Shown here piece after piece: positions 1 to 64,000 of a DNA stretch of 64,000 nucleotides (position 1 is the first letter of the stretch; each line of letters opens with the position of its first letter). The position numbers and the translations under genes are program-made. Origin of the DNA: Bacteroidota bacterium. Lineage in GTDB: Bacteria > Bacteroidota > Bacteroidia > UKL13-3. Below the pieces are notes generated by a model. That model was not told the DNA's origin. It was given only the letters and a program-made list of their open reading frames with translations, and did no database searches. The DNA lies in the NCBI GenBank assembly GCA_027488905.1, contig JAIYAT010000010.1, positions 21,061 through 85,060 on the forward strand. Reading direction: 5' to 3'.

Positions 1-178
1 AAAGCCTCCATCATCCTTACGAACTATGTACCAACTGCCTGTAGATTTTACTACCTGTCCATGAATCATGTTGCAATATATTAAAACTACTTTCACAAAA
101 ATTATATATTTTGCAACGGTTTGCATGCTATTCAAGCAATGGGTAATATTATTTTTTGAATATTCTAGTTTTTTCATA

Positions 179-604
179 ATGATGAAGGCATATACAAAAA
201 TGGTTGGCGATTTATTTCATTATGGACATGTAAATTTGTTTAAGCAAGTTAAAAGCTTTGCAGATTACTTAGTGGTTCAAGTAGTTGAAGATGCTAGGGT
301 ACAAGCCTATAAAAGAAAACCTATCCTAACACAACAAGAAAGAATTCTGGTTATTGAAGCTTGCAAGTTTGTAGATGAAGTTACTGCTTTTGGGCCCAAG
401 GAAATTTCTTTAGCATTTATGAAGGCGAATGGATTTGATTATTATGCCTACTCCTTTAGTTCAGAAAAGGAGCGAATAGTTAAACGAGCCGACTGTATAG
501 GTTTGCCTGAAAAGATGATTTTGGAACTGCCTTATACTTTTGGGATTTCAACCACTGAAATCATACAAAGGGTGTTGGATTATCATCGTGAAAAATTATC
601 CTAA
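179..604 (+). CDS. Cytidylyltransferase-like nucleotidyltransferase (HxGH family; TagD/ECT-like). ORF track starts at 68; first ATG with a plausible N-terminus is at 179
   Basis: HxGH motif (DLFHYGHVNLF) near N-terminus and overall similarity to glycerol-3-phosphate/phosphoalcohol cytidylyltransferases; size ~140 aa. Confidence 0.6.
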   Translation: MMKAYTKMVGDLFHYGHVNLFKQVKSFADYLVVQVVEDARVQAYKRKPILTQQERILVIEACKFVDEVTAFGPKEISLAFMKANGFDYYAYSFSSEKERIVKRADCIGLPEKMILELPYTFGISTTEIIQRVLDYHREKLS

Positions 605-623
605 CTTAAAGGCAAATCTTTAA

Positions 624-1286
624 ATGACTGAGATAAACTTTAAAGCAATTCTAAATAATTACAGAAAGCTACTTAATTGTTCTGATATAAAACAGTTTTT
701 GGGTAACAAAGGTGAGTTATGTTTAGCTACTGAAAAAATTCCAACTCAAGTTATTGAACAATTATATCATGAAGGCCATTTGTTTTTTGCAGAGAAATTT
801 GGGAATGAGTTACATGATAAGCGTCTTAATTTAGAACATTTGTCTGCTATACGTTTTAATTATTTTGGGGCTATTCAGACCAATAAGCTTAAAAAAGTCT
901 TGAATACCTGTGAGGTAATAGAAAGCATTTCAAATGAGCGTCATGCGAATAAGATAGCGGAGTTATTGGTTGGTTTGAACCAATACCCTCGTTGTTATGT
1001 GCAAGTGAATACAGGTAGAGAGCCTCAAAAGAATGGTGTTTTGCCAGAAAATGCGATGGCTTTAATCCAGTATTGTAAAGATTTGAAATTGCCTTTAGAC
1101 GGTTTGATGTGCATTCCACCGCGCGCAAAAGAGGCTAAAGAAGATTATCACTTCCTTCGAAAATTAGCTGACGATTATCGTTTGGAGCATTGTCAAATGG
1201 GTTTTTCCCATGATTATCAAATAGCAATTAATGCAGGCGCAACAGCCATTCGTATTGGTAGTTTAGTTTTTGGGAAACGGGCATGA
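624..1286 (+). CDS. yggS: YggS-family pyridoxal-phosphate homeostasis protein (alanine racemase N-terminal fold)
   Basis: C-terminal GMSHDYQIAINAGATAIRIGSLVFGKR and LMCIPP motifs typical of YggS/PROSC; ~220 aa. Confidence 0.75.
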   Translation: MTEINFKAILNNYRKLLNCSDIKQFLGNKGELCLATEKIPTQVIEQLYHEGHLFFAEKFGNELHDKRLNLEHLSAIRFNYFGAIQTNKLKKVLNTCEVIESISNERHANKIAELLVGLNQYPRCYVQVNTGREPQKNGVLPENAMALIQYCKDLKLPLDGLMCIPPRAKEAKEDYHFLRKLADDYRLEHCQMGFSHDYQIAINAGATAIRIGSLVFGKRA

Positions 1287-2236
1287 ATTATTTAAAAATA
1301 GCATATGGAATTCTCTTGAATGGTTTATCTTTTTTGCTTTCCATTTTTTTGTTATTTCGTTTCCCTATAAAATGGTTTGTATACATCTTGCCTAGTGCTA
1401 AAGAACCATCACTTGCAGCAAGGTTTCGATTTGCCTTGTTTATAAAAACTTGTGCGGCCTTTTCAAAACTTAATCAGAATTCTATATTAATAGAACTTTT
1501 ACTAGTTGCCATTAATGATTTTCCGCGTTGGCGCACTATTCATAAGTTTGGTGCAACCCAAAATAAAAAGCCAAAGTTTTTGCTTGACCCAAGCCTAAAG
1601 CTAAAGGTATTTAACGAGGCCTATACCATTTTTGAAGAGATTGGTTCAAGGCCATTTATTTGCTTTGGTTTACTTTTGGGCCATGTGCGCGAAAATGGCT
1701 TTATGAAACATGACCTAGACCTTGATTTTGGGTTTTTTTATGAAGCTGGTTTGGTCGAGAAATGCAAAGTGGCTATGGATAAGGCCAATTATAAAATTGA
1801 GATTTTTGAACCCTCACCTTGGCCTTGTAGAATTGTTGCTCTGCATAAACCAAGTGGAATCAGGTTAGACTTAGTGTTTTTTAAGCAAGAGCAGGATGTG
1901 TTTTTAACTTATACAAGGTATAAAAATCATTTGTTGATTAGGAAAAGAAAACCTTTTGAATTAGTAGAAACCAATTTCGCCAATAGATCAGTTTTAATGC
2001 CTAATTCTCCTGAACTTTTTTTGGTAGAAAACTACGGCAATTGGAAAGAAAAATCAGAGTACCACCATTGGATAGTTACTTCTCCATTAACAGATTTTTC
2101 TGAGCCTATTTTACAACCTTTATTGTTGAGCGCTATTTTTAATAACCTTTATTATCATCAATTTAAAAGCGCTAGGCAGCTTATAGATAGATGGAATAGC
2201 GCTAGGCCAAACGATAAGTTGGATTTTAGTGTTTAA
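1283..2236 (+). CDS. LicD-family phosphotransferase with N-terminal membrane segment
   Basis: LicD nucleotidyltransferase-fold motif FICFGLLLGHVRENGFMKHDLDLDFGF (GxLLGxxRxxGfipWDdDiD pattern); hydrophobic N-terminus; start overlaps yggS stop (ATGA). Confidence 0.55.
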   Translation: MNYLKIAYGILLNGLSFLLSIFLLFRFPIKWFVYILPSAKEPSLAARFRFALFIKTCAAFSKLNQNSILIELLLVAINDFPRWRTIHKFGATQNKKPKFLLDPSLKLKVFNEAYTIFEEIGSRPFICFGLLLGHVRENGFMKHDLDLDFGFFYEAGLVEKCKVAMDKANYKIEIFEPSPWPCRIVALHKPSGIRLDLVFFKQEQDVFLTYTRYKNHLLIRKRKPFELVETNFANRSVLMPNSPELFLVENYGNWKEKSEYHHWIVTSPLTDFSEPILQPLLLSAIFNNLYYHQFKSARQLIDRWNSARPNDKLDFSV

Positions 2237-2243
2237 TTTGTAA

Positions 2244-3938
2244 ATGGAATTTCGTGCCCAACTTAAAGAGGTAGCCAATGATTTTACTTTTTTCTTTAGC
2301 CGATTAGGCAAGAGTTACCTTTTACTTTTTATGTTCACGTTAATGAGTGGCCTAGCAGATGGCTTAGGAATCGCAGTACTCATACCACTCTTTAAATTTA
2401 TCTTAGAGGGCAATGGCTTTTTGCAAATTTACCCTACTACTTGGTCATGGTTGCCAGCCCAGCTTGCAAGTAAGTTTTCGGTTGAGGGTATCTCACTAAG
2501 AATGGATACTTTGTTAGGATTGGTTTTTGCATTGTTTGCCATAAAGGGCTTGTTCAATTTTAAGGGAACAAAGTATTTGCTAAACATACGGCATCGCTTT
2601 ATGAGTGGTTTGCGTGGCGAATTAATCAAGCATGTTTGCAGATTACCTTATGCAAGTTTTGTGGGTATGCAAGCCGGTAAAATAGAAAGTTTAATGAACA
2701 TGGAAGCCTCCAGAGCCACCATGGCTTTTAGAACGTTTAATGAAGCACTAAATTATTTTGTATTAGCTATTTTATATATCGTCTTAGCCACTTTTTCAGA
2801 TTATAGAATTTCAATTTTCTTGGTTGTTTCAGGTTTGTTGACTGTATTGGTGTATCGGCATTTGTTTAGGTTAACAAAGCGGTTTTCTTTAGACATTTCA
2901 ACATCCAATCATGGTTTGGCCTTTAAGCTAAATGCTTTGTTGCAACACTTTAAATACCTTAAGGCCAGTGGCCGCTTGTTTCAGTTCGAAAGGGAAGTGC
3001 TAAAGGCAGGCTCGCTTATAGAAAAAAAAGAACAATTATTGGGCAAGTATGCGGCTATTTCTGGTGCTATAAAAGAGCCACTAATTATATTAATTGTTTC
3101 TGCCTTGTTGCTTACAAACTTTCACTATTTTAAAGGAAATGGAAGTTTTGCCTTTTTTAGTTTACTTATGTTTCATAGGGCTTTTACTCATTTGTTGCAG
3201 TTTCAATCGCAATGGAACATTTACTTAAATTTTGCAGGTTCAATTCATCAAATAAGAATGTTTAATGAGGCAGCAAAGGAAGAGGTGTTTCCAGAAACTT
3301 CTAAGCAGTTTCGGTTTGAGAATCGACTTGAAATTAATAATCTTAGTTTAAAATTAAAGCAACATGAGGTATTCAATGCCTTTCAGTTAAGGATTGAAAA
3401 AGGAAGCTTTGTGCTTATCAAAGGTGCTAGTGGCAAAGGCAAAACTACCTTGTTAAATTTACTGGCGCGTTTATATTCACCTGATTCAGGAACCATCATG
3501 CTTGATGGCATCAACATCACTTCATTTGACATCGATAGTTATCGCCAAAAGGTAGCTTATATTACACAAGAAAATGTGGTTTTTGAAGATACCTTATTTA
3601 ACAATATTAGTTTTTGGGATGAGCCAAATCTAGAAAATATTCAACGCTATACACAAGCAATAGAGCAAGCCGGATTAACAGAATTAATGGCCTTGGGGGA
3701 AGTTAAATTTAAAAAGGAATCTGTGAGTGTTGGGCAGGCGCAGCGCATTGCCATTGCTAGAGAATTATATAAAGATGCCGAAATTCTTTTAATGGATGAA
3801 ATCACATCTTCACTTGATGATGCCAATGAGCAAATTATTTTAGAAACACTTGCGCAATTAAAAGGCGCTAAAACCATTATTATGGTGTCACACAAGGATA
3901 GTGTTTTGCCATTGGCAGATGTTGTTATTGAGATTTAG
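2244..3938 (+). CDS. ABC exporter, fused permease/ATP-binding protein (MsbA-like)
   Basis: Walker A GASGKGKTTLLN, ABC signature LSVGQAQRIAIAR, Walker B ILLMDEITSSLD; multiple N-terminal TM helices. Confidence 0.85.
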   Translation: MEFRAQLKEVANDFTFFFSRLGKSYLLLFMFTLMSGLADGLGIAVLIPLFKFILEGNGFLQIYPTTWSWLPAQLASKFSVEGISLRMDTLLGLVFALFAIKGLFNFKGTKYLLNIRHRFMSGLRGELIKHVCRLPYASFVGMQAGKIESLMNMEASRATMAFRTFNEALNYFVLAILYIVLATFSDYRISIFLVVSGLLTVLVYRHLFRLTKRFSLDISTSNHGLAFKLNALLQHFKYLKASGRLFQFEREVLKAGSLIEKKEQLLGKYAAISGAIKEPLIILIVSALLLTNFHYFKGNGSFAFFSLLMFHRAFTHLLQFQSQWNIYLNFAGSIHQIRMFNEAAKEEVFPETSKQFRFENRLEINNLSLKLKQHEVFNAFQLRIEKGSFVLIKGASGKGKTTLLNLLARLYSPDSGTIMLDGINITSFDIDSYRQKVAYITQENVVFEDTLFNNISFWDEPNLENIQRYTQAIEQAGLTELMALGEVKFKKESVSVGQAQRIAIARELYKDAEILLMDEITSSLDDANEQIILETLAQLKGAKTIIMVSHKDSVLPLADVVIEI

Positions 3939-3969
3939 GTTTGAACCAAAACAGTAGATTTGAAATAGT

Positions 3970-4350
3970 TTAAATTGCTAGTTCTATCCATTTTGGTATA
4001 AATATTATTAGACCTATTGCAACAGCAATAATTGCGCTTAGCAAAACTGCAGCGGCAGATAAATCTTTTACTTTTTTTATCTTATCGTTCCATTGTGGGG
4101 AAACAAAATCGCATAGATTTTCAATGGCCGAATTAAATATCTCTGCTGAAAATACTAAGCCAATCGAAAATAAAATTGCCATCCATTCATTTATGTTTAA
4201 GCCGAAATAAATAGAAAGCATCAATACTATAATCCCTATTGCTGCATGTATTCTGGCATTGTGTTCTTCTTTAAATAATATTTTGAACCCATTGAATGCA
4301 TAAGTAAAGCTCTTAAGTCTTTTGGCAATGGAAAAGTTTTGTGATTTCAT
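3970..4350 (-). CDS. dgkA: Diacylglycerol kinase (prokaryotic DgkA family)
   Basis: ~126 aa three-TM protein with DgkA-like N-terminus (FNGFKILFKEEHNARIHA) and SAEIFNSAIE motif. Confidence 0.65.
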   Translation of the reverse strand: MKSQNFSIAKRLKSFTYAFNGFKILFKEEHNARIHAAIGIIVLMLSIYFGLNINEWMAILFSIGLVFSAEIFNSAIENLCDFVSPQWNDKIKKVKDLSAAAVLLSAIIAVAIGLIIFIPKWIELAI

Positions 4351-4420
4351 ATTTTTCTATACTGGATTGAACCAAAATTTCTATTCTGCAATTCAATTCC
4401 AAAGATACTATCTTGCAAGT

Positions 4421-4786
4421 ATGAAAATTCGTATCAAAGGAAATTCAGTTCGTTACCGTTTAAGCAAGTCTGAAGTTGCTAACTTTGGCGAAGTTGGCGC
4501 GTTAACAGAAACTACAGAAACATTAGGTGAAACCTTCTGTTACCAATTGCTTCGTGCGCCAGTTGAAACTTTAACAGTGCATTTTCATCAAAATACCTTG
4601 ACGTTTTCCGTACCGCTAGCCATCGCTCAAACGTGGGTTCAAACCGAAGAAATAGGATATAGCCACAAATTGCAATTGCCCAATGGAACTGAGGTTTACT
4701 TGCTTTTAGAAAAAGACTTTGTTTGCATCGACAATACCTTTGAAGATCAAAGTGATAATTATCCAAATCCCAATGCTGCCTGTTAA
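4421..4786 (+). CDS. Hypothetical protein (start taken at MKIRIKG inside ORF 4322..4786)
   Basis: ORF only; no recognisable motif. Confidence 0.35.
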   Translation: MKIRIKGNSVRYRLSKSEVANFGEVGALTETTETLGETFCYQLLRAPVETLTVHFHQNTLTFSVPLAIAQTWVQTEEIGYSHKLQLPNGTEVYLLLEKDFVCIDNTFEDQSDNYPNPNAAC

Positions 4787-4796
4787 TCACTAATTC

Positions 4797-7103
4797 ATGA
4801 AAGAAAAGGACTCACCTAACATCCATGCAGAAAACCCTGAAGCGTTACTAAATCTTAAATTGGTAGCGCCTAAAACGGCTGCAGCGGGTTTGCCAGCAGT
4901 AGCCATTGCCATGAAGCATGTGCTAAGTGAAATGGGTCCAATACGTGGAACTAAAGCCTTGCTAAAGCTCAACCAGAAAGACGGTTTTGATTGCCCTGGA
5001 TGCGCATGGCCAGATCCTGATGATGAGCGTTCAGGAATTGCCGAGTATTGCGAGAATGGGGCTAAAGCCATCGCCGAGGAAGCCACTAGCAAGCGCCTCG
5101 ATGAACATTTCTTTGCCCAGAATTCTGTTTACGACCTTTCTTTGCTTAATGATTATGAAATTGGGAAGAAGGGTAGGGTTGCTCAACCGATGTATTTGGC
5201 CGAAAATGCTACCCATTATCAAGCGGTAACTTGGGATTTTGCTTACCAAAAAATGGCTGCGCATTTGCAAAATTTGCAAACCCCAGACGAAGCTGTTTTT
5301 TATACTTCTGGTCGTACCAGCAATGAAGCAGCCTTTTTATATCAATTATTTGTTAGGGCATTTGGTACCAACAACTTGCCTGATTGCTCAAACATGTGTC
5401 ATGAAAGCAGTGGGGTGGCACTTAATGAAAGTTTAGGCATTGGCAAAGGCTCGGTAACCTTAGAAGATTTTTATGAAGCAGAGGTAATAATCATTTTGGG
5501 GCAAAACCCTGGCACCAATCATCCACGCATGCTCACAGCATTACAAAAAGCAAGCGAAAATGGCTGCACCATTATTTCTGTTAATCCATTGCCCGAAACA
5601 GGTTTGATAGCCTTTTCAAATCCGCAAACCATTAAAGGCGCATTGGGAATCAAAGCCAAACTTACCAATATCTTTTTGCAGGTTAAAATTAACAGCGACT
5701 TAGCCTTGGTTCAAGCCATAGAGAAGAGATTGCTGCTAGAAGAGGCATTGGCACCTGGAGCGGTTCTAGATGCCCAGTTTATTGCCGAACAAACCAATGG
5801 ATTTTCAGATTTTGAAAAGCATATTTCTGCACAATCAATTGAAGCTCTTTTAACACAATGTGGCATAAGTGAGGCACAATTAGAGGAAGTTATCAATGCA
5901 ATAAAGTTTAAGAAAAAAATAATTGCTTGCTGGGCAATGGGTTTAACCCAACATAAAAATGCAGTAGATACCATTAAAGAAGTGGTAAACTTATTGCTCA
6001 TGAAAGGCAGCATTGGCAAGCCAGGCGCAGGTACTTGCCCTGTGCGCGGACACAGCAATGTGCAAGGCGATAGAACCATGGGCATTTACGAAAAGCCTTC
6101 TGAAGCATTTTTACAGCGAATAGATAATCATTATCATTTTGCCACACCCAAACACCATGGTTATGATGTGGTAGACGCCATTCATGCTATGTACCAAAAG
6201 AAGGCAAAAGTATTTATAGCCATGGGCGGTAATTTTTTAAGCGCAACGCCAGACACTACTTATACTGCCGAAGCCCTACAAAATTGTAGCCTAACTGTGC
6301 AGGTTTCTACAAAGTTAAATCGCAGCCACCTCATTACTGGAAAAGAAGCTTTGATTTTGCCTACTTATGGTCGCAGTGATAAAGACATTGTTGAAGGTGT
6401 GGAGCAGTTTATAAGCTGCGAAAACTCTATGGGTGTTGTGCAAATGAGCAAAGGAAATCTTAATCCAATTAGCAATAACTTGCGCAGTGAATCTGTCATC
6501 GTTTGTGAGCTTGCTCAGGCTGTTTTAGGAGATAAATTTGGTATTCCTTGGCATAGATATAGCCAGAATTATGATGAGATAAGAGCAGCCATTGAGGCTT
6601 GCATCCCAGGGTTTGATAATTACAATGAGCGTGTGAGAAAACCGGGCGGATTTTATTTGCCCAATAGTGCAAGAGAAAATAAATACCCAACCTTAACAGG
6701 CAAGGCAAATTTTAATATCGGTAGGGTTGAACCAAACAACTTAGCGCCTTATGAATTGATGATGATGACGATTAGGAGTCATGACCAATTTAATACCACT
6801 ATTTATGGATTAGATGACCGCTATCGCGGGGTTTTAAACGAACGCAGGGTTATCTTTATGAATGAAGAAGATATTAAGGTTAGAGGGCTTAGCAAAGGGG
6901 ATAAGGTAGACTTGTTTAATTATTATGATGGCATAGAGCGAGTGGGGCGCAACTTTATTGTGGTGCCATTTTCTATCCCAAAACAATGCACGGCAACCTA
7001 TTTCCCAGAGGCAAATGTATTAGTGCCCATAGGCAGTGTAGCGGCAAAAAGTAATACGCCCACTAGCAAATATGTGGTAATAGAAGTTAAGCCTGCAGTT
7101 TAA
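4797..7103 (+). CDS. FdhF/YdeP-family molybdopterin oxidoreductase
   Basis: 768 aa; N-terminal Cys cluster (CPGCAWPDP) and overall similarity to YdeP-type formate-dehydrogenase-like oxidoreductases. Confidence 0.85.
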   Translation: MKEKDSPNIHAENPEALLNLKLVAPKTAAAGLPAVAIAMKHVLSEMGPIRGTKALLKLNQKDGFDCPGCAWPDPDDERSGIAEYCENGAKAIAEEATSKRLDEHFFAQNSVYDLSLLNDYEIGKKGRVAQPMYLAENATHYQAVTWDFAYQKMAAHLQNLQTPDEAVFYTSGRTSNEAAFLYQLFVRAFGTNNLPDCSNMCHESSGVALNESLGIGKGSVTLEDFYEAEVIIILGQNPGTNHPRMLTALQKASENGCTIISVNPLPETGLIAFSNPQTIKGALGIKAKLTNIFLQVKINSDLALVQAIEKRLLLEEALAPGAVLDAQFIAEQTNGFSDFEKHISAQSIEALLTQCGISEAQLEEVINAIKFKKKIIACWAMGLTQHKNAVDTIKEVVNLLLMKGSIGKPGAGTCPVRGHSNVQGDRTMGIYEKPSEAFLQRIDNHYHFATPKHHGYDVVDAIHAMYQKKAKVFIAMGGNFLSATPDTTYTAEALQNCSLTVQVSTKLNRSHLITGKEALILPTYGRSDKDIVEGVEQFISCENSMGVVQMSKGNLNPISNNLRSESVIVCELAQAVLGDKFGIPWHRYSQNYDEIRAAIEACIPGFDNYNERVRKPGGFYLPNSARENKYPTLTGKANFNIGRVEPNNLAPYELMMMTIRSHDQFNTTIYGLDDRYRGVLNERRVIFMNEEDIKVRGLSKGDKVDLFNYYDGIERVGRNFIVVPFSIPKQCTATYFPEANVLVPIGSVAAKSNTPTSKYVVIEVKPAV

Positions 7104-7998
7104 AACCTCTTAAAAATTCTTCAATACGCATTCTCTTTTTAGATTCTTGTTGCACTTCAAGTAGGCTAATCCAACCATTGCTGCAAGCTATATGCAGATA
7201 AGATTTCCCATCTGTATCAATGCTGCCAATTTTTTGTTGGTGTGTTTGAGCCGAAAAGTTTGCGCTAAATACTTTTACAGTTTTATCTTGAACATGAGTA
7301 AAGGCTGCAGGATAGGGGCTCATGCCTCTAATTAGGTTATATATGTTTTCACCTGTTTGCTCCCATTTAATTTCGCATTGTGATTTAAAGATTTTGGGTG
7401 CAATTTTAGTAGAATCATTTCCTTGAGGGGTGCCAATTGTTTTCCCTTCTTCAATTAGTTTTAAAGAAGCAACAATAGTTTTAGCGCCTAGTTCCATCAA
7501 AGTGTCATGCAATTCGCCTGCATTGGTAGTTGGTAGAATTGGCGTTTTCGCTTTAAGTAAAATATCTCCAGTATCAATTTCATGTTTCAAGAAAAAGGTA
7601 CAAACACCACTTTCTATTTCACCATTAATAATAGCCCAATTTATGGGCGCTGCTCCTCGGTAATCAGGCAACAAAGAGGCATGTAAATTAATGGTTCCCA
7701 ATTTTGGCATTTGCCAAACAATCTCGGGCAACATTCTAAAAGCAATAACCACTTGTAAATCTGCTTTGAGCGCCTGTAATTCTTCAATAAACGAAGGGTC
7801 TTTTAATCGAACAGGCTGTAAAACGGTTAAGCCTTTAGATACCGCAAATTGCTTTACGGGAGATTGTTGCAGTTGCATGCCTCTTCCAGCAGGTTTATCG
7901 GGTACAGTAACAACACCCACCACATTATAGCCCGCAGCCACAATAGCAGCCAAGCTTGCCACAGCAAAGTCTGGAGTTCCTAAAAAAACAATTCGCAT
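7087..7998 (-). CDS. fmt: Methionyl-tRNA formyltransferase
   Basis: MRIVFLGTPDFAV... N-terminal formyltransferase domain, 303 aa. Confidence 0.9.
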   Translation of the reverse strand: MRIVFLGTPDFAVASLAAIVAAGYNVVGVVTVPDKPAGRGMQLQQSPVKQFAVSKGLTVLQPVRLKDPSFIEELQALKADLQVVIAFRMLPEIVWQMPKLGTINLHASLLPDYRGAAPINWAIINGEIESGVCTFFLKHEIDTGDILLKAKTPILPTTNAGELHDTLMELGAKTIVASLKLIEEGKTIGTPQGNDSTKIAPKIFKSQCEIKWEQTGENIYNLIRGMSPYPAAFTHVQDKTVKVFSANFSAQTHQQKIGSIDTDGKSYLHIACSNGWISLLEVQQESKKRMRIEEFLRGFKLQA

Positions 7999-8000
7999 GT

Positions 8001-10148
8001 TTATACTCCCATTTCGCTTAATAGATAATCTGCTTTGGCTACTTTTTTAATTACCCAAAGCACATATCTAATATCCACTGCAACCGATCGACTATAAGCT
8101 TCGTTCCAAGCATAATCGTTGATGGTGGCAGTATAGGCACGGTCAAAATTCACACCCACTAAATTTCCATCTGCATCCATAACTGGCGAGCCGCTATTGC
8201 CACCTGTAGTATCTAAGTTATAAAGGAAGTTAATTGGCAAATCGTTTAGTTCTGGATGCATGTACGGACCTAAATCCTTTGCAGCATATAATTCTTTTAC
8301 AACTGCTAATAACTCATACTCTTTGCCATCTTCTTTTTCAATAACACCTCTCAAGGTAGTAAACGGAGCATTGTATTCGCCATCATTAGGGAAATAGCCT
8401 CTTATGTAGCCATAAGTAAATCGTAAGGTAGCATTGGCATCTGGAATAAACTGTTTTTGTTTAAAGGCGCTTTTTGCATCAGCATATCTGCCAAGCAATG
8501 CATTTAAAGTGCCTTCGCGGGCTTTGTCAACTGCATCTGCATCATTAATTTCTTTGTTAAGTGGATTGGCAAAGGCTTTAAGTGGGTCTTTTAATGCAAA
8601 AATATCTCCACTGCTATCTGCTAATGCCTTGAGCATATACTCTTTTTGATTAAGTTTTGTTTTGCTAAACCAACTTTCAATTTCTTTTTGACGAGCGGCT
8701 TCTGTTGGAAATTTCTTTGCAAATTGTTGAATGGCTCTTACTTCATTTTTGCCTTCTAAGGCTAAGGCATCATTCATAAGTTTAAGTAAAGCATCTTTTT
8801 CAAATGCTGGGTCCATGCTACTTGCAATTCTGATGTACAAAGATTTTAAATTAGGAATTTGTTTTTTTAGAAAGGCAGCCTTTTCTGTTTTGTTTAAGGT
8901 TTTATACTGTGCTTCGTAATTATCTATAGCTGCTGCCATTTGTAGGGTTGGCGACACATTGTAAATAAAATCAAAAAACAAGTTTCTTGGTGCTTCATTG
9001 ATAATGGGATCATACAGCTTATTGATATTTTCTACCACATCACCAAATTGTGCTTTTAGGGCTTTGTTAGACTGAATGTATGCATTCATTTCTGCCTCTT
9101 CATCCTTCTTCTTTTGGGTTAAACCAACCCTTCTAAAACCTTGCAATTTACCTTTATAGTTTTTTGTGGTATTAGCCAATTGCTTAATTTTACCAGCATA
9201 TCTAATTTGTAAGGATTCGTTGTTTTTACTTAATTCTTCCATTTTTGCAATTTGCCAGTCAAACAAATCGCTCACATATTTAAGCATACGAGTTTCGTGG
9301 TACTCGTAGAATGCTGCAGGTTGGTTGCGGAAAGTTCTACCCGGATAACCCAATACAAACACAAAATCATTTTCTTTTACGCCAGCCACGTTAATTTTTA
9401 AGAATTTCTTGGGCTTATAGGGAACATTGTTGGGGCTATATTCTGCAGGTGAGCCATCAGGTGCCACATATGCCCTAAGGAAGGCAAAATCGCCACTATG
9501 ACGCGGCCAAACCCAGTTGTCTTTTTCACCGCCATATTCGCCAATACTGCGAGCTGGCACATAAACCAAACGCACATCTTTTAGCAGTTGATACCTAAAC
9601 AAAACATAGGTTTTACCTGTAAACATTTCAGAAACTTCACATTGCAAACCAGGATTGGCTTTGTTTTCGCGCTCTGTAATTATTTTGATATTAGTGGCAA
9701 TGATGCGCAAGCGTTCGAGCGGTTCAGATGTACTTTGTGTGCCCATTAAAACATCACTGCTCACATCTTCGTAGCTAGCGGTAATCTTGCAAACGAGTCC
9801 TTTAGCCTGCGCTTCACCATTTTTATCTTTTGCTAAGAAGCCTTTCCCTATAAAATTATTGTTGGTGTCAGAAATGGCAGCTACAAAACCAAAGGCACAA
9901 TGGTGGTTAGTAACAATAAGTCCATCATTAGAAACAAAAGAACCAGTGCAACCGCCTACGCGCACAATGGCATCTATCTGGCTAATTCCACTTGGGTTAT
10001 ACAAGGCAATGGGGTCCATGCGCAAACCCGCTTTTTTTAAATCGAGGTTTCTTAATTCAGACAAAGGAAACATGCCTTCATCTGCTTTATGGTTTGTAAA
10101 AAATAACCAAGCCACGCAGGCTGCGAAAGTAAGTAGGAGTCGCTTCAT
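8001..10148 (-). CDS. S46-family dipeptidyl-peptidase (DPP7/DPP11-like), secreted
   Basis: 715 aa, signal peptide, catalytic GGNSGSPV serine motif near C-terminus, S46 architecture. Confidence 0.85.
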   Translation of the reverse strand: MKRLLLTFAACVAWLFFTNHKADEGMFPLSELRNLDLKKAGLRMDPIALYNPSGISQIDAIVRVGGCTGSFVSNDGLIVTNHHCAFGFVAAISDTNNNFIGKGFLAKDKNGEAQAKGLVCKITASYEDVSSDVLMGTQSTSEPLERLRIIATNIKIITERENKANPGLQCEVSEMFTGKTYVLFRYQLLKDVRLVYVPARSIGEYGGEKDNWVWPRHSGDFAFLRAYVAPDGSPAEYSPNNVPYKPKKFLKINVAGVKENDFVFVLGYPGRTFRNQPAAFYEYHETRMLKYVSDLFDWQIAKMEELSKNNESLQIRYAGKIKQLANTTKNYKGKLQGFRRVGLTQKKKDEEAEMNAYIQSNKALKAQFGDVVENINKLYDPIINEAPRNLFFDFIYNVSPTLQMAAAIDNYEAQYKTLNKTEKAAFLKKQIPNLKSLYIRIASSMDPAFEKDALLKLMNDALALEGKNEVRAIQQFAKKFPTEAARQKEIESWFSKTKLNQKEYMLKALADSSGDIFALKDPLKAFANPLNKEINDADAVDKAREGTLNALLGRYADAKSAFKQKQFIPDANATLRFTYGYIRGYFPNDGEYNAPFTTLRGVIEKEDGKEYELLAVVKELYAAKDLGPYMHPELNDLPINFLYNLDTTGGNSGSPVMDADGNLVGVNFDRAYTATINDYAWNEAYSRSVAVDIRYVLWVIKKVAKADYLLSEMGV

Positions 10149-10219
10149 GGAGGCGAAGATAACAAGAATTAGGTATTTTGAAATTGCTTCCTTTAAAGGG
10201 ATTCAATTTAGCAATTCGG

Positions 10220-10957
10220 TTACTTAACTTTTTTGTAGGTTTTGAACCAAGATTTTACCTTCATGGTAAAAACGCCAAAAATAGCCTCCTTGATAATGCC
10301 TTTGCTAATTTTAGATTCTCCTTTGGTGCGATCTGTAAAGATGATTGGAACCTCTTCAATGTTGAAACCATGTTTCGAGGCAGTGAATTTCATTTCAATT
10401 TGAAAGGCATAGCCTCTAAATTTAATTTCATCCAAATTTATGTGCTGCAATACATTTCTGCGATACCCAACAAAGCCAGCAGTGGTGTCTCTAATGGTTA
10501 AACCTGTGATATACCTAACGTAGGCAGAGGCATAATAGCTCATCATCACACGCTCCATAGGCCAATTAACCACGTTTACTCCGGTTTTGTAACGAGAGCC
10601 AATAGCAACATCTGCACCCTCAAATAAACATTCAAATAAACGAGGTAGGTCATTAGGATTATGTGAAAAGTCGGCATCCATTTCAAATATAAATTCATAA
10701 TTGTTGCGCAGACACCATTTGAATCCATCTATGTAAGCAGTGCCTAAACCGTTTTTTTCTTTTCTCTCTAATAAATGGAGATTATGCCTAAACTCATGAG
10801 CAAGTAAGTTTTTAATAATATTTGCTGTGCCATCTGGTGAGTTATCATCAACTACAAGTACATCAAAACTTTGGTGCAAAGAAAAAACAGCACGAATAAT
10901 GTCTTCGATGTTTTCGCTTTCGTTATAAGTAGGAATTATGACAATCTTTTTTGACAA
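10220..10957 (-). CDS. GT2 glycosyltransferase, polyprenol-monophosphate mannose/glucose synthase-like
   Basis: IIPTYNESENI ... VVDDNSPDGT motifs of Dpm1/GtrB-like family-2 glycosyltransferases. Confidence 0.8.
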   Translation of the reverse strand: MSKKIVIIPTYNESENIEDIIRAVFSLHQSFDVLVVDDNSPDGTANIIKNLLAHEFRHNLHLLERKEKNGLGTAYIDGFKWCLRNNYEFIFEMDADFSHNPNDLPRLFECLFEGADVAIGSRYKTGVNVVNWPMERVMMSYYASAYVRYITGLTIRDTTAGFVGYRRNVLQHINLDEIKFRGYAFQIEMKFTASKHGFNIEEVPIIFTDRTKGESKISKGIIKEAIFGVFTMKVKSWFKTYKKVK

Positions 10958-11073
10958 GGAGGAAATGGTTTAATGATTATGGTTTTGGGCAAAAATAGGA
11001 GAATATGTGTTTATTTATGTTCATAAATTAATTTAAAAACTATTTTTGGAAAAACTACAATCTATCAAATCCT

Positions 11074-11580
11074 ATGAATAAGCAAACTAAGGCAGTTTTC
11101 CTCGACCGTGATGGTGTTATTAACTATGAAGTAGGTGATTATATTATGCGTTTGGAAGATTTTAAGATTTTGCCTCATGTTATCACAGGCCTTAAGAAAC
11201 TTCAAGAATTAGGATTTTTGCTTATTGTGGTTACCAATCAGGGAGGGATAGCAAAAGGCTTGTACACGCACCAAACCTTTCAAAGTATGCATGATTACTT
11301 GGATAAAGAACTCGAAAAACATCAAATTAAGATTACAGAAGTATATTATTGTCCACATCATCCTTTCTCCAGCGAATGTCTGTGTCGCAAACCAGGTTCT
11401 ATATTGGTTGAAAAGGCAATCGCCAAATATGGTATCGACCCTAGTTTGAGTTGGTTCATTGGCGACAAACAACGTGATATGGATGCTGGTGCCGCTGCAG
11501 GGGTAAAAGGAATATTAATTGAACCAAATGAGGATTGGACTAGCTATATCAATCAATTTAATACAAGTGCTAAACAGTAA
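11074..11580 (+). CDS. gmhB: HAD-IIIA phosphatase, D,D-heptose-1,7-bisphosphate phosphatase-like
   Basis: DRDGVIN HAD motif I and CPHHP...CLCRKP zinc-binding motif of GmhB/histidinol-phosphatase-like enzymes. Confidence 0.7.
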   Translation: MNKQTKAVFLDRDGVINYEVGDYIMRLEDFKILPHVITGLKKLQELGFLLIVVTNQGGIAKGLYTHQTFQSMHDYLDKELEKHQIKITEVYYCPHHPFSSECLCRKPGSILVEKAIAKYGIDPSLSWFIGDKQRDMDAGAAAGVKGILIEPNEDWTSYINQFNTSAKQ

Positions 11581-11585
11581 TTAAC

Positions 11586-12962
11586 ATGAGTAATAAGAAA
11601 TTAAATCTCCTCGATAGTTCCATGTTAGTCATGGGCTCCATGATTGGCTCTGGAATTTTTATCGTGTCTGCCGGAATGGGCAGAGACCTAGGAAACCCAG
11701 AAAACCTGCTTTTAGCATGGATTGTAACGGGTTTGCTAACTTTGTTTGCTGCCCTTAGCTATGCAGAACTTGGAGCAATGATGCCAAAAGCTGGTGGGCA
11801 ATATGTTTACCTTAAAGAGGCATATGGAAAGCTCTTTGGATTTTTGTACGGTTGGACACTTTTTACCGTAATTCAAACTGGTACCATTGCTGCCGTGGCC
11901 GTGGCTTTTGCTAGATTTACAGGAGTTTTGTTGCCCTGGTTTTCAGAGAAAAATATGTTAATTGGCAAAAGTAGTTTTGGGGTAAGCGCCGTGCAATTAT
12001 TAGGAATTGTGGTGGTTTGGCTACTCACTTTTAGCAACTTTAGGGCCGTAAAGGATAGCGCATTGGTTCAAAACATTTTTACCATTAGCAAAATTGCTGC
12101 CTTGGTTTTTGTAATTATTGCTGGCGTCTTTTTCATTTTTGCCCATCCAGAAGGAATTTATCAATTTAAGTGGGAACAGGTATGGAAAATTCCAACCACA
12201 GATGGCTTGATGCACAACCTAAGCTTTGGTGTGTTTGCTGCCGCTTTGGTGGGTTCCATATTTAGCAGTGATGCTTGGAATAACATTACTTTTACCAGCA
12301 GCGAGATTGAAAACCCTCAGAAGAATTTACCAAAAGCACTTTTAATTGGTACAGGTGGAGTTACCATTTTATACCTTTTTAGCAATTGGGTTTTTATCAA
12401 TGCCATTCCTTTCGAGAGCATTCAAAATGCGCCTTCTGATAGGGTTGGAACACTATTAATGAAAACTGTTTTTGGCAATATTGGCGAAATTTTAATGGCC
12501 TTGCTCATCATGGTTTCTACCTTTGGTTGTATAAATGGGTTAACCTTAAGTGGCTCCAGAGTTTATTATGCCATGTCTAAAGATGGCTTGTTTTTTAAGG
12601 CTGCCCAAAAACTCAACAAAAATGAAGCCCCTCAACAAGCTTTGATTTTTCAAGCTATTTGGACAAGCTTGCTCACCTTAAGCGGTTCCTATGGCGATTT
12701 ATTAGACTATGTGGTGTTCGCTGTTTTATTGTTTTATATTTTAACTGTATTTGCCTTATTCTTATTTAGGTTCAAAAAGCCAAATGAAGAAAGACCTTAT
12801 AAAGTTTGGGGCTATCCTTTTGTGCCAGCGATTTATATTTTATTGGCAAGTGCCATTTGTATTAGTTTGTTAATCTATAAACCTAATTATACTTATCCTG
12901 GTTTGGGAATTGTATTGTTAGGTGTGCCAGTTTATTATTTGTTTGCACGCAAAGGCTCATGA
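11586..12962 (+). CDS. APC-family amino acid permease
   Basis: 458 aa, ~12 predicted TM segments, N-terminal SxxxVMGSMIGSGIF motif. Confidence 0.85.
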   Translation: MSNKKLNLLDSSMLVMGSMIGSGIFIVSAGMGRDLGNPENLLLAWIVTGLLTLFAALSYAELGAMMPKAGGQYVYLKEAYGKLFGFLYGWTLFTVIQTGTIAAVAVAFARFTGVLLPWFSEKNMLIGKSSFGVSAVQLLGIVVVWLLTFSNFRAVKDSALVQNIFTISKIAALVFVIIAGVFFIFAHPEGIYQFKWEQVWKIPTTDGLMHNLSFGVFAAALVGSIFSSDAWNNITFTSSEIENPQKNLPKALLIGTGGVTILYLFSNWVFINAIPFESIQNAPSDRVGTLLMKTVFGNIGEILMALLIMVSTFGCINGLTLSGSRVYYAMSKDGLFFKAAQKLNKNEAPQQALIFQAIWTSLLTLSGSYGDLLDYVVFAVLLFYILTVFALFLFRFKKPNEERPYKVWGYPFVPAIYILLASAICISLLIYKPNYTYPGLGIVLLGVPVYYLFARKGS

Positions 12963-14047
12963 GAATTGGGCTGTTCACATTTTTCTTTTTTTTCGGTTTG
13001 AACCAAATCTTTTCGCAAACAAAACAAGTTGCATGGAGCATTGGCTTTCAACCGCAGCGGTCATTCGTTTATGCCCACACGCCTAAATTGATTCAATTTA
13101 AAGGCTCTGGCGGGTATGGGTTTCAACTGGATTTAAATAGATTGCGATTAGATTCTTTAGCCTTACAATTTGCTCATGTGCGTTTCAACAGTGGGTTTGG
13201 ATTTCAATACCTAAACTTTGAAAACGCTAGCCTAGGTTCAGCCTTTAACTTTTCCTATTTTTTAGAACCTATTTTGTGGGAAAATCAAACGCTGCAATTG
13301 CGCTTGCGTGCGGCTGGTGGCTTAAATTTAGCAAGCAAACCTTTCGATGAATTCAATAATCCTACAAATCCAGCTTATAGTTCTTTTGTCAATGGTTATT
13401 TGGGTTTGGGAATAAGTGCTTATGTTAAAATAAATGCTGCCACATGGCTTTTTGCAAATGGTACTTATAGCCATTTTTCTAACGGAAATACCTACAATCC
13501 AAATTATGGACTTAATTATCCGCATATTGGTTTGGGTGTAGATTATAAATTCAAAGAAACACAAAAGCCCATTGGTAAAACACTATTTCAAAAAGAGAAA
13601 TGGCGATTTGATATGGGCGTTTTTGGGACTAATAAATCGCTGCCGTATTTTAGAAAGATTCGATTTTGGGCATATGGCGCCTCGGTTCAAGCCAGCTATA
13701 GAACAGGTCCTATTAATGCATGGACTTTGGCCTTGGAAGGTTTTAGAGACCATAGCATGAGAATGGCCGTTGACAGCAACTCGTTAAATCCCAATAAGGA
13801 TGTAAGTATTAGTTTGGCTGGAGCAATGGTTGGACATGAATTTGTCTTCAACCGTTGTGTTTTTTCACAACAATTGGGGATGTATTTGTTTAATGAATTA
13901 CCCCCTGATTTAGTAGGAAAGTTTTACCACCGTTGGGGTTTTAATTATAAACTTAACAAACAGTTTATGGTTGGTTTGAACCTAAATGCCAATTTGCAGA
14001 AAGCTTTTTTATTTGATGCGAGGGTAATCTATAGTTTATATAAGTAA
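12959..14047 (+). CDS. Hypothetical outer-membrane beta-barrel protein (signal peptide; possibly lipid A deacylase-like)
   Basis: Signal peptide, alternating beta-strand-like pattern, aromatic C-terminus (YSLYK); family not confidently recognised. Confidence 0.4.
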   Translation: MRIGLFTFFFFFGLNQIFSQTKQVAWSIGFQPQRSFVYAHTPKLIQFKGSGGYGFQLDLNRLRLDSLALQFAHVRFNSGFGFQYLNFENASLGSAFNFSYFLEPILWENQTLQLRLRAAGGLNLASKPFDEFNNPTNPAYSSFVNGYLGLGISAYVKINAATWLFANGTYSHFSNGNTYNPNYGLNYPHIGLGVDYKFKETQKPIGKTLFQKEKWRFDMGVFGTNKSLPYFRKIRFWAYGASVQASYRTGPINAWTLALEGFRDHSMRMAVDSNSLNPNKDVSISLAGAMVGHEFVFNRCVFSQQLGMYLFNELPPDLVGKFYHRWGFNYKLNKQFMVGLNLNANLQKAFLFDARVIYSLYK

Positions 14048-14057
14048 AACAAAAAGG

Positions 14058-14639
14058 TTGTATCCTTGTGAAAATATGCAACTAGAAGAAAAGCAAAAAT
14101 TGGTTAAGCAATGGATAGAAGCTTATACTTCGAAACTCTTGCAATGGGCTAGAACAAAAAGTGGTGACGATGAATTAGCCAAGGACTTGGTTCAAGATAC
14201 TTTTATAGTTGCTTTTGAAAGTTATGAAAAGTTTAAAGGGCAAAGCACGGTGCTCACCTGGCTTTATGGCATCTTAAATAATAAACTTAAAGACCACTAT
14301 ACACGGTCAAAGAAAGTATTAATTCAACCTTTACTGGCGGAGAAATTTACTGAGGATATGTTTGAGGAAAATGGACATTGGAAAGCTGGTGCATTAGATA
14401 TTTCTTGGCATGAGAACACCGAGATTTTAGATAATCCAGCCTTTTTAAAAGTATTCAAACTTTGCCTATCAAATTTACCTCAACAGTGGCAAGATGCCTT
14501 GTTACAAAAATTTATCACTGGTACCGATGCAAAAGAAATTTGTCAGGATTTGGGTATTTCAATTACTAACTACTGGCAAATTATACACCGAGCAAAATTA
14601 ATGATGCGGGCTTGCCTTGGGAAAAATTGGAAAGAATAG
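14058..14639 (+). CDS. ECF-type RNA polymerase sigma-70 factor
   Basis: Region 2 (DLVQDTFIVAFESYEKF) and region 4 HTH near C-terminus. Confidence 0.8.
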   Translation: MYPCENMQLEEKQKLVKQWIEAYTSKLLQWARTKSGDDELAKDLVQDTFIVAFESYEKFKGQSTVLTWLYGILNNKLKDHYTRSKKVLIQPLLAEKFTEDMFEENGHWKAGALDISWHENTEILDNPAFLKVFKLCLSNLPQQWQDALLQKFITGTDAKEICQDLGISITNYWQIIHRAKLMMRACLGKNWKE

Positions 14640-14641
14640 AT

Positions 14642-14884
14642 ATGGGAATACATTTAAATTGTAAAGAAGCTACTTTATTGGTTGAAAAACGACAAGATGA
14701 AAGAATAGGAATGGTTTCTTCTTTAAAATTAAACTTCCATTTTTACATTTGTAAGGCATGCAGTGCTTATGATAAACAAAGCACAATTATTTCTCAATTA
14801 TTGAAACGTGGATTTGAATCAAATGCAAATTCCACTGACGACGAGGCGCTAAAAGCACAGATAAAATCTAAACTTGATTTATAG
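14642..14884 (+). CDS. Putative small zinc-finger anti-sigma factor
   Basis: Immediately downstream of ECF sigma; HLNCKEATLL...CKAC pattern resembling zf-HC2 anti-sigma N-termini; ORF track gives 14612 start, ATG at 14642 preferred. Confidence 0.4.
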   Translation: MGIHLNCKEATLLVEKRQDERIGMVSSLKLNFHFYICKACSAYDKQSTIISQLLKRGFESNANSTDDEALKAQIKSKLDL

Positions 14885-14979
14885 CAAACATTAGGTTGAA
14901 TTGCTATTAACTAGTGTTTTAGCTTTTTTTCGAAAAGTTTTTTTAAATCATTGTCAGGATAGCCAGAAAATAAGCACTC

Positions 14980-15468
14980 ATGTTAAAATACAATAACATG
15001 AAATATTTATTTTCTCTGATTACTTTAATTTGTTTATATGGGAGTCTAAAAGCTCAAACCACGCTGGCAGAGCGAAAAGCAATTTTTAACATCGATAAAT
15101 ATGGCGTTGCCATTCAGGGGTACGACCCTGTCAGCTATTTTGAAGGGAAAGCACAAAAGGGTTCTTCTTCTATTTACCATTTTCATAAAGGTATCAGATA
15201 TGAATTTGTTTCAGAAAAGCACAAGGAAACCTTTAAGGCAAGTCCAGATAAATATGAACCTCAATACGGCGGTTGGTGCGCTTATGCCATGGGTGCAAAT
15301 GGCGAGAAAGTAGAGATTGACCCAACAAAATTTAAAGTTTTAGACGGAAAGCTTTACCTGTTTTATTACAGCATTATCAATAATACCTTAAACAAATGGA
15401 ATTTAGACGAGGCCTCTTTGAAGGCTAAAGCAGATATCAATTGGAAAAAATTAAATCAAAGCAAATGA
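14980..15468 (+). CDS. YHS-domain protein, secreted
   Basis: Signal peptide; GYDPVSY motif characteristic of the YHS domain. Confidence 0.6.
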   Translation: MLKYNNMKYLFSLITLICLYGSLKAQTTLAERKAIFNIDKYGVAIQGYDPVSYFEGKAQKGSSSIYHFHKGIRYEFVSEKHKETFKASPDKYEPQYGGWCAYAMGANGEKVEIDPTKFKVLDGKLYLFYYSIINNTLNKWNLDEASLKAKADINWKKLNQSK

Positions 15469-16451
15469 AAAGAATAATTTTAATGGTTTTGGTTCTAGGA
15501 ACCATCCAAATGGCCAATGCGCAAGTAACAAGGAAAATTGTTGTAGAACATTTTACAAACACCTTTTGTAGCGTTTGTGCAAGCAGAAACCCTGGTTTTT
15601 TCACAAACTTGGAAACACAAAAAGATGTTTTGCAATTGTCAATACATCCAAGTTCACCTTATAGTCAGTGTTATTTTAACAAACAAAACAAGGCTGAAAA
15701 TGATGCAAGAACAAATTACCATGGGGTGTATGGCTCAACACCAAGATTGGTAATAAATGGCGTGGTTTTAAACTCCTCAACAAACTATAGCAGCTCGGCA
15801 ATTTTTGATGCCTATAAATCACAAACCAGTGATTTTTCAATTACTGTAAAAGGTAAATATGTTGGCGATTCTGTTGAAGTTGAAACAGTTGTAAAAGCTG
15901 TTGTGAACAATACGCTAGGAAACGCTAATTTATTTGTAGCCTTGGCCAATGCAAGGGTAAATTATGCTGCTGGAAATGGTGAACAATTGCACCATAATGT
16001 GTTTAGAAAAAGTATTTATAACACAGGTGGTTTAGCTATTACTTTGCCTGCTAAAGCTGGTGATTCGCTGGTGTTAATTTCTAAAGTTAAGAAGGAGGCT
16101 ATTTGGGGTACAAATGACTTATTTGCGCTAGCAATTTTAAACAACGCTGCAAACAAAAATCTCATCCAAGCTGAACAATCTGCTACCATTTCTTTGGCAA
16201 GCGGACTAGAAGTTATCAGTGCATCAAGTTTTAAGTTATTTCCAAATCCAGTGCAAGACTTTTTGCAGTTTGAACATGAACAATACCAATGGCAGCAGTA
16301 TAAAGTGTATACCATACAAGGAAGTTTGGTGTATTCGGGCAAATTAGATTCACAAGTTGGCCTTACAGTTTCTGGTTTGAACCAAGGGATTTACCTTCTT
16401 GAGTTATCAAATGAGCAATATATTTTTAAAGGAAAATTTATTAAACAATAA
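15465..16451 (+). CDS. T9SS C-terminal-sorting-domain protein (Omp28-related N-terminal region)
   Basis: Signal peptide; C-terminal ~80 aa match the type A sorting-domain pattern (KLFPNP...LLELSNEQYIFKGKFIK); ATG at 15465 overlaps upstream stop (ATGA). Confidence 0.65.
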   Translation: MKRIILMVLVLGTIQMANAQVTRKIVVEHFTNTFCSVCASRNPGFFTNLETQKDVLQLSIHPSSPYSQCYFNKQNKAENDARTNYHGVYGSTPRLVINGVVLNSSTNYSSSAIFDAYKSQTSDFSITVKGKYVGDSVEVETVVKAVVNNTLGNANLFVALANARVNYAAGNGEQLHHNVFRKSIYNTGGLAITLPAKAGDSLVLISKVKKEAIWGTNDLFALAILNNAANKNLIQAEQSATISLASGLEVISASSFKLFPNPVQDFLQFEHEQYQWQQYKVYTIQGSLVYSGKLDSQVGLTVSGLNQGIYLLELSNEQYIFKGKFIKQ

Positions 16452-16456
16452 TCACT

Positions 16457-16843
16457 ATGAAAAACAAAATAGATCTAGTAGTAAGAATAGCAGTAGCTTT
16501 AATTTTAGTACAAACTTTATACTTTAAGTTTAGTGGCGCTGCTGAGTCGGTATATATTTTTAGCACTTTGGGAATTGAGCCTGTAGGTAGAATTGGTTCA
16601 GGAATTGCAGAATTAATTGCAGCCGTTTTACTCCTTATCCCCAATTTGGTATGGTTGGGTGCAGGCCTCGCATTAGGTGTTATTTCTGGTGCCATCCTGA
16701 GTCACTTAACTGTTTTGGGAATAGTTATTATGGATGATGGCGGTACCTTGTTTATTCTTGCGCTTTTAGTTTTCTTTGGTTCTGCATTCCTGCTTTGGAA
16801 AAGGAAAAAGCAAATTCCAATTATTGAAAAATTTTTTAAATGA
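16457..16843 (+). CDS. DoxX-family membrane protein
   Basis: 128 aa, four TM helices, DoxX-like composition. Confidence 0.65.
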   Translation: MKNKIDLVVRIAVALILVQTLYFKFSGAAESVYIFSTLGIEPVGRIGSGIAELIAAVLLLIPNLVWLGAGLALGVISGAILSHLTVLGIVIMDDGGTLFILALLVFFGSAFLLWKRKKQIPIIEKFFK

Positions 16844-17574
16844 AAAGCATCAAATTAGTATTAATTTTTGGGTCAGCTATCTTGCCTTTTATGGCTTGCG
16901 GACAATATTTTACTAAAGGTAACCATGCAGACTTGAGCCTTTCAACTAATTTTTCTCAAAGTGCGATTGCAATTTCTACTTTCCATCTCCATCAATTGGG
17001 CAAAAGTAAAAAATTTAGATTGGGTTATGGTATTAGGTACACGGGTAACTTTGGTTCAAACAGTAATTTTATAACTGCGCCAGCTAAATTTACTTCTGGA
17101 AATACGGGTTTAGGTGTGATTTTCTCAGAAATTTTAGTTAATAATTTAGATACCCTTAGTTTTGCTAAACACCAAGTAAATAGCCTTAATTTAGCAGTGT
17201 ATTTAGGTCTTCAGGTTAGTAAGAAAATTGGTTTAGAGTTTAACATAGATGCTGTTGGGTTTTCTTTTGGTTCAAACCAAACTGCAGAGTACAATACTAG
17301 CAAACGTGCACAGTCTCCAAATAAAAATTCAAAGCAAGCAGCAAAAGTTACTGGTTTTAATGCTTTGCTTACAAGCGATAATGATTTAGGGAGTTTAAAT
17401 TCAGAATTACTCCTTCGTTACCAGATTTCAAATAAGTTGAAGCTTAAATTTGGTGCTACATTTGTTTTTACTGAATTTACAACTGATAATAAGCTGTTTC
17501 TGGATAATGATCGGTTCAGAAATAAGTCCTTACAACCCATGTTAGGATTGAGTTATTCATTTAATAATTATTAA
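16840..17574 (+). CDS. Hypothetical outer-membrane beta-barrel protein
   Basis: Signal peptide, beta-strand-rich, C-terminal aromatic (FNNY). Confidence 0.4.
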   Translation: MKSIKLVLIFGSAILPFMACGQYFTKGNHADLSLSTNFSQSAIAISTFHLHQLGKSKKFRLGYGIRYTGNFGSNSNFITAPAKFTSGNTGLGVIFSEILVNNLDTLSFAKHQVNSLNLAVYLGLQVSKKIGLEFNIDAVGFSFGSNQTAEYNTSKRAQSPNKNSKQAAKVTGFNALLTSDNDLGSLNSELLLRYQISNKLKLKFGATFVFTEFTTDNKLFLDNDRFRNKSLQPMLGLSYSFNNY

Positions 17575-17585
17575 GTAGCTTCTCC

Positions 17586-18695
17586 TTGCGCCATTGCCTA
17601 ATTACATACAGCTTAAAAAAAACACTTTTAGGATTTTTTATAATCTTGAATTTTACAGAATTATTAGCTAATGATGTTGATTCAACTTCCTCTAGGTTAA
17701 ACGCCTTCAAGATAATCCCATTGGTCTATTTTACCACCGAAACCAAAGTTATTGCAGAGTTGTTCAGCTACTTATCTTTTAAAATGGACAAACAAAGCAA
17801 TCTTTCTAATATTAGATTGTCGGCCAACTATACACAAGAAAAGCAATATTCTGTGCTATGCCCCTTTCAAATATTATTGGGGAAAAACAATTTTTTCATA
17901 AACGGAAAACTAGAATTCATACATTTTCCAGAATACTTTTATGGTATAGGAAATAACACCGTGGAAAGCAATAGATCTAAGTATTTATTCGACACTTTCC
18001 TCTTGCAAATTAAAGCGCTTAAACTTATTAAAAGGAAAAACTATTTCGGAATTAATTTAAGCAGGCAAGTCTTAAAAACAGCTTACAATGAAAATTTAGA
18101 ATTGTTCAAGGATTCGAAAAAAATCCATGGCATAGATGGTTTCAGTTACTTCAGTTTTGGCCCTTCATACATGTATGATTCAAGAGATGATTTAATAACA
18201 TCTCGAAAAGGTGTTTATTTTGAGGTCAATTTTACTTTGGCTAGAGGTATTAACACTAATCAAGGGTTGTTAAATTACACTAATTTCAATATTGATTTTA
18301 GAAAATTTGTTGATTTTAAAACAAAAGGTGTTTTGGCATTTCAAGGATTAACAGATCTTTCTTTTGGGAGCATACCATATAGGGCAATGCCCACTTTAGG
18401 AGGGCAAAAACTGTTACGTGGTTATTACTTTGGAAGATTTAGAGATAAACAACTCCTTCTATCAAACCTTGAGTATCGGTCACCACTATACAGAAGAATT
18501 GGTTTAGCGGCTTTTCTGGGAACAGGAAAAGTTGGCCCTAATCTTAAAGAGTTGGGAAGTAATCTATTTCATTTGTCTTTTGGTGCTGGACTTCGTTATC
18601 AAATTAGTAAAAAGGATAGGGCTACCATAAGGGCTGATTTTGCAAAAGGAAGAGACTCATACGGTATTTATTTATTTTTTGCAGAAGCCTTTTAA
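17586..18695 (+). CDS. Omp85/BamA-superfamily beta-barrel protein (no obvious POTRA)
   Basis: C-terminal bacterial-surface-antigen-like pattern (LLRGYYFGRF...LEYRSPLY...GTGKVG) and terminal F. Confidence 0.5.
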   Translation: MRHCLITYSLKKTLLGFFIILNFTELLANDVDSTSSRLNAFKIIPLVYFTTETKVIAELFSYLSFKMDKQSNLSNIRLSANYTQEKQYSVLCPFQILLGKNNFFINGKLEFIHFPEYFYGIGNNTVESNRSKYLFDTFLLQIKALKLIKRKNYFGINLSRQVLKTAYNENLELFKDSKKIHGIDGFSYFSFGPSYMYDSRDDLITSRKGVYFEVNFTLARGINTNQGLLNYTNFNIDFRKFVDFKTKGVLAFQGLTDLSFGSIPYRAMPTLGGQKLLRGYYFGRFRDKQLLLSNLEYRSPLYRRIGLAAFLGTGKVGPNLKELGSNLFHLSFGAGLRYQISKKDRATIRADFAKGRDSYGIYLFFAEAF

Positions 18696-18704
18696 AATTA
18701 TATC

Positions 18705-19241
18705 ATGAGCAAACAAAGAAATATTCTATTTATTATATTGTTAATTTCTTCAATAGGATTAAGTGGTCAAATACTAACTTCTATAGTTAAATCTGAGATC
18801 AAGTTTTCCATTCAGAATGCTGGCTTAACAGTAAATGGCAATTTAGGGCCAGCGTCTGGGTTGATTGTGTTAAATCCTGAAAAAATTGCAGCTTCCAACT
18901 TGGAGTTAAATGTTTCGGCTGCTAGCATTAATACTGGAATTTCAATGCGGGATACTCATCTCAAGAAAAAGGACTATTTTGATGTAGCTGCCTTTCCTAA
19001 TATTTTTTTGAAGTCTAAGTTTTTTGGAAAACAAGGAGATGTATTTAAAGGATATTTTTTACTTTCTTTGAAGGGTGTAACAAAAGATGTGACAATTCCA
19101 TTTACCTTATCAAAGGAAGGAGAATTAACAGTTGCTGAGGGTAGTTTTATGATAAATCGGTTAGATTATGGTGTTGGTTCAAAAAGTTTAGTTATGGGTA
19201 ATGAAGTAAGAATTTCAGTTAAAGTTTATTTAAATCTATGA
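18705..19241 (+). CDS. YceI-family periplasmic protein
   Basis: Signal peptide plus YceI-like lipid-binding barrel pattern (GNLGPASG...SMRDTHLKKKDYFD). Confidence 0.75.
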   Translation: MSKQRNILFIILLISSIGLSGQILTSIVKSEIKFSIQNAGLTVNGNLGPASGLIVLNPEKIAASNLELNVSAASINTGISMRDTHLKKKDYFDVAAFPNIFLKSKFFGKQGDVFKGYFLLSLKGVTKDVTIPFTLSKEGELTVAEGSFMINRLDYGVGSKSLVMGNEVRISVKVYLNL

Positions 19242-19771
19242 GTATAAAATTGCTTTGTAAAAGTTCAAACACTATCCTTAATCAACTTAACGATTTTGTA
19301 TCTCAGTTAGACAAGGAGGTTTATTGTAAAACGTTGCCACTATTAAGTGGAAATAGTCTTGGTAAACATATAAGGCATATCTTAGAATTGTATCAAGAAT
19401 TGTTTAATGGTTTACCAAAAGGTAAGATATCGTATGATGATCGGCAACGTGATATTTTAATAGAGCAGAACCCCAAAGTAGCGCTAGAATTAATTAGTGA
19501 ATTGCTTCAGAAAACGGGTGAGCTAAGCATTGAAATTGACTTAAATTTAGGGGTGGATTATGGTGATGAAGAAGTTATTGTTGGTTCAACCCTTAGCAGA
19601 GAACTAGCCTATAACATTGAACATGCCATACACCACATGGCTATCATCCAGATATGTGTTAAACATTCTTTTCCAGCTGTGCAACTTTCAGAAGATTTTG
19701 GGTTGGCATATTCTACTATTAAATATAACAAATCTAATGTGCACGCTAACCTATCTGCCACTAGCGAATAA
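19238..19771 (+). CDS. DinB/YfiT-like metal-dependent hydrolase superfamily protein
   Basis: Spaced His residues (HIRHILE ... EHAIHHMAIIQ) typical of DinB_2 four-helix-bundle proteins. Confidence 0.45.
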   Translation: MSIKLLCKSSNTILNQLNDFVSQLDKEVYCKTLPLLSGNSLGKHIRHILELYQELFNGLPKGKISYDDRQRDILIEQNPKVALELISELLQKTGELSIEIDLNLGVDYGDEEVIVGSTLSRELAYNIEHAIHHMAIIQICVKHSFPAVQLSEDFGLAYSTIKYNKSNVHANLSATSE

Positions 19772-20459
19772 TTCCTTTTTGCTTACTTCTAACCGCGATG
19801 AAAAACTGCATCGCAGTCTCGCATTGCCGCCAAAGGTTTATGAGCATAATGGAAGATTATTGTTATATCCGAAGGACCCACAAGGAAATGGCTCTTGGCT
19901 TGCAGTTTCGCCAAATGGAAGTGTTGCCTGTTTATTAAATGGTGGATTTGCACTGCATACTCCAACGCCTCCCTATAAAATGAGCAGAGGTTTGGTTTTG
20001 TTAAGTGTATTTGATTATCCCAACATTCCTGATTTTGTAACTCAATCTAATTTCGACAATATTGAGCCTTTTACCTTAATTGTTTTTGCAGACCACGTGT
20101 TGCATGAAATCAGGTGGACTGGCACTGACGTTCAACACCAAATTAAAGATAAATACCAAGCCCATATTTGGTCGTCTGTAACCTTATACACCCCTGAGAT
20201 TATTAAACAAAGAGAGCAGTTCTATTTAGAATACCTAAATACCTTAACACCTGAAAATGCGGCCGATAGAATGATGGAATTTCATCAATTTAAAGGAGAT
20301 GCTCGCTTTCCACATGGCATTAGACTTGAAAGAGATAATGGTACAAAAACTGTTAGCATTAGCCAGATTTTGATGGAAGAAGAAGCGCTTAGCTTTAATT
20401 ATTACGACATGTTGCAAGACAAACATTTTATGCAAAGCATGCCTACTGTTTCTTTATAA
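19737..20459 (+). CDS. NRDE-family (TANGO2-like) protein
   Basis: N-terminus MCTLTYLPLANNSFLLTSNRDE matches the MC(T)...NRDE signature; start overlaps upstream gene by 35 nt in another frame. Confidence 0.65.
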   Translation: MCTLTYLPLANNSFLLTSNRDEKLHRSLALPPKVYEHNGRLLLYPKDPQGNGSWLAVSPNGSVACLLNGGFALHTPTPPYKMSRGLVLLSVFDYPNIPDFVTQSNFDNIEPFTLIVFADHVLHEIRWTGTDVQHQIKDKYQAHIWSSVTLYTPEIIKQREQFYLEYLNTLTPENAADRMMEFHQFKGDARFPHGIRLERDNGTKTVSISQILMEEEALSFNYYDMLQDKHFMQSMPTVSL

Positions 20460-20470
20460 AGCTCATATAA

Positions 20471-21493
20471 ATGCCAAATGTTAAGCCTTCTTTTTTTAAG
20501 CGTTTTGCCTTTGAATATTGGCCTACTTGGTTATTATACTTTCCTGTATATGCGATTTTCCCTTATTGGTATTTGAGGTTCCGCTCATTTTCATTAATCA
20601 CCTTAGCAAACCCTGGCTTCTATTTAGGTGGCATTAAAAACGAAAACAAATACAATATTCTTAAGCATATTCCTGATCGGTTCAAACCGAAAACACTTGC
20701 CTTTTCTAGCCATGCAGCTTATGAAAGCATAGTAAAAGAGATGCAGGTTCAACAGTTAACTTTTCCTATCATCATTAAACCCCAGATAGGAGAAAGAGGC
20801 AATGGAGTAGAAAAACTAACAAATGAAACTGAGTTAAAGGTTTATTTAAAGGGAAATACCCTCGATTTTATGCTCCAAGAGTTCATTGATTGGCCAGAAG
20901 AATTTGGTGTACTTTGGTACCATATTCCTGATAAAGAATTTGGCATTAGTTCTTTGGTTCAGAAATCTTTTTTGACTTTGACAGGCGATGGCATACAGAC
21001 CGTTCAAGCACTGCTCCTTCAAGCAGAAAGAGCCCAAGATAGATTGCCTTATTTGCTAGAAAAACACCAAGCACATCTCAATAGTGTCCCTGCATTGGGA
21101 GAAAAGATTTTACTAGAACCCATTGGCAACCATTGTCGAGGTACTAAGTTTATCAATGCTAATGCAATAATCAATAACAAGCTTGTTGGCTCTATGGAAG
21201 AAATAGCTTCCCATGTACCTGGTTTTTATATTGGTAGGTTTGATGTTAAAGCAGCTAGTCTGGAGGATTTAATGGAAGGTAAAAACATCAAAATTATGGA
21301 GCTCAATGGCATCACCTCAGAACCTGGGCACATTTACCACCCCGGCCGAGGAGCTTTAAAGGGATGGAGAGATTTGTTTCATCATTGGCACTTGGTGTTT
21401 AAGATTGGAGCCGCAAATCGGGCAAAGGGATTGAAAACGCCTGGGACTTTTTATGTCTTAAGAAATTTGAATTCAAAAGAAACATTTCAATAA
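20471..21493 (+). CDS. Hypothetical ATP-grasp-like protein
   Basis: PIIIKPQIGERGNGVEKL resembles ATP-grasp phosphate-binding segment; otherwise unassigned. Confidence 0.4.
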   Translation: MPNVKPSFFKRFAFEYWPTWLLYFPVYAIFPYWYLRFRSFSLITLANPGFYLGGIKNENKYNILKHIPDRFKPKTLAFSSHAAYESIVKEMQVQQLTFPIIIKPQIGERGNGVEKLTNETELKVYLKGNTLDFMLQEFIDWPEEFGVLWYHIPDKEFGISSLVQKSFLTLTGDGIQTVQALLLQAERAQDRLPYLLEKHQAHLNSVPALGEKILLEPIGNHCRGTKFINANAIINNKLVGSMEEIASHVPGFYIGRFDVKAASLEDLMEGKNIKIMELNGITSEPGHIYHPGRGALKGWRDLFHHWHLVFKIGAANRAKGLKTPGTFYVLRNLNSKETFQ

Positions 21494-22119
21494 TGCTTGC
21501 CCTGATTTTTTTGCTTTTTGCAGTCATAAGTTTTATCGGTTCATTACAACCTGGTCCAGTAAACCTCGGGGTGGTTTATTATACTTTGCATCAAGAAAAA
21601 AGAAAGGCTGTTTTACTCGCCATTGGCGGCTCCTTGCCAGAAATTTTGTATGTAGTGTTGGCCGTCAAACTGGTTTCTTTTACGAGTGTCAAACAAGATT
21701 ATATTCGCATTATTTCAATACTAGCCTCATTTGTATTGATAGGTTTAGGCGCATACTTATGGTTTTATAAAGCCTCAAAAAGGGGTTCCCAAGATAAACC
21801 TCCAAAAGGCAGTTTTTGGAGTGGCTTGGCTTTGGGATTATTAAACCCGCAATTGCTAGTGTTTTGGGCCGGAATAATTTGGTACTTACAAAATACCTTC
21901 GAGGGTATTAATTTAATGGAAACAAAATATTTAATAGCCTCAGCAGTTGGTGCAGGTATTGGTGCATTTCTATTGCATGTTTTCTATATCGGTTTGATCC
22001 AAAAATATCAACAGTTTATTTTATTAAGATGGTTGCGAACACATCCTGAAAAAAGCATTGGTTTAATACTTTTCCTCTTGGGTTTATTTGGTATACTTCA
22101 TACCAGCTTCTATCCTTAA
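21493..22119 (+). CDS. LysE/RhtB-family amino-acid exporter
   Basis: 208 aa, six TM helices, N-terminal SLQPGPVN motif. Confidence 0.75.
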   Translation: MLALIFLLFAVISFIGSLQPGPVNLGVVYYTLHQEKRKAVLLAIGGSLPEILYVVLAVKLVSFTSVKQDYIRIISILASFVLIGLGAYLWFYKASKRGSQDKPPKGSFWSGLALGLLNPQLLVFWAGIIWYLQNTFEGINLMETKYLIASAVGAGIGAFLLHVFYIGLIQKYQQFILLRWLRTHPEKSIGLILFLLGLFGILHTSFYP

Positions 22120-22698
22120 ACTTAAGTTGTTTTCTTTGGGCGGAATTGGACAGGTATACGCTTCATTGTAGGCGCAATATGGATTGTATGCCAAATTAAA
22201 ATCAAGCCAAACTTCCTTGACATCGCTTTTTTCAAGGTCTAAATATCGCCCTGCACCATAGGTTTCTTTGCCTGTAGTTTCATCCGTAAAAGGCACAATT
22301 AAATAGTTTTCGTACCCGGGCTTTTTAATTTCTTGCTCTAATACCAATAATTCAAATGCTTTACCTTCGAGTTCAAATTTTAATTTGCCATATTGCTTGT
22401 AGGGCTTTGTTTTTTGATGCGAATGCGGCAACTCAAAGACAATGGCATTTTCTATTAAAGTTAACTGCGCCTTAACCTTATACTTCTCTTGAATAGGAAA
22501 GAATTTTAAACCTTTCCAAGTATAAAAACTCGTGCTGTCTAAAGGCGACTCAGCAGGGTCAAAAAACTGTTCATTTAAAGCTGCACGGTGATTAGCAATT
22601 TCTGCACGGTATTTTGGGTCTTCTTGGGGGCCGCAAGCGCTCAATATTAGCAATGCAGCTAATAAAATTGTAGTAAATTTATTGCTTAGCTTAAGCAT
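22084..22698 (-). CDS. DUF1684-domain lipoprotein
   Basis: Lipoprotein signal (LSAC) and DUF1684-like conserved core (GAGRYLD...YNPYCAYN). Confidence 0.65.
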   Translation of the reverse strand: MLKLSNKFTTILLAALLILSACGPQEDPKYRAEIANHRAALNEQFFDPAESPLDSTSFYTWKGLKFFPIQEKYKVKAQLTLIENAIVFELPHSHQKTKPYKQYGKLKFELEGKAFELLVLEQEIKKPGYENYLIVPFTDETTGKETYGAGRYLDLEKSDVKEVWLDFNLAYNPYCAYNEAYTCPIPPKENNLSLRIEAGMKYTK

Positions 22699-22702
22699 AA
22701 TT

Positions 22703-23599
22703 CTATTGAACCTTTACACTGGTAGAATGAATGATTTCTTTTTGAGTAACATCTTTATTTACAAATACCAAAACCTCTAAGTTTACAGGATTCCAAAGAC
22801 CTCTTTTATAACGATAGGTTTTAATAAATACCCTACCAGGAGTATATTCTGCTTTTAACAAATCTCCAAAGAAACTACTTGCCATGGCTCTTAATACATG
22901 GGTGTGTTTGTATTCTTTATCATAGATTGAACTCCCAAATTCGTCTCTACTTTCTTGCACATCTTTTATATCATTTTCTAAAATCGCTACTGATAAATAA
23001 TTTGAGTCGCTTACGGCACTAGTATAAGTTACCGTAACTCTTATCTCAACTTCTTCTCCAATGTTTTTTGCAGTTACCGCAAGGTTTAATGGTGTTGGTT
23101 TTGATAACTCTGCATTCGAATAAGCACTCCATTTTTGGTATTCAATATTTGGAGAAATCTCACCTTCAAATTTCATGCGATTTACATTTCCAATGGGTAA
23201 ACTGTTGTTAATGCCAACCATTTCAAATATGAGTGCTCCTGCTAAAGTTCTAAAATCATATTTACTGGTATATTTATCTCCTCTATTTTCATCAAAAGGC
23301 GAGGTTAATTGATTTAACTTATTTAATGGATGAAGCGTAATGATATTTACCCTGCCAGGGTTGTTGTTAGAAATAACTTTTGCTTCTGTCTGAGCTGCAG
23401 GGCAATTAGGGCATCTTACACCTGTTACTTCTTCAATTACAATTTGCCTTGGTTGCGGAGTTGGAATCTCAGTTGAAACATAAGTGGTGTCTTCCACAAC
23501 AGATTCAGGTTCAAAATTTATATAAGGCGGAATTTCTTCGCAGCTGCTTAAAAATGCAATGCTTACAACTAAACTAAATGCAAAAATTATCTTTTTCAT
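22703..23599 (-). CDS. Hypothetical lipoprotein (Omp28-related, CxxC)
   Basis: Lipobox SSC; CPNCP motif; no firm family call. Confidence 0.4.
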   Translation of the reverse strand: MKKIIFAFSLVVSIAFLSSCEEIPPYINFEPESVVEDTTYVSTEIPTPQPRQIVIEEVTGVRCPNCPAAQTEAKVISNNNPGRVNIITLHPLNKLNQLTSPFDENRGDKYTSKYDFRTLAGALIFEMVGINNSLPIGNVNRMKFEGEISPNIEYQKWSAYSNAELSKPTPLNLAVTAKNIGEEVEIRVTVTYTSAVSDSNYLSVAILENDIKDVQESRDEFGSSIYDKEYKHTHVLRAMASSFFGDLLKAEYTPGRVFIKTYRYKRGLWNPVNLEVLVFVNKDVTQKEIIHSTSVKVQ

Positions 23600-23603
23600 G
23601 TTC

Positions 23604-25283
23604 TTAGAAATTAGTGGTCATGGTTAATCTTACTCCCGAAAAGGCAGGCTCTACACGGCAAACACCTCCCGCACAATTTACCCCTTCTACTTGTTTAATA
23701 TACCCTCCAGTAAGGCGTGTGTTCTTTTTAGTATAAGCTCCAAATACATTCCAATAATGTATCAGTTCAAATTCATTGCCAGCTGCAGGTTTATTTCTTG
23801 CGCCTGGTTTAACATTCACCATATCTCCTGCACTAAACGAATAATGCGGTGCGATGTTCAGTTCTATCAAACCATTTACAAAACTTCCCAAATCGGCATC
23901 TGTTTTTAAATATTGTGCTTCTAATCTTAATGATTTTTTGCTGCTCAATTTATACGTGGCTTCTCCAAAAATAGTATTAGCAATTACATAAGGTACACCT
24001 GGTTTGGCCTCAAACAATTGTTGGTTATAGTTTATTAACTGATAACCTAATTGTGCTTTAAACTTCTTGGTAAATTTGTGTTGAATTTCAAAATAGTATT
24101 CACGGAAGTAGCGATTAGAGTCGGCTTCAAAGTTTACCGGACTCACCGTTGCTCCCTTAAAACTACCAATGGGTGTAGCCAAAGATGTATTAAAGTTAAA
24201 TTGAGTTTGGTGCTTCTTTAAAAATTTTGGCTTCCAAGTTAGGTCGAGTTGTAAACCTTCTTCTGCAAATTCTTGGGTAAAGGCATTGTAACGAGCCAAT
24301 AGTCTATACACATTTTGCCTAGTGATACTTGGCAAATACGCAATCATTCCTAAGTTTTGGTTTTCTAAAGGCGAGGTACGAAAAGAAAATTTATCAATGT
24401 ATCTATACTGTGCCGTTACCCCAAAACCTCTGGTAGAATAAGACAAATTGGTAAGTAGTACTTTACCCTCATGCAATTCCATTTGATTGTTAACTGGGTT
24501 AATAATGGCTTCTTGTGTTTTTCCTGCATATTCTGCATACCAGCTAAAATCCTTGTATCGCATGGTATTGTAAACATTATAAACAAATACATTGTACTTT
24601 GGGTAAAACCTTTGTTCTAAATCGTAATTGTTAATGGTACTTGCAATTACATTCATGGTGCCTTGGTCGATTGTTCTATTCACTAAACTGGCACCAGGTT
24701 CCATGCTAAAACTTTCACTAATGTCAAAATGATGATCGGCATTAATACCTTTAATTACCACGGGTCTTAGGTCGAACCTAAACTTTTGCAATCCTGTAAA
24801 GGCTTTTACTGTTGTATTTTCAGTGGGTGTATATTTTACATGTGCTCCTTGTATGGCAAAGTCTAAGCCTAGGTTTCTGTCTTCGTAAGACCTAAACACC
24901 ATCCCACTGGCAAATTGGTCATAAAAGTAACCCACAGTGATGGTGGCTTTTTCTAACTTTTTGCTAACACTCCAAAATCCTAAACCACTTTTGGTATAAG
25001 CTTCTTGTGGGTTGAGTAGGGGAGAGTTGTTAAACAAATCAAAACGAGCCGTAAAGGTGTAGCCATTTTTTTTATAGTTGAGCCAAAGCCAAGCATCAGT
25101 AGATGATAATTCCTTTTCATATTGTGTGGTGGTTGCCCCAATGGCGCTATCTCTCACATAAAACTGATTGGTAGTTTGAAAATTTCCTGAAAACTCGCCT
25201 TTTTCTTCTTTTTTTTCTTCTTGGGCTTTAGCGAGTCCTGCAAACAATAAGGCGAGTAAAGTGAGTGTGTATATTTTTTTCAT
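23604..25283 (-). CDS. Hypothetical outer-membrane beta-barrel protein (start at MKKIY)
   Basis: Signal peptide, long beta-rich sequence ending in C-terminal F; ORF track start 25331 trimmed to first M preceding the signal peptide. Confidence 0.5.
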   Translation of the reverse strand: MKKIYTLTLLALLFAGLAKAQEEKKEEKGEFSGNFQTTNQFYVRDSAIGATTTQYEKELSSTDAWLWLNYKKNGYTFTARFDLFNNSPLLNPQEAYTKSGLGFWSVSKKLEKATITVGYFYDQFASGMVFRSYEDRNLGLDFAIQGAHVKYTPTENTTVKAFTGLQKFRFDLRPVVIKGINADHHFDISESFSMEPGASLVNRTIDQGTMNVIASTINNYDLEQRFYPKYNVFVYNVYNTMRYKDFSWYAEYAGKTQEAIINPVNNQMELHEGKVLLTNLSYSTRGFGVTAQYRYIDKFSFRTSPLENQNLGMIAYLPSITRQNVYRLLARYNAFTQEFAEEGLQLDLTWKPKFLKKHQTQFNFNTSLATPIGSFKGATVSPVNFEADSNRYFREYYFEIQHKFTKKFKAQLGYQLINYNQQLFEAKPGVPYVIANTIFGEATYKLSSKKSLRLEAQYLKTDADLGSFVNGLIELNIAPHYSFSAGDMVNVKPGARNKPAAGNEFELIHYWNVFGAYTKKNTRLTGGYIKQVEGVNCAGGVCRVEPAFSGVRLTMTTNF

Positions 25284-25299
25284 ACTAGGTTCAAAACAA

Positions 25300-25806
25300 T
25301 TATTTTCCTTTAAATGGCACTTCAATGGCATCTCCCCAAAGTTGTTCTATGCCATAAAATTCTCTTTTTTCTTCTTGAAATACATGTGCAACCACATTAA
25401 AGTAGTCAACTAAAATCCATTCAAGGTTCTCATATCCTTCGCGGTGTAACGGATTTTCGTTTAATTTCTTTTTCACTTCATCCTCAACACTTTTGGCAAT
25501 AGCCTCTACTTTTTTATCATTATCTGCTGATGAAATCACAAAGAAATCTGCTGGGGCACTCGCAATTTTGCGCATATCCCAAATTCTTATATTTTCTGCC
25601 TTTTTCTCATACATACCTTGGGCCACTGTAATTGCCAAAAGTGTGGCTGGGTCCATAATGCTAACAATCTTAGGGTTCTTTTCAGCAACTGCTTTTTTAG
25701 CACTTACTTTTTTAGCAACTGCTTTCTTAGCGGTTACTTTTTTAGCTGCGGCCTTTTTTGGGGCAGCCTTTTTTGCGGATACTTTTTTCGCTGGTGTTTT
25801 TGCCAT
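25300..25806 (-). CDS. rsfS: Ribosome silencing factor RsfS with lysine/alanine-rich histone-H1-like N-terminal extension
   Basis: C-terminal Iojap/RsfS domain (...ILVDYFNVVAHVFQEEKREFYGIEQLW); N-terminal (A/V)KK(A/V) repeats encoded by tandem DNA repeats; start at MAKT. Confidence 0.75.
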   Translation of the reverse strand: MAKTPAKKVSAKKAAPKKAAAKKVTAKKAVAKKVSAKKAVAEKNPKIVSIMDPATLLAITVAQGMYEKKAENIRIWDMRKIASAPADFFVISSADNDKKVEAIAKSVEDEVKKKLNENPLHREGYENLEWILVDYFNVVAHVFQEEKREFYGIEQLWGDAIEVPFKGK

Positions 25807-25851
25807 CTCGAATCTACGGGTAAATTTGACGCAAAATAAGACTTTTTTTAA

Positions 25852-26607
25852 TTGGCACAGCAAATACCTCAAATTGGGCAATATTCCCTATTTTTAGAAG
25901 AAACAGATTCAACCAATTCTGCCCTCAAATTATGGCTCGAACGTGAGTCGCTGCCCGAAGGCGCAATGGTTTACACCCACTACCAAACTGCAGGGCGTGG
26001 GCAAGAAAATAGCCAATGGGAATCGCTACCCGGCCAAAATTTATTGCTGAGCATTTTGCTGTATCCGAGTTTCTTAAATATCGATGAACAAGTTTGGCTC
26101 AACCTATGTGCCTGCTTGGCAGTTCAAAAAACCGTAAAAGAACTCTCGGGTCAAACCACCTTTATCAAATGGCCCAATGATATTTTTGTAGATCACCACA
26201 AAATTGCTGGCATTCTCATCGAAAATGTGCTGCAGGGCACCAAAATTAAGTACAGTATTGTTGGGGTTGGTTTGAACCTAAACCAAATGCAGTTTAGCTT
26301 TCCGCAAGCCAGCTCTGTTAAAAATGTTTCTGGTTTGAACCAAGATTTGGCTGAAGCCCGCGCTGTTTTAGGCAAACATTTTACTGAAACTTATCGCATG
26401 CTCAAAGGAAAACAATGGAGCTATTTTTGGGATACTTATCATGCAAACCTTTACGCCAAAGGGCAACTGGCACTTTTTGAGGCCAATGGAAAACAATTTG
26501 AAGGAGAAGTGATGGGCATTGATAAAAAGGGAAGGTTACATATTTATACCAATGACGAAGTGCGGAGTTTCGCCAATAAAGAAGTAAAATTGATACATCT
26601 AATTTAG
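25852..26607 (+). CDS. birA: Biotin--[acetyl-CoA-carboxylase] ligase (group I, no HTH)
   Basis: YTHYQTAGRGQENSQWESLPGQNLLLSILL biotin-protein-ligase motif. Confidence 0.8.
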   Translation: MAQQIPQIGQYSLFLEETDSTNSALKLWLERESLPEGAMVYTHYQTAGRGQENSQWESLPGQNLLLSILLYPSFLNIDEQVWLNLCACLAVQKTVKELSGQTTFIKWPNDIFVDHHKIAGILIENVLQGTKIKYSIVGVGLNLNQMQFSFPQASSVKNVSGLNQDLAEARAVLGKHFTETYRMLKGKQWSYFWDTYHANLYAKGQLALFEANGKQFEGEVMGIDKKGRLHIYTNDEVRSFANKEVKLIHLI

Positions 26608-26615
26608 GTTCAAAA

Positions 26616-27341
26616 ATGCAATATCAACTTGTAATAGATGCTGGCAATACCCTCATGAAATTTGCCTATTTCAAAGGAGATTTGCTGCAAGAAGCTTTTA
26701 CTTGGGACAAATCTTCGGAAAGTGATTTACATTCATTTCTTTTTGAAAAAACCTTTGACAAGATTTTATTGAGCGATGTTTCGGGTCAAGCTTTAGCCAT
26801 CCTTAGTCCCTATTTTAAAAATGCCAAAATTCAAATCCTTGGTTCAAACCTTCATTTGCCTTTTAAAAATTTATACGCCACCCCACATACTTTAGGAGCC
26901 GACAGAATTGCTTTGGTGGCAGGTGCTTTGGCTAAATTCCCGGCAGAAAATTGCTTGGTAATTGATGCTGGCACTTGTGTTACCTATGATTTGCTCACCC
27001 AACATGGAGAATATTTAGGTGGAAATATAACACCGGGCTTATTGATGCGTTTAAAGGCCATGCATACATTTACAGGAAAACTCCCAGAACCTGAATTTAT
27101 TTTTCCAGAGGCAGTATTGGGTCAAAATACCAAAGAATGCTTAATCTCTGGTGCATACCATGGTTTAGTGGGAGAAATAGCGTGGTTGGTTCAACAATAT
27201 GCTGCCGATTTCTCTGGTTTAAAAGTTTTACTTACAGGCGGTGATGCTCATTTGTTGGCAAAGCGGCTTAAAACTAACATATTTGCAGAACCACAGCTTT
27301 TGCTGCATGGATTAAATAAAATAGCTAGTATCAATGATTAA
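26616..27341 (+). CDS. coaX: Type III pantothenate kinase
   Basis: N-terminal LVIDAGNT motif; 241 aa. Confidence 0.85.
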   Translation: MQYQLVIDAGNTLMKFAYFKGDLLQEAFTWDKSSESDLHSFLFEKTFDKILLSDVSGQALAILSPYFKNAKIQILGSNLHLPFKNLYATPHTLGADRIALVAGALAKFPAENCLVIDAGTCVTYDLLTQHGEYLGGNITPGLLMRLKAMHTFTGKLPEPEFIFPEAVLGQNTKECLISGAYHGLVGEIAWLVQQYAADFSGLKVLLTGGDAHLLAKRLKTNIFAEPQLLLHGLNKIASIND

Positions 27342-28644
27342 ATTTGCCAATAAGGCCTTGTTTTTTGCCATGCTCTATGCTTGTTCTTTTGGAGCACAGG
27401 CCCAGAATATTACTAAATCACCCTATTCTATTATTGGTTTAGGAGAGTTAGTTTATACGGGTAATGCGCAAACCTATTCTTTGGGTCAGGCCAACCAAGG
27501 CTATCGCTCACCCTTTTCAGTTAACTACCTCAACCCTGCTTCCTATTCAGCATTTTTAACTACCAATATAGAGGCAGGTGCAACCTACAGCTCTGCAGTA
27601 ATTAGCGGTGCCACCAATAGTTCTGAGGTTAGCAATAGCTGGATTTCTAATATTAATTTTGGTATTCCACTATCCACTAAACGCGGCATAGGCTTTAGTT
27701 TTGGCGCTGCACCTTATACCAGCGTGGGCTATAACATTAAATCTGATGTGATTATTCCTCAAGACCCACAAGATACTTTTTCTATTTTGGCTCAAAACAA
27801 TTTTATAGGTAGAGGCGGTTTAACTAAATTTTATTTGGGATATGGCATGAGGCTTCATCGAATGGTTTCGGTGGGAGTTAATGCCAATTACGTGTATGGC
27901 GAAGTTAATAATTCTACACAATTACTAATTCCTGCTAAATATAATATGTTTAACACCAACGAAGACAATTCTTATTTTGTTAAAGGGTGGTTAATGGAAT
28001 TTGGCACACAGGTGCATGATAGTTTTTCTGTCATGAAGAAAAATGATCGCATTGAGTATGATTGGATTGTTGGAGCAACAATTACCCCTCAAAGCAATTT
28101 TAGTGGAGAACAAACCTACCTTTTAAGAAATTTACCTATTGGTTCAGGTACAGGCATAAAAGATACAATATTTAAAGAGGAAGTGGCTTCGGGAAATGTG
28201 CTTTCTCCAATGGCTTGGAAATTTGGTGTTAGCTTTGCTCGTAAAGATAAATGGAGTGTGTTGGCAGATATTAAGGGTACTAATTGGAGCGATTTTGTAG
28301 CTTTAGGTAGGAAGGATTCTTTAAGAAATAGTTTATCTTATCATTTGGGCTTTTCTTACATTCCAGATTATAAAAACAAAAATATATTAGGTAGAATTGA
28401 GTACCGCATTGGAGGCAGATATGAAAGGAGCAATTTAGAAGTATTTGGCACTGGCGTAGATGTAAGGGCTTTTACACTTGGTATGGGCATCCCAATGGGG
28501 AGAACCCGTTCAAGGTTGAATTTAGGTGCTGAATGGATGCAAAGAGGAACCACAAGCAATGGTTTGATCCAAGAGGATTATTTTAAAGTTTTTATAGGAA
28601 TAACTTTTGCAGATAAATGGTTTTATCGTTATCGCTATGATTAG
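27334..28644 (+). CDS. Hypothetical outer-membrane protein (porin/FadL-like beta-barrel)
   Basis: Signal peptide, beta-rich, ends in aromatic residues; conserved position between coaX and lptC-like gene. Confidence 0.45.
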   Translation: MIKFANKALFFAMLYACSFGAQAQNITKSPYSIIGLGELVYTGNAQTYSLGQANQGYRSPFSVNYLNPASYSAFLTTNIEAGATYSSAVISGATNSSEVSNSWISNINFGIPLSTKRGIGFSFGAAPYTSVGYNIKSDVIIPQDPQDTFSILAQNNFIGRGGLTKFYLGYGMRLHRMVSVGVNANYVYGEVNNSTQLLIPAKYNMFNTNEDNSYFVKGWLMEFGTQVHDSFSVMKKNDRIEYDWIVGATITPQSNFSGEQTYLLRNLPIGSGTGIKDTIFKEEVASGNVLSPMAWKFGVSFARKDKWSVLADIKGTNWSDFVALGRKDSLRNSLSYHLGFSYIPDYKNKNILGRIEYRIGGRYERSNLEVFGTGVDVRAFTLGMGIPMGRTRSRLNLGAEWMQRGTTSNGLIQEDYFKVFIGITFADKWFYRYRYD

Positions 28645-29182
28645 AATTAAGCAACTTGTTCTGTTAATAACTGCGCTCTCTTTAATTGCTTGTGGTGGCA
28701 AAAAGATAGATAAAGTGAAAATTGCAGCAAGTGCAAAAGAACTACCCATTGAAGTGGGGAGTAATATTTCTATCAGTTATACAGACAGTGGCTACTTAAA
28801 AGCTAAGGTATTTGCGCCACTTTTGGAGCGCTACAGTTCTGATGCTAGAATGGAAACAGAGATGCGGCAAGGGATTACAGCTTACTTCTATGACAACAAT
28901 GGTAAGATTAGCTCATACATTAAAAGTAAGTATGCCATAAGAGATGAGAATGCAAGGGTTTTAACTGCCAGACAAGATGTTTTTGTGGTTAATAACAAAG
29001 GAGACACCTTGCGAACAGAGGAGTTGATTTGGGATGAGAAAGCAGACAGAATTTACTCAGAGCAATTTGTTAAAATCACTTCTCCAGAAAGAATTATTTT
29101 AGGAAGCGGATTAGAATCTAATACCGCATTTACAAAGTTTAGGGTATTAAACATCACTGGTATAATTAGTTTAAAGCAGTAA
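28637..29182 (+). CDS. lptC: LptC-like LPS-export periplasmic protein
   Basis: N-terminal membrane anchor followed by LptC-like beta-jellyroll sequence; genomic context downstream of coaX as in many Bacteroidetes. Confidence 0.5.
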   Translation: MIRIKQLVLLITALSLIACGGKKIDKVKIAASAKELPIEVGSNISISYTDSGYLKAKVFAPLLERYSSDARMETEMRQGITAYFYDNNGKISSYIKSKYAIRDENARVLTARQDVFVVNNKGDTLRTEELIWDEKADRIYSEQFVKITSPERIILGSGLESNTAFTKFRVLNITGIISLKQ

Positions 29183-29349
29183 TGGAAAAGTGGATTTTAA
29201 GAAACTGGCTTATCTTGGCCATAGCTTCTTTGGTGGTAGGTTTTTGGGTAGCCTTTATAGAAGACTTTGTTAAAGGAAAAGCCTATATGTTCTTTTTCTT
29301 GTTTTTGATATTTATGTTTACTTGGTTGAGAAAGAGCGGGAAGTTGTAA
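29182..29349 (+). CDS. Small hypothetical membrane protein (55 aa; not in ORF track)
   Basis: ATG at 29182 to TAA at 29347, two hydrophobic segments. Confidence 0.25.
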   Translation: MEKWILRNWLILAIASLVVGFWVAFIEDFVKGKAYMFFFLFLIFMFTWLRKSGKL

Positions 29350-29806
29350 GCAGTTTTTGATAATCATACTGCAAGTCTTCGTGTAGTTTACTAATTTCTT
29401 TATTTATCTTTTTGATTTGAGCATCATAAAGGTTTGAAAGGGCCAAACTGTGCTCAATTGCAATTGGCATACCTTGGAATTCTTCTATAAAATGTAGCAA
29501 TAACTCAATACTGGTTTGGGGCTTGCCAGAATACTTGATGTACTTATTAATGCTGCGTAGAATTTTGCGGATACTTTTTTTGGCATAGTAAACATTTGAA
29601 TAATTGATGGCATTAAAATCCAAAGAAATTTCATCCTTTATGTTTTTGATATAATTTTCTTCATCTGCTTCTTCAAATAATATGTAATGCAACAATTCTT
29701 TGTTTTCTTTTTTGAACTTCCCCAAGCGCAGCAGGGTATCCACCAATTGTGTTGGCGGGAGCGTTTGCAATTCTTTTTTAAGCTGTGCTAAGCTATTAGA
29801 TTTCAT
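29318..29806 (-). CDS. Hypothetical protein
   Basis: ORF only. Confidence 0.4.
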   Translation of the reverse strand: MKSNSLAQLKKELQTLPPTQLVDTLLRLGKFKKENKELLHYILFEEADEENYIKNIKDEISLDFNAINYSNVYYAKKSIRKILRSINKYIKYSGKPQTSIELLLHFIEEFQGMPIAIEHSLALSNLYDAQIKKINKEISKLHEDLQYDYQKLLTTSRSFSTK

Positions 29807-29982
29807 GGATAAATACTTTATGCGTTAAGCATGCTAATTGGGGAGCAATTTACACTAATTTGAAGAGGCTACTTGTTATTGAATGTTGGGAATCGGCCAT
29901 TGGGCTTGCTAATCATAATATTAATTTAATTAAAAGTTGGTTGAAAAATATATTTTTGAATTCAACGATAAAAATATTAAAA

Positions 29983-30777
29983 ATGAAGCAATTTGGAGTT
30001 TTACTCTATTTTTTCTGCTATTTAGTAAGCCCAATGATTGCCCAAAATCCTAACCTTAAAGTAGGGGAAATTGTAAAGGATTGGTGCAATGGTACCATAG
30101 CACATTTAAAGGAAGATGGCGCAGGATTGGTATATCAAAATGGTAGTGATGCCGATTTATTAACTAGAAATAAAGTGAAGCTTTTCCCATTTAATTCGCT
30201 CATGAAAGTTGGAGAAGCTTTGGACATTAAATTTGCTGGAAAGGACATTCTATACATCGCTACCTATGAAAATGCAGGTAAAATATTCTTATTATTCATT
30301 CAGAGTATAAAGGATAATGCATATTTAACAAGGATTGAATTAAACAGTGCTTATAAAGAAATTGCGCGAGCAGAAATACTACAAATCCCTAATTGGAAGT
30401 TTGACCCTAGAGCCATTGTGGTAAATTGGAATACTGAGAAATCAGCTTTGACCATTTCCTCTCATTCAGAATTAATTGCAATATCAAAGAATTTTGGCAA
30501 GGATGAAGATTGGATTAAGAGCCATCATGTTATTTTAGTAAATTCGAGTTTTACAAAAGCTAGCACATATGAATACAGTGCTTTGCATATTTTAGAGTTA
30601 AACCCAAATACTTATCAGTCAAAGGTGACAGAGATTGGATATAAAGATTCAAAAAATAGAATTACACAACCTGCAAAGCAAATTGGTTTGCCACTGGAAA
30701 AGATTGGTAAATTGGTATTTACAGGAAGCAAAGATTATAACTTTTCAGTAGGTTCATATAAAATTCAAATACCTTAA
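29983..30777 (+). CDS. Hypothetical secreted protein (start at MKQFGV signal peptide)
   Basis: Signal peptide at internal ATG 29983; no family recognised. Confidence 0.4.
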   Translation: MKQFGVLLYFFCYLVSPMIAQNPNLKVGEIVKDWCNGTIAHLKEDGAGLVYQNGSDADLLTRNKVKLFPFNSLMKVGEALDIKFAGKDILYIATYENAGKIFLLFIQSIKDNAYLTRIELNSAYKEIARAEILQIPNWKFDPRAIVVNWNTEKSALTISSHSELIAISKNFGKDEDWIKSHHVILVNSSFTKASTYEYSALHILELNPNTYQSKVTEIGYKDSKNRITQPAKQIGLPLEKIGKLVFTGSKDYNFSVGSYKIQIP

Positions 30778-30783
30778 CAATTC

Positions 30784-31488
30784 ATGAAAAAAGCACTATT
30801 TATCATTCTTTTTGTTTTGCCAAATATAGTTTTGAGCCAAAGCTTTATTTTTTGTCCAGAAATCCAAACCAAAGAAAAGGATGGATTTAAGGAAGTAGAA
30901 ATCTCTTTTGTATTTGAGGATGCAAGATTATACGATAAGAAAAAAAAGGAAAAATGCACTAAAGAGGAAATATTTGAAAAGTTTGTGGAATGTATTAAAC
31001 AAACCTACCCAAATATGAAGGTAAAAGTACTTGATAATAAGAAGTTTTATGAACCTCCAGCAAAAGGAGTTATTACAGTAAAAATAGAATTAACTAAATA
31101 TGATGCCACATTTAATACTGGAATGTATCGGTCAAATACTGTTTATAAAGTAAAGATGTTTGATTTAAGAAATAACAAAGAAAATATAATAGAGCAAGTT
31201 ATATCTGGGGAAGGCAAGCAATTTAATGCATTAGGGTTTACAAGCGCTAAAATAGCCTCTAATATAAGTTTTAGAGCAGCATTTGATAATTTTGAGGTTC
31301 TGTTTGATAAGTTTTCAAAAATGCTTAATGTTCAAATTGTTGAAGAAAACAAAGTTCAACCATCAATTGCTACACCAAAATCAAAGGCGGAGAGATTAAG
31401 GGAACTCAAGCAACTTTTGGAAGAAAAGATTCTTACGCAAGAGGAATTTGATCTTGAGAAGAAAAAAATCCTAGATGAAAAGGAATAG
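30784..31488 (+). CDS. Secreted protein with C-terminal SHOCT domain
   Basis: Signal peptide; C-terminal KAERLRELKQLLEEKILTQEEFDLEKKKIL matches SHOCT pattern. Confidence 0.5.
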   Translation: MKKALFIILFVLPNIVLSQSFIFCPEIQTKEKDGFKEVEISFVFEDARLYDKKKKEKCTKEEIFEKFVECIKQTYPNMKVKVLDNKKFYEPPAKGVITVKIELTKYDATFNTGMYRSNTVYKVKMFDLRNNKENIIEQVISGEGKQFNALGFTSAKIASNISFRAAFDNFEVLFDKFSKMLNVQIVEENKVQPSIATPKSKAERLRELKQLLEEKILTQEEFDLEKKKILDEKE

Positions 31489-31639
31489 GTTGTAGTACTT
31501 TTGGTTTAGTCATGCATTTAGATTTGTAAGCTAAGCAATTTAGTTGTGATTTGCTTTCAGATTTAGTTCTTTCTATAATTACAACATGAGAATCTGCTGA
31601 TGTTTTATGTTCATCACTTTAACTTTTCAATTTTTTGTA

Positions 31640-31947
31640 ATTCTTCTACATCCATTTTATCTTTTATTCTTTCATTAGAAATTTTTGATAATATTAAATG
31701 GTTTAGATGTAATACTGGAATTTTTAGACCATTTATTTCCCCTAATACTTTTTGTTGGTAAGCTTCTTCAAATGAAATCCCTGTTATTTTTGTTAAAAAA
31801 TCTACTCGTATTGGAACTTCTCCAAAACTAAAGGCCTATTAAACCCATGATAATTTACAGCATATCCACCGATAAGTAGATACTCGGCCTCAAAATCTTG
31901 AAGAATTTTTAACAATTCTATATGTGGCTCGTAGAAAATATTCATTA
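31640..31947 (-). pseudogene. Degraded minimal nucleotidyltransferase (MntA/DUF6036-like) with at least two frameshifts
   Basis: Minus-strand translation MNIFYEPHIELLKILQDFEAEYLLIGGYAVNYHGFNRP then stop; downstream frames continue with ...ISFEEAYQQKVLGEINGLKIPVLHLNHLIL. Confidence 0.35.
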
Positions 31948-32202
31948 GTGAATTGTGATATTTCTTCCAAAATCTTTCAATAATTCAGTAGCTATTCCAA
32001 AAGCATTTAAGTTTAATTGATGCAGGTATTTCCATCTTTCTACCGGCTTTAAACTTAAAGAATAACTTCTGTTTTCTGCTTCTAAAGACTCAAATGAAGT
32101 AATGCGCAAAGAATTAGGATTATAGCTTTCCTTTGGCTGATATAGGCCATCTGGCTCATTTGCCATTTCAATAGAATCCAAATCAGCTTGATTTTCTAAC
32201 AT
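31945..32202 (-). CDS. Hypothetical 85-aa protein, upstream partner of the degraded nucleotidyltransferase
   Basis: ORF whose stop overlaps downstream ATG (TAATG). Confidence 0.3.
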   Translation of the reverse strand: MLENQADLDSIEMANEPDGLYQPKESYNPNSLRITSFESLEAENRSYSLSLKPVERWKYLHQLNLNAFGIATELLKDFGRNITIH

Positions 32203-32515
32203 GCGATTTTGCTTTTTTACAATTTCCTAAAATGTCAACTCAAAGGTAAATATTTGAAGCTAAATCCCAATGATTTAAGTAAGGTAAAAAAGGTTTCATA
32301 TAAAAGTTTTAAAGCAGTTTCGGGTTGAACCAAGATGGAATGTAGGGCGTAAGATGTGTTTTTAAAAGCTCCATCGGAGCATCCTGTTTGTAGGAAATGA
32401 TTTGTGTTTAAACAAAGCTCCGTAGGAGCGTTCTGTTGTTGAATAAAATAGATGTGCGTTCCAGATTATTCCAATACCCTTATTGCCGCCAATCGTCTGT
32501 TAGGCACAGTACAGA

Positions 32516-32685
32516 CTATCCTGCAACAAATTTCTTGCGAGCGATTCTCGGCTTTCTTGTTATTTTACTTTCAGGTTTATTCTTCTTATTTCTTAAATAC
32601 TCGCTGATAGAAAACTCTTCCTCTTTTGTTAGTGGACTTAACCCTCCAATTACATCCACATCTAATAATTTTGTTTTAGCTTTCA
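32516..32685 (-). CDS. Small hypothetical cassette ORF (56 aa), followed by attC remnant
   Basis: ATG 32685 to stop 32516; GCCTAAC-agacg-attGGCGG motif immediately downstream on the minus strand (plus coordinates 32463-32509). Confidence 0.2.
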
Positions 32686-32691
32686 TTTTTA

Positions 32692-33215
32692 CTAATTTCT
32701 AAAATACTTATTCATTAATTTTAATGCTGAAATAGTTTCTATAATCATCAACCTGCCTCCAAAATGTTTTGCCCCTAATGTTTCCTCGTAGTGACTTATC
32801 AAAACTGTTTTGGATACAAATGATACATTTCCTTCATTTCCTCGTTGAAATGACAATTTGCATGCAAATGCTACTAAATTTCTTGCTACGCCGGCATACA
32901 TTTTATTCTTACCCTTATTAAATGGTGAATTCTCTACTAAATGCATGTATACATGGTCGCTTTTAACTTCTAAACTTATTAATCCTTGAACTATTCTTGG
33001 ATTGCCTTGTATGGTAAGTTTGTAAACTTCTCTTAAGGGATTTTTTTATTCTTCTTTCCAATCAAATAACCATTTTTCTCGTTTAGAAACTAACTTTAAT
33101 TCACTCTTTTCTAATATCAATACCTCCGTCGCGAAACTGTCTCCTGTTATTATATTCTCGATTGAATTAGTTAATTTATCTACCTCAAAGTCTAATCCGA
33201 TTCTTGACTCTTTTT
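32692..33215 (-). pseudogene. GNAT N-acetyltransferase, frameshifted in a T7/A7 homopolymer (~33043-33049)
   Basis: Downstream frame carries GNAT motif A (NKMYAGVARNLVAFACKLSFQRGNEGNVSF); upstream frame (VKKESRIGLDFEV...WLFDWKEE*) supplies the N-terminal half. Confidence 0.5.
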
Positions 33216-33280
33216 TCACTCCACTAATTTACAAAGTTTTAGCTAAAACTCCAACTTTACTGCAATTCTTATTGTATTGT

Positions 33281-33412
33281 GCCTAACGGTTTGAAGATTT
33301 GCGAATTGGCGGATTTGGAACTTCAACCTGTCGACTTGCAACAAAGGTAAGATTGGAAACGGAACGTACAAGTACCTCTTCAACCCGCCATTTTGCAAAT
33401 GTGCTGTTAGGC
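33281..33412. repeat. attC-like recombination site (family C)
   Basis: GCCTAAC at 33281-33287, GTTAGGC at 33406-33412, paired inner boxes TTTGCGAATTGGCGGATT / AACCCGCCATTTTGCAAA, asymmetric 10/6-nt internal loop. Confidence 0.6.
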
Positions 33413-33487
33413 ACAGTTTTTTGTCTTACTTCTTCAATTATTTTTCGTATTATTTATGTCTATTGAAGTTGAAATTAAGTAAAAAAG

Positions 33488-34261
33488 TCAACCTTTATAA
33501 TTCATCTTATTCCTTACGATGTCTATAAAGCCTTTAAATACTAACACAAAAGGATTATAACCAGCAAAACCTGAGGTCACTCCGTACTTCACCTTTTCTT
33601 TTTCAGATTCGTATGTACCAAAAATTTTATCCCAAATAATTAATGTTCCACCAAAGTTCTTGTCAATATAAATGTCGTTTGATCCGTGGTGTACTCGATG
33701 GTTGGATGGTGTGTCAATAATATTTTCTAAAAACCCCAACTTGCCTACCGCTTCGGTATGTAGGAAAAATTGATACAATAAATTAAAAGAATAGCATAGA
33801 ACTATAAAGTCAAGTGGCAGTCCCAAGAAAGCAAGTGGAATGTAAAACACAGGGCTTATCAAAGCACCCAACCAATTAAGTCTGTAAGAAACAGTGAGGT
33901 TATAAAATTGACTTGAATGATGTACCAAATGAAAAGCCCAAAAAAACTTTACCATATGAGAGCATCTGTGAAACCAATAGTAGCAAAAATCTACACCTAA
34001 AAAAGTAATTAAAAACATAAGTGTCGATTCTTCAAAGGTAAACAACCGAAACTGGTAAAAGAGACCAAAAATCCATAACTGATACCCTGCAAAAAGGAAT
34101 TTGGATAGTTGAAATCCTGCAAAAATACTAAGGTTGGCAAGGGTGTCTTTTACACCATAAGCCTTTTTATCTTTACGCCAACTCCAAATAATTTCGGCTG
34201 CAATTAAACCAAAAATAAAAAGGAGGGCGTACAACTTGTATTGTCCAAATTCAAATTCCAT
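33488..34261 (-). CDS. Sterol desaturase / fatty-acid hydroxylase superfamily membrane enzyme
   Basis: Histidine boxes HRCSH, HLVHH, HRVHHG. Confidence 0.75.
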   Translation of the reverse strand: MEFEFGQYKLYALLFIFGLIAAEIIWSWRKDKKAYGVKDTLANLSIFAGFQLSKFLFAGYQLWIFGLFYQFRLFTFEESTLMFLITFLGVDFCYYWFHRCSHMVKFFWAFHLVHHSSQFYNLTVSYRLNWLGALISPVFYIPLAFLGLPLDFIVLCYSFNLLYQFFLHTEAVGKLGFLENIIDTPSNHRVHHGSNDIYIDKNFGGTLIIWDKIFGTYESEKEKVKYGVTSGFAGYNPFVLVFKGFIDIVRNKMNYKG

Positions 34262-34290
34262 AAGATTACTTTGTTTAGATTATTTTTGCA

Positions 34291-34593
34291 TTAATTGGTT
34301 TTCGTCCAAACTATTTCTTTTTTCATCATTCCTTTTTTTACCACAAATCTGATTTTATTTCCTTCTAAATAGGCTTCACAATTTGCGGATGTGTTTTTCT
34401 TCGGATTGCTCAAAATACCTTGCCACTTGCCATCGGTAAATGTTAAATTATTGAGCACCAACACATCTTTTCCTTGTGGTTTTCCAATAAATGCTAAACC
34501 CGATTTGTTTATTTCAATTATGGCACCTTCGGCAGTTTTCCATTGACCCGTAAAATTGTCAGTAGATTTTTGTGCCATTGCAAATACAGTCAT
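34291..34593 (-). CDS. DUF2147-like small secreted protein (start uncertain)
   Basis: GQWKTAEGAIIEI... pattern; upstream in-frame hydrophobic stretch has no ATG; A16 tract immediately 5'. Confidence 0.4.
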   Translation of the reverse strand: MTVFAMAQKSTDNFTGQWKTAEGAIIEINKSGLAFIGKPQGKDVLVLNNLTFTDGKWQGILSNPKKNTSANCEAYLEGNKIRFVVKKGMMKKEIVWTKTN

Positions 34594-34618
34594 TAATAGA
34601 GCTATAAGAAGCGAAATA

Positions 34619-34634
34619 TTTTTTTTTTTTTTTT
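34619..34634. repeat. Homopolymeric T16 (A16 on coding strand) tract
   Basis: Read directly from sequence at 34619-34634, just upstream of the DUF2147-like ORF. Confidence 0.9.
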
Positions 34635-34714
34635 AAAAATTACATAAATTAATGATGCAAATTTATACTCCCAAAGAGGATAAACTCATTAACAAAAGAT
34701 AATAAAGGTTATGA

Positions 34715-35260
34715 TTAATATTTTTTCTTTGAAATACGTTGTCTAATCCTACTCAAAGAAACAGGTGTAATGCCTAACACATTAGCAATGTACTTGTCGG
34801 GTACACGGTTAATCATATTTGGGTAATCTTTAAGATATTGTTGGTATCTCTTTTCAGGGGAGAGAAAAACAAAGGAATCAATTCTTTGAAAAGCTTGTTT
34901 CAAAATTTGTCGACCAAAAATCCTGCTGTCCATTTTTTGAAAGTCTAAATTGTCAGAACTTAAATCTTGAAAAGTTTTTACATCTGTAAAGTACACTTTT
35001 GTTTTCTCCAAAGTTTCAAAGGTAAACTTGGAAGGTTCATCAAATAAAATGGTATGAACATTTCCAAATAGTTGCTTCTCGGCAAACAACTGAAAAGTAA
35101 TTTCCTCACCTTTGTCATTTATCAAAAAACTACGAACCAACCCTTTTCGGATATAGAAGACATTATTTGTTTTATCGCCTTCTTTTATTATACTCTCTCC
35201 TTTATCAAATGTTTTTGAGTTAAGATTTCGTAATAATTTAAAAAGGAATTTTATGTTCAT
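34715..35260 (-). CDS. Crp/Fnr-family transcriptional regulator (start at MNIKF)
   Basis: cNMP-binding-like N-domain and C-terminal HTH (YIANVLGITPVSLSRIRQRI). Confidence 0.65.
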   Translation of the reverse strand: MNIKFLFKLLRNLNSKTFDKGESIIKEGDKTNNVFYIRKGLVRSFLINDKGEEITFQLFAEKQLFGNVHTILFDEPSKFTFETLEKTKVYFTDVKTFQDLSSDNLDFQKMDSRIFGRQILKQAFQRIDSFVFLSPEKRYQQYLKDYPNMINRVPDKYIANVLGITPVSLSRIRQRISKKKY

Positions 35261-35289
35261 TCGTTTTTTTGTTTCTGCGGTAAAATTGT

Positions 35290-35422
35290 GCCTAACGTTT
35301 TGCGGCTTGGCGTAGTGGCGGATTTTTAGCACTAATGCTCATACGAAGAACTGCACTTGAACCTACCACAAAACTGTCATACGAGGCACAGAACTCGCCA
35401 TTACGCCAAACCGCTGTTAGCC
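35290..35422. repeat. attC-like recombination site (family C)
   Basis: GCCTAAC 35290-35296, GTTAGCC 35416-35422; stems TTGGCGTAGTGGCG / CGCCATTACGCCAA; 10/6 asymmetric loop. Confidence 0.6.
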
Positions 35423-35431
35423 ACAGTTATT

Positions 35432-36349
35432 CTAATTCAAATTTCGGAATTCTGTCGGACTTAATCCTACTTTTTTCCTAAACAAACTACTGAAGTAGTG
35501 TGAGTGTTCAAAGCCCAAGGAATAGGCAATTTCTTTTATAGAGTCATCACTACCTAGCAATCGGTCTTTGGCAATTTCCAGAAGGTGAAAGTGAATATGT
35601 TCTTGAGTGGTTTTTCCTGTTTCTTTACGAAGTAAATCACTTAAATAATTGGGGGAAAGATTAACTTGATCCGCACATTGTAATGCTGTCGGAAGCCCTT
35701 TTTCGGGAAGGTTAGCTGAATCAAAGTAGTTTTTTAAATAAGTATTGATAGTATCAATCACCGAATTATTTTCATTTGCTCTGGTAATAAATTGTCGGTC
35801 ATAAAAACGATTACAGTGATTCAATAAATATTCTATTGCGGATATCAATACGTTCTTGGTGTGCTTGTCGATGGGTCGATTGAGTTCAGTTTCTATTGTA
35901 TTGATGATTGACGAAAGGCACACTTTTTCATCTTCGGACAAATGCAATGCTTCGTTCGTGGTGTATTTAAAGAATGAGTATTCAGTAATTTTGTTAAACA
36001 GAGGAGTACCATAAATCAAATCGGGATGAAAGTATAGACCCCAATTATACCTACACTCTTCGAAAACAGGATTTTGAATGGTACTTACTTGTTCAGGTAA
36101 AGAAAAGAACAAGCTACCTTCCTGAAAATCTATTTGCTTTCTGCCATATTGCAAGCTTCCTGACTTCAGATGTTTTAATGTAATTACATAAAACGATGAA
36201 GCCACTTGTAAACCAGTGTGTTGAGATTCCTTCTGATGGTTATCTAATTTTGAAAAATCAATGACACTCACCAAAGGATGCTTCGGTGGGGGGATTTGAA
36301 ACATGTTATGCAACATGCTAATACTTTCGATCCTGATAATATCCTTCAT
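35432..36349 (-). CDS. AraC-family transcriptional regulator
   Basis: C-terminal double HTH (YLSDLLRKETGKT...IAYSLGFEHSHYFSSLFRKKVGLSPTEFR). Confidence 0.8.
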   Translation of the reverse strand: MKDIIRIESISMLHNMFQIPPPKHPLVSVIDFSKLDNHQKESQHTGLQVASSFYVITLKHLKSGSLQYGRKQIDFQEGSLFFSLPEQVSTIQNPVFEECRYNWGLYFHPDLIYGTPLFNKITEYSFFKYTTNEALHLSEDEKVCLSSIINTIETELNRPIDKHTKNVLISAIEYLLNHCNRFYDRQFITRANENNSVIDTINTYLKNYFDSANLPEKGLPTALQCADQVNLSPNYLSDLLRKETGKTTQEHIHFHLLEIAKDRLLGSDDSIKEIAYSLGFEHSHYFSSLFRKKVGLSPTEFRNLN

Positions 36350-36352
36350 TGT

Positions 36353-36838
36353 TTATAAGTTGGATAGTTTTTCAAAATAAGTGTCTATTGATTTTTTTGA
36401 AACGCTTTCAATAATCAGGTTTCCAACCGAAAATATGACCAATGAAAACAGTATTCCTTTTACCAATTCTTTATCAATAAAGAGATTTATAAGCAATGAA
36501 ACAATGATTAATATAACAAGCACAATTTGAATTTTAGGGTGGTTATTTACCACCTTTGCCATTCGTTCCTTTTCTTTTTGATGAAACGTTGCCGAACTTT
36601 CCTTGTATAACAAGGTTTGATTTTTTAGTAATTTTTCTTCTGTCATTTTATACCCAATGCCACTAACAGATGAGAATAATCCAAATATAATCAAACCAAT
36701 TTTCAATCCAATTAATACTGCATTCGACCCGGAAAAATGAATCAGGACAGCCAAAAGTAGCATTATAAAACCCAAAGCCAACATATAGTTGGCAATTGTT
36801 TTTTGGGCGTTAATGTATATTTCCAATTGTTCAAGCAT
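36353..36838 (-). CDS. Hypothetical membrane protein
   Basis: Four hydrophobic segments; no family. Confidence 0.4.
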   Translation of the reverse strand: MLEQLEIYINAQKTIANYMLALGFIMLLLAVLIHFSGSNAVLIGLKIGLIIFGLFSSVSGIGYKMTEEKLLKNQTLLYKESSATFHQKEKERMAKVVNNHPKIQIVLVILIIVSLLINLFIDKELVKGILFSLVIFSVGNLIIESVSKKSIDTYFEKLSNL

Positions 36839-36876
36839 AATTTATTTTTTTAATTTTCGAAGACTGCTGTCCATTC

Positions 36877-37707
36877 TTATTTTATGGATGCGCCCGGCAA
36901 AATTTGGTCTATCAAACCATAACCAAACCATCTTTTCATAAACTTACCCAATTTGCCATCAGCGTTAGGTGCGTATCTTCTTTTTGGAGAACCGCTCTTA
37001 GCTGCATGTAATACGGCTTTTGCAATCGTGTCAGACGAAGCTCCATTTTGGCAACCTTTACTCCAATTTTTCCTGAAATTTTTCATCTGCTCCTTATACG
37101 GTCCGGCATTGGGGTGTTTTTCACACTTATCCAAGTAGGGCAAACTGGCAGTGGGAATATCAGTATTGATGTAGCCCGGCTCGATGAGTGACACTTTAAT
37201 ACCAAATTCTTTGACTTCCATACGTAATCCATCCCCGACACCCTGCTGTGCATGCTTGGTAGCGGGATACCATGCCATACCGGGAGAGCCCATATGCCCC
37301 GCAACTGAGGAAGTAATGATGATTCTACCCGATTTTTGTTTTCTCATGTGGGGTAGCACAGCGGTAAATGCCCGGGCATTGCCTAACACATTGACATCAA
37401 ATTGGTATCTGACATCTTCAATGCTTTGCAACTCTACCGGACCCAAGAGGCAAAACCCGGCATTGGCGAAAAGCACATCGATTCTACCATCATCCTTGAT
37501 AATGGTATCAACTACCTTCTGAATGTCTTCATCCTTTGTTACATCACAAGGCATAACTACTGCTCCCAACACTTCTAAATCTTTCATTAAATGAGTTCTT
37601 CTTGCGGTGGCATATACCTTGAAACCGTTTGCTAATAACATCTTTGCAGATGCGTGACCAATACCGGTTGAAGCTCCAGTAATAAATGCGATTTTTTTAT
37701 TTTCCAT
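36877..37707 (-). CDS. SDR-family short-chain dehydrogenase/reductase
   Basis: TGASTGIG Rossmann motif, catalytic YxxxK (YPATKHA). Confidence 0.85.
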   Translation of the reverse strand: MENKKIAFITGASTGIGHASAKMLLANGFKVYATARRTHLMKDLEVLGAVVMPCDVTKDEDIQKVVDTIIKDDGRIDVLFANAGFCLLGPVELQSIEDVRYQFDVNVLGNARAFTAVLPHMRKQKSGRIIITSSVAGHMGSPGMAWYPATKHAQQGVGDGLRMEVKEFGIKVSLIEPGYINTDIPTASLPYLDKCEKHPNAGPYKEQMKNFRKNWSKGCQNGASSDTIAKAVLHAAKSGSPKRRYAPNADGKLGKFMKRWFGYGLIDQILPGASIK

Positions 37708-37850
37708 TATCTTATCTTTTTTGACGTTTAATAATGGTGCAAATTTAAAATGTCAACCTGTATTACAGATTACACAAATCTCGGATAAGCATTCATTTTT
37801 CTTAGATTGTCTAATAGAGTCTGGTTATTGCGGGTCGCTTTCATAATTGT

Positions 37851-38024
37851 GGCTAACGTTTCGGCGCTTGGCGCAGTAAGGGAATGGTTAGCACAAATTT
37901 TGCCAAGGCACTTTACTCCAAAAATAAACTTTTCTGCCTTTTCTTTTTCCTTTTATTCTAATGCCCTTATTTCGCCAAACGCATTTTATAAGCCGTTTTT
38001 CTTTTCCTTAAAACAGGTGTTAAT
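37851..38024. repeat. attC-like site (family A, long variant with conserved ~100-bp internal segment)
   Basis: Left GGCTAACGTTTCGGCGCTTGGCGCAGTAAGG; internal ccaaaaataaacttttctgcc...ttttattc...gcccttatt; right ...gccaaacgc...; four similar copies in the array. Confidence 0.45.
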
Positions 38025-38538
38025 CAATTTTTTTCAAGCTGTCATTTCCATAATAGTTTTTCTCCCACTCAGAAATATCAACTTTTTCAATTTCTTTTTG
38101 CCTTTTTTTTTCATAATCATTTGCATTAATAACCCCAAATAGAATCCAAAATGTCGTCCCGCCTAAAAGCAAAAAAAGTCGTTGATTAAATTTCTTTTGA
38201 TAGTTCTCCTTTTTAAGTTCACTTAATGAAAGACCAACTGTCCACTGTCTTGCTAGAATAAATGGAGCCATAAGAAAAATATAAATCATTTTTTCTATTG
38301 TATAGCTTTCGGTCTCGTTTTGTTCTAATTTTTTTTGATAAGCTAATTCTAATTTTTCAGCTTTCTTTTTCCATCTGTCTAAAGTCTTATCTTGGTCGTA
38401 TCGGGTAACTTTCCGTTTGTTTAGTTCGTCCTTTGCTTGGTCTATTGCGTCTTGTTGCCAATCATCAATTGTTCCATTTGCAATTGCAATTAGTTCTTCA
38501 GTGTCACGCCTTGAAATTGGTGGATTAAACTCTATCAC
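38020..38538 (-). CDS. Hypothetical membrane protein (cassette ORF)
   Basis: ORF with two central TM helices. Confidence 0.35.
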   Translation of the reverse strand: MIEFNPPISRRDTEELIAIANGTIDDWQQDAIDQAKDELNKRKVTRYDQDKTLDRWKKKAEKLELAYQKKLEQNETESYTIEKMIYIFLMAPFILARQWTVGLSLSELKKENYQKKFNQRLFLLLGGTTFWILFGVINANDYEKKRQKEIEKVDISEWEKNYYGNDSLKKID

Positions 38539-38570
38539 TATGGTATCTTTTAAAATAGCTTAAAACGTTT

Positions 38571-38692
38571 GCCAGCTACGAGAAGTTGGAGCCTGTCAGC
38601 ACAAATATAGTTGCCCAGAACCAATTTCAATTAACCACAAATGTGTCAGCGTAGCGCTGAACCGCCAATTTGTTGTTGGTGCTGTTTTAGGC
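38571..38692. repeat. attC-like site (family C2; left arm degenerate)
   Basis: Right arm aaccacaaatgtgtcagcgtagcgctgaaccgccaatttg...GTTTTAGGC nearly identical to the 43290 copy. Confidence 0.4.
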
Positions 38693-38725
38693 TGTTATTT
38701 TTCATGAAATCATTTGGTCATGTTA

Positions 38726-39238
38726 CTAAATATAATGTACCGATATTCCTTTTGCACTAGATAATTGTCTTAAAATTGTATAAAGTTTATTTTTCTCAAA
38801 ATCGTTGTGGAGATAGATATTCATTTGGTAAGTTTCATTTTTAGAATCGATTATTGAAATCACATTCTTTCTGCCGCTATTAAAAGCACCTAGAACTATT
38901 AGAGTGGAGTTGTTTTCACCAAAGCAACCATCAAAGTGAAAGATTATTTGTTTTGGTTTTATTGTTTTTTTTATATGTGTTAATGTTTCAATTTCAATTT
39001 CATCACTATAAAGATTAATCTGTCCAGTTTTATGTTTGTCCTGAAAAAAAAATCTTAAGAATTTAAGTAATATTATGATAACGAATGTAAATGGACCTAA
39101 AACATAAAAATATTTTTCAACCAAATTTAAATGAAATGATAATAAAATTAGTCCAATACTAAAAAAGCCGATACTAAAAGACCAAATGTTATACTTTATG
39201 TCCTTAGGATTTACGATGTCAAATGTTGCTTTATACAT
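38726..39238 (-). CDS. Hypothetical membrane protein (cassette ORF)
   Basis: ORF, N-terminal TM helices. Confidence 0.35.
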   Translation of the reverse strand: MYKATFDIVNPKDIKYNIWSFSIGFFSIGLILLSFHLNLVEKYFYVLGPFTFVIIILLKFLRFFFQDKHKTGQINLYSDEIEIETLTHIKKTIKPKQIIFHFDGCFGENNSTLIVLGAFNSGRKNVISIIDSKNETYQMNIYLHNDFEKNKLYTILRQLSSAKGISVHYI

Positions 39239-39242
39239 AATA

Positions 39243-39388
39243 GCCTATAACGTTTATACGCTTGGCGCAGTAAAGGAATCGTTGGCTCTTTTTCTCCTCA
39301 ATATGTTACTCCAAAAATAAACTTTTCTGCCGTTTCTTTTCCCTTAAAATCCTCAAGCCGTTATTGCATCCAAACGCGTGTTAGCGGC
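39243..39388. repeat. attC-like site (family A)
   Basis: GCCTATAACgtttatacgcTTGGCGCAGTAAAGG ... CCAAACGCGTGTTAGCGGC; arms pair with 10/6 loop. Confidence 0.5.
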
Positions 39389-39407
39389 TGCTCCTTTTGC
39401 TCAGTGG

Positions 39408-40079
39408 CTATAAGTACATTTTCAAATTTTCGTTTTCATCTGTCTGATACAATTCATTAAGTAATACTTTCATCTGGTCATTATTTTTGAAGTTGTTGCC
39501 TGTAAATTGTTTAATTCTATTTATTACTTCTTCTGAATCCCATGATGCAATATTACTAGCAAATCTTACTACCATCCCATTGCAGCGCATATCAATTGTT
39601 CCACCCTCGGTGACGTATTGAAGTTGTTGTTCTGTAACCCCCAAACCTGTAATGTCAACAGTTCCGTTATCTAAGGGGTGTTTTGTGTAATTATTTTGAC
39701 TGGCAATTTCTAAACTCGAGACTTCGGATATTGAGAATGATTTTGTCTTAATTGATCCAAATTGTTTGTTAATAATAGTAATCTGGTCTTTCGATATTTC
39801 AAGTGATTCCCTATTCAATACTTTCTTTAGATATTCTCTACCAGCAAGTACATATACCACGCATAATGCAATAATTATTATGGCAGCAATGGGAATGTCT
39901 GCAATTAACCTTATTGTAACACTAGTAAGAAATAGTGCGGTAGCGATTAATAATACTCCTTGGAAAATTAGACCAAACTTTATGATTGGACTTACTGATG
40001 GATAAATCTCTATTTTTAGTTTGTCTTTACTTTCAGTAAACTTTAGGGTTTCTTTCATTTTTGATTTAGTAGTGGGCAT
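39408..40079 (-). CDS. Hypothetical membrane protein (cassette ORF; start at MPTTK, ORF track gives 40139)
   Basis: ORF with two TM helices; trimmed so as not to run into the attC-like site. Confidence 0.35.
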   Translation of the reverse strand: MPTTKSKMKETLKFTESKDKLKIEIYPSVSPIIKFGLIFQGVLLIATALFLTSVTIRLIADIPIAAIIIIALCVVYVLAGREYLKKVLNRESLEISKDQITIINKQFGSIKTKSFSISEVSSLEIASQNNYTKHPLDNGTVDITGLGVTEQQLQYVTEGGTIDMRCNGMVVRFASNIASWDSEEVINRIKQFTGNNFKNNDQMKVLLNELYQTDENENLKMYL

Positions 40080-40111
40080 AAACAATGGTTGCACATGGAG
40101 TTGCAGATATC

Positions 40112-40233
40112 GTTTGACAGCTAATCGCAGATGGCCCAATTGCGGACCATTCTTCGTGATAGCAGCTTATCAAATATAGAAAAATTTCGCCTAAGAACAA
40201 CTAGGGCCATTTGTATTTAGGTGATGTTATGCC
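40112..40233. repeat. attC-like site (family B, left end truncated)
   Basis: ...AGCTAATCGCAGATGGCCCAATTGCGGACC ... GGGCCATTTGTATTTAGGTGATGTTATGCC; near-identical to copy at 41599. Confidence 0.4.
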
Positions 40234-40243
40234 TAGTTAATTT

Positions 40244-40915
40244 TTAAAGAATCATTGGTGCCATATTGAAATTTGTGTCTAATTTTTTATTTCCAATGGA
40301 GTCAAACATTTGGAATTTCCCGTTTAATAATGAACCGCCACCTACTTTATTATTATAATAAGGTTTCTTATACAATTTCCAGTTTTCTATAGTATTAATT
40401 TTCCCATTTTTAAAGTAACTTTTAAGGACACCTGATGGCAACCCCGTATTGTAATTATTCAACCGAATATATGTGCCCTCAAACCAAATATTTCCGTTCT
40501 CATATGGTACTTTTACATAGACACTATCCTCGTATATAATGATACCTTTCAGAGCAAATGCTTTAGTATAGTATGGATGAGTGTTGTTAAAATATTCTGG
40601 AATAACTGACCATTGTATCTTGCCATTTTTAAAAAGAGCTAATGAAACTAATTTGTTCTTTTGTGAGAAATGGAATATTTTGGAAATACTATCTAGCTCA
40701 TTGTCTTTATAAAATACTTCTCTGATTTCATTATTTAAAGAGTCATTTATTTTCCATAATCCTTGTTTTAATCCTTTTTCATCTATAAAGTTAATTTCAG
40801 TCTTTATTTTAATATTACTTATTGAATCGGCAATTGGAATTTGTTGATTTTTAGCGTCCTTTCCTTGGTTAAAACAAGAGGAAATGAATAATATTATTAT
40901 GTAATGAAATTTCAT
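40244..40915 (-). CDS. Lipoprotein with MORN-variant (YwqK-like) repeats
   Basis: Lipobox SSC; repeated ...KNGKI...G.W..Y..NG units. Confidence 0.45.
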   Translation of the reverse strand: MKFHYIIILFISSCFNQGKDAKNQQIPIADSISNIKIKTEINFIDEKGLKQGLWKINDSLNNEIREVFYKDNELDSISKIFHFSQKNKLVSLALFKNGKIQWSVIPEYFNNTHPYYTKAFALKGIIIYEDSVYVKVPYENGNIWFEGTYIRLNNYNTGLPSGVLKSYFKNGKINTIENWKLYKKPYYNNKVGGGSLLNGKFQMFDSIGNKKLDTNFNMAPMIL

Positions 40916-40924
40916 CTTATAAAT

Positions 40925-41080
40925 TGGGCATTACGCTGTTTGTGTTCTTGGCGCAGTAAGGGAATGGTTACCACAAATTCGCTCAAGCACTTTACCCCAA
41001 AAATAAACTTTTCTGCCGTTACTTTTTCCTTTTATTCCAATGCCCTTATTGTGTCAAACGTGTCTTATGTGCTGTTATTT
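40925..41080. repeat. attC-like site (family A)
   Basis: gggcattacgctgtttgtgttcTTGGCGCAGTAAGG ... internal conserved block ... gtcaaacgtgtcttatgtgctgtt. Confidence 0.45.
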
Positions 41081-41578
41081 TTGCATGATTACATTTCTTT
41101 CTAGCTCTTTAAATAATGTCCACATATTTGTGACTTTGTTATAAAAGAACTTAGTTACTCGAACGTCCATTAAGGCTTGAGTTTGAAACAAAAAGTCCGA
41201 ATAAATGTCTTCTCTCCATTGAACAATATCTCCACTAATTATGACTTCTATTGTGTCGGTTTTTAGTACTTTGCGATAAATATTGTAAATGTATCTGCCG
41301 CTGTCCGCATTGTCTCCTTGGCATATGGCTTGTCTTGGTGTCTGATGTGCAATGAACCTAAAATGGTTTTGCCCGACTTTTCCATTTAGTAAAGTGGAAT
41401 CCAAGTCTGTCCGCATAATAATATAGCCATACCTCTTTTGGTCTTGATGGATAGATGAGTCAGAAAAATATTTTCTAATTGTCATATTATAAAGTCTTGA
41501 CAAATCTTTTTCAGTAGGCTTTTGACCAAAAGAAATTGTTGCCAACAAGATTGCTAGAATTAACATAAATTTAGGCAT
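41075..41578 (-). CDS. Hypothetical secreted protein (cassette ORF)
   Basis: Signal peptide MPKFMLILAILLATISFG. Confidence 0.35.
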   Translation of the reverse strand: MPKFMLILAILLATISFGQKPTEKDLSRLYNMTIRKYFSDSSIHQDQKRYGYIIMRTDLDSTLLNGKVGQNHFRFIAHQTPRQAICQGDNADSGRYIYNIYRKVLKTDTIEVIISGDIVQWREDIYSDFLFQTQALMDVRVTKFFYNKVTNMWTLFKELERNVIMQK

Positions 41579-41598
41579 ATTTTGTCGTCATTATAATA

Positions 41599-41732
41599 GC
41601 CACTAACGTTTAATTGCTAACCGCAGATGGCCCAATTGCGGACCATTCTTCATGATAGCAGCTTATCAAATATAGAAAATTATTCATAGCGAACAACCGA
41701 AGGGCCATTTGCGGTTAGGTGTTGTTAGCGGC
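41599..41732. repeat. attC-like site (family B, complete)
   Basis: GCCACTAACgtttaattGCTAACCGCAGATGGCC ... GGCCATTTGCGGTTAGGtgttGTTAGCGGC, clear inverted arms. Confidence 0.5.
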
Positions 41733-41780
41733 TGTTTTTTCTTTATTCCGAAGGTGTGTTGTTGAATGCACACACATAGT

Positions 41781-42368
41781 TTATTCAATGTTTGATAAAT
41801 CTAAATAATCTCCGCTGTCATGCCCTATGGCTACAAATAATTTCTCATTGCTTGTCAAAAAGAGTTTCCTGTTGAGTTTCGTTCTGATAATTTCATCAAA
41901 TGTCAACGAACAATAAGCTAGCGGTAAAATCCAGTCGAGGAATTCATAATTGTCTTTGTCAGTTCTTGCTATGTCTTCAATTTGTTGTAGCAAAGTTGGC
42001 TGAGCATAACTATTCTCTGGAACATAAATTGGGTCTAAAGCCCAATCTAAATCATCCTTTTCATACTTGTCCGCACCTGCTAAATAAATTGTTGGAATTT
42101 CTTTTTCATTATCCTCAAATTTTATAATACCTATCCAAAGCGCAACAACACTGCTTGGAAGCGGCGAGATTGTTACAAGATTTTGAAGCCATTCAAGAAT
42201 ATCTGCTTGTTCTTTGTCAATATCTAAATTTCGCAAGGCAGTCCAGTAAGGTTTAGGATTTGTGCTTTCGTGATTGTCAATAAAACTATTCCAAGCATCT
42301 TTTGCAGTTAGTTTTGCAGCGAAAATCGATGTCAAGCTATCCCAAGATTTGTCATGTTGAAATTCCAT
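41781..42368 (-). CDS. Hypothetical cytoplasmic protein (cassette ORF)
   Basis: ORF only. Confidence 0.35.
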   Translation of the reverse strand: MEFQHDKSWDSLTSIFAAKLTAKDAWNSFIDNHESTNPKPYWTALRNLDIDKEQADILEWLQNLVTISPLPSSVVALWIGIIKFEDNEKEIPTIYLAGADKYEKDDLDWALDPIYVPENSYAQPTLLQQIEDIARTDKDNYEFLDWILPLAYCSLTFDEIIRTKLNRKLFLTSNEKLFVAIGHDSGDYLDLSNIE

Positions 42369-42418
42369 ATCAGTTTTTTTCTGCTATCAGTTTAATGTTT
42401 GCACGATGATCCTATAAT

Positions 42419-42565
42419 AGCCGCCAATGTTTGTGTTCTTGGCGCAGTAAGGGAATGATTAGCACAAATTTCGCTCTTGCGCTTTAAGCCAAAAATAAAC
42501 TTTTCTGCCTTTTCTTTTTCCTTTTATTCTTAAGCCCTTATTGCCGCCAAACGCGTGTCGGCAGT
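42419..42565. repeat. attC-like site (family A)
   Basis: tagccgccaatgtttgtgttcTTGGCGCAGTAAGG ... gccgccaaacgcgtgtcggcag. Confidence 0.45.
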
Positions 42566-42573
42566 AGTGCTTA

Positions 42574-42993
42574 TTAGTCGGGTTTATTATTTTCCCAATA
42601 TTCTTTTGGTGTTACAATTTTGGTCTTTTTATAGGTCGAAAATGTAAAGTCATTTGTATTTCCAGTAATAACAAAGTTGGCTATGCTTTCGTCAGCAAGT
42701 TCCAAAATTTTATTATCATCAACATCAGAAATCAAGTCAAGTTTTATTCTCGGATGAAATTTAGTTGCCCTACTTTCAATATCCACAAGAAGAGATTCTG
42801 CCCGTATAAAAAAGTCTTGAAATTTCGCAAACTTTGGTCGAGCTAACACCTCATAATACTCGGCCATTAATTCTTCAGAAATACATAGTTGGAACTTGTT
42901 CTCCAGAAAAAGGTCGTTAATAATCTGGTTTGGATAACTTTTTTGAATTAAAGCTGAAACAATAACATTCGTGTCAATTACGATTTTTTGCAT
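42574..42993 (-). CDS. vapC: PIN-domain toxin (VapC-like)
   Basis: N-terminal IVIDTNVIVSAL with acidic residues spaced as in PIN domains; 139 aa. Confidence 0.7.
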   Translation of the reverse strand: MQKIVIDTNVIVSALIQKSYPNQIINDLFLENKFQLCISEELMAEYYEVLARPKFAKFQDFFIRAESLLVDIESRATKFHPRIKLDLISDVDDNKILELADESIANFVITGNTNDFTFSTYKKTKIVTPKEYWENNKPD

Positions 42994-43225
42994 TATGTCT
43001 AACAGCTTTTACTTCATTTGTTATTTCGTCAATATCCATATTAGAAAGACCATATTTTTCAGCGAGCTGAATGCATTTGTTTAGATTTTGACGAGTCAAT
43101 TCTTTACTCACAAGGTCGATAAAGTCTGTAAAATTTAGGTTGTCGTTTTTAATGCCGAATTTACTATACTCAAGGTCGGATATTGAAATATTCAAGGTTC
43201 TCATTTTTTTTATATCTATATTCAA
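42974..43225 (-). CDS. Putative antitoxin partner of the PIN toxin
   Basis: 83-aa ORF overlapping the PIN gene start by 20 nt. Confidence 0.45.
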   Translation of the reverse strand: MNIDIKKMRTLNISISDLEYSKFGIKNDNLNFTDFIDLVSKELTRQNLNKCIQLAEKYGLSNMDIDEITNEVKAVRHNAKNRN

Positions 43226-43289
43226 AAATAAGAAAAAATATTTGGGTTTAAGAAGGTCTTATTTTTTTGCAAATTTAAATAGCATTACT

Positions 43290-43419
43290 GCCAACGTTTT
43301 CGGGCTTGGCGAAGGTGGCGATTTTCACCACAAATGTTGATGCGGAAAACCAAACTTTGATTAACCACAAATGTGTCTGCGGAGCACTGAACCGCCACTT
43401 TTGCCAAACCCGTGTTACC
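43290..43419. repeat. attC-like site (family C2)
   Basis: GCCAACgttttcgggcTTGGCGAAGGTGGCG ... CGCCACTTTTGCCAAacccgtGTTACCT; 10/6 loop. Confidence 0.5.
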
Positions 43420-43429
43420 TGCTGCCCTT

Positions 43430-44248
43430 TTAGTTTTCATTCGTTATAAGTGAAAATTTTCCGTTGTTTAGTAAGGTCTTGATGTTGTCTAAAATTTGGT
43501 TGGGTGCGTAATAGTTTGGATGACTTTGAAAAATAGCAGCGTCATTCATTATAGCTTCTATTTCTTGTTTTGTCTGCTCTACTTGTCCCTTGTCGGCAAA
43601 TTTAAGGGAATTGGGTTTGAACCAATCCACTTCAATACAATAGTTGATTTGCTTTGAACAACGACAAGGATTTTTGGGGTCATAAATACCACATTGTTTT
43701 GCCATAAAAGCCCTTATTTGTTGTCGTGCTAAGGAAAGTCTTTTTCTGAACGTTGTTGGTTCAATGTCAAGAATGTATGCCCCTTCATTACTGTCAAACT
43801 CCAAGATTTCTCCAACCAAATATGCCAAACGTAACGTTCTCGACACACAAATTAGCATACTAGTACTACAAGCAATTTTTACTTCTTCTTCCAATAAGTT
43901 TGCATCGGCTTTTTCGTAGGCTGGGTAAGTTGCACCAACTTTAAGATGGTACTCGCCTTCTTCAAAGGTGAGGTTTTCAATTTCGGTTCTTTTCATATTC
44001 AGCAAATAGTTAGTTGCTACCCTATACACCCAGGTGGTAAAGCTACTTTCACCTTTGAATTTGGAAAGGTTGGTCAACACCTTCAAAAGAATTTCTTGTG
44101 TAGCATCTTCCGCATCCATCGGATTCCAGAGGTAACGAACAGATAAATTGTATACATTTCGCTGAATGCACCTTATCAGTATTTCAATGGATTTTTTATC
44201 ACCATTCAGGCAATTCTCTATGAGTTCTATGTAGTTTATTTTTTCCAT
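43430..44248 (-). CDS. Sigma-70-family (ECF-like) sigma factor with ~90-aa Cys-containing C-terminal extension
   Basis: Region 2 (DAEDATQEILLKVLTNLSKFKGESSFTTWVYRVATNYLLN), region 4 HTH, then CGIYDPKNPCRCSKQINYC extension. Confidence 0.65.
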   Translation of the reverse strand: MEKINYIELIENCLNGDKKSIEILIRCIQRNVYNLSVRYLWNPMDAEDATQEILLKVLTNLSKFKGESSFTTWVYRVATNYLLNMKRTEIENLTFEEGEYHLKVGATYPAYEKADANLLEEEVKIACSTSMLICVSRTLRLAYLVGEILEFDSNEGAYILDIEPTTFRKRLSLARQQIRAFMAKQCGIYDPKNPCRCSKQINYCIEVDWFKPNSLKFADKGQVEQTKQEIEAIMNDAAIFQSHPNYYAPNQILDNIKTLLNNGKFSLITNEN

Positions 44249-44278
44249 TCTCCGAACCAGTACTTATTAAATACAAAA

Positions 44279-44629
44279 CTAAGTAGCATAATAGAATTTT
44301 TCTTTCACTATCAAACCATTTTCCCAATGTCTTACTGCTACTTCAGGATAAATAATTTTTTCGCTCTGCTCATTGGTATAATCAAAAAGGACTTCCTGAA
44401 TGCTCAGATTTTCACCATACGCCACGCTTAAAACTTTGAGTTTTAAGTCGGGAAATGCCTCTACAAAACCACCACACTGTTCACGATTGAAGTATTTGCC
44501 CACTCGTGGTTCGGTTTCGTTTTCCTGCATCGTTATATTTTCAGCATAGAAAAGCTCAAATGCTTCCATTGCTTTACCTTGCTCAATCATTGTGTTGAGC
44601 TGCTCATTGTTGTGTTTAAAATTACTCAT
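44279..44629 (-). CDS. NTF2/SnoaL-like small protein
   Basis: 116 aa, composition and C-terminal W..G.I.KE.FYY pattern typical of SnoaL-like folds. Confidence 0.4.
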   Translation of the reverse strand: MSNFKHNNEQLNTMIEQGKAMEAFELFYAENITMQENETEPRVGKYFNREQCGGFVEAFPDLKLKVLSVAYGENLSIQEVLFDYTNEQSEKIIYPEVAVRHWENGLIVKEKFYYAT

Positions 44630-44649
44630 TTTTTAAAATTTCGATGTGA

Positions 44650-45300
44650 TTAATTAAAAGTTTTTCGCAGAAATAAACCAGCATTCGGGTTGAATGTTGT
44701 TTCCAATTCATTGCTAACAGGGTTTCTAAATGTCGGTATTTGCGTGTCGCACCCAATGCCAAACTGAAATCCTTTATGCTCAAGTCCGAGCCTTATTTGC
44801 TGAAAACTGAAGTTGTGTTGCTGGAAATTAAAGTTAGTGCTAAAAGTGAGTTGAGAAAAGAATTTCAGTTTTTTAGTCAATTTAGGGTTATACACTAAAA
44901 GTCCAAACATTTCGTAGTTTGGTTTATTGGTCAATTCAATGGTCGGGAAAACATTAAGGTACAAGTCTCCTTTTTCATTGAAGTATTGCAAAGAAATTGC
45001 TGCAATTGGAACAAAGCCTTGATTTGTCATATACCCCCCCGTTGCAACACCAACGTATTGATTAAAATTAAACGTTGCAACAGAGTAAATAAATGGGTCA
45101 ACTGTTGACCTATCCTTGTAGTCAACAGTAAAATAAGTCAGGTTAAAAAAGCTGACGATACCAAGAGAGTCAATGGGTTTAGAAATAAGGATTTCGTGTT
45201 GAGCCTTTTTGTGTCCGCCAAAGACTTCGCCATAAATGATTTGTGCTTGCAAGGTCTGGCTTAGAAATGCCAAAATGAGAATTAAGAAAATTTGCTTCAT
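44650..45300 (-). CDS. Hypothetical outer-membrane beta-barrel protein (start at MKQIF; ORF track gives 45492)
   Basis: Signal peptide then beta-rich sequence ending in F. Confidence 0.4.
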   Translation of the reverse strand: MKQIFLILILAFLSQTLQAQIIYGEVFGGHKKAQHEILISKPIDSLGIVSFFNLTYFTVDYKDRSTVDPFIYSVATFNFNQYVGVATGGYMTNQGFVPIAAISLQYFNEKGDLYLNVFPTIELTNKPNYEMFGLLVYNPKLTKKLKFFSQLTFSTNFNFQQHNFSFQQIRLGLEHKGFQFGIGCDTQIPTFRNPVSNELETTFNPNAGLFLRKTFN

Positions 45301-45519
45301 ACTTGTCTGAATAAACTGTTTTGTCCATTTGACACAATTCAACCTACAAGTGTGAAGTGAAATTTGAAATTTTTTTGAGGTTTGTCGTTTAGGGTTGCAG
45401 GTAACTCTTTTACTTGCGAAGCAAAATACTAAATTAAGGTTAATTATTGTGAAATTGCCGATGGAAATTATCGTTTTATTGAAAGTTAGCAATTGATTAA
45501 TTTAGGTTCAGAAAGGCTC

Positions 45520-45756
45520 CTAACTCTCCAATACACCCGCACTCACACCCACACTCTTGCTCACACTCACACTCTTGCTTTTCACTCTTTCTCTTCCCTC
45601 TTTCTCTTCCCTCTTTTTCTTCCCTCTTGCTCCATACTGCTTATGTACCCCGCAATCAGTTTGGAGTGTGAGTCTTGAGCAAGAGTTTACGCACTTAATG
45701 AGAGTCTTCCAAAGCACTCTTTCTCCTCCCTCTTGCTCCATACTGCTTAGGTACCC
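45520..45756. repeat. Polypyrimidine (CT / CA-CT) low-complexity tract with ~45-bp internal direct repeat
   Basis: cactcacacccacactcttgctcacactcacactc... ctctttctcttccct units; ctcttgctccatactgctta(t/g)gtacccc occurs twice. Confidence 0.8.
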
Positions 45757-45758
45757 CC

Positions 45759-46022
45759 TTGGATTATCGTGATTACCCCCTTGGATTAACATGGACACCC
45801 GCTTGGATTAACATGGTTACCCCCTTGGATTAACATGGTTACCCCCTTGGATTAACATGGGTACCCGCTTGGATTAACATAGGTACCCGCTTGGATTAAC
45901 ATGGGTACCTGCTTGGATTAACATGGGTACCCCCTTGGATTAACATGGGTACCTGCTTGGATTAACATAGGTACCCGCTTGGAGCATCGTGGGTACCCCC
46001 TTGGTGTAACATATATAAGAAG
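45759..46022. repeat. 22-bp tandem direct repeat, ~12 copies (consensus TTGGATTAACATGGGTACCCSC), iteron-like
   Basis: Units begin at 45759, 45781, 45803 ... 46001 with exact 22-bp phasing; terminal copies degenerate. Confidence 0.9.
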
Positions 46023-46065
46023 GGGAAGCATAAAGTAGATTGTGTAAACTTGTGTAAGATTTGGT

Positions 46066-46100
46066 ACAAAAAAAGTCATCCCCGAAACTGGAGATGACTT
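46066..46100 (-). terminator. Rho-independent terminator for the 46126..46962 gene
   Basis: AAGTCATCCCC / GGAGATGACTT stem (one mismatch) with 6-nt loop, followed on the minus strand by a T7 run. Confidence 0.5.
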
Positions 46101-46125
46101 GCTAAGGGTTGATAACTAAGCTTAT

Positions 46126-46962
46126 TTATAAGCCGATTTTACTGAAAAATTTAAATGGTATTACCTGATGATGTTCTGAACTGGTTCTGCCAAATGTACC
46201 ACGGATATTTGCTTTCACTTGGCGGCCTAATATGATGATTCCGTTTTCTTCATTATAAAATAGTACATCGCGTTTGTGACGCGCATAGGTTAGGGTATTC
46301 TCTAAAGCATTTACCTCATCATTTATCTGCTCCAATTTTAACTGATAGGCTTTTAGGGCTGCTATCTCGAGTTCGCTTTGGTTGGGTTTATAATTGGGTA
46401 TCATTTCTAGAAACTCAATAAACTGCAAAAAGTCTTCTGCTCTTTTTTCTAAGGTAAGATAGGCTCCTATGTGTTTGCTTGGTTTAGACTCACCTGTTTC
46501 AGCGGGTGCCGATTGCTTTTTGTTATAGCCCTTAATTTGTTTAACCACCAAGTATAGGTCATGGTAAAGGCTTTTGTCTACCCCCTGCGATTGCAGCATG
46601 TCTAGTATCCTACTGAGCATCTGGTTTTGGTCCTTGAATAGGTTCAACCTACGCGTAGTGGCATTTAAATAATCCGTTTCTGCATCACTTACCTTTTTAA
46701 TGGCCATTCGACTCTGTGAAAGGAAGTCTTCCAGAGTGGCTAGGCTTAGGTTGGGGTTAGAAGGGTTGTAGGCGGTACCGAATTTCTTCACTACATCAAT
46801 CAAACCAGAGAAATTGTTCATTTTAGCTGTAAAGCTAGATAGATTGTGCTTGTTCATATTTTTATGTATTAATAATGACACTGCAAGTATTGACATAAAA
46901 GGCTGAACAGTAAAGGCTAAATAGTTTGATATTACGCAGATACAAGCTATGTTCTTGCGCAA
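46126..46962 (-). CDS. Hypothetical protein adjacent to the 22-bp repeat array (start uncertain)
   Basis: ORF only; no tyrosine-recombinase or Rep motifs recognised. Confidence 0.4.
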   Translation of the reverse strand: MRKNIACICVISNYLAFTVQPFMSILAVSLLIHKNMNKHNLSSFTAKMNNFSGLIDVVKKFGTAYNPSNPNLSLATLEDFLSQSRMAIKKVSDAETDYLNATTRRLNLFKDQNQMLSRILDMLQSQGVDKSLYHDLYLVVKQIKGYNKKQSAPAETGESKPSKHIGAYLTLEKRAEDFLQFIEFLEMIPNYKPNQSELEIAALKAYQLKLEQINDEVNALENTLTYARHKRDVLFYNEENGIIILGRQVKANIRGTFGRTSSEHHQVIPFKFFSKIGL

Positions 46963-47145
46963 ATTGCATATGCAAGGACAATATCCTAGGCAAACACCCT
47001 TTCATTTGCATATTTCGCAAATAAACCAGCACTTAATTTGCACTACACCCAAATGGAAAGTAATTTTTTTACACCAAATGCAATTTTATTTTGGGCAAAT
47101 TGGGGAGTTGAAGCAGACCATGGTCCATCGACAATGGTCCATGGT

Positions 47146-47685
47146 CTACTCCAACTCCCTTTTCTCAGCTGCCCTTTTTATTTCAAACAAACCTTCCTCA
47201 AAACCAGCCTCAGTTGATTTAATCTTGGAAGGGAGCATAAACCTAAAAATTGGGTTATAACCCACATCGCCAGAATCTACCCAAATTAGGTGCGTTTTAT
47301 TGGCCACAGGCTTAAAGTAAAAAGTAGCTTCGGAATGCATGGTGCCTTCATTGATGCTTAAATCATAATGAATCATTTCATTTTGTTGGCTCTTAGTTAT
47401 TTTAAACCTTCCAATCCCTACTAGGCCACCTCTAAAATACTGGGCCGCCCCTTGGCCGCTCTTCACTTTGCTATAAAAGCTAACCATAGAACTGTCTAGT
47501 TGGGTATTCCACGGACTCCAATCGGCCCAATTGCGAATGCTGTTCATGTAGGCATAAGTTTCATATACAGGCTTGTTAATAACCGTGCTGCGCTCTATAC
47601 GGTAGGTTTTAGGAAAAAGCAAGGAAACCAAAAACACCAATCCAACTAATCCTAAGATGGCCGCAAATATTCCAAATAATTTCAT
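47146..47685 (-). CDS. SRPBCC-superfamily (polyketide-cyclase-like) protein with N-terminal anchor
   Basis: N-terminal TM helix plus SRPBCC-like length and pattern. Confidence 0.5.
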   Translation of the reverse strand: MKLFGIFAAILGLVGLVFLVSLLFPKTYRIERSTVINKPVYETYAYMNSIRNWADWSPWNTQLDSSMVSFYSKVKSGQGAAQYFRGGLVGIGRFKITKSQQNEMIHYDLSINEGTMHSEATFYFKPVANKTHLIWVDSGDVGYNPIFRFMLPSKIKSTEAGFEEGLFEIKRAAEKRELE

Positions 47686-47845
47686 TTTGTATTAATTCTA
47701 ACTGGCGACGAAATTACATAAATCATTCAGATTTGAGTTCATCGCTTTTTTTAGTAGTTTCGTCTACAAATGTTTTGTAAACAGCCTCAGGCAGTTTAAC
47801 ATTGTATGGGTGATGGTACCTTTGACCTAAGATAATAATATAAAA

Positions 47846-48583
47846 ATGAAAAACGCAGGTAATATACATCCAGATCCACAACGCTCAAGAATTCTTGGAG
47901 GCATTATCCTTATCCTTATTGGGGTATTGTTTTTTGCAAGAAAATTAGGCATCGAGATGCCAGATTGGTTGTTTACTTGGCCCATGTTTTTAATTGGTTT
48001 AGGATTGTACATCAGTGCCAAGCATAATTTTAGAAATCCAGGTGGATACATTTTGATGCTGATAGGGGGCGTTTTCTTAAGCGAACGCTTTTATCCAGAA
48101 ATTCAAATTCATGAATTCTTTTGGCCTACTTTTCTAATTGTTATGGGAATCGTTTTGTTGTTTAAACCCAGAAGAAACAAAAATGCCGATTTTATGGCTT
48201 GGGATAGCAAAAACAATTGTATGGTGGCTACCGATTCTACAGACCAAACCATAGAAGTAAACAGTATCTTAGCAGGGGTAAAAAGAAACATCTTAACCAA
48301 AGATTTTAAAGGAGGAGAGGTTAATTGCATTATGGGTGGTGCAGAACTCAATTTTGCACATGCAGCCATTACGGGTACAGCAGTATTAGAAATGAACCAA
48401 GTTTTTGGTGGAGCCAAAATTATTGTTCCTGCCAATTGGGAAATTATCTCAGAAATTACAGTCGTTTTAGGTGGGGTAGAAGATAAAAGACAAGTTATCG
48501 GTAACTTCAACCAAGAACAAAAATCAGTGCTTATTCTTAAGGGAGTTTGCGTGTTTGGAGGAATTGATATCAGAAGTTATTAA
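47846..48583 (+). CDS. LiaF-like cell-envelope stress protein (membrane N-domain plus beta-rich C-domain)
   Basis: Four N-terminal TM segments, C-terminal LiaF-like repeat region (GGAELNFAHAAITG...FGGAKIIVPANW); sits upstream of a LytS/LytTR pair. Confidence 0.55.
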   Translation: MKNAGNIHPDPQRSRILGGIILILIGVLFFARKLGIEMPDWLFTWPMFLIGLGLYISAKHNFRNPGGYILMLIGGVFLSERFYPEIQIHEFFWPTFLIVMGIVLLFKPRRNKNADFMAWDSKNNCMVATDSTDQTIEVNSILAGVKRNILTKDFKGGEVNCIMGGAELNFAHAAITGTAVLEMNQVFGGAKIIVPANWEIISEITVVLGGVEDKRQVIGNFNQEQKSVLILKGVCVFGGIDIRSY

Positions 48584-48603
48584 TTATATAAACCAAGGCC
48601 TAT

Positions 48604-48969
48604 ATGAAGTTATTTCTAGCAAAAATCATCTATAAGATCGTAAAACCCTTTGAGGAAGGGTTTGAGCAATTTGATGAACAACTTTGTTTTGTAAATGCCC
48701 GCGATTTACATGAAGCCTTTTTTAAGGCCAGGATGTTAGGTGTTAAAAATGAAGATGAGGTAAAGCACGAAAGTGGTTCTTCCATCCTTTGGAAATTCAT
48801 TGATGTTCCCTTTCTCAAAGAAATTACCTCTTTCGAAGACGGCTTAGAGTTACATTCTGCAGTTCTAGAGAAAGAGGCCTCAGAGTTTTATGAAAAGTTT
48901 ATAAAGGCAAGGGCCTCAGAGTTGCAATCCTCAATAGAATTAGGCTTGCAACCTTTATTGTCGTCGTGA
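48604..48969 (+). CDS. Hypothetical protein
   Basis: ORF only. Confidence 0.35.
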   Translation: MKLFLAKIIYKIVKPFEEGFEQFDEQLCFVNARDLHEAFFKARMLGVKNEDEVKHESGSSILWKFIDVPFLKEITSFEDGLELHSAVLEKEASEFYEKFIKARASELQSSIELGLQPLLSS

Positions 48970-49997
48970 TACTTGAGATATCCTTAAAACGAGGCCTCAT
49001 TGGCTTTAGCAGCTTTTGGCTACTATGGCTATTTATCCATTTTTATGTATTAATGGATTTTGAAATTCCTATTGGCATTGCCTTTACAGATGCCTTGGTT
49101 TCGCAAAGTTTTTTTCTGCTCATTGCCAGCATTTTATTTCTTACCCTAAAATACTATCAACCTACAGAAGGTAATTTCTTTTACCTGCGCATTTGGTCCT
49201 TACTTTTAGCTACTGGTGCTACTGCAGGCAGCTATGAAATTTTAAAGTTTCGGTTTGAACCAAACACCCTTTACACCAAATTTTTATACGACTCTGTCAC
49301 CATTCGATTCTTGTTTCAAGTATTAATGGTAGGCATGGTTACTGTTTTACTTTGGTTAGTAAATTTTCATAGACAAGATAAAAGCCTAAACGAGCGAAAA
49401 CAAATGCTAGAAGATGCAGCCAAAGATGCAGAGTTATATAATTTACGCCAACAGCTACAACCTCATTTTTTGTTTAATAGCCTTAATTCAATAAGCGCAT
49501 TGGCAGGCTCCAAGCCTGAGTTAGCAAGGTCTATGATTCAACAACTCTCAGAATTTTTGAGGCATACCTTAAACAAAGACGATAAGCAATTGGTGAGCCT
49601 AAAAGAAGAGTTGCACCAACTCAATTTATATTTACAAATAGAAAAGGTAAGGTTTGGACATCGCCTACTTACCTCGGTTCAAACCGACCCAAACTGCGAA
49701 GGCCTTATGCTGCCTGTTTTGGTGTTGCAGCCTTTGGTAGAAAATGCCATTAAGTTTGGTTTATATGATACCTTATATGAAGTTTTAATTGCAGTGAAGG
49801 CTAGTTGCAACGAGGGCAAATTAGTAGTGGAAATAACTAATCCATTCGACCCTGCAAGTTCTAAGGCTGCTGCAGGTACGGGTTTTGGTTTAGCTTCCAT
49901 TCGCCGAAGATTATACCTTATTTATGCGCGTAATGATTTGGTTGAAACCTTTGCACAAGACAACCTATATGTCGCTAGAATTACCATTCCACAATGA
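48966..49997 (+). CDS. Sensor histidine kinase (LytS/2TM type)
   Basis: N-terminal TM helices; H-box LQPHFLFNSLNSI; HATPase region (VENAIKFG). Confidence 0.8.
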   Translation: MILEISLKRGLIGFSSFWLLWLFIHFYVLMDFEIPIGIAFTDALVSQSFFLLIASILFLTLKYYQPTEGNFFYLRIWSLLLATGATAGSYEILKFRFEPNTLYTKFLYDSVTIRFLFQVLMVGMVTVLLWLVNFHRQDKSLNERKQMLEDAAKDAELYNLRQQLQPHFLFNSLNSISALAGSKPELARSMIQQLSEFLRHTLNKDDKQLVSLKEELHQLNLYLQIEKVRFGHRLLTSVQTDPNCEGLMLPVLVLQPLVENAIKFGLYDTLYEVLIAVKASCNEGKLVVEITNPFDPASSKAAAGTGFGLASIRRRLYLIYARNDLVETFAQDNLYVARITIPQ

Positions 49998-50734
49998 TGA
50001 AAAAATATACCTGCTTAGTTATTGATGATGAACCCTTGGCCAGAATATTGGTATTGGAATACCTTCAAAGTTTTGAAAACATAGAAGTGCTTGCAGAGTG
50101 CAATGATGGTTTTGAAGGCATGAAGGCCATTGCTACCTTAAAGCCAGATTTCATTTTCTTAGACATTCAAATGCCAAAAATCAATGGCTTTGAGCTCTTA
50201 GAGTTACTCGAAGAACCTCCTGCGGTGATATTCACTACAGCATTTGATGATTATGCCATGAAGGCATTTGAAGCCAATGCAATCGATTACCTGCTCAAGC
50301 CATTTAGCAAAGATAGATTTGAAAAGGCTGTTACAAAAGTGCTGACGCAATTAGGTTCAAGCCAACAAAACACAGCCTTAACGGCGGTAACAGAAGACTA
50401 CCTAGAGAAGCAAGATACATTAACAAGGATAGTAGTAAAACACAACCATGTAGTAAGAATATTAGCCTTGCAAGAGCTGCTTTACTTAGAAGCCTATGGT
50501 GATTACATTAAATTACACACAGCAGAAGGTGTATTCCTTAAGAAGAAAACCATGAGTTTTTTTGAGACACACCTCAGCGAAAAAGAATTCATACGCGTGC
50601 ACCGCAGTTATATTATTCCAACGCAGGCAATTGTAAAAATAGACCCACCCGATTTTGTCATCTTAAAAGGTGGAAGTAAAATCCCTATTAGTAAAACTGG
50701 TTATGTTAAATTAAAGCAAGTCCTAGGTATGTAG
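49994..50734 (+). CDS. LytTR-family response regulator
   Basis: REC domain (LVIDDEP...DIQMP) plus C-terminal LytTR DNA-binding domain. Confidence 0.85.
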   Translation: MMKKYTCLVIDDEPLARILVLEYLQSFENIEVLAECNDGFEGMKAIATLKPDFIFLDIQMPKINGFELLELLEEPPAVIFTTAFDDYAMKAFEANAIDYLLKPFSKDRFEKAVTKVLTQLGSSQQNTALTAVTEDYLEKQDTLTRIVVKHNHVVRILALQELLYLEAYGDYIKLHTAEGVFLKKKTMSFFETHLSEKEFIRVHRSYIIPTQAIVKIDPPDFVILKGGSKIPISKTGYVKLKQVLGM

Positions 50735-53464
50735 TTAGATGTCAAAAGCCTTATCCATAATGGCTTGTTGTTCTTTCGCATGTACTTTGCTATAGCCAGT
50801 TGCAGGGGAAGCACTCGATTCTCTAGAAATTCTTTTTAGCTTTAAGTTTTGATCCCAACGCAATAAGTATAACCAAGCGCCCATGTTTTTAGGTTCTTCT
50901 TGTACCCAACAAATTTCTGCTTTAGCATATTTTGCATACAAATCTGCCAATTGGTTTTCTGGCATTGGATACAATTGTTCTAACCTTACAATAGCCACAT
51001 CTTTGCGTTGGTCTTTTTGTTGGCGCTCTAAAAGCTCATAGTATATTTTTCCAGTGCATAACAATACACGTTTTACCTTCTTGGTATCCACAAAGGTGTC
51101 GTCTATTAACTCTTGAAAATGTCCTTGGGTAAAATCTTCCAATTTACTCACACAACCCGGATGGCGCAACAAGCTCTTTGGAGACATCACTACCAAAGGC
51201 AAGCGAATGTCTTTGTGTTTTACTTGTCTTCTTAAGGCATGAAAATAATTAGCAGGCGTGGTGATGTTACAAACTTGCATGTTCCAATTGGCACACAGTT
51301 GTAAGAATCTTTCTAACCTAGCAGAAGAGTGTTCTGGTCCTTGACCTTCGTAACCATGCGGCAGCAATAATGTAAGTCCGCTAAAGGTTTTCCATTTAGT
51401 GGCAGCACTTGCTAGGTATTGGTCGATGATGATTTGCGCACCATTGGCAAAATCGCCAAACTGGGCTTCCCAAATGGTAAGGTCATTAGGTCTAATCATG
51501 CTAAAGCCATATTCAAAACCAAGCACAGCATATTCACTCAACAAAGAGTTATAGAACTTAACACCAGCATTGTTTAAGTCTCCAAGGTTATCAAAGATAT
51601 TGAAGCTTTTTTCTGAGTCTTCTTGTTTAATGATTGCATGTCTATGGCTAAAAGTACCACGCTCACAATCTTGACCAGTCATGCGCACATGATGTCCTTC
51701 ATGGGTAAGGGTTGCATAAGCCATTAGCTCGCCCATGGCCCAATCATAATTGTCGTTAGCAATCATGTTTTTGCGGTCTTTAAACAATTTTTCAATCTTG
51801 TTAAAGGCCTTGAACCCATCAGGAATATTGGTAAGAAGATTTGCAAGGTTTAGGAAGTTATCTTTAGCCACAGCAGTGCCATCAGATTTTAAGAAATCTT
51901 CTTGGTTAGCAGGTCTAAAGCCATCCCATAAGTTTTGCAAGAAATTTTTAGGTTTAGAAGGTTCAGCTCCTTTTGCGCTTTCTAGTTTCTCTTGTAATAA
52001 CTTCCTAAAAGAGCTTTCCATTTCCTTTGCTAGTTCGGCTTCTACACTCCCATTGGCCAGCAATTTTTGGTTGTAAAGTTCTCTTGGATTCGCATGCGTT
52101 GAAATGGCTTTGTACAAAACAGGTTGTGTAAACCTAGGTTCATCGCCTTCGTTATGGCCATATTTTCTATAGCCTAATAAATCTATGAATACATCGCTAT
52201 TAAACTCTTGGCGGTATTCCATGGCCAATTTAACGGTAAACACTACAGCTTCTACGTCATCTGCATTTACATGAAACACAGGGCATAAAGTAGTTTTGGC
52301 TACATCTGTGCAATAGGTAGAAGTTCTGGCATCGATGTAATTGGTGGTAAAACCAATTTGGTTATTGGCAACAATATGAATGCAGCCACCTACCGAGTAG
52401 GCTTTTAATCCGGCCATTTGTAATACTTCATACACAATGCCTTGGCCGGCAACAGAAGCATCTCCATGAATAAGAATTGGTGCAATTTTATCTTCATCAC
52501 TTTGGTGGGCAAATTCCATTTTAGCCCTAGTTATTCCTTTTACAACAGGATTAACGGTTTCTAAGTGTGAAGGATTAGGACTTAAACTCAAATGAACTTT
52601 TTTACCATTGCTGGTAGTAATATCCGATGTATACCCTAAGTGGTATTTCACATCGCCTTCAAAAATGCCTTCGTCTTCGGCGGCTTTTCCTTCAAATTCT
52701 TTAAAAATATCTTCATAGGTTTTACCTAGAATATTCGCCAAAACATTTAAACGACCACGATGCGCCATACCGAGCACAAATTCTTCAACGCCAAGGTCGG
52801 CACCATATTCTATCACAGAATCAAGTGCAGGAATTAAGGTTTCCAAACCTTCTAAGCTAAAACGTTTTTGGCCCACAAATTTTGTGTGCAAGAAGTTTTC
52901 AAAAACAGAAGCTTGATTGAGTTTAGAAAGCACATTTCTTTTTTGGTCGATAGAAAGTTGAGGAGTGTTGCGACTACTTTCCATTTTCTGTTTGAGCCAA
53001 GAGATTTTTTTAGGCTCACGCACATACATAAACTCTGCGCCAATGCTTTGGCAATAGGTTTGTTGTAGAAGCGCTATAATATCTTTAAGTTTGGCTGAAC
53101 CTAATCCTACTTCTGTTCCCGCATTAAAAGCCTTTTCTAAATCGGCTTGGTTCAAACCGAAATTTTCTATGGCCAAAGTTGGCTCATATTTTCTGCGCTC
53201 GCGCACTGGGTTTGTTTTGGTAAAAAGATGGCCTCTACTTCTGTATCCTTGAATAAGGTTAAGTACATTTATTTCTTTCAATACATCCTCAGAAACTGCA
53301 GTACCTTGTTTGCCATTGCTATATTTTTGGTTATACCCAAAATCAAAACCTTCGAAAAACTTCTTCCAACCAAAATCTACAGATTCTGGGTCATTCAGGT
53401 ATTGTTGATGTAAATTGTCAATGGCAGAAACGTCTGCATTTGAGAGGTAAGAGAATTGGTCCAT
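50735..53464 (-). CDS. sucA: 2-oxoglutarate dehydrogenase E1 component
   Basis: 909 aa; N-terminus MDQFSYLSNADVSAIDNLHQQYLNDPESVDFGWKKFFEGFDF characteristic of SucA; TPP-binding region. Confidence 0.9.
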   Translation of the reverse strand: MDQFSYLSNADVSAIDNLHQQYLNDPESVDFGWKKFFEGFDFGYNQKYSNGKQGTAVSEDVLKEINVLNLIQGYRSRGHLFTKTNPVRERRKYEPTLAIENFGLNQADLEKAFNAGTEVGLGSAKLKDIIALLQQTYCQSIGAEFMYVREPKKISWLKQKMESSRNTPQLSIDQKRNVLSKLNQASVFENFLHTKFVGQKRFSLEGLETLIPALDSVIEYGADLGVEEFVLGMAHRGRLNVLANILGKTYEDIFKEFEGKAAEDEGIFEGDVKYHLGYTSDITTSNGKKVHLSLSPNPSHLETVNPVVKGITRAKMEFAHQSDEDKIAPILIHGDASVAGQGIVYEVLQMAGLKAYSVGGCIHIVANNQIGFTTNYIDARTSTYCTDVAKTTLCPVFHVNADDVEAVVFTVKLAMEYRQEFNSDVFIDLLGYRKYGHNEGDEPRFTQPVLYKAISTHANPRELYNQKLLANGSVEAELAKEMESSFRKLLQEKLESAKGAEPSKPKNFLQNLWDGFRPANQEDFLKSDGTAVAKDNFLNLANLLTNIPDGFKAFNKIEKLFKDRKNMIANDNYDWAMGELMAYATLTHEGHHVRMTGQDCERGTFSHRHAIIKQEDSEKSFNIFDNLGDLNNAGVKFYNSLLSEYAVLGFEYGFSMIRPNDLTIWEAQFGDFANGAQIIIDQYLASAATKWKTFSGLTLLLPHGYEGQGPEHSSARLERFLQLCANWNMQVCNITTPANYFHALRRQVKHKDIRLPLVVMSPKSLLRHPGCVSKLEDFTQGHFQELIDDTFVDTKKVKRVLLCTGKIYYELLERQQKDQRKDVAIVRLEQLYPMPENQLADLYAKYAKAEICWVQEEPKNMGAWLYLLRWDQNLKLKRISRESSASPATGYSKVHAKEQQAIMDKAFDI

Positions 53465-53545
53465 ACTTTATGGTTTGGTAAACGAACCGCGAAGATAGAA
53501 AAATCATGCATTTAAAGCAGTTTCTCTAAGAAATTACAAAGAATG

Positions 53546-54868
53546 CTAATTTGCTGAAAGCCAATCTATCAAATCTTTTATGAAATAATCTGGAATGTTT
53601 CCAATCATAAAATATTCTGAATAAGTGGATTCTGCGCCACCCGAATAAAAGAGGTGGTTAAGTTTTGGGTAGTTTTTAATGGTTACGTTAGACTGTTTGC
53701 CTAATTCTTTTTTCCAGCCAGCAAGATTTTCCATATTTACTTGGTAATCTCTATCACCATGCATGATGAGTATGGGTATTTTTAGTTTTTTAGCCATTTC
53801 AACATGTGGGTATTTATTTAGCCAAATCCAATAGGTGGCTTGCACCTCATAAGGCATTTTATAATGCTCTGTTAGCGGGTTCAGTTTTTTATTCATGCTA
53901 TACAAAGCCTTTTCTTTTTGTTCTATAAATTCTTCTTTTTTGTCTGGTGTAACATAAGATAAATAATCATATTGGTCCATCATCATTTCCTGTGTGCGTT
54001 TGTAATTAGTGCCTAGCATTGCAATCCCTTTTACTTCTTTTCTTTCCTTGGCAACTAATGGTAAAAGCATTCCACCTTGCCCATGGCCTAATAAGTAAAT
54101 TCTACTAGGGTCAACCTCCGAAAAAGTGAGCAAGGTGTCTATTGCTTTGTAGAGGTCATCTAAATATTCTTCCCTGCAAGTGTAATTTTCATAGGCATTT
54201 TTTGCGGTAAGTAATATGTTTTGGTAATGGAGTGAGCGTTTGTCGTACCTAAAAGTACAATATCCATTGCTTGCCACGGCATTAGCTAAATCACGGTAAG
54301 GTTTATTTTCGCCATAGCTACCATCTCTGTCGGTTGGACCAGATTCTGGTAAAATAATTACCAATGGATGTTTGCCTGGGTTATTAGGTGCAGTAAAAAT
54401 ACTTGGTAACTCAAAGATGCCATTATTTATTTTAAAATGCCTTTCGGTATATTTTGACACATCTACATATTCCGGTGAGACATACACTTTATGTGCAGGA
54501 ATAAAACCAATCATAACAATTTTTCTATCCGGGTTAAACCCTAAGTTTAAGACATACGGAAGGGATTCAAAACTTAGTTTATAACTAATAAAATGAGAAC
54601 CTTGGTAATTGCCGTAAAATATAGGCCTAACACTTTCTAACTTACCATAGGTGCCTACAAGTTCGTTCCAATCTCCTTCAAAAGTTATGGCATTGTAGCT
54701 ATTCAAATAAATAGTATCTCTTGCATCACTAATTTTTTGAAACTGATTAGTTTTAAAATACTCAATAATGGTTTTGCCCAAAGAATCTGCCATTTCGAAG
54801 TCGCGCGATTGGGCAATGCTTAATTTGCTAAAAGCAACAAGAATTAGTAGCCATAAGAATTTTCTCAT
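53546..54868 (-). CDS. Secreted alpha/beta-hydrolase (S9/dienelactone-hydrolase-like)
   Basis: Signal peptide; nucleophile-elbow-like LLGHGQGG; C-terminal catalytic His context. Confidence 0.55.
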   Translation of the reverse strand: MRKFLWLLILVAFSKLSIAQSRDFEMADSLGKTIIEYFKTNQFQKISDARDTIYLNSYNAITFEGDWNELVGTYGKLESVRPIFYGNYQGSHFISYKLSFESLPYVLNLGFNPDRKIVMIGFIPAHKVYVSPEYVDVSKYTERHFKINNGIFELPSIFTAPNNPGKHPLVIILPESGPTDRDGSYGENKPYRDLANAVASNGYCTFRYDKRSLHYQNILLTAKNAYENYTCREEYLDDLYKAIDTLLTFSEVDPSRIYLLGHGQGGMLLPLVAKERKEVKGIAMLGTNYKRTQEMMMDQYDYLSYVTPDKKEEFIEQKEKALYSMNKKLNPLTEHYKMPYEVQATYWIWLNKYPHVEMAKKLKIPILIMHGDRDYQVNMENLAGWKKELGKQSNVTIKNYPKLNHLFYSGGAESTYSEYFMIGNIPDYFIKDLIDWLSAN

Positions 54869-54890
54869 GACACAAAGGTAGGGAGCTAGT

Positions 54891-55649
54891 TTATAAATTA
54901 TTATTTAATAATGCAGCTTCGCACACTTTTTGGTAAACCTTATTTTGATGCACTTCTTGCAATAATTCTTGGTGCTTAATGTTGTGAGTGTCTGAACCTA
55001 CCAAGTCAACTAAATTGTTGTTGACCAAATAAATTGCCGCATCTTGAACGGGTTTTGAATAATAGCCAAGGCAAGAAAGCATGTTCATTTGCAATAAAAT
55101 TCCTTGGTCTTTTAAATCATGAAACCTACTGCGGTCATCATTGTAATATAGATATCTTTCTGGATGAGCCAATACAGGTGTGAACCCTGCAATCTGCAAT
55201 TCAAATAAACATGAAGCTAGATTCCTTGGCTCATTCATAAAAGGTAATTCTACCAAAACATGTTTACCAGTTGGACCAAATGTTAGTAATTCGCCCTTTT
55301 CAATTTTCTTTTCAAAGCCGTCGTCAATCAAGTATTCTGCTGCGCAGTCTAATTCTAACTCAATATTATTTTCTTTGAGTCTTTTCCTGATTTCATCTCT
55401 GATTGGAAAGAGATTTTCCTTGCTGTTTTTGTAAAAATCACTCATGATATGCGGCGTGGTGATTACCTTACGCATACCGAGCTTTGCAAAACCTTCTAAT
55501 ATTTCTAGGCTTTGCTCTATGGTTTCACAGCCATCATCCACACCAAAAATGAGATGTGAGTGAAACTCTACTTGTATGGGATTAACAAAAGGTGCAGCAT
55601 TTCTATCTGCACCTTTTGTTCCGCTAAATAATTTGCTAAAAAATGACAA
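54891..55649 (-). CDS. cpsB: PHP-domain tyrosine-protein phosphatase (CpsB/YwqE-like)
   Basis: EFHSHLIFGVDDG metal-binding motif and PHP-like length. Confidence 0.65.
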   Translation of the reverse strand: MSFFSKLFSGTKGADRNAAPFVNPIQVEFHSHLIFGVDDGCETIEQSLEILEGFAKLGMRKVITTPHIMSDFYKNSKENLFPIRDEIRKRLKENNIELELDCAAEYLIDDGFEKKIEKGELLTFGPTGKHVLVELPFMNEPRNLASCLFELQIAGFTPVLAHPERYLYYNDDRSRFHDLKDQGILLQMNMLSCLGYYSKPVQDAAIYLVNNNLVDLVGSDTHNIKHQELLQEVHQNKVYQKVCEAALLNNNL

Positions 55650-55651
55650 GG

Positions 55652-56629
55652 TTATACGTTTTCTAAAAACTCTTTTAATGACGCGATATTTGGAACATTG
55701 AGTGAATCAACACGTCTATGATCTGCTACTAGTAGACTCAACCAGTCAAGTCTGTGAATGGTTTGATAAACAGAAGCAAAATTAAATTGCTCAACACCCA
55801 TTTCTATTACTTTATGGTTTTCAACTTCTAATAAGCCATTCAAGAATTCGAATCTTGAACCAACTCTTGGATTGCTGTTAGAATTTAAGAAAAAGAACAC
55901 GGTATCCAATGTGCCATAATAGCTTTCAATTACATTGTGATTATGTTCAGGAAGCACATGAGTAAAACATTCGTGCTTTGCATTTTCTTGCACCTGTTGC
56001 GCAAAACGAGTGGCAACTGCTTCAAATTGAGCATCACTTAACACAACATATTTTGAGTTTACTTTGCTTTTGATGGCTTCAAAAACTTCTTCTGCATCTT
56101 GTTGGTAAGGGTCGCAATTGTCGAATAAGCTTGAAACTTTTTTCATTTCTTCGCGTGCATCTCTTCCTATAAGTTCTGCAAAAATTAACACCAAGTAGCT
56201 CAAAGAGTAGCCTAAAGCCATTCTAGGTTGAACACCAGGTTCTATGAAGTAACTTTTTAAATTGTTCTCTTTAACTAGATTGCCCAATTTACCACCACTA
56301 GTCAAGACCAACATTTGGCTTCCTCTTTTCTTAACTTCGTCAAACATGGCCAAGGTTTCTTCTGTATTGCCGCTGTATGAGCCAAGAATTACCAATGTTT
56401 TTTCATTCACGTAGGCTGGTAAGGTATAATCAGCGATTACCTCAACAGGCAATGGAAATTCATCCATGAATAGGGTTTTAACAATGCGACCACCAATGCC
56501 GCTGCCACCTAAACCACCAATTAATATATTTGAAAACTGATTGGCTGCTAAGCCATGATTGCTAAAATTTTCTACAGCAAAGTTAATTTGATAACCAAAT
56601 TTCCTCAATGCTTCGTGTTGTGGATTCAT
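55652..56629 (-). CDS. SIS-domain sugar-phosphate isomerase (bifunctional PGI/PMI-like)
   Basis: SIS motifs (IGGLGGSGIGGR; ILGSYSGNTEETL; LTSGGKL). Confidence 0.5.
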   Translation of the reverse strand: MNPQHEALRKFGYQINFAVENFSNHGLAANQFSNILIGGLGGSGIGGRIVKTLFMDEFPLPVEVIADYTLPAYVNEKTLVILGSYSGNTEETLAMFDEVKKRGSQMLVLTSGGKLGNLVKENNLKSYFIEPGVQPRMALGYSLSYLVLIFAELIGRDAREEMKKVSSLFDNCDPYQQDAEEVFEAIKSKVNSKYVVLSDAQFEAVATRFAQQVQENAKHECFTHVLPEHNHNVIESYYGTLDTVFFFLNSNSNPRVGSRFEFLNGLLEVENHKVIEMGVEQFNFASVYQTIHRLDWLSLLVADHRRVDSLNVPNIASLKEFLENV

Positions 56630-56653
56630 ATTTGTATTTCCTAAGTTTAAAAA

Positions 56654-57520
56654 TTAATGATTATTTAACAATCCTAAAAGGTATTTGCCATAGCCACTTT
56701 TCAGGTATTTTTTGCCTTCTCTTTCCAATCCAGCTATGTCTAACCAACCCATGCGAAAGGCTACTTCTTCAATGCAACCAATCTTCCAACCTTGGCGGTC
56801 TTCAATAACTTGCACAAACTGCCCAGCTTGCATCAACGATTCAAAAGTACCCGTATCTAACCAAGCAGTACCTCTGCGCAAAACGCCTACTTTTAGTAAG
56901 CCTCTTTCAAGGTAATATTTATTTATATCGGTAATTTCTAACTCGCCACGAGGCGAAGGTTTAATGTTTTTTGCCACTTCCACCACCGAATTATCATAGA
57001 AATAAAGTCCTGGTACAGCGTAATTTGATTTAGGTTCAGTTGGTTTTTCCTCAATGCTTAAGGCTTTCATGTCTTTGTCAAATTCCACTACCCCATAGCG
57101 TTCTGGGTCGTTTACATGGTAGGCAAAAACCACCCCACCTTCAGGGTCATTATTGCTTTGTAGGAGCTCGCTCAAACCTGCGCTATAAAAAATATTATCG
57201 CCTAAAACCAATGCAACTTTATCGTCGCCAATAAACTTTTCGCCTATGATAAACGCCTGAGCCAAACCATCTGGCGAGGGTTGTACCGCATATTCAAACC
57301 TGCACCCAATTTGAGAGCCATCCCCTAAAAGTTTAACAAACCCATCTTGGTCGTGAGGGGTTGTAATAATTAAGATTTCTCTAATTCCAGCAAGCATCAA
57401 AGTGCTTAGCGGGTAGTAAATCATAGGTTTGTCATAAACAGGCATCAATTGCTTACTAACTGCAATTGTAAGTGGATGCAAGCGAGTTCCGCTGCCTCCT
57501 GCTAAAATTATTCCTTTCAT
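56654..57520 (-). CDS. rfbA: Glucose-1-phosphate thymidylyltransferase (start at MKGII; ORF track extends to 57619)
   Basis: [18 protein letters not shown]...; 288 aa from the internal ATG, matching RmlA length. Confidence 0.85.
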
Positions 57521-57860
57521 TATTGGGTCAACTGAGCGCGCAATATAGACGATATTCCTATTTTGGCAAAACGCTAGTTCGCTTTTGGTGGTTGGCTTTT
57601 GGCGATTTGCTTCTGGCAACTAGCATTTAGCTTCGGGCAGTTGGCTAGTGGCAAAAGAAACTGCTAGGGAATTTAGCTGCTCATACTGACCCGGAGGGGT
57701 CGCACATTGATTTGGGTGTGGGATTGTTGGTATGGAATAGTTTCAATTGACATTTAGTTCATCAATAAACTAAAATTGTTGATATTCCTTAATATCAGTT
57801 ACCCAGCAAAAAACTAAAAATATCCTTTTTTGCGTTATTCTACCACCAAACCTTATTCCC

Positions 57861-60800
57861 ATGAAACAGTTTAAAGTGCTTTTGTTAAGTCTCCTTTTTG
57901 GTAAAATCCTTTTCGCTCAGACTTCAATTTCGGTTCAACCCGCCATAAAAATTAAAGGAAAGGTTGTTTCTGATATTTTAGTGCCAGGCCACGAGTTTGT
58001 TTATTTGTTTACCAATTACGAGTTACACAATAAAGATTCTGCCCTCATACAATTTGATAGCACTTTTGAATTTTCCATTGCCAATTCTTCTATGCCATTG
58101 GCATTTTCTGTGTCCTATAAAAATAGCGTTTCTTGTGCACTTTTGCCTAAAATAGGGGAGATAAACCTGCAAGTTGTCAAACAAGAATACCCTGTGAAAG
58201 ATGATAAGAGGAAAGTGGTTTCTCAAAATGATTATCAATTTTATCACCTAGAAAACTTGGTAAAACTTCCCATGACTTTGGTAGAAAACAAGAGTTTTGC
58301 CTTACTCGATTCGGTTGATTTTAATAAGGATTTGCAGCATTTGCTAGATTCGGCCACCAATGTTTTGCGCATTTACCAAGATTCTTTGCATCCTTTGGTT
58401 TATAAAGAATTTGAACGTTGGCTAAATCTAAATTCGCAAATTGCATATCTGGATTTTGCCTTATTAAAAAGGCTTCATCAAAAAGAGAAAACCTTTGATA
58501 GGGTGTCTATAGATTATACCAAAGCAGCTAGGCGATTATTGTTAGACAGCAATCAATTGAGCTTTGCCAAATGGGCACGAATCATGCTAAATGTGAGGGT
58601 TCAAGCCTTAGAAGCGATAGACTTTCAAACGTCTCGGTTCAACCCATTTGAATACCAATGCGAACAAATTAACATGGAAGTTTTGCGCAAGGCTTCTCCA
58701 CAATCAGATGGTTTAAACTGTGACTATGGCTTGGTGGGTGCGGTAAGTTTTTATTTAATCCAAGAACAATATCAATCGGGTTGGCTCATACCACCTAGGT
58801 TCGAAAAATTGAGTTATTTCTCTAATAAGTATGCCATTGTGGTTTATAATGGTAGGGTAGGCGTGATAGATGCTTGCCAGAATTTTACGGTTCAGCCCAA
58901 TTACAGTGTATTAAAAGAGTTTAAGGTTTATAAAAACGACTCTTTACCGCCTTTGTACATTTTTAGAGGCGCTAAAAACTATGGATTATTAGACCATACG
59001 GGCAGGCAGTTGTTAGAAGAAAACTATGATTATCTTTTTCAGTTAGATGCCGCTAGATTGGCATATCGACCTATCAACGGCAATAAATTTGGGATGATGG
59101 ATACCAATGGAAAAATAATAATGACACCAAAGTATGATATATTTTACTCTGGTAACATGATGCCAGGATATTTTAAAGTATCTAACCAACATCCGTTTCT
59201 AAAAGTGAAAAGGCGTTTGGATGGTGAGCGTTTTTTTAAACCTGCCGAGTTAATTGGCTTAATAGATTCGCTAGGCAATGAAATTGTAAAGCCAGGCTGG
59301 AATGATTTTAATTATATGTATATGTCATACGGCTTAGCAGATGGCATAAATTGGATTGGGAAGAAGTATCATGTATTGAGTAGAACCCTTAGCACTAAGA
59401 AGTTTGGATACATTAGTAGCAATGGCTTTTTTATACTTAAACCTATTTATAAAAATATTTTTTCTGCCACCAAGAGTGGTCAATACGTAGTTGCAAAAAA
59501 GGCTAAGAAGTACTATATTTATTTTCATCATCAGCCTAGCAAAGCACCTATAAAAGTAGATTATTTTTCGAAACAGTTTCACGGAAACGCAACTTTTAGA
59601 ATGGATAATAAGTTTTACTTAATAGATAGTGCAGGCAATTTTGAAAAATATGGCTCATTTGATTCGTTTCGATTATCGTTTGAAATAGAGGGTGACAAGA
59701 GTGTAGTACTTTTGGTACGCTCAGGGAAATGGGGTTTGTTTTCTATGCAAAAAATGGATTGGGTGTTGGCTCCACAATGGGAGAGAATGAGTGCCAATTG
59801 GAAAGGCTTTTATGCAGAAAAAGAGGGTAAGATGGGATTTATAGATGCCAGGAGTTTAAAGCAACCTGCTGCTTATTATGATACCGTTTTTCAGCGTTCA
59901 ATGGGTTATTATGAAGCGCGATTAGGCAATCAAAAAATTATTTTAGACAGCAATGGTAACAAGATTTTTGAAAGTGATGCCGATGAAGTGTATCATTTGA
60001 ATACAGGCTATTTTGGAGACAGTAATTTTGTAGTAAAACGAGGCAAGCAATTATTTACCACAAATGGCATACAAGAAACGCCTTTGGTTTCGGATAGGGT
60101 AAGTTTGTATTATTTATTCAGTACAAGAAACAATCTTGGTACTTTGGTAAGCAAAAAGGGCTATATCCTTGGGTCCACCGATAGTAAAGACATAGGTAAC
60201 CGAGATTATGATTATGATGATGAAGTCCAGCAAAATCCAGATTTAGGAAATGGAAATTGGCTTATTTATAGCAATGGTTTTGAGATGGTGATTGATGAAG
60301 AAGCTAATGTTAAAATTCCCAATAATTATAGATCTATTGTGCCCTATATTTCTGTGTTTGGCAACTATCAACAAGTGGCAGATTTTAATGTAAATTTAGA
60401 AGATTCACTCAAGGAGAGAAGGTATCTGGTAAGAAGTAAAACCTATTATCAAGGCTTATACGATGCCCAGTTTAATTTGGTTTTAGATACCCTTTATTGG
60501 GACATTAACTTTAGGAAAAGTTTGGTAATGGCTAGCCTTAAAAAGGGATTGTATATTAAAGACTCAAATTTTAGGGACATTACATTTATTAAAGATGGAA
60601 GGGCCTCTACAGACCTTCAAGGTGATAGAGTTACGGTCATATTTGACAATAGCAAAAGGGGAGTTTATCAACTATCCAAAGGTCTTATTTTAAAACCTAA
60701 TTATGAGGAAATTATTATGGAGCCAAATGGGATAATACTAGCTGCTAAAAATTCTAATAACTATGATCAACCTTTGGTTCAAATATTTGATGCTAAGGGC

Positions 60801-61589
60801 AAGCGATTGTCTAGAAAACGTTATACTTTCGAAAGTCAGGGTTTAGGAATTACTACCTTAACATTAGACGATAACTTTAGCTATTTGATTGCATCCAATG
60901 GCAAGCAGATTTTAATGAGCCAAAAATATAATACTGTCAGCGCTCGCGTGCCCCAGTTTACAAGCTATCTTAGTCAAACCGACACCTTAAATTATTACCG
61001 ATTAATAGATATAGGTAGTATCTTAAATACAGTTAAATTTACCAAAATAGATGAAAGCGATTTTTCTGTAAAAGTAGTTAACGATAATAGACTTTCAGAC
61101 GCAAACAAAGATGTTATCAACCAAATACTCTACGAAACCAGAAATCTCAAGAACATGGATATCACCGTATTTGATACCTCTATTTCTAAAATACAAGTGC
61201 AAGTTGAAGCCACAGACAACTGGGGTCAAAACACCTATCTGCGTCATAAAACTTATTATTTTAGTGCCGACAGTATATATCGAATTAATGCTTTCGATCT
61301 CATTTTGGAAAGCACTCAAATTACTTTTGCCACCAATTTTGTAAGCGAGATTACCAAGGATAAAAATGTGAAATGGAATGCTTGCGTAAAACCCGAAAGG
61401 TTGTTTTCACACTTGCGATTTGATGTAGATTTTAATGCACAAGGAATGCGCTTTTTAACCTATAGTTTTGAAGACATCAATGGAAGTCCTTCTAAAAAAG
61501 AAGTTTTTTACACTTGGCAAGAACTAGCGCCTTACCTCAATAAAGACTATGTTCTCACAAAAAGATTTCTCGGTTTGAACCAAAAGTGA
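57861..61589 (+). CDS. Large secreted WG-repeat protein (1242 aa)
   Basis: Signal peptide; many ~35-aa units of the type K(W/Y)G(L/F)(I/M)D..G..(V/I)I.P.YD. Confidence 0.55.
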   Translation: MKQFKVLLLSLLFGKILFAQTSISVQPAIKIKGKVVSDILVPGHEFVYLFTNYELHNKDSALIQFDSTFEFSIANSSMPLAFSVSYKNSVSCALLPKIGEINLQVVKQEYPVKDDKRKVVSQNDYQFYHLENLVKLPMTLVENKSFALLDSVDFNKDLQHLLDSATNVLRIYQDSLHPLVYKEFERWLNLNSQIAYLDFALLKRLHQKEKTFDRVSIDYTKAARRLLLDSNQLSFAKWARIMLNVRVQALEAIDFQTSRFNPFEYQCEQINMEVLRKASPQSDGLNCDYGLVGAVSFYLIQEQYQSGWLIPPRFEKLSYFSNKYAIVVYNGRVGVIDACQNFTVQPNYSVLKEFKVYKNDSLPPLYIFRGAKNYGLLDHTGRQLLEENYDYLFQLDAARLAYRPINGNKFGMMDTNGKIIMTPKYDIFYSGNMMPGYFKVSNQHPFLKVKRRLDGERFFKPAELIGLIDSLGNEIVKPGWNDFNYMYMSYGLADGINWIGKKYHVLSRTLSTKKFGYISSNGFFILKPIYKNIFSATKSGQYVVAKKAKKYYIYFHHQPSKAPIKVDYFSKQFHGNATFRMDNKFYLIDSAGNFEKYGSFDSFRLSFEIEGDKSVVLLVRSGKWGLFSMQKMDWVLAPQWERMSANWKGFYAEKEGKMGFIDARSLKQPAAYYDTVFQRSMGYYEARLGNQKIILDSNGNKIFESDADEVYHLNTGYFGDSNFVVKRGKQLFTTNGIQETPLVSDRVSLYYLFSTRNNLGTLVSKKGYILGSTDSKDIGNRDYDYDDEVQQNPDLGNGNWLIYSNGFEMVIDEEANVKIPNNYRSIVPYISVFGNYQQVADFNVNLEDSLKERRYLVRSKTYYQGLYDAQFNLVLDTLYWDINFRKSLVMASLKKGLYIKDSNFRDITFIKDGRASTDLQGDRVTVIFDNSKRGVYQLSKGLILKPNYEEIIMEPNGIILAAKNSNNYDQPLVQIFDAKGKRLSRKRYTFESQGLGITTLTLDDNFSYLIASNGKQILMSQKYNTVSARVPQFTSYLSQTDTLNYYRLIDIGSILNTVKFTKIDESDFSVKVVNDNRLSDANKDVINQILYETRNLKNMDITVFDTSISKIQVQVEATDNWGQNTYLRHKTYYFSADSIYRINAFDLILESTQITFATNFVSEITKDKNVKWNACVKPERLFSHLRFDVDFNAQGMRFLTYSFEDINGSPSKKEVFYTWQELAPYLNKDYVLTKRFLGLNQK

Positions 61590-61641
61590 TTGCTAAGTTT
61601 TGCTGAATCCTTAGATTTGAACTTATCCAACTTAATGGCCA

Positions 61642-64000
61642 ATGAAAACTTTTAAACTTATAGTTCTTATTTTCTTATGCTCTTTTCAATTATTTGCACA
61701 AGAATCAATCATCAAAGGCAAAATAGCAGCTTCTGGCATTATTGCTGGGAGAGGTAAGGTTATTTTATCTATTACACATAATGGTAATACCACTTATGAT
61801 TCTTGCTTATTTGGTCTCGACAGCAGCTATATTTTTAAAGCCAAATTAAAAGGATTTTCATTAATAGAAATGCGTTATGAGCCTGGTGCTCATTACCTCG
61901 ACAGTTATTTACTCCTTCCTGGTGAAAGCCTCAACCTTCATGAAAATACCACTGAGGCGGAAAGTGAATTTGCTGCAAAAGTCTTGTCTAGGGGCAACAA
62001 CCTATTTAATGCCCTAGAAGCTTTTGAAGAATTTGATAACGCCTATAATTATGGCTTATTAGACTCAATTGCTTTCAATGAAAAATTACTTGCTGCAAAA
62101 GAAATTGCTATTGAAGCCATAAAAAATGGGCAAGACACTTTGCCGCCCAACTTGTTGCAGCTTGCCTTAAATTCCATTGAATTAAAGTCGGCAGAAATCT
62201 ATTTGAACTATGCTTATTTAGGTCGGTTTCAACAAAAAACTAAAACTTTAAATGCCGTTTCACCCTGGTTTATTGAACCCATTAAGCAGGTCTCCAAATT
62301 AGATGCTTTCCCCAATACCGAATTCCATGAAATCAAAACGAAGATAAATGATAGGCTTGCCGAATTGGTTAAGGTAAACTTTGAAACAGAAAAGTTAAGT
62401 CCGGCTTACAAAATATTAAATCATTCTTTTGGGATGGAGGTTGCCTTGGTCATGCACCAAGTATTTCCAAAGTCGGATGGACCTAATTGCAACTATGGCT
62501 ATGCGGCTGCGGCACAAGGTATTTTCATTCATAATGATTTTTATGAGGAAGGAAGTTCTGCCCCAGAAGGATGGCTAATTTCTCCTCAATTCGAACGTGC
62601 ATTTGAATTTAAAAAAGATGGTTATGCCATTGTGTTAGATGGTATGCATTATAAACTCATCAATGTCTTGGGTCAAACCGTGCTACAAAACGGCTTTGAG
62701 GATTTAATTTACTATGATTCTGGAATCTACATTGCCAGAAAATATGATAAGTACGGACTGATTTATGCCGATGGTAAAGCAATCATAGACTATCAATACC
62801 AAGCTTTAAATCCACTTGGCAATGATTTGTTCGCGTTCAGGTTTACGGGCAGTCCGTTTATGGGCATGATAGACATCAAAGGAAATGAAATTGTTAAACC
62901 AAAATATGGCTATATCAAACCTTTCGATGGCAGAGAATATGCAATAACTGTTGTGTTTGATGATAAGAAATGGACACCCAATCGTATCAATGGCAATAAA
63001 TTGAAAATGCCAGGGGAGAAGTTTGGGGTCATCGATAGAAATGGCAAAGAAATAATGCAACCAGGTTGGTATAGCATTGTGCCGCAATCACATAGTCAAG
63101 TCCAAAACTTTCCTTTGGTTGTATACAAGCGCACGTATAACAGCTTGTTTCGCAAATTTAGGATTGCAAACGACTTTCAAATGTTGGCTCAAACCGGAAC
63201 CCTATATGCTTGGAACAAGCGTTACCCATCCCTAAATCTGCCTGGTAAACAGTATTACTTTGCTTCTAATTTAAGCGAATCTGTTTTGCGTAAAACAGAT
63301 GGTTCTGTACAAAGCAAACCTTTTCGCTTAGATTATAACGGACTCAGCTCAATTGGTGATGATTACTTTATTGTGAGAATCCAAGATAAGTATGACCTTT
63401 TGCTAAAAGATGCATCAGGTGCTTTGCAAATAGATACCTTTCAAAGTATTGAACAAATTGAAAACAACTATGATTATGAATACAATGAAAATAACGCTAA
63501 CAACTCTTTGTTTAGGCTAATAAAAGACAATTGTCAAGGAATCATTAATTCAAATGGTAAAGTTGTATTGCCAAGCATTTATGATGATATTGAAAGTTTT
63601 GACTCATTGCTAGTGGTGAGTTTTAAGGATAAGTTTGCTGTTTTTGATACAACAGGTAAGCAGCTAACACCATTTGCTTATGATAAAGTGTATATATATT
63701 CTGATGTGCTAGGATTACTAGCCTTTGAAAAAGAGGGAAGCACTCAAATTTGTGATAGAAGCTTTAAGGTAATTTTTGAAGCGCCAGCTAAGGACATTTG
63801 GCTGGATGGAGCTTCATCGCTTGAAATTTGCAATTGGAGCTATTTAAAAGATGGCTTGCTTTGGCAATACAATAGACAAGAACATGTATTGCCTTTCAAG
63901 GATACATTGCATTATAGGTATTTAACCATGGGAGGAAGCTTAAGCACCCATATCGTAAATAAAAACGGTAGGTGGTTAGGAACTAGGGAATTTGAAGAAA
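61642..64000 (+). CDS. Large secreted WG-repeat protein, paralogue of the upstream gene (runs off window end)
   Basis: ATG 61642 with signal peptide MKTFKLIVLIFLCSFQLFAQE; open to the window end; shares the ...SDG(P/L)NC(N/D)YG...GWLI(S/P)P(Q/R)FE... block with the upstream gene. Confidence 0.5.
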   Translation, partial: MKTFKLIVLIFLCSFQLFAQESIIKGKIAASGIIAGRGKVILSITHNGNTTYDSCLFGLDSSYIFKAKLKGFSLIEMRYEPGAHYLDSYLLLPGESLNLHENTTEAESEFAAKVLSRGNNLFNALEAFEEFDNAYNYGLLDSIAFNEKLLAAKEIAIEAIKNGQDTLPPNLLQLALNSIELKSAEIYLNYAYLGRFQQKTKTLNAVSPWFIEPIKQVSKLDAFPNTEFHEIKTKINDRLAELVKVNFETEKLSPAYKILNHSFGMEVALVMHQVFPKSDGPNCNYGYAAAAQGIFIHNDFYEEGSSAPEGWLISPQFERAFEFKKDGYAIVLDGMHYKLINVLGQTVLQNGFEDLIYYDSGIYIARKYDKYGLIYADGKAIIDYQYQALNPLGNDLFAFRFTGSPFMGMIDIKGNEIVKPKYGYIKPFDGREYAITVVFDDKKWTPNRINGNKLKMPGEKFGVIDRNGKEIMQPGWYSIVPQSHSQVQNFPLVVYKRTYNSLFRKFRIANDFQMLAQTGTLYAWNKRYPSLNLPGKQYYFASNLSESVLRKTDGSVQSKPFRLDYNGLSSIGDDYFIVRIQDKYDLLLKDASGALQIDTFQSIEQIENNYDYEYNENNANNSLFRLIKDNCQGIINSNGKVVLPSIYDDIESFDSLLVVSFKDKFAVFDTTGKQLTPFAYDKVYIYSDVLGLLAFEKEGSTQICDRSFKVIFEAPAKDIWLDGASSLEICNWSYLKDGLLWQYNRQEHVLPFKDTLHYRYLTMGGSLSTHIVNKNGRWLGTREFEE

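What the first reader, a model, noticed from the sequence alone, without database searches (positions are those of the whole stretch)
37851..42565. Long ~150-175 bp attC family with a highly conserved ~100-bp internal module
Four sites at 37851, 39243, 40925 and 42419 share near-identical internal sequence. It reads ttggcgcagtaagggaatggtta(g/c)cacaaatt..., then ccaaaaataaacttttctgcc, then ttttattc...gcccttatt...gccaaacg. Only the terminal arms provide the inverted-repeat pairing. Such homogeneous, species-specific attC repeats are typical of sedentary chromosomal integrons, like the VCR repeats. The conserved insert could carry a promoter, a terminator or a protein-binding site serving each cassette.
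Basis: seen in the sequence. Interest (0 to 1): 0.55.

Follow-up and report, generated by a model that had tools for sequence, protein, structure and literature searches.

The report
Cassette recombination sites with invariant core
The four repeats are real integron-type cassette recombination sites (attC) in a Bacteroidota chromosome, and the middle of their loop stays identical even where the recombination signals have decayed, so it probably has a second job, most plausibly switching on the next gene.

Summary
Observation confirmed. Four about 136-nt copies (37854-37988, 39248-39383, 40931-41067, 42425-42560) share an exact 21-mer (0.03 expected by chance).

They are 4 of 10 complete hairpin sites, plus one remnant, that separate co-oriented minus-strand gene cassettes between 32.4 and 45.4 kb.

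Evidence that these are attC-type sites:
- TAAC...GTTA boxes.
- A stem of about 20 bp with strong compensatory covariation across 26 site families.
- Cassette-flanking inverted repeats that show crossover inside the boxes.
- An attI-like leader at 45402-45512.

No integrase was found in the window or next to any related array, so this is a CALIN.

The array interleaves four families (A, B, C, D). Family A is also shared by at least four other Bacteroidota MAG species.

The internal module is the hairpin loop. It has no significant fold, no Rfam hit, no conserved ORF and no terminator. Its 26-40-nt core is invariant in all ten diverged copies, even though three window copies have mutated AAC/GTT triplets. 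That argues for selection unrelated to recombination.

The core carries a cassette-sense Bacteroidota -7 box (TATTTTTG). Eight of ten window sites have such a box, and none has one on the antisense strand. Promoter function is the leading reading but is unproven.

The parts
37854..37988 (-). Family A attC copy 1 (A1). R' (left, + coordinates) is the intact GTTAGCC on the sense strand. R'' is degenerate (TAAA instead of TAAC).
39248..39383 (-). Family A attC copy 2 (A2). This is the most diverged copy (78% to the consensus), and both TAAC and GTTA are intact. The start codon of the next cassette lies about 10 nt beyond the box.
40931..41067 (-). Family A attC copy 3 (A3). Both core triplets are mutated (TTAC for TAAC; CTTA for GTTA).
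42425..42560 (-). Family A attC copy 4 (A4). Both core triplets are mutated (CAAT for TAAC; GTCG for GTTA).
37908..37949 (-). Invariant loop core of A1. The same core lies at about 39301-39342, 40987-41028 and 42479-42520. The + strand reads TTTACnCCAAAAATAAACTTTTCTGCCnTTnCTTTT. The sense strand contains TATTTTTG, which matches the Bacteroidota -7 consensus TAnnTTTG.
33284..33409 (-). attC site D1. Its loop carries sense-strand TTG-19 nt-TACCTTTG.
35293..35419 (-). attC site D2.
38563..38689 (-). attC site C1. It is a mosaic, with the right half 86% identical to C2.
40108..40229 (-). attC site B1. Its loop carries sense-strand TTG-19 nt-TATATTTG.
41604..41727 (-). attC site B2. It is 92% identical to B1 over 76 nt. 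It has the same TTG-19 nt-TATATTTG, but the spacer sequence has diverged.
43292..43417 (-). attC site C2, the attC of the first (three-gene) cassette.
32455..32502 (-). Truncated family-A-like attC remnant at the distal end of the array. Only the R''-L'' half is present (cccttattgccgccaatcgtctGTTA).
45402..45512 (-). attI-like junction and leader. TAAC is at 45402-45405. The adjoining block of about 110 nt is 91% identical (120-nt BLAST alignment) to the start of the array in MAG contig L008. Homology stops exactly at ...GAG|TTA.
45704..46055 (-). About 16 tandem 22-nt direct repeats, each containing GTTAATC on the sense strand. They lie upstream of the attI-like leader and are conserved in L008.

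Best explanation
The four repeats are one family (A) of attC-type recombination sites. They mark the 3' ends of gene cassettes in a chromosomal integron-like array of a Bacteroidota bacterium.

How the site works:
- The + strand, which is antisense to the genes, is the strand that folds.
- It forms a TAAC/GTTA box stem, then a one-sided GTTTT spacer, then a stem of about 20 bp, then a loop of about 85 nt.
- A tyrosine recombinase that has not been found here would cut in the TAAC/GTTA box. This makes each ORF plus its downstream site a mobile unit.

What the module is:
- The 'conserved 100-bp module' is the loop (the variable terminal structure) of this family.
- Its central 26-40 nt are kept invariant by selection that does not depend on recombination.
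- The most likely reason is that the core acts in cassette expression, as a cassette-sense Bacteroidota -7 promoter element (TATTTTTG). Transcription would start inside the loop, downstream of the 5' arm of the hairpin.
- That would give the next cassette, which has no promoter of its own, a transcript that cannot form the hairpin.

Shown: the repeats, the hairpin with covariation, the cassette boundaries, the array polarity, the excess conservation of the core, and the presence and strand bias of the motif.

Inferred: that an integron-type integrase acts on these sites, and that the core is a promoter.

My split of confidence: attC-type site about 0.85; core under separate selection about 0.6; promoter about 0.35.
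For: Site identity:
- Ten complete sites plus one remnant separate co-oriented minus-strand ORFs.
- The boxes read GCCTAAC...GTTAGGC, which fits the RYYYAAC/GTTRRRY consensus quoted in PMC5027507.
- Across 26 site families, 90.5% of stem cells pair against 72% in shuffles (0 of 500 shuffles reach this). Sixteen of 24 pairs show compensatory changes. The covariation score is 0.444 against 0.132 in shuffles and at most 0.094 when the partners are slid.
- The 10 nt beyond GTTA of site n pair with the 10 nt before TAAC of site n+1 at 7.98 of 10 positions. The same comparison within one site gives 5.49, and random pairs give 4.75 (p = 3e-10 and 1e-19). This is the expected mark of crossover inside the box.

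Polarity:
- All ORFs are on the minus strand.
- The attI-like leader with upstream direct repeats is at the 5' end of the array in both the window and L008.
- The + strand arms are more stable in 24 of 30 families, have more G:T pairs (1.87 against 1.10), and have purine-rich loops in 24 of 30 families. These match the bottom-strand traits described in PMC5027507.

Cassette content is typical of integrons: PIN/VapB, many ORFans and regulators.

Core:
- Columns 72-97 are almost all identical, with a 21-column fully invariant run (77-97), in 10 copies that are 78-100% alike overall. The neighbouring columns 45-71 diverge.
- Three window copies have mutated AAC/GTT triplets but keep the core intact.

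Promoter reading:
- A perfect sense-strand TAnnTTTG lies in 8 of 10 window loops and in 0 of 10 on the antisense strand.
- Across 30 families, TAnnTTTG is present in 7 on the sense strand against 0 on the antisense strand (shuffles give 2.0).
- The full motif TTG-17..21-TAnnTTTG is present in 4 against 0 (shuffles give 0.19).
- B1 and B2 keep TTG-19-TATATTTG although the spacer sequence has diverged.
- Several cassettes have only 12-35 nt between the box and the start codon.
- There is a precedent for a promoter bridging an attC in Vibrio DAT722 (PMC2945992).
Against: Against the attC assignment:
- No IntI gene was found in the window.
- No IntI gene was found next to any of about 120 related loci. 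Only Xer-like genes lacking the IntI-specific insertion were seen, and two of them belong to IS91-type elements inserted into sites.
- The asymmetry differs from canonical attC. The 5-nt unpaired spacer is on the arm that carries the cleaved AAC, and extrahelical bases are not a general feature.

Against the promoter reading:
- Family A has no -33 TTG at 17-21 nt from its -7 box.
- TAnnTTTG is common in this AT-rich DNA, with 125 matches in the window.
- The recurrent loop motif is really nAnnTTTG(TG). It is phased at 39-40, 57-60 and 75-78 nt from the site end with an 18-19/37-nt periodicity. That pattern looks more like an array of protein-binding sites, or like shared descent.
- Two members of the largest family carry TTCG in the box.
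- No expression data exist.
Confidence: 0.55

Rival explanations
1. The module is only the family-specific loop of the attC and has no function of its own. Its conservation reflects recent spread of family A cassettes, or gene conversion between copies.
For: Nine of 16 known copies are 98-100% identical although they sit in different MAGs, which suggests recent horizontal spread. Sites in this superfamily are mosaics, for example C1 and the L027/L074 pair, so patchy conservation can arise by recombination. Long conserved attC interiors are normal in chromosomal integrons (general knowledge of VCRs).
Against: The diverged copies (A2 at 78%, L004 at 82%, A1 and A4 at 87-88%) keep about 26 consecutive core columns identical, while the adjacent loop columns differ at about half of their positions. 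With about 50% invariant columns, a run of 21 or more is expected in roughly 1 of 10,000 alignments (my estimate). The core outlasts the recombination triplets in A1, A3 and A4. The same core is invariant in separate genomes, so conversion within one genome cannot explain it.
Confidence: 0.25
2. The loop core, and the phased nAnnTTTG units of the sister families, are binding sites for a protein that assists recombination or folding. The protein could be the unknown recombinase, an accessory factor or a nucleoid protein. This would resemble the arm-type sites of other tyrosine-recombinase systems.
For: Loops of the superfamily are built from units of 18-19/37 nt (autocorrelation z = 5.5 and 10.7). 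The strand-specific motif sits at fixed distances from the R' end. Site length is strikingly uniform, at 125-128 nt in most families. The attI-like side carries about 16 direct repeats, which resembles a multi-site protein platform.
Against: In the window, three of the four A copies have lost the conserved AAC/GTT triplets but keep the core. That is unexpected if the core served only recombination. Family A lacks the clear 19-nt unit structure. No candidate protein was found.
Confidence: 0.15
3. The repeats are not integron sites at all. They would instead be another kind of intergenic palindromic element (REP or MITE-like), or sites of a different recombination system.
For: No IntI gene was found anywhere near them. 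The spacer asymmetry is non-canonical. Complete integrons are very rare in Bacteroidetes genomes according to IntegronFinder 2.0 (PMC9024848).
Against: A MITE or REP model does not predict that the sequences flanking each ORF block are inverted repeats of each other. It also does not predict a leader junction that stops exactly at G|TTA, or one site per co-oriented cassette. A group II intron sits at the GT|T of one site, and IS91-type elements sit at the GTT box of two others. At least the intron insertion is typical of attC sites (PMC7923331).
Confidence: 0.08
4. The module encodes a small peptide or a structured small RNA.
For: An ATG in GGAATGG opens short + strand ORFs that run through the module.
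Against: The reading frames and lengths differ between copies: 25 aa in A1, a frameshifted 46 aa in A3, 10 aa in A4 and 35 aa in the MAG copies (read). There is no Rfam match even at E <= 1. The folds are no better than shuffles.
Confidence: 0.02

Closest known systems
attC sites of sedentary chromosomal integrons (for example Vibrio cholerae repeats, VCRs)
   Same: One imperfect palindrome lies at the 3' end of each cassette. RYYYAAC/GTTRRRY-type boxes are present. One strand folds, and it is more stable and richer in G:T pairs. The outer boxes are chimeric because crossover occurs inside the box. Lengths are above 100 nt, with family-conserved interiors.
   Different: Several unrelated-looking families are interleaved in one array, and they are shared between species. 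The interior is an unstructured loop rather than a long imperfect stem. The unpaired spacer is one-sided (5 nt against 1 nt) and lies on the AAC arm of the folded strand. Extrahelical bases are not general. The outer box pairing extends to about 14-16 bp. No integrase lies next to the array.
CALIN (cluster of attC sites lacking an integron-integrase; Cury 2016 and IntegronFinder 2.0, PMC9024848)
   Same: The array has at least 2 attC sites and no intI nearby. Several core triplets have decayed, which fits the idea that CALINs are degraded integrons.
   Different: An attI-like leader with direct repeats is still present at the head of the array, and it is conserved in a second species.
Intra-array and attC-bridging promoters, and promoter-bearing gene-less cassettes (Vibrio sp. 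DAT722, PMC2945992; Vibrionaceae superintegrons, bioRxiv 10.1101/2023.11.21.568050)
   Same: Transcription of distal cassettes from promoters inside the array, one of which was mapped across an attC.
   Different: Here the candidate element is a conserved part of the attC loop itself. It uses the Bacteroidota -7/-33 grammar and recurs in several attC families. It has not been tested.
Group IIC-attC introns (PMC7923331)
   Same: In L010, a group II intron lies at the GT|T of the box of a family A site, directly after the hairpin.
   Different: It lies on the cassette-sense strand. Classical IIC-attC introns sit on the bottom strand, opposite to cassette transcription.

Membership tests
integron attC site | Terminal boxes R'' RYYYAAC and R' GTTRRRY, with conserved AAC/GTT | tested here: met
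   TAAC and GTTA are invariant or nearly invariant in 26 families. D1 and D2 read GCCTAAC...GTTAGGC/GTTAGCC. Within family A in the window the triplets are intact only in A2 and in the R' of A1.
integron attC site | Imperfect inverted repeat that folds as a single-strand hairpin, with conserved structure rather than conserved sequence | tested here: met
   Covariation across families: 90.5% paired, 16 of 24 pairs compensatory, 0 of 500 shuffles reach the observed values. Within family A, 88% of cells pair but there is little variation.
integron attC site | Strand asymmetry: extrahelical bases on the arm opposite the cleaved AAC, with a bottom strand that is more stable, purine-rich and richer in G:T pairs | tested here: inconclusive
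   Stability, G:T count and purine skew favour the + strand as the bottom strand. The unpaired spacer, however, is 5 nt on the AAC arm and 1 nt on the other arm, and only family A has a single extrahelical T on the opposite arm. Family A loops are pyrimidine-rich on the + strand.
integron attC site | One site at the 3' end of each cassette, with crossover in R' so that the outer box halves flanking a cassette are complementary | tested here: met
   Flank test: 7.98 of 10 positions pair for adjacent sites, 5.49 within one site and 4.75 for random pairs. All ORFs are co-oriented.
integron attC site | Recognised by the IntegronFinder or HattCI attC models | not testable with these tools
   These models are not available here. 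Rfam has no attC family.
complete (sedentary chromosomal) integron | An intI gene with the IntI-specific domain adjacent to attI and the array | tested here: not met
   tblastn with IntI1 and with a Xer-like query finds nothing in the window at E <= 1. The 18 kb upstream of the leader holds no recombinase. Xer-like genes near related sites score 128-172 bits against the 265-bit cut-off of TIGR02249 and lack the insertion. The rest of the source genome could not be searched.
complete (sedentary chromosomal) integron | An attI site at the head of the array | tested here: inconclusive
   A conserved leader ends at G|TTA, with direct repeats containing GTTAATC upstream. This resembles the attI1 architecture as I recall it. 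It is seen in only two genomes, and no binding has been shown.
CALIN | At least 2 attC sites with no intI within the cluster | tested here: met
   Ten complete sites plus one remnant, and no integrase.
Bacteroidota sigma-A promoter (-33 TTG / about 19 nt / -7 TAnnTTTG; consensus from my own knowledge of Bayley 2000 and Chen 2007) | A -7 box TAnnTTTG in the sense orientation upstream of a gene | tested here: met
   TATTTTTG lies inside the invariant core of all family A copies.
Bacteroidota sigma-A promoter (-33 TTG / about 19 nt / -7 TAnnTTTG; consensus from my own knowledge of Bayley 2000 and Chen 2007) | A -33 TTG at about 19 nt from the -7 box | tested here: not met
   Family A has none at 17-21 nt. 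Families B, D1, L021 and L081 do have one (18-19 nt).
Bacteroidota sigma-A promoter (-33 TTG / about 19 nt / -7 TAnnTTTG; consensus from my own knowledge of Bayley 2000 and Chen 2007) | A mapped transcription start | not testable with these tools
   No expression data are available.

The most novel reading that the evidence does not exclude
Bacteroidota carry their own branch of integron-like cassette systems. Its recombination sites have a fixed length of about 126 nt and a one-sided spacer on the cleaved arm. Their loops are built of phased 18-19-nt units. These loops double as portable expression modules, so that every cassette delivers the promoter for its downstream neighbour. The system may be served by a recombinase that is not encoded next to the array and is not a classical IntI.
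Probability: 0.2. Interest if true: 0.75.

Novelty: new variant of a known kind. Interest (0 to 1): 0.5.

Why it matters
In the integron model, cassettes have no promoter and depend on one promoter at the platform, so it is unclear how long arrays are expressed.

If the loop of these sites is a promoter, expression would be built into the recombination site itself, and reshuffling cassettes would rewire transcription.

Integrons are barely documented in Bacteroidota. [quoted passage not shown] A defined site superfamily with strong covariation, a candidate attI and a missing integrase therefore gives a concrete entry point for finding how cassettes move in this phylum.

The non-canonical asymmetry also bears on how the integrase chooses the strand it cuts.

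Tried and rejected
1. Small ORF in the module: rejected. The frames and lengths differ between copies.
2. Known RNA family: no Rfam hit at the gathering threshold or at E <= 1, and no tRNA.
3. Structured loop: fold energies of whole sites are no better than shuffles. A small hairpin around the core (GGCA/TGCC) is not conserved between copies.
4. Sigma-70 promoters and intrinsic terminators: counts are at or below shuffle level, and none lies in family A.
5. Opposite polarity, with the + strand as the coding-sense 'top' strand so that each attC would sit upstream of its own ORF. I considered this seriously because of the position of the 4-5-nt bulge, the purine-rich minus strand of the A loops and the orientation of the intron in L010. 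I rejected it after the 30-family strand statistics and the attI-like leader.
6. My own AAC...GTT stem scanner was far too permissive, and a strict one was too insensitive. A fuzzy arm search gave 71 sites, all on one strand.
7. Mapping exact cassette ends from shared cassettes in different contexts: the best pair (L027/L074) ends in unrelated insertions and was uninformative.
8. Looking up cassette proteins in other assemblies returned only the same context or nothing.
9. ORF 46126-46857 as a possible platform gene: its homologues in other Bacteroidia sit next to repeat-rich DNA. They have no integrase nearby and no family hits.
10. Xer-like genes near sites in L005 and L085 belong to IS91-type elements inserted at the GTT box. 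The one in L055/L039 is frameshifted and lacks the IntI insertion.
11. The large L021 family was too uniform to test conservation of the promoter elements.

Full report
**1. The observation**

The region contains four direct copies of one repeat. The repeat finder reports a 4-member family at 37843, 39237, 40922 and 42414. The four copies align with 79% mean column identity.

The 21-mer CCAAAAATAAACTTTTCTGCC occurs exactly four times in the 64-kb window, all on the + strand, against 0.03 expected from shuffles. CTTGGCGCAGTAAGGGAAT also occurs four times.

Between the conserved end boxes the copies span 37854-37988 (A1), 39248-39383 (A2), 40931-41067 (A3) and 42425-42560 (A4).

- a short box stem;
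- a stem of about 20 bp (TTGGCG..TAAGGG with CCCTTA..CGCCAA);
- a loop of about 85 nt;
- total energies no better than shuffled sequence (z from -1.6 to +1.6).

**2. The surroundings**

The four copies are not alone. Between about 32.4 and 45.4 kb every ORF is on the minus strand. The ORF blocks are separated by ten complete palindromic sites plus one truncated remnant.

| Site | Coordinates |
|---|---|
| remnant | about 32455-32502 |
| D1 | 33284-33409 |
| D2 | 35293-35419 |
| A1 | 37854-37988 |
| C1 | 38563-38689 |
| A2 | 39248-39383 |
| B1 | 40108-40229 |
| A3 | 40931-41067 |
| B2 | 41604-41727 |
| A4 | 42425-42560 |
| C2 | 43292-43417 |

All share the same plan on the + strand..TAAC, an unpaired GTTTT, a GC-rich stem, a large loop, the return stem, one unpaired base, then GTTA.. 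The loops fall into families. B1 and B2 are 92% alike over 76 nt, and C1 and C2 are 86% alike over 49 nt. The array is therefore heterogeneous, with family A interleaved among the others.

The genes are typical cassette cargo:
- a PIN/VapB toxin-antitoxin pair;
- a sigma-70 region-2 protein;
- a SnoaL-like protein;
- an SDR, an AraC-type and a Crp-type regulator, and a fatty-acid hydroxylase;
- many ORFs with no family.

**3. Are they recombination sites?**

Three independent tests say yes.

*Relatives elsewhere.* A scan of 185,579 species genomes with the 21-mer found family A in eight contigs of four Bacteroidota MAG species. It also gave three chance hits inside genes. A metagenome scan with the left-arm pattern gave 107 further stretches. 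From these I collected 76 sites in 30 loop families, all detected on one strand only.

*Covariation.* I aligned one member of each of 26 families and tested the TAAC/GTTA stem together with the 20-bp stem.

| Measure | Observed | Control |
|---|---|---|
| Cells forming a standard pair | 90.5% | 72% in shuffles (0 of 500 reach it) |
| Pairs with changes on both sides | 16 of 24 | 10.4 in shuffles (0 of 500 reach it) |
| Covariation score | 0.444 | 0.132 in shuffles; at most 0.094 with slid partners |

*Flanks.* The 10 nt to the right of GTTA of one site pair with the 10 nt to the left of TAAC of the next site at 7.98 of 10 positions, and 23 of 56 pairs are perfect. The two flanks of the same site pair at only 5.49, and random pairs at 4.75 (p = 3e-10 and 1e-19).

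Each ORF block is therefore bounded by inverted repeats that would complete the box stem if the block were circularised. This is exactly what crossover inside the R box of an integron attC produces. The boxes themselves fit the consensus quoted in PMC5027507; D1, for example, reads GCCTAAC...GTTAGGC.

**4. Polarity**

This took some work, because the 4-5 extra bases sit on the arm that carries 5'-AAC-3' on the + strand. By the rule in PMC5027507 that would make the + strand the top strand and put all the genes in antisense. The wider evidence points the other way.

- Across 30 families the arm hairpin is more stable on the + strand in 24 (mean difference 1.6 kcal/mol; Wilcoxon p = 9.5e-5).
- It has more G:T pairs on the + strand (1.87 against 1.10; p = 0.0013).
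- The loops are purine-rich on the + strand in 24 of 30 families.
- These are the bottom-strand traits reported for 263 attC sites in PMC5027507.
- A G:T pair at one stem position is present in 23 of 26 families on the + strand.

In addition, the right end of the array carries a block of about 110 nt (45406-45512) that is 91% identical over a 120-nt BLAST alignment to the start of the array in MAG contig L008. Read on the minus strand, homology stops exactly at ...AAAAGAG|TTACCTGC in the window and ...GAGAG|TTAGCGGC in L008. The cassette-side box there is complementary to the outer box of C2 at 9 of 10 positions (my reading). Upstream lie about 16 tandem 22-nt repeats, each containing GTTAATC (45704-46055).

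This is the layout of an attI site with upstream direct repeats. The comparison with attI1 rests on my own memory of that sequence.

Conclusion on polarity: the minus strand is the coding top strand, the + strand is the strand that folds, and each attC follows its ORF in the canonical way. I put this at about 85%. The one-sided spacer on the cleaved arm is then a genuine departure from canonical attC sites.

**5. No integrase**

- Ten large ORFs outside the array are ordinary genes.
- The ORF next to the repeats (46126-46857) has homologues in other Bacteroidia. It has no family hits, and in those genomes it neighbours repeat-rich DNA and a giant adhesin gene rather than a recombinase.
- Among about 120 related loci, only Xer-like genes turned up. 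They score 128-172 bits against the 265-bit cut-off of the integron-integrase model and lack the IntI-specific insertion.
- Those in L005 and L085 are part of an integrase-plus-IS91 element inserted right at the GTT box of a site.

The locus is therefore a CALIN in the sense of PMC9024848. The rest of the source genome could not be searched. The source is an unnamed organism assembled from runs such as SRR30952588.

**6. The conserved module**

Sixteen family A copies are known. Nine of them, from the MAGs and one metagenome contig, are 98-100% identical to the consensus. L008 and L007 are 92-94% identical. The window copies are 78-91% identical, and L004 is 82%.

In the 10-sequence alignment, conservation is very uneven:
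- Columns 72-97 (TTTACnCCAAAAATAAACTTTTCTGCC) are almost all identical in every copy, with a 21-column fully invariant run (77-97). The next 15 columns are mostly identical as well.
- Columns 45-71 of the same loop differ at about half of their positions in A2 and L004.
- The spacer next to the box also varies.

With about half of all columns invariant, a run of 21 or more invariant columns is expected in roughly one alignment in ten thousand (my estimate).

The window copies have also lost recombination signals while keeping the core:
- A1 has TAAA for the R'' TAAC.
- A3 has TTAC and CTTA.
- A4 has CAAT and GTCG.

The core is therefore maintained by something other than recombination competence, or else it is far more resistant to change for reasons I cannot see.

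**7. What the core is not**

- Not a conserved ORF. The short + strand frames differ in every copy.
- Not a known RNA. There is no Rfam hit even at E <= 1.
- Not a significant fold.
- Not a sigma-70 promoter or an intrinsic terminator.

**8. What it may be**

On the cassette-sense strand the invariant core reads GGCAGAAAAGTTTATTTTTGG. It contains TATTTTTG, a perfect match to the Bacteroidota -7 box TAnnTTTG. That consensus comes from my own knowledge of the Bacteroides and Flavobacterium promoter literature.

Evidence in favour of a promoter:
- In the window, 8 of the 10 complete sites have a perfect sense-strand box in the loop (A1-A4, B1, B2, C1, D1). None has one on the antisense strand. 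At the window-wide density I estimate about 0.08 expected per loop strand.
- Across 30 families, the motif counts are strongly biased to the sense strand:

| Motif | Sense | Antisense | Shuffles |
|---|---|---|---|
| TAnnTTTG | 7 families | 0 | mean 2.0 |
| TTG-17..21-TAnnTTTG | 4 families | 0 | mean 0.19 |
| HAnnTTTG (H = A, C or T) | 22 families | 5 | 4.2 ± 2.0 |

- B1 and B2 both keep TTG-19 nt-TATATTTG, while the middle of the spacer has diverged at most positions.
- Several cassettes leave only 12-35 nt between the box and the start codon, about 10-13 nt after A2 and A3. They therefore cannot carry promoters of their own.
- A start inside the loop would give a leader that contains only one arm of the hairpin. 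That would avoid the hairpin formed by read-through transcripts. This last point is inference.
- A sigma-70 promoter bridging an attC has been mapped in Vibrio sp. DAT722 (PMC2945992).

Evidence against a promoter:
- Family A has no -33 TTG at the right distance.
- The 8-mer is common in this AT-rich genome, with 125 matches.
- Two members of the largest family have TTCG in the box.
- The general loop motif is really nAnnTTTG(TG). It is placed at 39-40, 57-60 and 75-78 nt from the site end, within loops that show 18-19-nt and 37-nt periodicity (z = 5.5 and 10.7). That regular architecture, together with the nearly fixed site length of 125-128 nt, could equally reflect a phased set of protein-binding sites or simply shared descent.

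I therefore rank the promoter reading first, at only about 35%. A function-free loop gets about 25% and a recombination or folding accessory site about 15%.

**9. Comparison with what is known**

As a kind, these are attC sites in a CALIN. The defining features I could test are met: boxes, hairpin with covariation, position, and chimeric flanks. The integrase is missing, and the strand asymmetry is atypical.

Compared with VCR-type repeats, they differ in four ways:
- The array mixes families.
- The families cross species boundaries.
- The interior is a loop rather than a stem.
- The outer box pairing reaches about 14-16 bp.

Integrons have been reported in Bacteroidota (PMC8618304), but only rarely in complete genomes (PMC9024848). 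I found no description of this site superfamily in four literature searches, and that is not proof that none exists.

**10. Verdict**

- The interpretation as attC is supported.
- The analogy to homogeneous, species-specific repeats is not supported.
- The suggestion of an embedded signal is plausible, and the data sharpen it: an invariant core that outlives the recombination signals and contains a sense-strand -7 box.

I classify this as a new variant of a known kind, of moderate interest. It would rise considerably if transcription starts map to the core, or if the missing recombinase proves unusual.

Noticed in passing
window 45704-46055 (minus-strand sense); also L008 1-130: About 16 tandem copies of a 22-nt unit (GTTAATCCAAGSGGGTAMCCAT) lie directly upstream of the attI-like leader and are conserved in a second species. 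Each unit contains a core-site-like GTTAATC, so they may be binding sites for the missing recombinase. The related genome L121 has quite different low-complexity repeats at the equivalent place.
   Followed up: partly
window 45402-45512; L008 321-440: A leader of about 110 nt is 91% identical (120-nt BLAST alignment) between two species. Its homology ends exactly at G|TTA, where the first cassette begins, which makes it a candidate attI. No integrase gene lies next to it in the window.
   Followed up: partly
L010 about 2560-4483 (minus strand of the locus): A group II intron (RT/maturase 2664-3887; TIGR04416, 393 bits) is inserted in a family A site at ...CAAAACGT|T. It begins GTGTG and has a recognisable domain V. 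It lies on the cassette-sense strand, whereas classical IIC-attC introns lie on the opposite strand.
   Followed up: partly
L005 (window-like orientation 4320-6377) and L085 3190-4449: An element encoding a Xer-like tyrosine recombinase (followed by an IS91-family transposase in L005) abuts the GTT box of an attC-like site in two unrelated contigs. The element ends are conserved (ACTAAACCTnnGGTAGCC). It appears to target these sites.
   Followed up: partly
L055 5274-6370 and L039 (same sequence): A frameshifted Xer-like recombinase gene starts 120 nt from an attC-like site in GC-richer DNA. The site's right box is replaced by GTGTGTCCCG, possibly the 5' end of another group II intron. Direct repeats (GGTGGTGTAGTTTCC) follow.
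   Followed up: no
30 attC families from window and loci L001-L118: The loops show 18-19-nt and 37-nt periodicity (z = 5.5 and 10.7). A strand-specific motif, nAnnTTTG(TG), sits at 39-40, 57-60 and 75-78 nt from the R' end. Site length is almost fixed at 125-128 nt.
   Followed up: partly
window 40108-40229 and 41604-41727 (B1, B2); 33284-33409 (D1): These sites carry a full Bacteroidota promoter consensus on the cassette-sense strand: TTG, 19 nt, then TATATTTG or TACCTTTG. Between B1 and B2 the spacer sequence has diverged but its length has not.
   Followed up: partly
window 32366-32434: Two copies of a small hairpin motif (AAGCTCCATCGGAGC / AAGCTCCGTAGGAGC) lie 49 nt apart. They replace the missing half of the truncated family-A-like site at the distal end of the array.
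   Followed up: no
window 45520-45700: Low-complexity direct repeats (CACTCACAC..., CTCTTTCTCTTCC..., and a duplicated CTCTTGCTCCATACTGCTTAGGTACCCC) lie between the leader and the 22-nt array. They are partly conserved in L008.
   Followed up: no
window 47103-47159: A near-perfect 26-nt inverted repeat (88% complementary, 5-nt loop) overlaps the 3' end of ORF 47146-47685. It may be a terminator or a binding site.
   Followed up: no
window 33417-35293 and 35419-37854: Two 'cassettes' are unusually large (1.9 and 2.4 kb) and hold three genes each, including regulators (Crp-like, AraC). At least one has its own TAAATTTG box upstream of the SDR gene, at about 37740.
   Followed up: no

What the first reader, a model, noticed from the sequence alone, without database searches (positions are those of the whole stretch)
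43430..45300. Three-gene cassette: OMP, SnoaL-like protein, then a sigma factor with Cys-rich C-terminal extension
The first cassette encodes, in order, a signal-peptide beta-barrel protein, a ~116-aa NTF2/SnoaL-like protein and a sigma-70 region2/region4 protein with a ~90-aa C-terminal extension containing CxxxxxxxCxC and a further Cys. ECF groups 41 and 56 carry a fused SnoaL-like C-terminal regulatory domain. Here the SnoaL-like module is a separate upstream gene and the sigma has a different Cys-bearing tail. This may be a split or alternative version of a C-terminally regulated ECF sigma, mobilised as a cassette.
Basis: partly seen in the sequence, partly recalled or inferred. Interest (0 to 1): 0.6.

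Follow-up and report, generated by a model that had tools for sequence, protein, structure and literature searches.

The report
Self-regulated ECF sigma operon on integron cassette
A 2.1-kb integron gene cassette carries a complete stress-response unit: its own promoter, an outer-membrane barrel, a small SnoaL-like protein, and a sigma factor from a widespread, unstudied family whose cysteine-bearing tail probably acts as a built-in sensor.

Summary
On the minus strand lie an OMP-like gene (45300-44650), a 116-aa NTF2/SnoaL-like gene (44629-44279) and a 272-aa ECF sigma gene (44248-43430).

- **Cassette.** They form one 2,110-bp integron cassette (45404-43295). It starts at a GTTACCT core site that matches the reverse complement of its own attC R'' box.
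- **Sigma family.** More than 1,300 database homologs span many phyla. Five cysteines are invariant or nearly so: C127 and C134 in sigma-4, and C186-x8-C195-x-C197 just after it. An ~87-aa tail follows. AlphaFold predicts a compact shape like anti-sigma-bound ECFs.
- **Promoter.** 68 of 80 related loci carry TCACA-N16/17-GTCTAA upstream of the operon. This equals the ECF41 promoter (TGTCACA-n16-CGTC). The window's copy lies inside the cassette.
- **Neighbours.** Across the family the partner gene varies: SnoaL-like (some with signal peptides), Atu1531-like, alpha/beta hydrolase, cupin. They look like targets, not regulators.

"C-terminally regulated ECF, mobilised as a cassette" is supported. 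"Split ECF41/56 with SnoaL as the detached regulator" is not. The closest catalogued groups appear to be ECF287/288 and CorE-like ECF238. I rate it a new variant of a known kind, of moderate interest.

The parts
43295..45404 (-). Integron cassette 1 (2,110 bp): 5' leader with promoter, three genes and the attC
   Evidence: The cassette's first 13 nt, counted from the G of the core site at 45405 (GTTACCTGCAACC), match the reverse complement of its own attC R'' region (GTTACCTGCTGCC) at 11 of 13 positions. Three other cassettes checked in the array show the same relation at 11 of 12-13, and a fourth is close. Metagenome contigs carrying the identical sigma break within about 45 bp after its stop.
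45399..45405 (-). 5' core recombination site GTTACCT (crossover expected between G and TT)
   Evidence: Similarity among related modules in other genomes begins at this element, and the DNA upstream of it is unrelated between genomes. The upstream 100 nt do not fold like an attC.
45328..45357 (-). ECF-type promoter TTCACAC-N-GTGTCAAA (-35 TTCACA, -10 GTGTCAA), 28 nt upstream of the OMP ATG
   Evidence: The motif is conserved at the same place in orthologous operons. 68 of 80 family loci have it, with a 16-17 nt spacer in 66 of those 68. There are only 16 reverse-strand matches in 764 kb. It equals the ECF41 motif (PMC3426412).
44650..45300 (-). 216-aa outer-membrane beta-barrel-like protein with a signal peptide
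   Evidence: AlphaFold gives a signal-like helix plus about 12 strands at pLDDT 68. Foldseek matches NanC, PcoB and KdgM-type porins. Only 14 homologs were found, all at least 58% identical.
44279..44629 (-). 116-aa NTF2/SnoaL-like protein, no signal peptide
   Evidence: It lies immediately upstream of the sigma gene in most close relatives; in L002 and L004 a tandem-SnoaL gene sits between the two. Invariant residues are Y28, M34-Q35-E36-N37, P41, G44-K45 and W102.
43430..44248 (-). 272-aa ECF sigma factor with a C-terminal extension
   Evidence: The AlphaFold model has pLDDT 90 and pTM 0.88.
43985..44179 (-). Sigma-2 domain (residues 24-88)
   Evidence: Pfam Sigma70_r2, E 1.6e-13.
43694..43903 (-). 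Sigma-4 domain (residues ~116-185), with C127 (43868-43870) and C134 (43847-43849) on its first helix
   Evidence: The family profile aligns with AlgU and RpoE up to residue 182. C127 is invariant and C134 is present in at least 90% of sequences. Helices 116-134 and 164-185 appear in the model.
43433..43693 (-). C-terminal extension (residues 186-272), starting with C186-G-x7-C195-x-C197
   Evidence: C186, C195 and C197 are invariant. DSSP marks bridge (E) residues at 186 and 195 in the model, consistent with a short hairpin between them. No Pfam family matches. The tail was found only at the C-terminus of this sigma family, or in fragments starting at internal Met residues.
43289..43424 (-). 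attC site of cassette 1 (R'' AGGTAAC at 43420-43414; R' GTTGGCA at 43295-43289)
   Evidence: It aligns with seven other attC sites of the array. The R/L boxes pair in the single-strand fold. The box motifs were located.

Best explanation
The region is a self-contained, self-activating ECF sigma operon packaged as one integron cassette.

1. The sigma factor belongs to a large family that lacks an anti-sigma partner.
2. In this family an ~87-residue C-terminal tail is joined to sigma-4 through five conserved cysteines: C127 and C134 on the first sigma-4 helix, and C186, C195 and C197 at the start of the tail.
3. I propose that these cysteines bind a metal ion or an iron-sulfur cluster. This would hold the tail against sigma-2 and sigma-4 in a closed form that cannot bind RNA polymerase.
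4. Oxidation, thiol-reactive compounds or a change in metal loading would open the protein.
5. The sigma then transcribes from the TTCACA-N17-GTGTCAA promoter just upstream of the OMP gene. This raises its own level and that of the two effector proteins, an outer-membrane barrel and a cytoplasmic SnoaL-like enzyme or binding protein.
6. Because promoter, effectors and sigma all lie between the cassette's core site and its attC, the unit can be moved by an integron integrase. It would be expressed independently of its position in the array.

Shown by computation: gene identities, family breadth, cysteine invariance, the conserved promoter, the compact model, the cassette boundaries.

Inferred: metal or cluster binding, the direction of regulation, the nature of the signal, the effector role of the two upstream genes, and current mobility.
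For: - **Family.** There are 1,361 full-length homologs and at least 497 genome loci in Bacteroidota, Chloroflexota, Actinomycetota, Myxococcota, Acidobacteriota, Leptospira and Bacillota.
- **Cysteines.** C127, C186, C195 and C197 are invariant and C134 is nearly so in 86 sequences. None of them is present in AlgU.
- **Model.** pLDDT is 90 and pTM 0.88. DSSP bridge residues at 186 and 195 are consistent with a hairpin between them. The best structural matches are the compact anti-sigma-bound forms SigW-RsiW (target TM 0.80) and CnrH-CnrY (0.77). SigG1 also matches (query TM 0.45-0.49). Polymerase-bound ECFs give only about 0.3.
- **Tail.** It is never seen outside this sigma family.
- **Promoter.** 68 of 80 loci have it, the spacer is 16-17 nt, and flanking positions that the search did not constrain are also conserved. 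It precedes whichever gene is first in the operon. Some loci have a second copy in front of the downstream neighbour (L014, L021, L065).
- **Neighbours.** They vary by subclade and include proteins with signal peptides.
- **Precedents.** CorE and CorE2 are activated by metal through a Cys-rich tail (PMC3107203). OrbS is inhibited by Fe(II) through its tail (PMC9023288). In ECF41 the neighbouring COE gene is the sole target (PMC3426412).
- **Cassette.**
Against: - No coordinates were available, so distances between the cysteines could not be measured.
- Metal or cluster binding is untested.
- In CorE, removing the Cys-rich domain abolishes activity rather than releasing it. The tail may therefore be needed for activity instead of inhibiting it.
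- AlphaFold may favour compact states.
- No integrase was found in the window, so present-day mobility is unproven.
- Close relatives carry the SnoaL-sigma pair in ordinary chromosomal settings without an attC.
- The substrates of the OMP and the SnoaL-like protein are unknown.
Confidence: 0.5

Rival explanations
1. CorE-like activation. The cysteine site must bind a specific metal ion for the sigma to work, and the tail is a required co-domain rather than an inhibitor. The operon would then be a metal-responsive unit.
For: - The C-x8-CxC motif directly after sigma-4 resembles the invariant C184-x7-C192-x-C194 of CorE-like sigmas.
- Deleting the CorE Cys-rich domain abolishes activity.
- NCBIfam SigZ models give partial matches. 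SigZ is placed in the CorE-containing group ECF238 (PMC7826278).
- One Foldseek match of the OMP model is the copper transporter PcoB.
Against: - The extension is 87 aa, against 20-38 aa in CorE-like sigmas.
- The CxC motif in the sigma-2/sigma-4 linker that characterises CorE-like sigmas (PMC8999054) is absent.
- Neighbouring genes across the family are small-molecule-handling folds, not metal-homeostasis genes.
- The predicted conformation is the closed one.
Confidence: 0.2
2. The cysteines form a purely structural zinc site. The sigma is controlled only through its level, by the self-activating loop and outside transcriptional inputs, with no on-board sensing.
For: - Invariant cysteine clusters are often structural zinc sites.
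- No ligand or signal is indicated by the sequence.
- Studies of ECF41 found no phenotype or inducing signal (PMC3426412).
Against: - A positive self-activating loop with no restraint would run constitutively.
- Groups that lack anti-sigma factors generally use their extensions for control (PMC7826278).
- The compact model resembles inhibited states.
Confidence: 0.15
3. One reading: the 116-aa SnoaL-like protein is a separate regulatory subunit that binds the sigma. It would be a split form of the fused SnoaL domain of ECF41/56, or an unconventional anti-sigma.
For: - In the close relatives examined the SnoaL-like gene always lies upstream of the sigma gene in the same operon. Matching contig lengths suggest the pairing extends to sigma homologs of about 45-58% identity.
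- The protein has no signal peptide.
- The promoter is ECF41-like.
- NTF2-like neighbours occur in at least 19 of 80 loci.
Against: - The neighbour families are heterogeneous, and several carry signal peptides, so they cannot meet a cytoplasmic sigma.
- They are often replaced by unrelated folds.
- There is no similarity to the SigJ or SigG1 SnoaL domains.
- In L002 and L004 another gene lies between SnoaL and sigma.
- In ECF41 the adjacent gene had no regulatory role.
- The sigma already has its own conserved tail.
Confidence: 0.1
4. The three genes are not a cassette but an ordinary chromosomal operon that happens to adjoin an attC array. The match between its 5' end and the attC would then be coincidence or a conserved regulatory element.
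For: - No integrase was found in the window.
- The ACCTGCAACC element upstream is also conserved in relatives that lack an attC, so it could be a functional cis-element.
- Three genes in one cassette is unusual.
Against: - The 11 of 13 complementarity is close to the value seen for the other cassettes of the array. These include another three-gene cassette (AraC, unknown, SDR).
- The attC starts 10 nt after the stop codon.
- The module sits among different genes in every genome examined.
- A metagenome contig has the same genes and the same upstream flank, but different DNA starting 12 nt after the stop.
Confidence: 0.05

Closest known systems
ECF41 sigma factors (Ecf41Bli, Ecf41Rsp, M. tuberculosis SigJ)
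   Same: - No anti-sigma factor.
- Regulation by a C-terminal extension that keeps the protein compact.
- A single local operon target, often arranged as target gene then sigma gene.
- An essentially identical promoter, TGTCACA-n16-CGTC.
   Different: - The ECF41 extension is a ~100-aa or longer SnoaL_2 domain. Here it is an 87-aa cysteine-bearing domain with no Pfam match.
- ECF41 targets are COE enzymes. Here they are NTF2-like, Atu1531-like, hydrolase, cupin and OMP genes.
- SigJ was not hit by the family profile.
ECF56 (Streptomyces tsukubaensis SigG1, PDB 7qh5)
   Same: - A compact sigma-2/sigma-4 arrangement similar to the model (query TM 0.45-0.49).
- A C-terminal extension.
- Weak sequence similarity (E 1e-10).
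   Different: SigG1 has a fused SnoaL_2 domain. The window's sigma lacks a SnoaL domain.
CorE and CorE2 of Myxococcus xanthus (former ECF44, now in ECF238)
   Same: - No anti-sigma factor.
- Cysteine motif immediately after sigma-4 ending in CxC: CorE C184-x7-C192-x-C194, here C186-x8-C195-x-C197.
- The cysteines control activity.
   Different: - The CorE domain is 38 aa, and ECF238 extensions are about 20 aa. Here the extension is 87 aa with extra helices and strands.
- The CorE-type CxC in the linker is absent. Instead two cysteines lie on the first sigma-4 helix.
- SigZ family models score far below their cut-offs (36-39 bits against 169-212).
ECF287 (Actinobacteria) and ECF288 (Firmicutes), defined only bioinformatically
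   Same: - Described as having Cys-rich C-terminal extensions and no anti-sigma factor.
- The ECF288 motif CGxxGxGxCxC resembles the CG-x7-CxC found here.
- The family found here includes Nocardia, Pseudonocardia and Bacillota members. The cited ECF287 example is from Nocardia seriolae.
   Different: - Those groups were reported as restricted to a single phylum and small (55 and 74 proteins). The family here spans at least eight phyla.
- Membership could not be tested because the ECF Hub models and the paper's supplement were not available.
OrbS of Burkholderia cenocepacia
   Same: An ECF sigma with an on-board sensor: a C-terminal cysteine cluster that blocks polymerase binding when loaded with Fe(II).
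   Different: - Different motif (C-x2-C-x3-C-x5-C).
- Short tail.
- It belongs to the FecI-like group ECF243.
- It has an iron-uptake regulon.
Integron gene cassettes in attC clusters lacking an integrase (CALIN)
   Same: - An attC with R''/L''/L'/R' boxes.
- An array of at least eight attC sites in one orientation.
- The cassette's 5' end is complementary to its own R''.
- No integrase nearby, as in a CALIN (PMC9024848).
   Different: - Typical cassettes hold one promoterless gene. This one holds three genes, its own promoter and the sigma factor that reads it.
- Integron elements were reported as very rare in Bacteroidetes.

Membership tests
ECF (group 4) sigma-70 factors | [quoted passage not shown] | tested here: met
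   Pfam Sigma70_r2 matches at E 1.6e-13. TIGR02937 sigma70-ECF scores above its cut-off (47.2 against 42.9). The family profile aligns over residues 3-182 with AlgU, RpoE and SigW.
ECF41 / ECF56 | Fused C-terminal SnoaL_2 domain | tested here: not met
   No SnoaL-type hit was found on the sigma. The tail is 87 aa with a mixed helix and short-strand pattern.
ECF41 | Target promoter TGTCACA-n16-CGTC upstream of the operon | tested here: met
   TCACA-N16/17-GTC(T/C)AA is present in 68 of 80 loci and in the window at 45355-45329. The published motif was read.
ECF41 | Adjacent COE gene (carboxymuconolactone decarboxylase, oxidoreductase or epimerase) | tested here: not met
   The recurrent neighbour clusters are NTF2-like, Atu1531-like, alpha/beta hydrolase, cupin, DUF1304 and OMP genes. 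Many single neighbours were not scanned.
ECF238 (CorE-like) | Short (20-38 aa) Cys-rich extension with invariant CxxC-x7-CxC | tested here: inconclusive
   C-x8-CxC is present at the equivalent place. There is no CxxC, and the extension is 87 aa.
ECF238 (former ECF44) | CxC motif in the sigma-2/sigma-4 linker | tested here: not met
   The linker (residues 89-115) has no cysteine. The cysteines are at positions 13, 27, 127, 134, 186, 195, 197 and 204.
ECF287 / ECF288 | Assignment by the ECF Hub group models; Cys-rich C-terminal extension | not testable with these tools
   The models and the supplement are not held. The motif resemblance and the Nocardia and Bacillota members are suggestive only.
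ECF with a canonical separate anti-sigma factor | Co-transcribed gene with an anti-sigma domain next to the sigma gene | tested here: not met
   An attC follows the sigma gene directly. No conserved downstream partner exists across 80 loci. No anti-sigma Pfam family was found among the ten neighbour representatives scanned.
NTF2-like / SnoaL superfamily (the 116-aa protein) | Sequence match to SnoaL-type families or to solved NTF2-like folds | tested here: met
   The window protein is sub-threshold. Its homologs carry PF07366, PF12680 and PF20409. The family profile hits 3hk4 and limonene epoxide hydrolase.
Outer-membrane beta-barrel protein | Signal peptide, all-beta antiparallel barrel, aromatic C-terminus | tested here: met
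   The N-terminus MKQIFLILILAFLSQTLQAQ looks like a signal peptide. The model has about 12 strands. All top fold matches are OM barrels, though with weak E-values of 3e-3 and above. The C-terminus is ...RKTFN, with Phe next to last.
Integron gene cassette | Ends with an attC (imperfect inverted repeat with R''/L''/L'/R' boxes) | tested here: met
Integron gene cassette | 5' boundary at a GTT core site whose following bases are complementary to the cassette's own R'' | tested here: met
   The match is 11 of 13, close to the values for four other cassettes of the array.
Complete integron | An IntI tyrosine recombinase and attI next to the first cassette | tested here: not met
   None of the 30 larger ORFs scanned across the window has an integrase domain. 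The region upstream of the cassette holds tandem repeats and a 278-aa ORF with no Pfam match.

The most novel reading that the evidence does not exclude
The cassette may be a portable, orthogonal gene switch: a sigma factor, its private promoter and its effectors move together through integron recombination. The sigma would be self-inhibited by a five-cysteine metal or iron-sulfur site that joins sigma-4 to a previously undescribed C-terminal domain.

Nearly identical modules exist with an attC, with a different sequence at the attC position, and with no attC. All share the same left end. This locus could therefore capture how integron cassettes are born or decay.
Probability: 0.3. Interest if true: 0.7.

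Novelty: new variant of a known kind. Interest (0 to 1): 0.48.

Why it matters
**For sigma-factor biology.** The work defines a very widespread ECF family with no anti-sigma partner. No experimental work on it turned up in my literature searches. The family offers a concrete, testable sensor site: two cysteines in sigma-4 plus CG-x7-CxC. It has a promoter shared with ECF41 and a simple one-operon regulon. That makes it an easy system for asking how on-board extensions control ECF sigmas.

**For integron biology.** The cassette shows that an array can carry a multi-gene unit with its own regulator and promoter, free of the array promoter. This occurs in a phylum where integron elements were reported as rare. 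Attachment-site-free copies of the same module share its left end in other genomes. They give material for the open question of how cassettes originate.

Tried and rejected
- **ECF Hub classification.** The models and Supplementary Text S2 of Casas-Pastor 2021 are not held. Only main-text descriptions could be used.
- **Complex modelling.** Modelling the three proteins together was not possible with the single-chain tool.
- **Model coordinates.** They are not exposed, so distances between cysteines could not be measured.
- **Tail-only search.** This search looked for stand-alone or differently fused copies. The short hits all begin at internal methionines of the sigma (M182, M131) and look like truncated gene calls.
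- **Atu1531-like neighbour cluster.** I tested whether it is NTF2-like. Profile comparison gave 0.1% probability, and it hits PDB 2qpv instead.
- **Second attC upstream of the cassette.** Box-motif scans found none above 43.4 kb. The 100 nt upstream of the core site fold no better than shuffled sequence.
- **Integrase.** None of the 30 ORFs scanned has an integrase domain.
- **attC remnants in relatives.** No full site was found. Only a TAAC remains at the same distance after the stop codon in some relatives.
- **Second promoter-like match.** The match at 55757 has a 15-nt spacer and lies inside a gene, so it is probably chance.
Full report
**1. The observation**

All features lie on the minus strand.
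- An ORF encodes a 216-aa protein from ATG 45300 to 44650. The mechanical ORF extends upstream to TTG 45492.
- A 116-aa ORF follows at 44629-44279.
- A 272-aa ORF follows at 44248-43430.
- The gaps between them are 20 and 30 nt, so the three genes form a tight operon.

*Sigma.* The 272-aa protein matches Pfam Sigma70_r2 (E 1.6e-13) and the general ECF model TIGR02937 above its cut-off. A profile of the family aligns over residues 3-182 with AlgU, E. coli RpoE and SigW, so region 4 is present. About 87 residues follow it.

*SnoaL-like protein.* The 116-aa protein is just below the Pfam SnoaL and SnoaL_2 cut-offs. Its 61 homologs carry those domains and are named NTF2 family or ester cyclase by their sources. 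The family profile hits PDB 3hk4 (E 1e-7) and limonene-1,2-epoxide hydrolase (E 6e-5). From memory, 3hk4 is a SnoaL-like protein from a structural-genomics project.

*OMP.* The 216-aa protein matches no family and has only 14 close homologs. Its AlphaFold model (pLDDT 68) has a signal-like helix followed by about 12 antiparallel strands. Every leading Foldseek match is an outer-membrane barrel; NanC scores best, with TM 0.52-0.58.

- The motif is C186-x8-C195-x-C197, not C-x7-CxC.
- C204 is not conserved.
- Two further family-conserved cysteines, C127 and C134, lie in sigma-4.

**2. The sigma family**

The full-length protein, tail included, has 1,361 homologs at E ≤ 1e-5. At least 497 loci occur in species-representative genomes of Bacteroidota, Chloroflexota, Actinomycetota (Nocardia, Pseudonocardia), Myxococcota, Acidobacteriota, Leptospira, Bacillota and others.

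In an 86-sequence alignment C127, C186, C195 and C197 are invariant and C134 is present in at least 90%. C127 and C134 lie seven residues apart on the first sigma-4 helix. C186 ends the last sigma-4 helix.

The AlphaFold model is confident (pLDDT 90, pTM 0.88). DSSP marks bridge residues at 186 and 195, consistent with a short hairpin between them.

Its overall shape matches compact, anti-sigma-bound ECFs: SigW-RsiW (target TM 0.80), CnrH-CnrY (0.77) and RpoE-NepR (0.67). It also matches SigG1 (query TM 0.45-0.49). It matches polymerase-bound ECFs poorly, at about 0.3.

A whole-library HMMER search with the tail alone found it only at the C-terminus of ~265-290-aa sigmas, or in fragments that begin at conserved internal methionines. 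The tail is therefore specific to this family.

**3. The promoter**

Upstream of the first gene of the operon, the window and its relatives share TTCACAC-N13-TGTGTCAA.

A relaxed pattern, TCAC[ACG]-N15-19-GTC[TCA]A, gave the following results across the 80 fetched loci.
- It occurs on the coding strand within 1,250 bp upstream of the sigma gene in 68 loci.
- Only 16 reverse-strand matches occur in 764 kb.
- The spacer is 16-17 nt in 66 of the 68.
- Positions the pattern did not constrain are also conserved: G before TCACA in 49 of 68, and A after GTCNA in 65 of 68.

This is the ECF41 promoter, TGTCACA-n16-CGTC (PMC3426412).

The motif precedes whichever co-directional gene comes first. In some loci a second copy precedes the gene downstream of sigma.

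In the window the motif lies at 45355-45329, 28 nt before ATG 45300. That position supports ATG 45300 as the OMP start.

**4. The neighbouring genes**

I extracted and clustered the adjacent co-directional genes of the 80 loci.

| Neighbour type | Loci | Evidence |
|---|---|---|
| OMP plus 116-aa SnoaL | closest relatives only (L002-L004; L001 has SnoaL without OMP) | |
| Tandem-SnoaL protein of ~306 aa | L002, L005-L008 | |
| Single SnoaL immediately downstream of sigma | L048, L061, L076 | |
| DUF4440/SnoaL_2 proteins, several with clear signal peptides | 7 loci | |
| ~135-aa family hitting PDB 2qpv (Atu1531), not NTF2-like | 13 loci | |
| Alpha/beta hydrolases | 5 loci, including Nocardia | |
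| Cupin | one locus (L020) | |
| DUF1304 | Leptospira (L059, L068) | |

From memory, 2qpv has a Bet v1-like fold.

No anti-sigma domain appears among the neighbour representatives scanned. In the window an attC directly follows the sigma gene.

This pattern parallels ECF41, where the adjacent COE gene is the sole target and has no regulatory role. It argues that the OMP and the SnoaL-like protein are effectors.

The exported NTF2-like neighbours could not regulate a cytoplasmic sigma. The 116-aa protein shows no similarity to the SigJ or SigG1 SnoaL domains. The sigma core scores much higher with AlgU (93 bits) than with SigG1 (44 bits), and SigJ is not hit.

**5. The cassette**

At least eight attC sites in one orientation lie between 33.3 and 43.4 kb, plus a ninth partial site (R''/L'' half only) near 32.5 kb. 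Two of them fold as long imperfect hairpins with z-scores of -3.0 and -3.7.

In this array each cassette's first bases after the G of the preceding GTT match the reverse complement of its own R'' box. Three other cassettes checked match at 11 of 12-13 positions, and a fourth is close. These include another three-gene cassette (AraC, unknown, SDR; about 37856-35296).

The same relation holds for GTTACCTGCAACC at 45405 and the R'' region after the sigma gene, GGCAGCAGGTAAC, at 11 of 13.

The cassette is therefore 45404-43295, 2,110 bp, and it includes the promoter.

Nothing attC-like lies upstream. None of the 30 ORFs scanned has an integrase domain. The array is therefore a cluster of attC sites lacking an integrase, within this window (concept from PMC9024848).

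**6. The module elsewhere**

Close relatives, with sigmas 80-86% identical, carry the SnoaL-sigma pair with the same promoter. Each sits among different chromosomal genes, without the OMP and without an attC.

L002-L004 keep the OMP. L002 and L004 add a tandem SnoaL gene.

Aligning the upstream regions shows that similarity among genomes starts at the TTACCTGCAACC element, which is the cassette's left end. Upstream of it the sequences are unrelated.

Downstream, several relatives keep a TAAC at the same distance after the stop codon and then diverge.

One metagenome contig has the identical sigma protein, the same gene order and the same upstream flank as the window. Its DNA differs from the window starting 12 nt after the stop. 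Three other contigs encoding the identical sigma end inside the attC.

These facts suggest a discrete unit that has moved or been fixed at several sites. This is an inference.

**7. Mechanism**

The best-supported reading is an ECF with no anti-sigma partner, controlled by its own tail.
1. The five cysteines most likely bind a metal ion or cluster that ties the tail to sigma-4 and holds the closed form.
2. Chemical change at that site would open the protein.
3. The sigma would then drive its own operon from the cassette-borne promoter.

The direction of control is uncertain. CorE needs its cysteine domain for activity, whereas Fe(II) bound by the OrbS tail inhibits it.

**8. Comparison with known groups, and verdict**

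In behaviour the family resembles ECF41 (promoter, single operon, no anti-sigma). It also resembles CorE, CorE2 and OrbS (on-board cysteine sensor).

It is not a member of ECF41/56, because it has no SnoaL domain. It fails two defining features of CorE-like sigmas: extension length and the linker CxC.

The main text of the ECF reclassification describes ECF287 (Actinobacteria; the cited example is from Nocardia) and ECF288 (Firmicutes; motif CGxxGxGxCxC) as Cys-rich-extension groups. Those are the likeliest catalogued relatives, but this could not be tested.

No experimental study of the family was found. No report of an ECF sigma in an integron cassette was found either.

The finding is a new variant of a known kind, of moderate interest.

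Noticed in passing
window 32350-43440 (minus strand): An integron-type array of at least eight attC sites, plus a ninth partial one near 32.5 kb, sits in a Bacteroidota-like chromosome (GC ~36%, and a protein with a T9SS sorting domain at 15441-16451). No integrase was found in the window. Cassettes include a PIN/VapB-like toxin-antitoxin pair (42574-43225), a fatty-acid hydroxylase, a cNMP-binding protein and several proteins of unknown function. Integron elements were reported as rare in Bacteroidetes (PMC9024848).
   Followed up: partly
window 35296-37856 (minus strand): A second three-gene cassette encodes an AraC-family regulator, a 161-aa protein of unknown function and a short-chain dehydrogenase. 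Its boundaries fit the same R'/R'' rule (11 of 13).
   Followed up: partly
window 45542-46012: Dense tandem repeats lie between the cassette's left end and the next gene: 22 bp x 12 (GGTACCCATGTTAATCCAAGCG, each with a KpnI-like palindrome), 13 bp x 4.7 and 18 bp x 2. They occur nowhere else in the window. The region could be an attI-like or protein-binding region. The adjacent 278-aa ORF (46126-46962) has no Pfam match.
   Followed up: partly
window 40108-40183 and 41604-41679: Two 76-nt copies of another repeat are 92% identical and lie inside the array. They are distinct from the main attC type. They may be a second, shorter class of attachment site or a small mobile element.
   Followed up: no
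L081 (metagenome contig) 2016-2062, against window 43383-43429: The contig encodes the identical sigma protein and the same gene order, and shares the window's upstream flank. Its sequence diverges from the window 12 nt after the sigma stop (GCAGC|TTGTAACATTCATCC... against GCAGC|AGGTAACACGGG...). This suggests a different attachment site or downstream context in another population.
   Followed up: partly
L048, L061, L076 (about 800-1200 nt after the sigma start): In these family members a 130-aa SnoaL-type gene starts 3 nt after the sigma stop. This near-fusion arrangement is the opposite gene order to the window.
   Followed up: no
L014, L021, L042, L065 (about 810-855 nt after the sigma start): A second copy of the family promoter motif lies just after the sigma gene. 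In L014, L021 and L065 it precedes a downstream gene. The local regulon therefore sometimes has two promoters.
   Followed up: no
window 55733-55757 (minus strand): A promoter-like match (TCACAG-N-GTCTA, with a spacer of only 15 nt) lies inside the 3' end of a phosphoglucose-isomerase-like gene, upstream of a CpsB/CapC-like gene. It is probably chance.
   Followed up: no
window 47146-47685 (minus strand): Just outside the cassette lies a Polyketide_cyc2 protein with an N-terminal hydrophobic segment. From memory this family has the SRPBCC fold, which would make it the same broad class as the Atu1531-like neighbours of other family members. No family promoter motif precedes it.
   Followed up: no

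What the first reader, a model, noticed from the sequence alone, without database searches (positions are those of the whole stretch)
45300..46962. No integrase where the array orientation predicts one; possible degenerate attI region instead
All cassette ORFs are on the minus strand. That puts the integrase-proximal end at the high-coordinate side, near 45.3 kb. There the window has a non-coding stretch at 45300-45500 containing GTTTAGGG and GGTAAC motifs but no clean GTTRRRY box. After it come low-complexity and tandem repeats, then a 278-aa ORF at 46126-46962 with no recognisable tyrosine-recombinase motifs. So either this is a CALIN whose integrase was lost, or the integron has an unusual layout with intI elsewhere, or the hypothetical ORF is a very divergent recombinase.
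Basis: inference. Interest (0 to 1): 0.6.

Follow-up and report, generated by a model that had tools for sequence, protein, structure and literature searches.

The report
Integrase-less integron end with unknown repeat module
This is the start of a chromosomal gene-cassette array (an integron) that kept its insertion site but lost its integrase gene, and the neighbouring unknown gene plus its 22-base tandem repeats belong to a large, undescribed protein-plus-repeat module that sits next to integron recombination sites in many Bacteroidota.

Summary
Ten intact attC sites and one truncated one lie on the minus strand (43429 down to 32466). No tyrosine recombinase is encoded anywhere in the 64-kb window.

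G|TTACCTGCAACCCT (45405-45391, minus strand) matches the complement of the R'' box of the first attC at 13 of 15 positions. The same core follows the stop codon of a frameshifted integron-type integrase in the closest relative, L005. So the locus is a CALIN, an attC cluster without an integrase, that kept its attI core; CALINs are a known and common state.

The ORF is not a recombinase. Its real start is the ATG at 46857, which gives 243 aa. It is a basic, all-helical, internally duplicated protein with no Pfam, NCBIfam, PHROG, PADLOC, PDB or BFVD match. It belongs to a Bacteroidota family of at least 1,500 sequence clusters.

In 71 of 78 related loci the gene is followed by about 12 phased repeats of 21 or 22 bp. 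In 27 of 53 loci an attC starts 405-575 nt after the stop codon, at the 3' end of unusually large cassettes of 4.4-7.8 kb.

The module's function is unknown. My best guess is a DNA-binding accessory complex next to the recombination site. That module, not the missing integrase, is the interesting part.

The parts
46858..47090 (-). Conserved non-coding leader or promoter region of the module. It contains the palindrome ATTTGCGAAATATGCAAAT and an invariant block TTATGTCAATACTTGCAGT.
   Evidence: Alignment with L005, L004 and L001 gives 81% mean column identity, as high as the coding region. Homology with L005 starts at 47090.
46126..46857 (-). Gene for a 243-aa basic, all-alpha protein made of two homologous halves. 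It is a member of a large uncharacterised Bacteroidota family and is not a recombinase.
   Evidence: Supported. There are 1504 cluster representatives at E<=1e-3. No library gave a family hit. The AlphaFold2 model has pLDDT 88.6. Foldseek found nothing at E<=1e-3 in PDB or BFVD. hhalign of the N-half against the C-half gives probability 96.7%.
46073..46100 (-). Intrinsic terminator hairpin followed by a T-run, directly after the gene.
   Evidence: Found. It is conserved in L001, L004 and L005.
45750..46012 (.). Tandem array of 12 units of 22 bp. The unit is GGTACCCCCTTGGATTAACATG on the + strand and CATGTTAATCCAAGGGGGTACC in the gene's sense.
   Evidence: TRF result; units listed. L005 has 10.9 copies, L103 about 8, and L004 12.4 copies in inverted orientation.
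45533..45749 (.). CT-rich low-complexity DNA. Two 41-nt direct repeats (45611-45651 and 45717-45757) flank one copy of a 60-bp unit that occurs 2.8 times in L005. This is the distal end of the module; homology with L005 ends at about 45615.
   Evidence: (family D3).
45406..45532 (-). Non-coding remnant where the relative L005 has about 0.95 kb of integrase gene. The last 45 nt or so, which include the small palindrome TTGCTTCGCAA, align weakly with the sequence just upstream of the L005 attI core.
   Evidence: No integrase remnant was found by tblastn.
45391..45405 (-). attI-type core and junction with the first cassette: G|TTACCTGCAACCCT.
   Evidence: It matches the complement of the first attC's R'' at 13 of 15 positions and is unique in the window, with 0.09 matches expected by chance. 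L005 has the same core after its integrase stop codon.
43281..45404 (-). First cassette, 2.1 kb, with three genes and the first attC. The genes are a 216-aa hypothetical protein with a signal-peptide-like N-terminus (44650-45300), a SnoaL-like protein (44279-44629) and an ECF-type sigma factor (43430-44248). The attC is at 43281-43429.
42414..42572 (-). attC 2. The cassette before it carries a PIN toxin and a VapB-like antitoxin.
41593..41739 (-). attC 3.
40923..41079 (-). attC 4, with degenerate R boxes.
40098..40241 (-). attC 5.
39237..39395 (-). attC 6.
38552..38699 (-). attC 7.
37843..38000 (-). attC 8.
35282..35431 (-). attC 9. Its cassette holds a short-chain dehydrogenase (SDR), a 161-aa membrane protein and an AraC-type regulator.
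33274..33421 (-). attC 10. Its cassette holds a Crp-type regulator, a 100-aa protein and a fatty-acid hydroxylase.
32466..32510 (-). Truncated eleventh attC with only the R''-L'' half, marking the distal end of the array.
   Evidence: Repeat families D5 and D12 and the sequence itself. Its R'' complements the R' of attC 10, by my reading. The distal flank is conserved in L007.

Best explanation
Shown: window 45.3-47.1 kb is the integrase-proximal boundary of a sedentary chromosomal integron whose integrase gene is gone.

- The cassette array runs on the minus strand from the attI-type junction G|TTACCTGC at 45405 down to a truncated attC at 32466.
- In the closest relative with an intact layout, the order is: module gene, 22-bp repeats, intI (same orientation as the cassettes), attI core, cassettes. 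In the window, about 0.95 kb of intI is replaced by about 200 bp of unrelated non-coding DNA.
- The window locus is therefore a CALIN that still carries its attI core.
- The ORF is not the missing recombinase. It encodes a 243-aa basic helical protein built from two homologous halves.
- Together with its terminator and the tandem array, the ORF forms a conserved two-part module. Across Bacteroidota this module lies immediately upstream of an integron recombination site: attC in about half of the sampled loci, and attI or intI in this clade.

Inferred: the protein binds its own array of about 12 units phased at two helical turns. That would build a nucleoprotein structure beside the recombination site that modulates recombination or expression there. 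The closest functional analogues are the accessory sequences and proteins next to Xer sites (cer, psi), or iteron and centromere arrays. Its consistent position at the 3' end of unusually large multi-gene cassettes suggests it serves the cassette or platform itself rather than the host.
For: **Array and direction**
- attC sites were found with two covariance models at E values from 1e-15 to 1e-29, with strong covariation.
- R'' boxes complement the R' box of the preceding attC.

**Junction**
- The match at 45391-45405 is unique in the window, with 0.09 expected by chance.
- L005 has the same core after its integrase stop codon, and its first attC has the R'' box CCAGCAGGTAAC.

**Integrase in relatives, absent here**
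- L005 has a split recombinase whose best hit is TIGR02249, at 1.9e-34.
- The window has no recombinase.
- Homology with L005 covers only the module, 47090-45615 at 88% identity.
- The strain-level relatives L007 and L103 share the locus and also lack intI in the sequence held.

**The module**
- The family has 1504 representatives.
- The best autocorrelation lag in the 300 bp after the gene is 21, 42 or 63 in 69 of 78 loci and 22 in 2 more; see also TRF results.
- An attC starts 405-575 nt after the stop codon in 27 of 53 loci.
- Module-bearing cassettes are 4.4-7.8 kb, against about 0.5-1.5 kb for their neighbours.
- Upstream cargo genes are diverse.
- The family's median pI is 9.25.
- The protein has an internal duplication.
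- The AlphaFold2 model is confident.
Against: - No DNA-binding fold or motif was recognised, and the structure searches returned only generic helical bundles.
- Repeat sequences differ sharply between proteins that are 77-81% identical. L001 has a 32-bp unit repeated 3 times plus heptamer runs, and the L004 array is inverted. Strict protein-site co-evolution fits this poorly.
- About half of the sampled loci show no attC after the module, so the link to integrons is not obligatory.
- In L005 the integrase gene lies between the array and the attI core, so the array cannot be a close-range part of attI there.
- An integrase elsewhere in the genome cannot be excluded.
- The metagenome loci were picked by one peptide pattern and represent one subfamily.
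Confidence: 0.7

Rival explanations
1. The integron is functionally complete but split. A working intI lies elsewhere in the genome, outside the 64-kb window, and acts in trans on this attI and array.
For: - Cassette content differs between the window and the 93%-identical relative L007, while the first attC (94% identical) and both flanks are shared. That implies cassette turnover at this locus.
- Cury et al. 2016 report that half of CALINs occur in genomes that encode IntI elsewhere (PMC4889954).
Against: - No recombinase lies within 45 kb on one side of the attI core or 18 kb on the other.
- The relative with an integrase (L005) has it directly at the attI core, and already frameshifted. 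The relatives L007 and L103 lack it at the same locus.
- Differences in cassette content can also arise by deletion.
Confidence: 0.25
2. The 243/278-aa ORF is a very divergent site-specific recombinase that replaces IntI.
For: - It sits where an integrase might be expected.
- It has invariant Tyr and Arg residues in each half (Y30, R70, Y156, R196).
- It is linked to attC sites in many genomes.
Against: - It has no similarity to any recombinase profile.
- The confident AlphaFold2 model is a pure helical bundle without a catalytic domain of any known recombinase class.
- In L005, L051 and L078 a genuine tyrosine recombinase is present next to a family member.
- Half of the loci have no att site.
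Confidence: 0.03
3. The gene is an ordinary cargo gene with a host-level function unrelated to integrons. The repeats are a neutral or merely structural by-product, for example slippage-prone 3' DNA or a transcription roadblock. Under this view the position next to the attI core is incidental.
For: - About half of the loci lack a detectable attC.
- The repeat sequence evolves fast and can be inverted or replaced.
- Copy number varies between strains: 12 in the window, about 8 in L103.
Against: - The period is held at 21 bp, or 22 bp in this clade, in 71 of 78 loci even though the sequences are unrelated. Unit number stays near 12.
- The distance to attC is fixed at 405-575 nt.
- The module always sits at the 3' end of the largest cassettes.
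- A third conserved element, the ACA/AGA hairpin, occurs in 34 of 71 loci against 1 of 68 controls.
Confidence: 0.2
4. The module is a replication or partition unit, with an initiator or centromere-binding protein plus iterons. It would let an excised cassette circle or an island persist.
For: - The units are 21-22 bp, phased at two helical turns, in about 12 copies next to the gene for a basic protein. This is the geometry of the R6K and P1 iterons and of the F sopC centromere (my own knowledge).
- Several copies can occur in one array (L012 and L013, L026).
Against: - The family is absent from 72,556 plasmids and 50,697 phage genomes. Only 2 of 2.9 million viral contigs carry it.
- The protein has no winged-helix, ribbon-helix-helix or ParB-like fold.
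- No partner ATPase is conserved nearby.
Confidence: 0.07
5. The repeats, and in typical family members the hairpin, act as RNA. A structured or repetitive non-coding transcript would be bound or processed by the protein.
For: - The hairpin shows compensatory changes between loci, with different inner-stem sequences around constant ACA/AGA internal loops.
- The array has a constant orientation relative to the gene in most loci.
Against: - An intrinsic terminator lies between the gene and the array in this clade, and inside the first units elsewhere.
- The array is inverted in L004.
- The array and the hairpin match no Rfam family.
Confidence: 0.12

Closest known systems
CALIN (cluster of attC sites lacking an integron integrase; Cury et al. 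2016, PMC4889954)
   Same: There are at least 2 co-oriented attC sites less than 4 kb apart and no integrase nearby. The locus is chromosomal and its cassettes are mostly of unknown function. As in 95% of CALINs, no intI pseudogene is recognisable next to it.
   Different: Here the attI-type core junction is still identifiable. A relative shows exactly where the integrase was, and in the same orientation as the cassettes. The attC sites were called with models built here, not with IntegronFinder's model.
Sedentary chromosomal integrons with the integrase co-oriented with the cassettes (the 'inverted integrase' layout, as in Treponema; my own knowledge)
   Same: In L005, intI and the cassettes are on the same strand, and the attI core directly follows the 3' end of intI.
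   Different: The related recombinases (L051, L078) match the integron-integrase profile TIGR02249 only in two stretches and below its cut-off. They score better against the XerA/integron-integrase model NF040815. The IntI-specific insertion may be missing; this was not verified residue by residue.
Accessory sequences and proteins of Xer recombination sites (cer/psi with PepA, ArgR or ArcA; my own knowledge)
   Same: A stretch of about 200-250 bp on one side of a tyrosine-recombinase core site is thought to be coated by architectural proteins. Here, about 252-264 bp of phased repeats lie upstream of attC or attI.
   Different: There is no sequence or fold similarity. The protein is encoded by the element itself. 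Binding is not shown. The array can be more than 1 kb from the core, as in L005.
Iteron and centromere arrays of plasmids (R6K 22-bp iterons, F sopC 12 x 43 bp; my own knowledge)
   Same: They share the unit length, the phasing, the copy number and the adjacency to the gene of a basic protein.
   Different: The family is not found on plasmids or phages. The protein fold is unrelated to Rep, ParB or ParR, and no ATPase partner is present.

Membership tests
Complete integron | An integron integrase gene (a tyrosine recombinase with the IntI-specific domain) adjacent to the array | tested here: not met
   No recombinase was found in any frame of the 64-kb window. Pfam and NCBIfam scans of neighbouring ORFs were negative.
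Complete integron | An array of attC sites with R''-L''...L'-R' imperfect palindromes, co-oriented | tested here: met
   There are 10 sites on the minus strand at E values from 1e-15 to 1e-29. Covariation was seen in 18 of 22 pairs with the window sites and in 19 of 22 pairs with 85 sites.
Complete integron | An attI site at the integrase-proximal end | tested here: inconclusive
   The core junction GTTACCTGC at 45405-45397 (-) fits the cassette-boundary rule and matches the L005 core. attI sites have no general model, and recombination was not tested.
CALIN | At least 2 attC sites on one strand, each less than 4 kb from the next, with no intI in the cluster neighbourhood (IntegronFinder definition, PMC4889954) | tested here: met
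   The largest gap between neighbouring attC sites is 2.4 kb (35431 to 37843). No intI lies within 18 kb or more on either side.
Tyrosine recombinase (for the ORF 46126-46857) | The catalytic domain PF00589 with the R-H-R-Y residues | tested here: not met
   There is no Pfam or NCBIfam hit, and phmmer against related integrases gave E 3.3. The AlphaFold2 model is an all-helical two-repeat bundle.
Iteron-type replication initiator or centromere-binding protein (for the ORF plus repeats) | A winged-helix, ribbon-helix-helix or ParB-type DNA-binding fold, and residence on plasmids or phages | tested here: not met
   Foldseek against PDB and BFVD found nothing at E<=1e-3. tblastn against PLSDB and INPHARED found nothing.
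Iteron-type replication initiator or centromere-binding protein (for the ORF plus repeats) | Direct repeats of 17-22 bp (43 bp in F sopC), phased on the helix, next to the gene | tested here: met
   The window has 12 x 22 bp. A period of 21 or 22 bp was found in 71 of 78 family loci.
Known anti-phage defence systems | A match to a PADLOC model | tested here: not met
   No significant hit for four family members.

The most novel reading that the evidence does not exclude
The helical protein, its roughly 12 phased 21/22-bp repeats and (in typical members) the ACA/AGA hairpin form a previously undescribed cis/trans accessory system of Bacteroidota integrons. This nucleoprotein device would be attached to attC or attI and would promote or control recombination of unusually large multi-gene cassettes. 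Alternatively, it could be the conserved end of a new kind of mobile unit that turns neighbouring genes into cassettes.
Probability: 0.3. Interest if true: 0.85.

Novelty: new variant of a known kind. Interest (0 to 1): 0.55.

Why it matters
The missing integrase on its own is routine. CALINs outnumber complete integrons in genomes, and this one only adds a clear case in which the attI core survives and a relative shows what was deleted.

The part that could matter is the module. It is a very large protein family with no annotation. It is tied to a strictly phased repeat array and is positioned at a fixed distance from attC sites, at the 3' end of cassettes about eight times the usual size.

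Two questions in integron biology are open: how large or multi-gene cassettes are mobilised, and how attC sites become attached to genes. A cassette-encoded accessory nucleoprotein would be a new component of the system, and it can be tested directly by binding and excision assays.

The repeats also break assemblies just after the gene. That is probably why these loci are poorly represented in MAGs.

Tried and rejected
- **Rfam.** A search of the whole window at gathering thresholds found nothing. A search of 45.2-47.25 kb at E<=1 gave only spurious miRNA-type hits on the perfect hairpin at 47103-47159. A search of 11 related loci found only two tRNAs, in L005.
- **tRNA scan of the window.** None found.
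- **Protein and structure libraries for the ORF and family members.** Nothing significant in Pfam, NCBIfam, PHROGs, PADLOC, PDB sequence profiles, Foldseek PDB or BFVD.
- **Whole-family alignment as a locus query.** A six-member subfamily alignment worked, but it biases the 80 metagenome loci towards one subfamily.
- **The repeats as attI accessory integrase-binding repeats.** Rejected. In L005 the integrase gene separates them from the core, and the arrays also occur in loci without any att site.
- **The repeats as Bacteroidetes promoters or as coding heptads.** Rejected. The -33/-7 spacing does not fit, stop codons occur in the frames, and the period is 22 in this clade.
- **A second family copy in L012 (3620-4354).** I first assumed one; the family profile does not match it.
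- **Literature searches.** Searches for an integron-linked tandem-repeat module in Bacteroidota or Flavobacteria found nothing relevant.
Full report
**1. The observation**

- 45301-45530 is non-coding and contains CGTTTAGGGTTGCAGGTAAC on the + strand.
- 45533-45632 is CT-rich low complexity.
- 45750-46012 holds 12.0 head-to-tail copies of a 22-bp unit, GGTACCCCCTTGGATTAACATG, with 86% matches.
- An ORF runs from 46962 to 46126 on the minus strand. Homologues are 239-245 aa and start at MNK(H/N)NLSSF, and the 230 nt upstream are conserved non-coding DNA. The gene is therefore 46857-46126, 243 aa.

**2.

The intergenic repeats between the minus-strand ORFs are imperfect palindromes of about 145 nt with RYYYAAC...GTTRRRY-like ends.

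I built a covariance model from ten of them plus one site from a related locus.
- 80% of cells are paired, against 58% in shuffles and 28-45% in slid controls.
- 18 of 22 pairs show compensatory changes.

A second model, built from 85 sites in 26 sources, gave 86.5% paired cells against 64% in shuffles.

Both models find the same ten sites in the window, at 33274-43429. All are on the minus strand, and none lies between 44 and 47 kb. A truncated eleventh site at 32466-32510, with only the R''-L'' half, ends the array.

In integron arrays the R'' box of a cassette's attC pairs with the start of that same cassette, which is the TTRRRY part of the preceding site. Here R'' complements the R' of the higher-coordinate neighbour at a mean of 5.9 of 9 positions. 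The values are 4.7 for a site's own R' and 3.3 for the lower-coordinate neighbour. The integrase-proximal end is therefore the high-coordinate end.

**3. The attI-type junction**

The complement of the first attC's extended R'' box, GTTACCTGCTGCCCT, occurs with up to 2 mismatches at only one other place in the window. That place is 45391-45405 on the minus strand, GTTACCTGCAACCCT. Chance expectation is 0.09 matches, and no shuffle reached two.

It defines a first cassette of 2.1 kb (45404-43281) with three tightly packed genes: a 216-aa hypothetical protein, a SnoaL-like protein and an ECF sigma factor.

**4. No integrase in the window**

- tblastn with the relative's integrase halves gave nothing better than E = 1.6.
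- hmmsearch and phmmer with filters off, using two full-length related recombinases against all 207 six-frame ORFs of at least 60 aa, gave nothing better than E = 0.034.
- Pfam scans of the ORFs from 25.8 to 50.7 kb show no Phage_integrase domain.

**5. What relatives show**

*L005* is a Bacteroidetes MAG whose protein is 91% identical. It is colinear with the window over 47090-45615 at 88% DNA identity, and only there. After the repeats it carries a tyrosine recombinase split into two ORFs (11426-11875 and 11872-12318). The C-terminal part hits TIGR02249, integron integrase, best at 1.9e-34.
- About 17 nt after its stop codon comes AGTTACCTGCAAG, the same core as in the window.
- Cassettes with five attC sites on the same strand follow.
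- The ancestral order is therefore module, intI, attI, cassettes, all co-oriented. The window lacks the 0.95 kb of intI.

*L007* is 92.7% identical over 10.2 kb of the same chromosomal locus.
- An IS110-family transposase replaces everything from the middle of the module gene onwards.
- An HNH cassette follows, whose attC is 94% identical to the window's first attC.
- The cassette set is partly different, and the distal flank is the same.

*L103* has a 98% identical protein and the same upstream genes. It has the module with about 8 repeat units and then a convergent gene, with no array in the 0.9 kb available.

The locus is thus a strain-variable, sedentary integron site from which the integrase has disappeared. 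This is the CALIN state, which Cury et al. found to be more frequent than complete integrons and usually without a recognisable intI pseudogene.

**6. The ORF is not a recombinase**

- It has no hit in Pfam, NCBIfam, PHROGs, PADLOC or PDB sequence profiles.
- An AlphaFold2 model built from 129 homologues is confident, with pLDDT 88.6 and pTM 0.79. It is purely helical, with a disordered linker at residues 115-133.
- Foldseek finds only generic helical bundles in PDB and BFVD, none at E<=1e-3.
- The two halves are homologous: hhalign gives probability 96.7% and E 3.5e-10. Each half carries a Y-x-P-[SN]-[NE] loop and a conserved Arg.
- The family is basic, with a median pI of 9.25.

**7. The ORF and the repeats are one conserved module**

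A full HMMER scan finds 1504 cluster representatives at E<=1e-3 and 819 at E<=1e-10. Those listed are mostly 230-265 aa. Named members come from Flavobacteriaceae, Chitinophagaceae, Flammeovirgaceae and other Bacteroidota, and nearly all are labelled 'hypothetical'; a few carry JGI's 'chromosome segregation ATPase' name.

*The repeats.* I examined 78 loci with at least 300 bp after the gene.
- The best autocorrelation lag of the downstream 300 bp is 21, 42 or 63 in 69 loci and 22 in two more, which belong to the window's clade.
- TRF and direct inspection show about 11-20 units starting at or near the stop codon, most often about 12.
- Unit sequences differ between loci. Many share the pattern TGCAAAAAGAAA...C. 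The window's clade has an unrelated unit and a period of 22.

*The hairpin.* Typical members also carry a conserved hairpin 239-518 nt after the stop codon: an outer stem, ACA, an inner stem, a loop, the inner stem, AGA, the outer stem. It is present in 34 of 71 loci against 1 of 68 control windows. The window's clade lacks it.

*Distribution.* The family is absent from PLSDB plasmids and INPHARED phages and is nearly absent from IMG/VR.

**8. Link to integrons**

- In 27 of 53 loci with enough downstream sequence, an attC on the same strand starts 405-575 nt after the stop codon.
- Locating each such cassette's 5' boundary by the R''-complement rule, and by the preceding attC, gives cassette lengths of 4.4-7.8 kb. 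Neighbouring cassettes in the same loci are about 0.5-1.5 kb.
- In L051 the boundary lies 120 nt from a divergent recombinase gene, so it is at attI.
- The genes upstream of the module within these cassettes are diverse. Por_Secre_tail proteins account for 9 of 54, and the rest are regulators, transporters, hydrolases and defence genes.
- The module is therefore the constant 3' part of large cassettes with variable cargo. In the window's clade it flanks the integron platform itself.
- The other half of the loci show the gene and array without a detectable attC.

**9. Mechanism**

Shown: the anatomy, its conservation and its position.

Inferred: a basic, pseudo-dimeric protein encoded next to about 250 bp of units phased at two helical turns most simply suggests a protein-coated DNA segment. 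Its placement beside attC or attI suggests an accessory role in recombination or in insulating or expressing the adjacent site, comparable in logic to the cer/psi accessory regions or to iteron and centromere arrays.

Evidence against:
- No DNA-binding fold was recognised.
- The repeats turn over fast.
- The array is inverted in L004 relative to the gene.
- About half of the loci have no attC.

I put roughly 0.3-0.4 on an integron-accessory nucleoprotein role. The remainder is split between an unrelated cargo function, an RNA-level role and a replicon-like role.

**10. Verdict**

They are a member of a large, undescribed protein-plus-repeat module tied to integron recombination sites in Bacteroidota.

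Noticed in passing
L004:10956-11259 versus window 45715-46018: The CT-rich segment plus the 22-bp array is inverted relative to the module gene in L004 (81% identical protein) compared with the window and L005. I found no flanking inverted repeats that would explain an invertible segment.
   Followed up: partly
L016-L095, 239-518 nt after the family gene (for example L021:8016-8080, L059:7983-8042): A conserved hairpin lies between the 21-bp array and the attC. Its consensus is CAAGC-ACA-TTTGCAAAC-loop-GTTTGCAAA-AGA-GCTTG, and the inner stem co-varies between loci. It occurs in 34 of 71 loci against 1 of 68 controls, matches no Rfam family, and is absent from the window's clade.
   Followed up: partly
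L017:4523-4581 versus L019 (same offset): Two otherwise identical loci diverge exactly inside the 5' arm of that hairpin. L017 continues to an attC and L019 does not. This hints that the hairpin may be a recombination breakpoint.
   Followed up: no
L012, L013, L014, L016, L021, L023, L025, L026, L055, L086: Cassettes that end with the module are 4.4-7.8 kb and hold several genes. Neighbouring cassettes in the same arrays are about 0.5-1.5 kb.
   Followed up: partly
L051:220-1332 (-), L078:122-1219 (+), L005:11426-12318: The recombinases next to these attC arrays match the integron-integrase profile TIGR02249 only in two stretches and below its cut-off. They score best with NF040815 (XerA/integron integrase), so the IntI-specific extra domain may be missing in this Bacteroidota group.
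   Followed up: partly
L007:10265-11335 (-): In a 93%-identical relative of the window, an IS110-family transposase replaces the module from codon 75 onwards, together with the repeats and the attI region.
   Followed up: partly
L005:9299-9371 and 9419-9503: Two tRNA genes lie about 270 bp upstream of the module-intI-array unit in L005. That is a different chromosomal context from the window, as expected if the whole unit had moved as an island.
   Followed up: no
L001/L006:10842-12116: In this relative (77% identical protein) the 22-bp array is replaced by a 32-bp unit repeated 3 times. Long heptamer runs follow (AACTTAA x9, AACCCAA x10, TCTCGCC), and the contig ends there.
   Followed up: no
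L002, L003, L020, L098-L102 and many of L016-L095: Contigs very often end 70-500 bp after the family gene, so the repeat array breaks short-read assemblies. The 12-copy count in the window could itself be an assembly estimate.
   Followed up: no
window 47103-47159: A near-perfect 26-nt inverted repeat (88% complementary, 5-nt loop) overlaps the stop codon of the SRPBCC gene and lies at the upstream edge of the module homology. It is probably a terminator and draws spurious miRNA hits in Rfam.
   Followed up: partly
window 42574-43225: The second cassette carries a PIN-domain toxin and a VapB-like antitoxin pair, as is often seen in sedentary integron arrays.
   Followed up: no
window 37843-37971, 39237-39365, 40922-41050, 42414-42542; and 40108-40183, 41604-41679: The attC sites fall into at least two sequence subtypes that recur within the array: repeat family D2 with four copies and D6 with two copies at 92% identity.
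   Followed up: no
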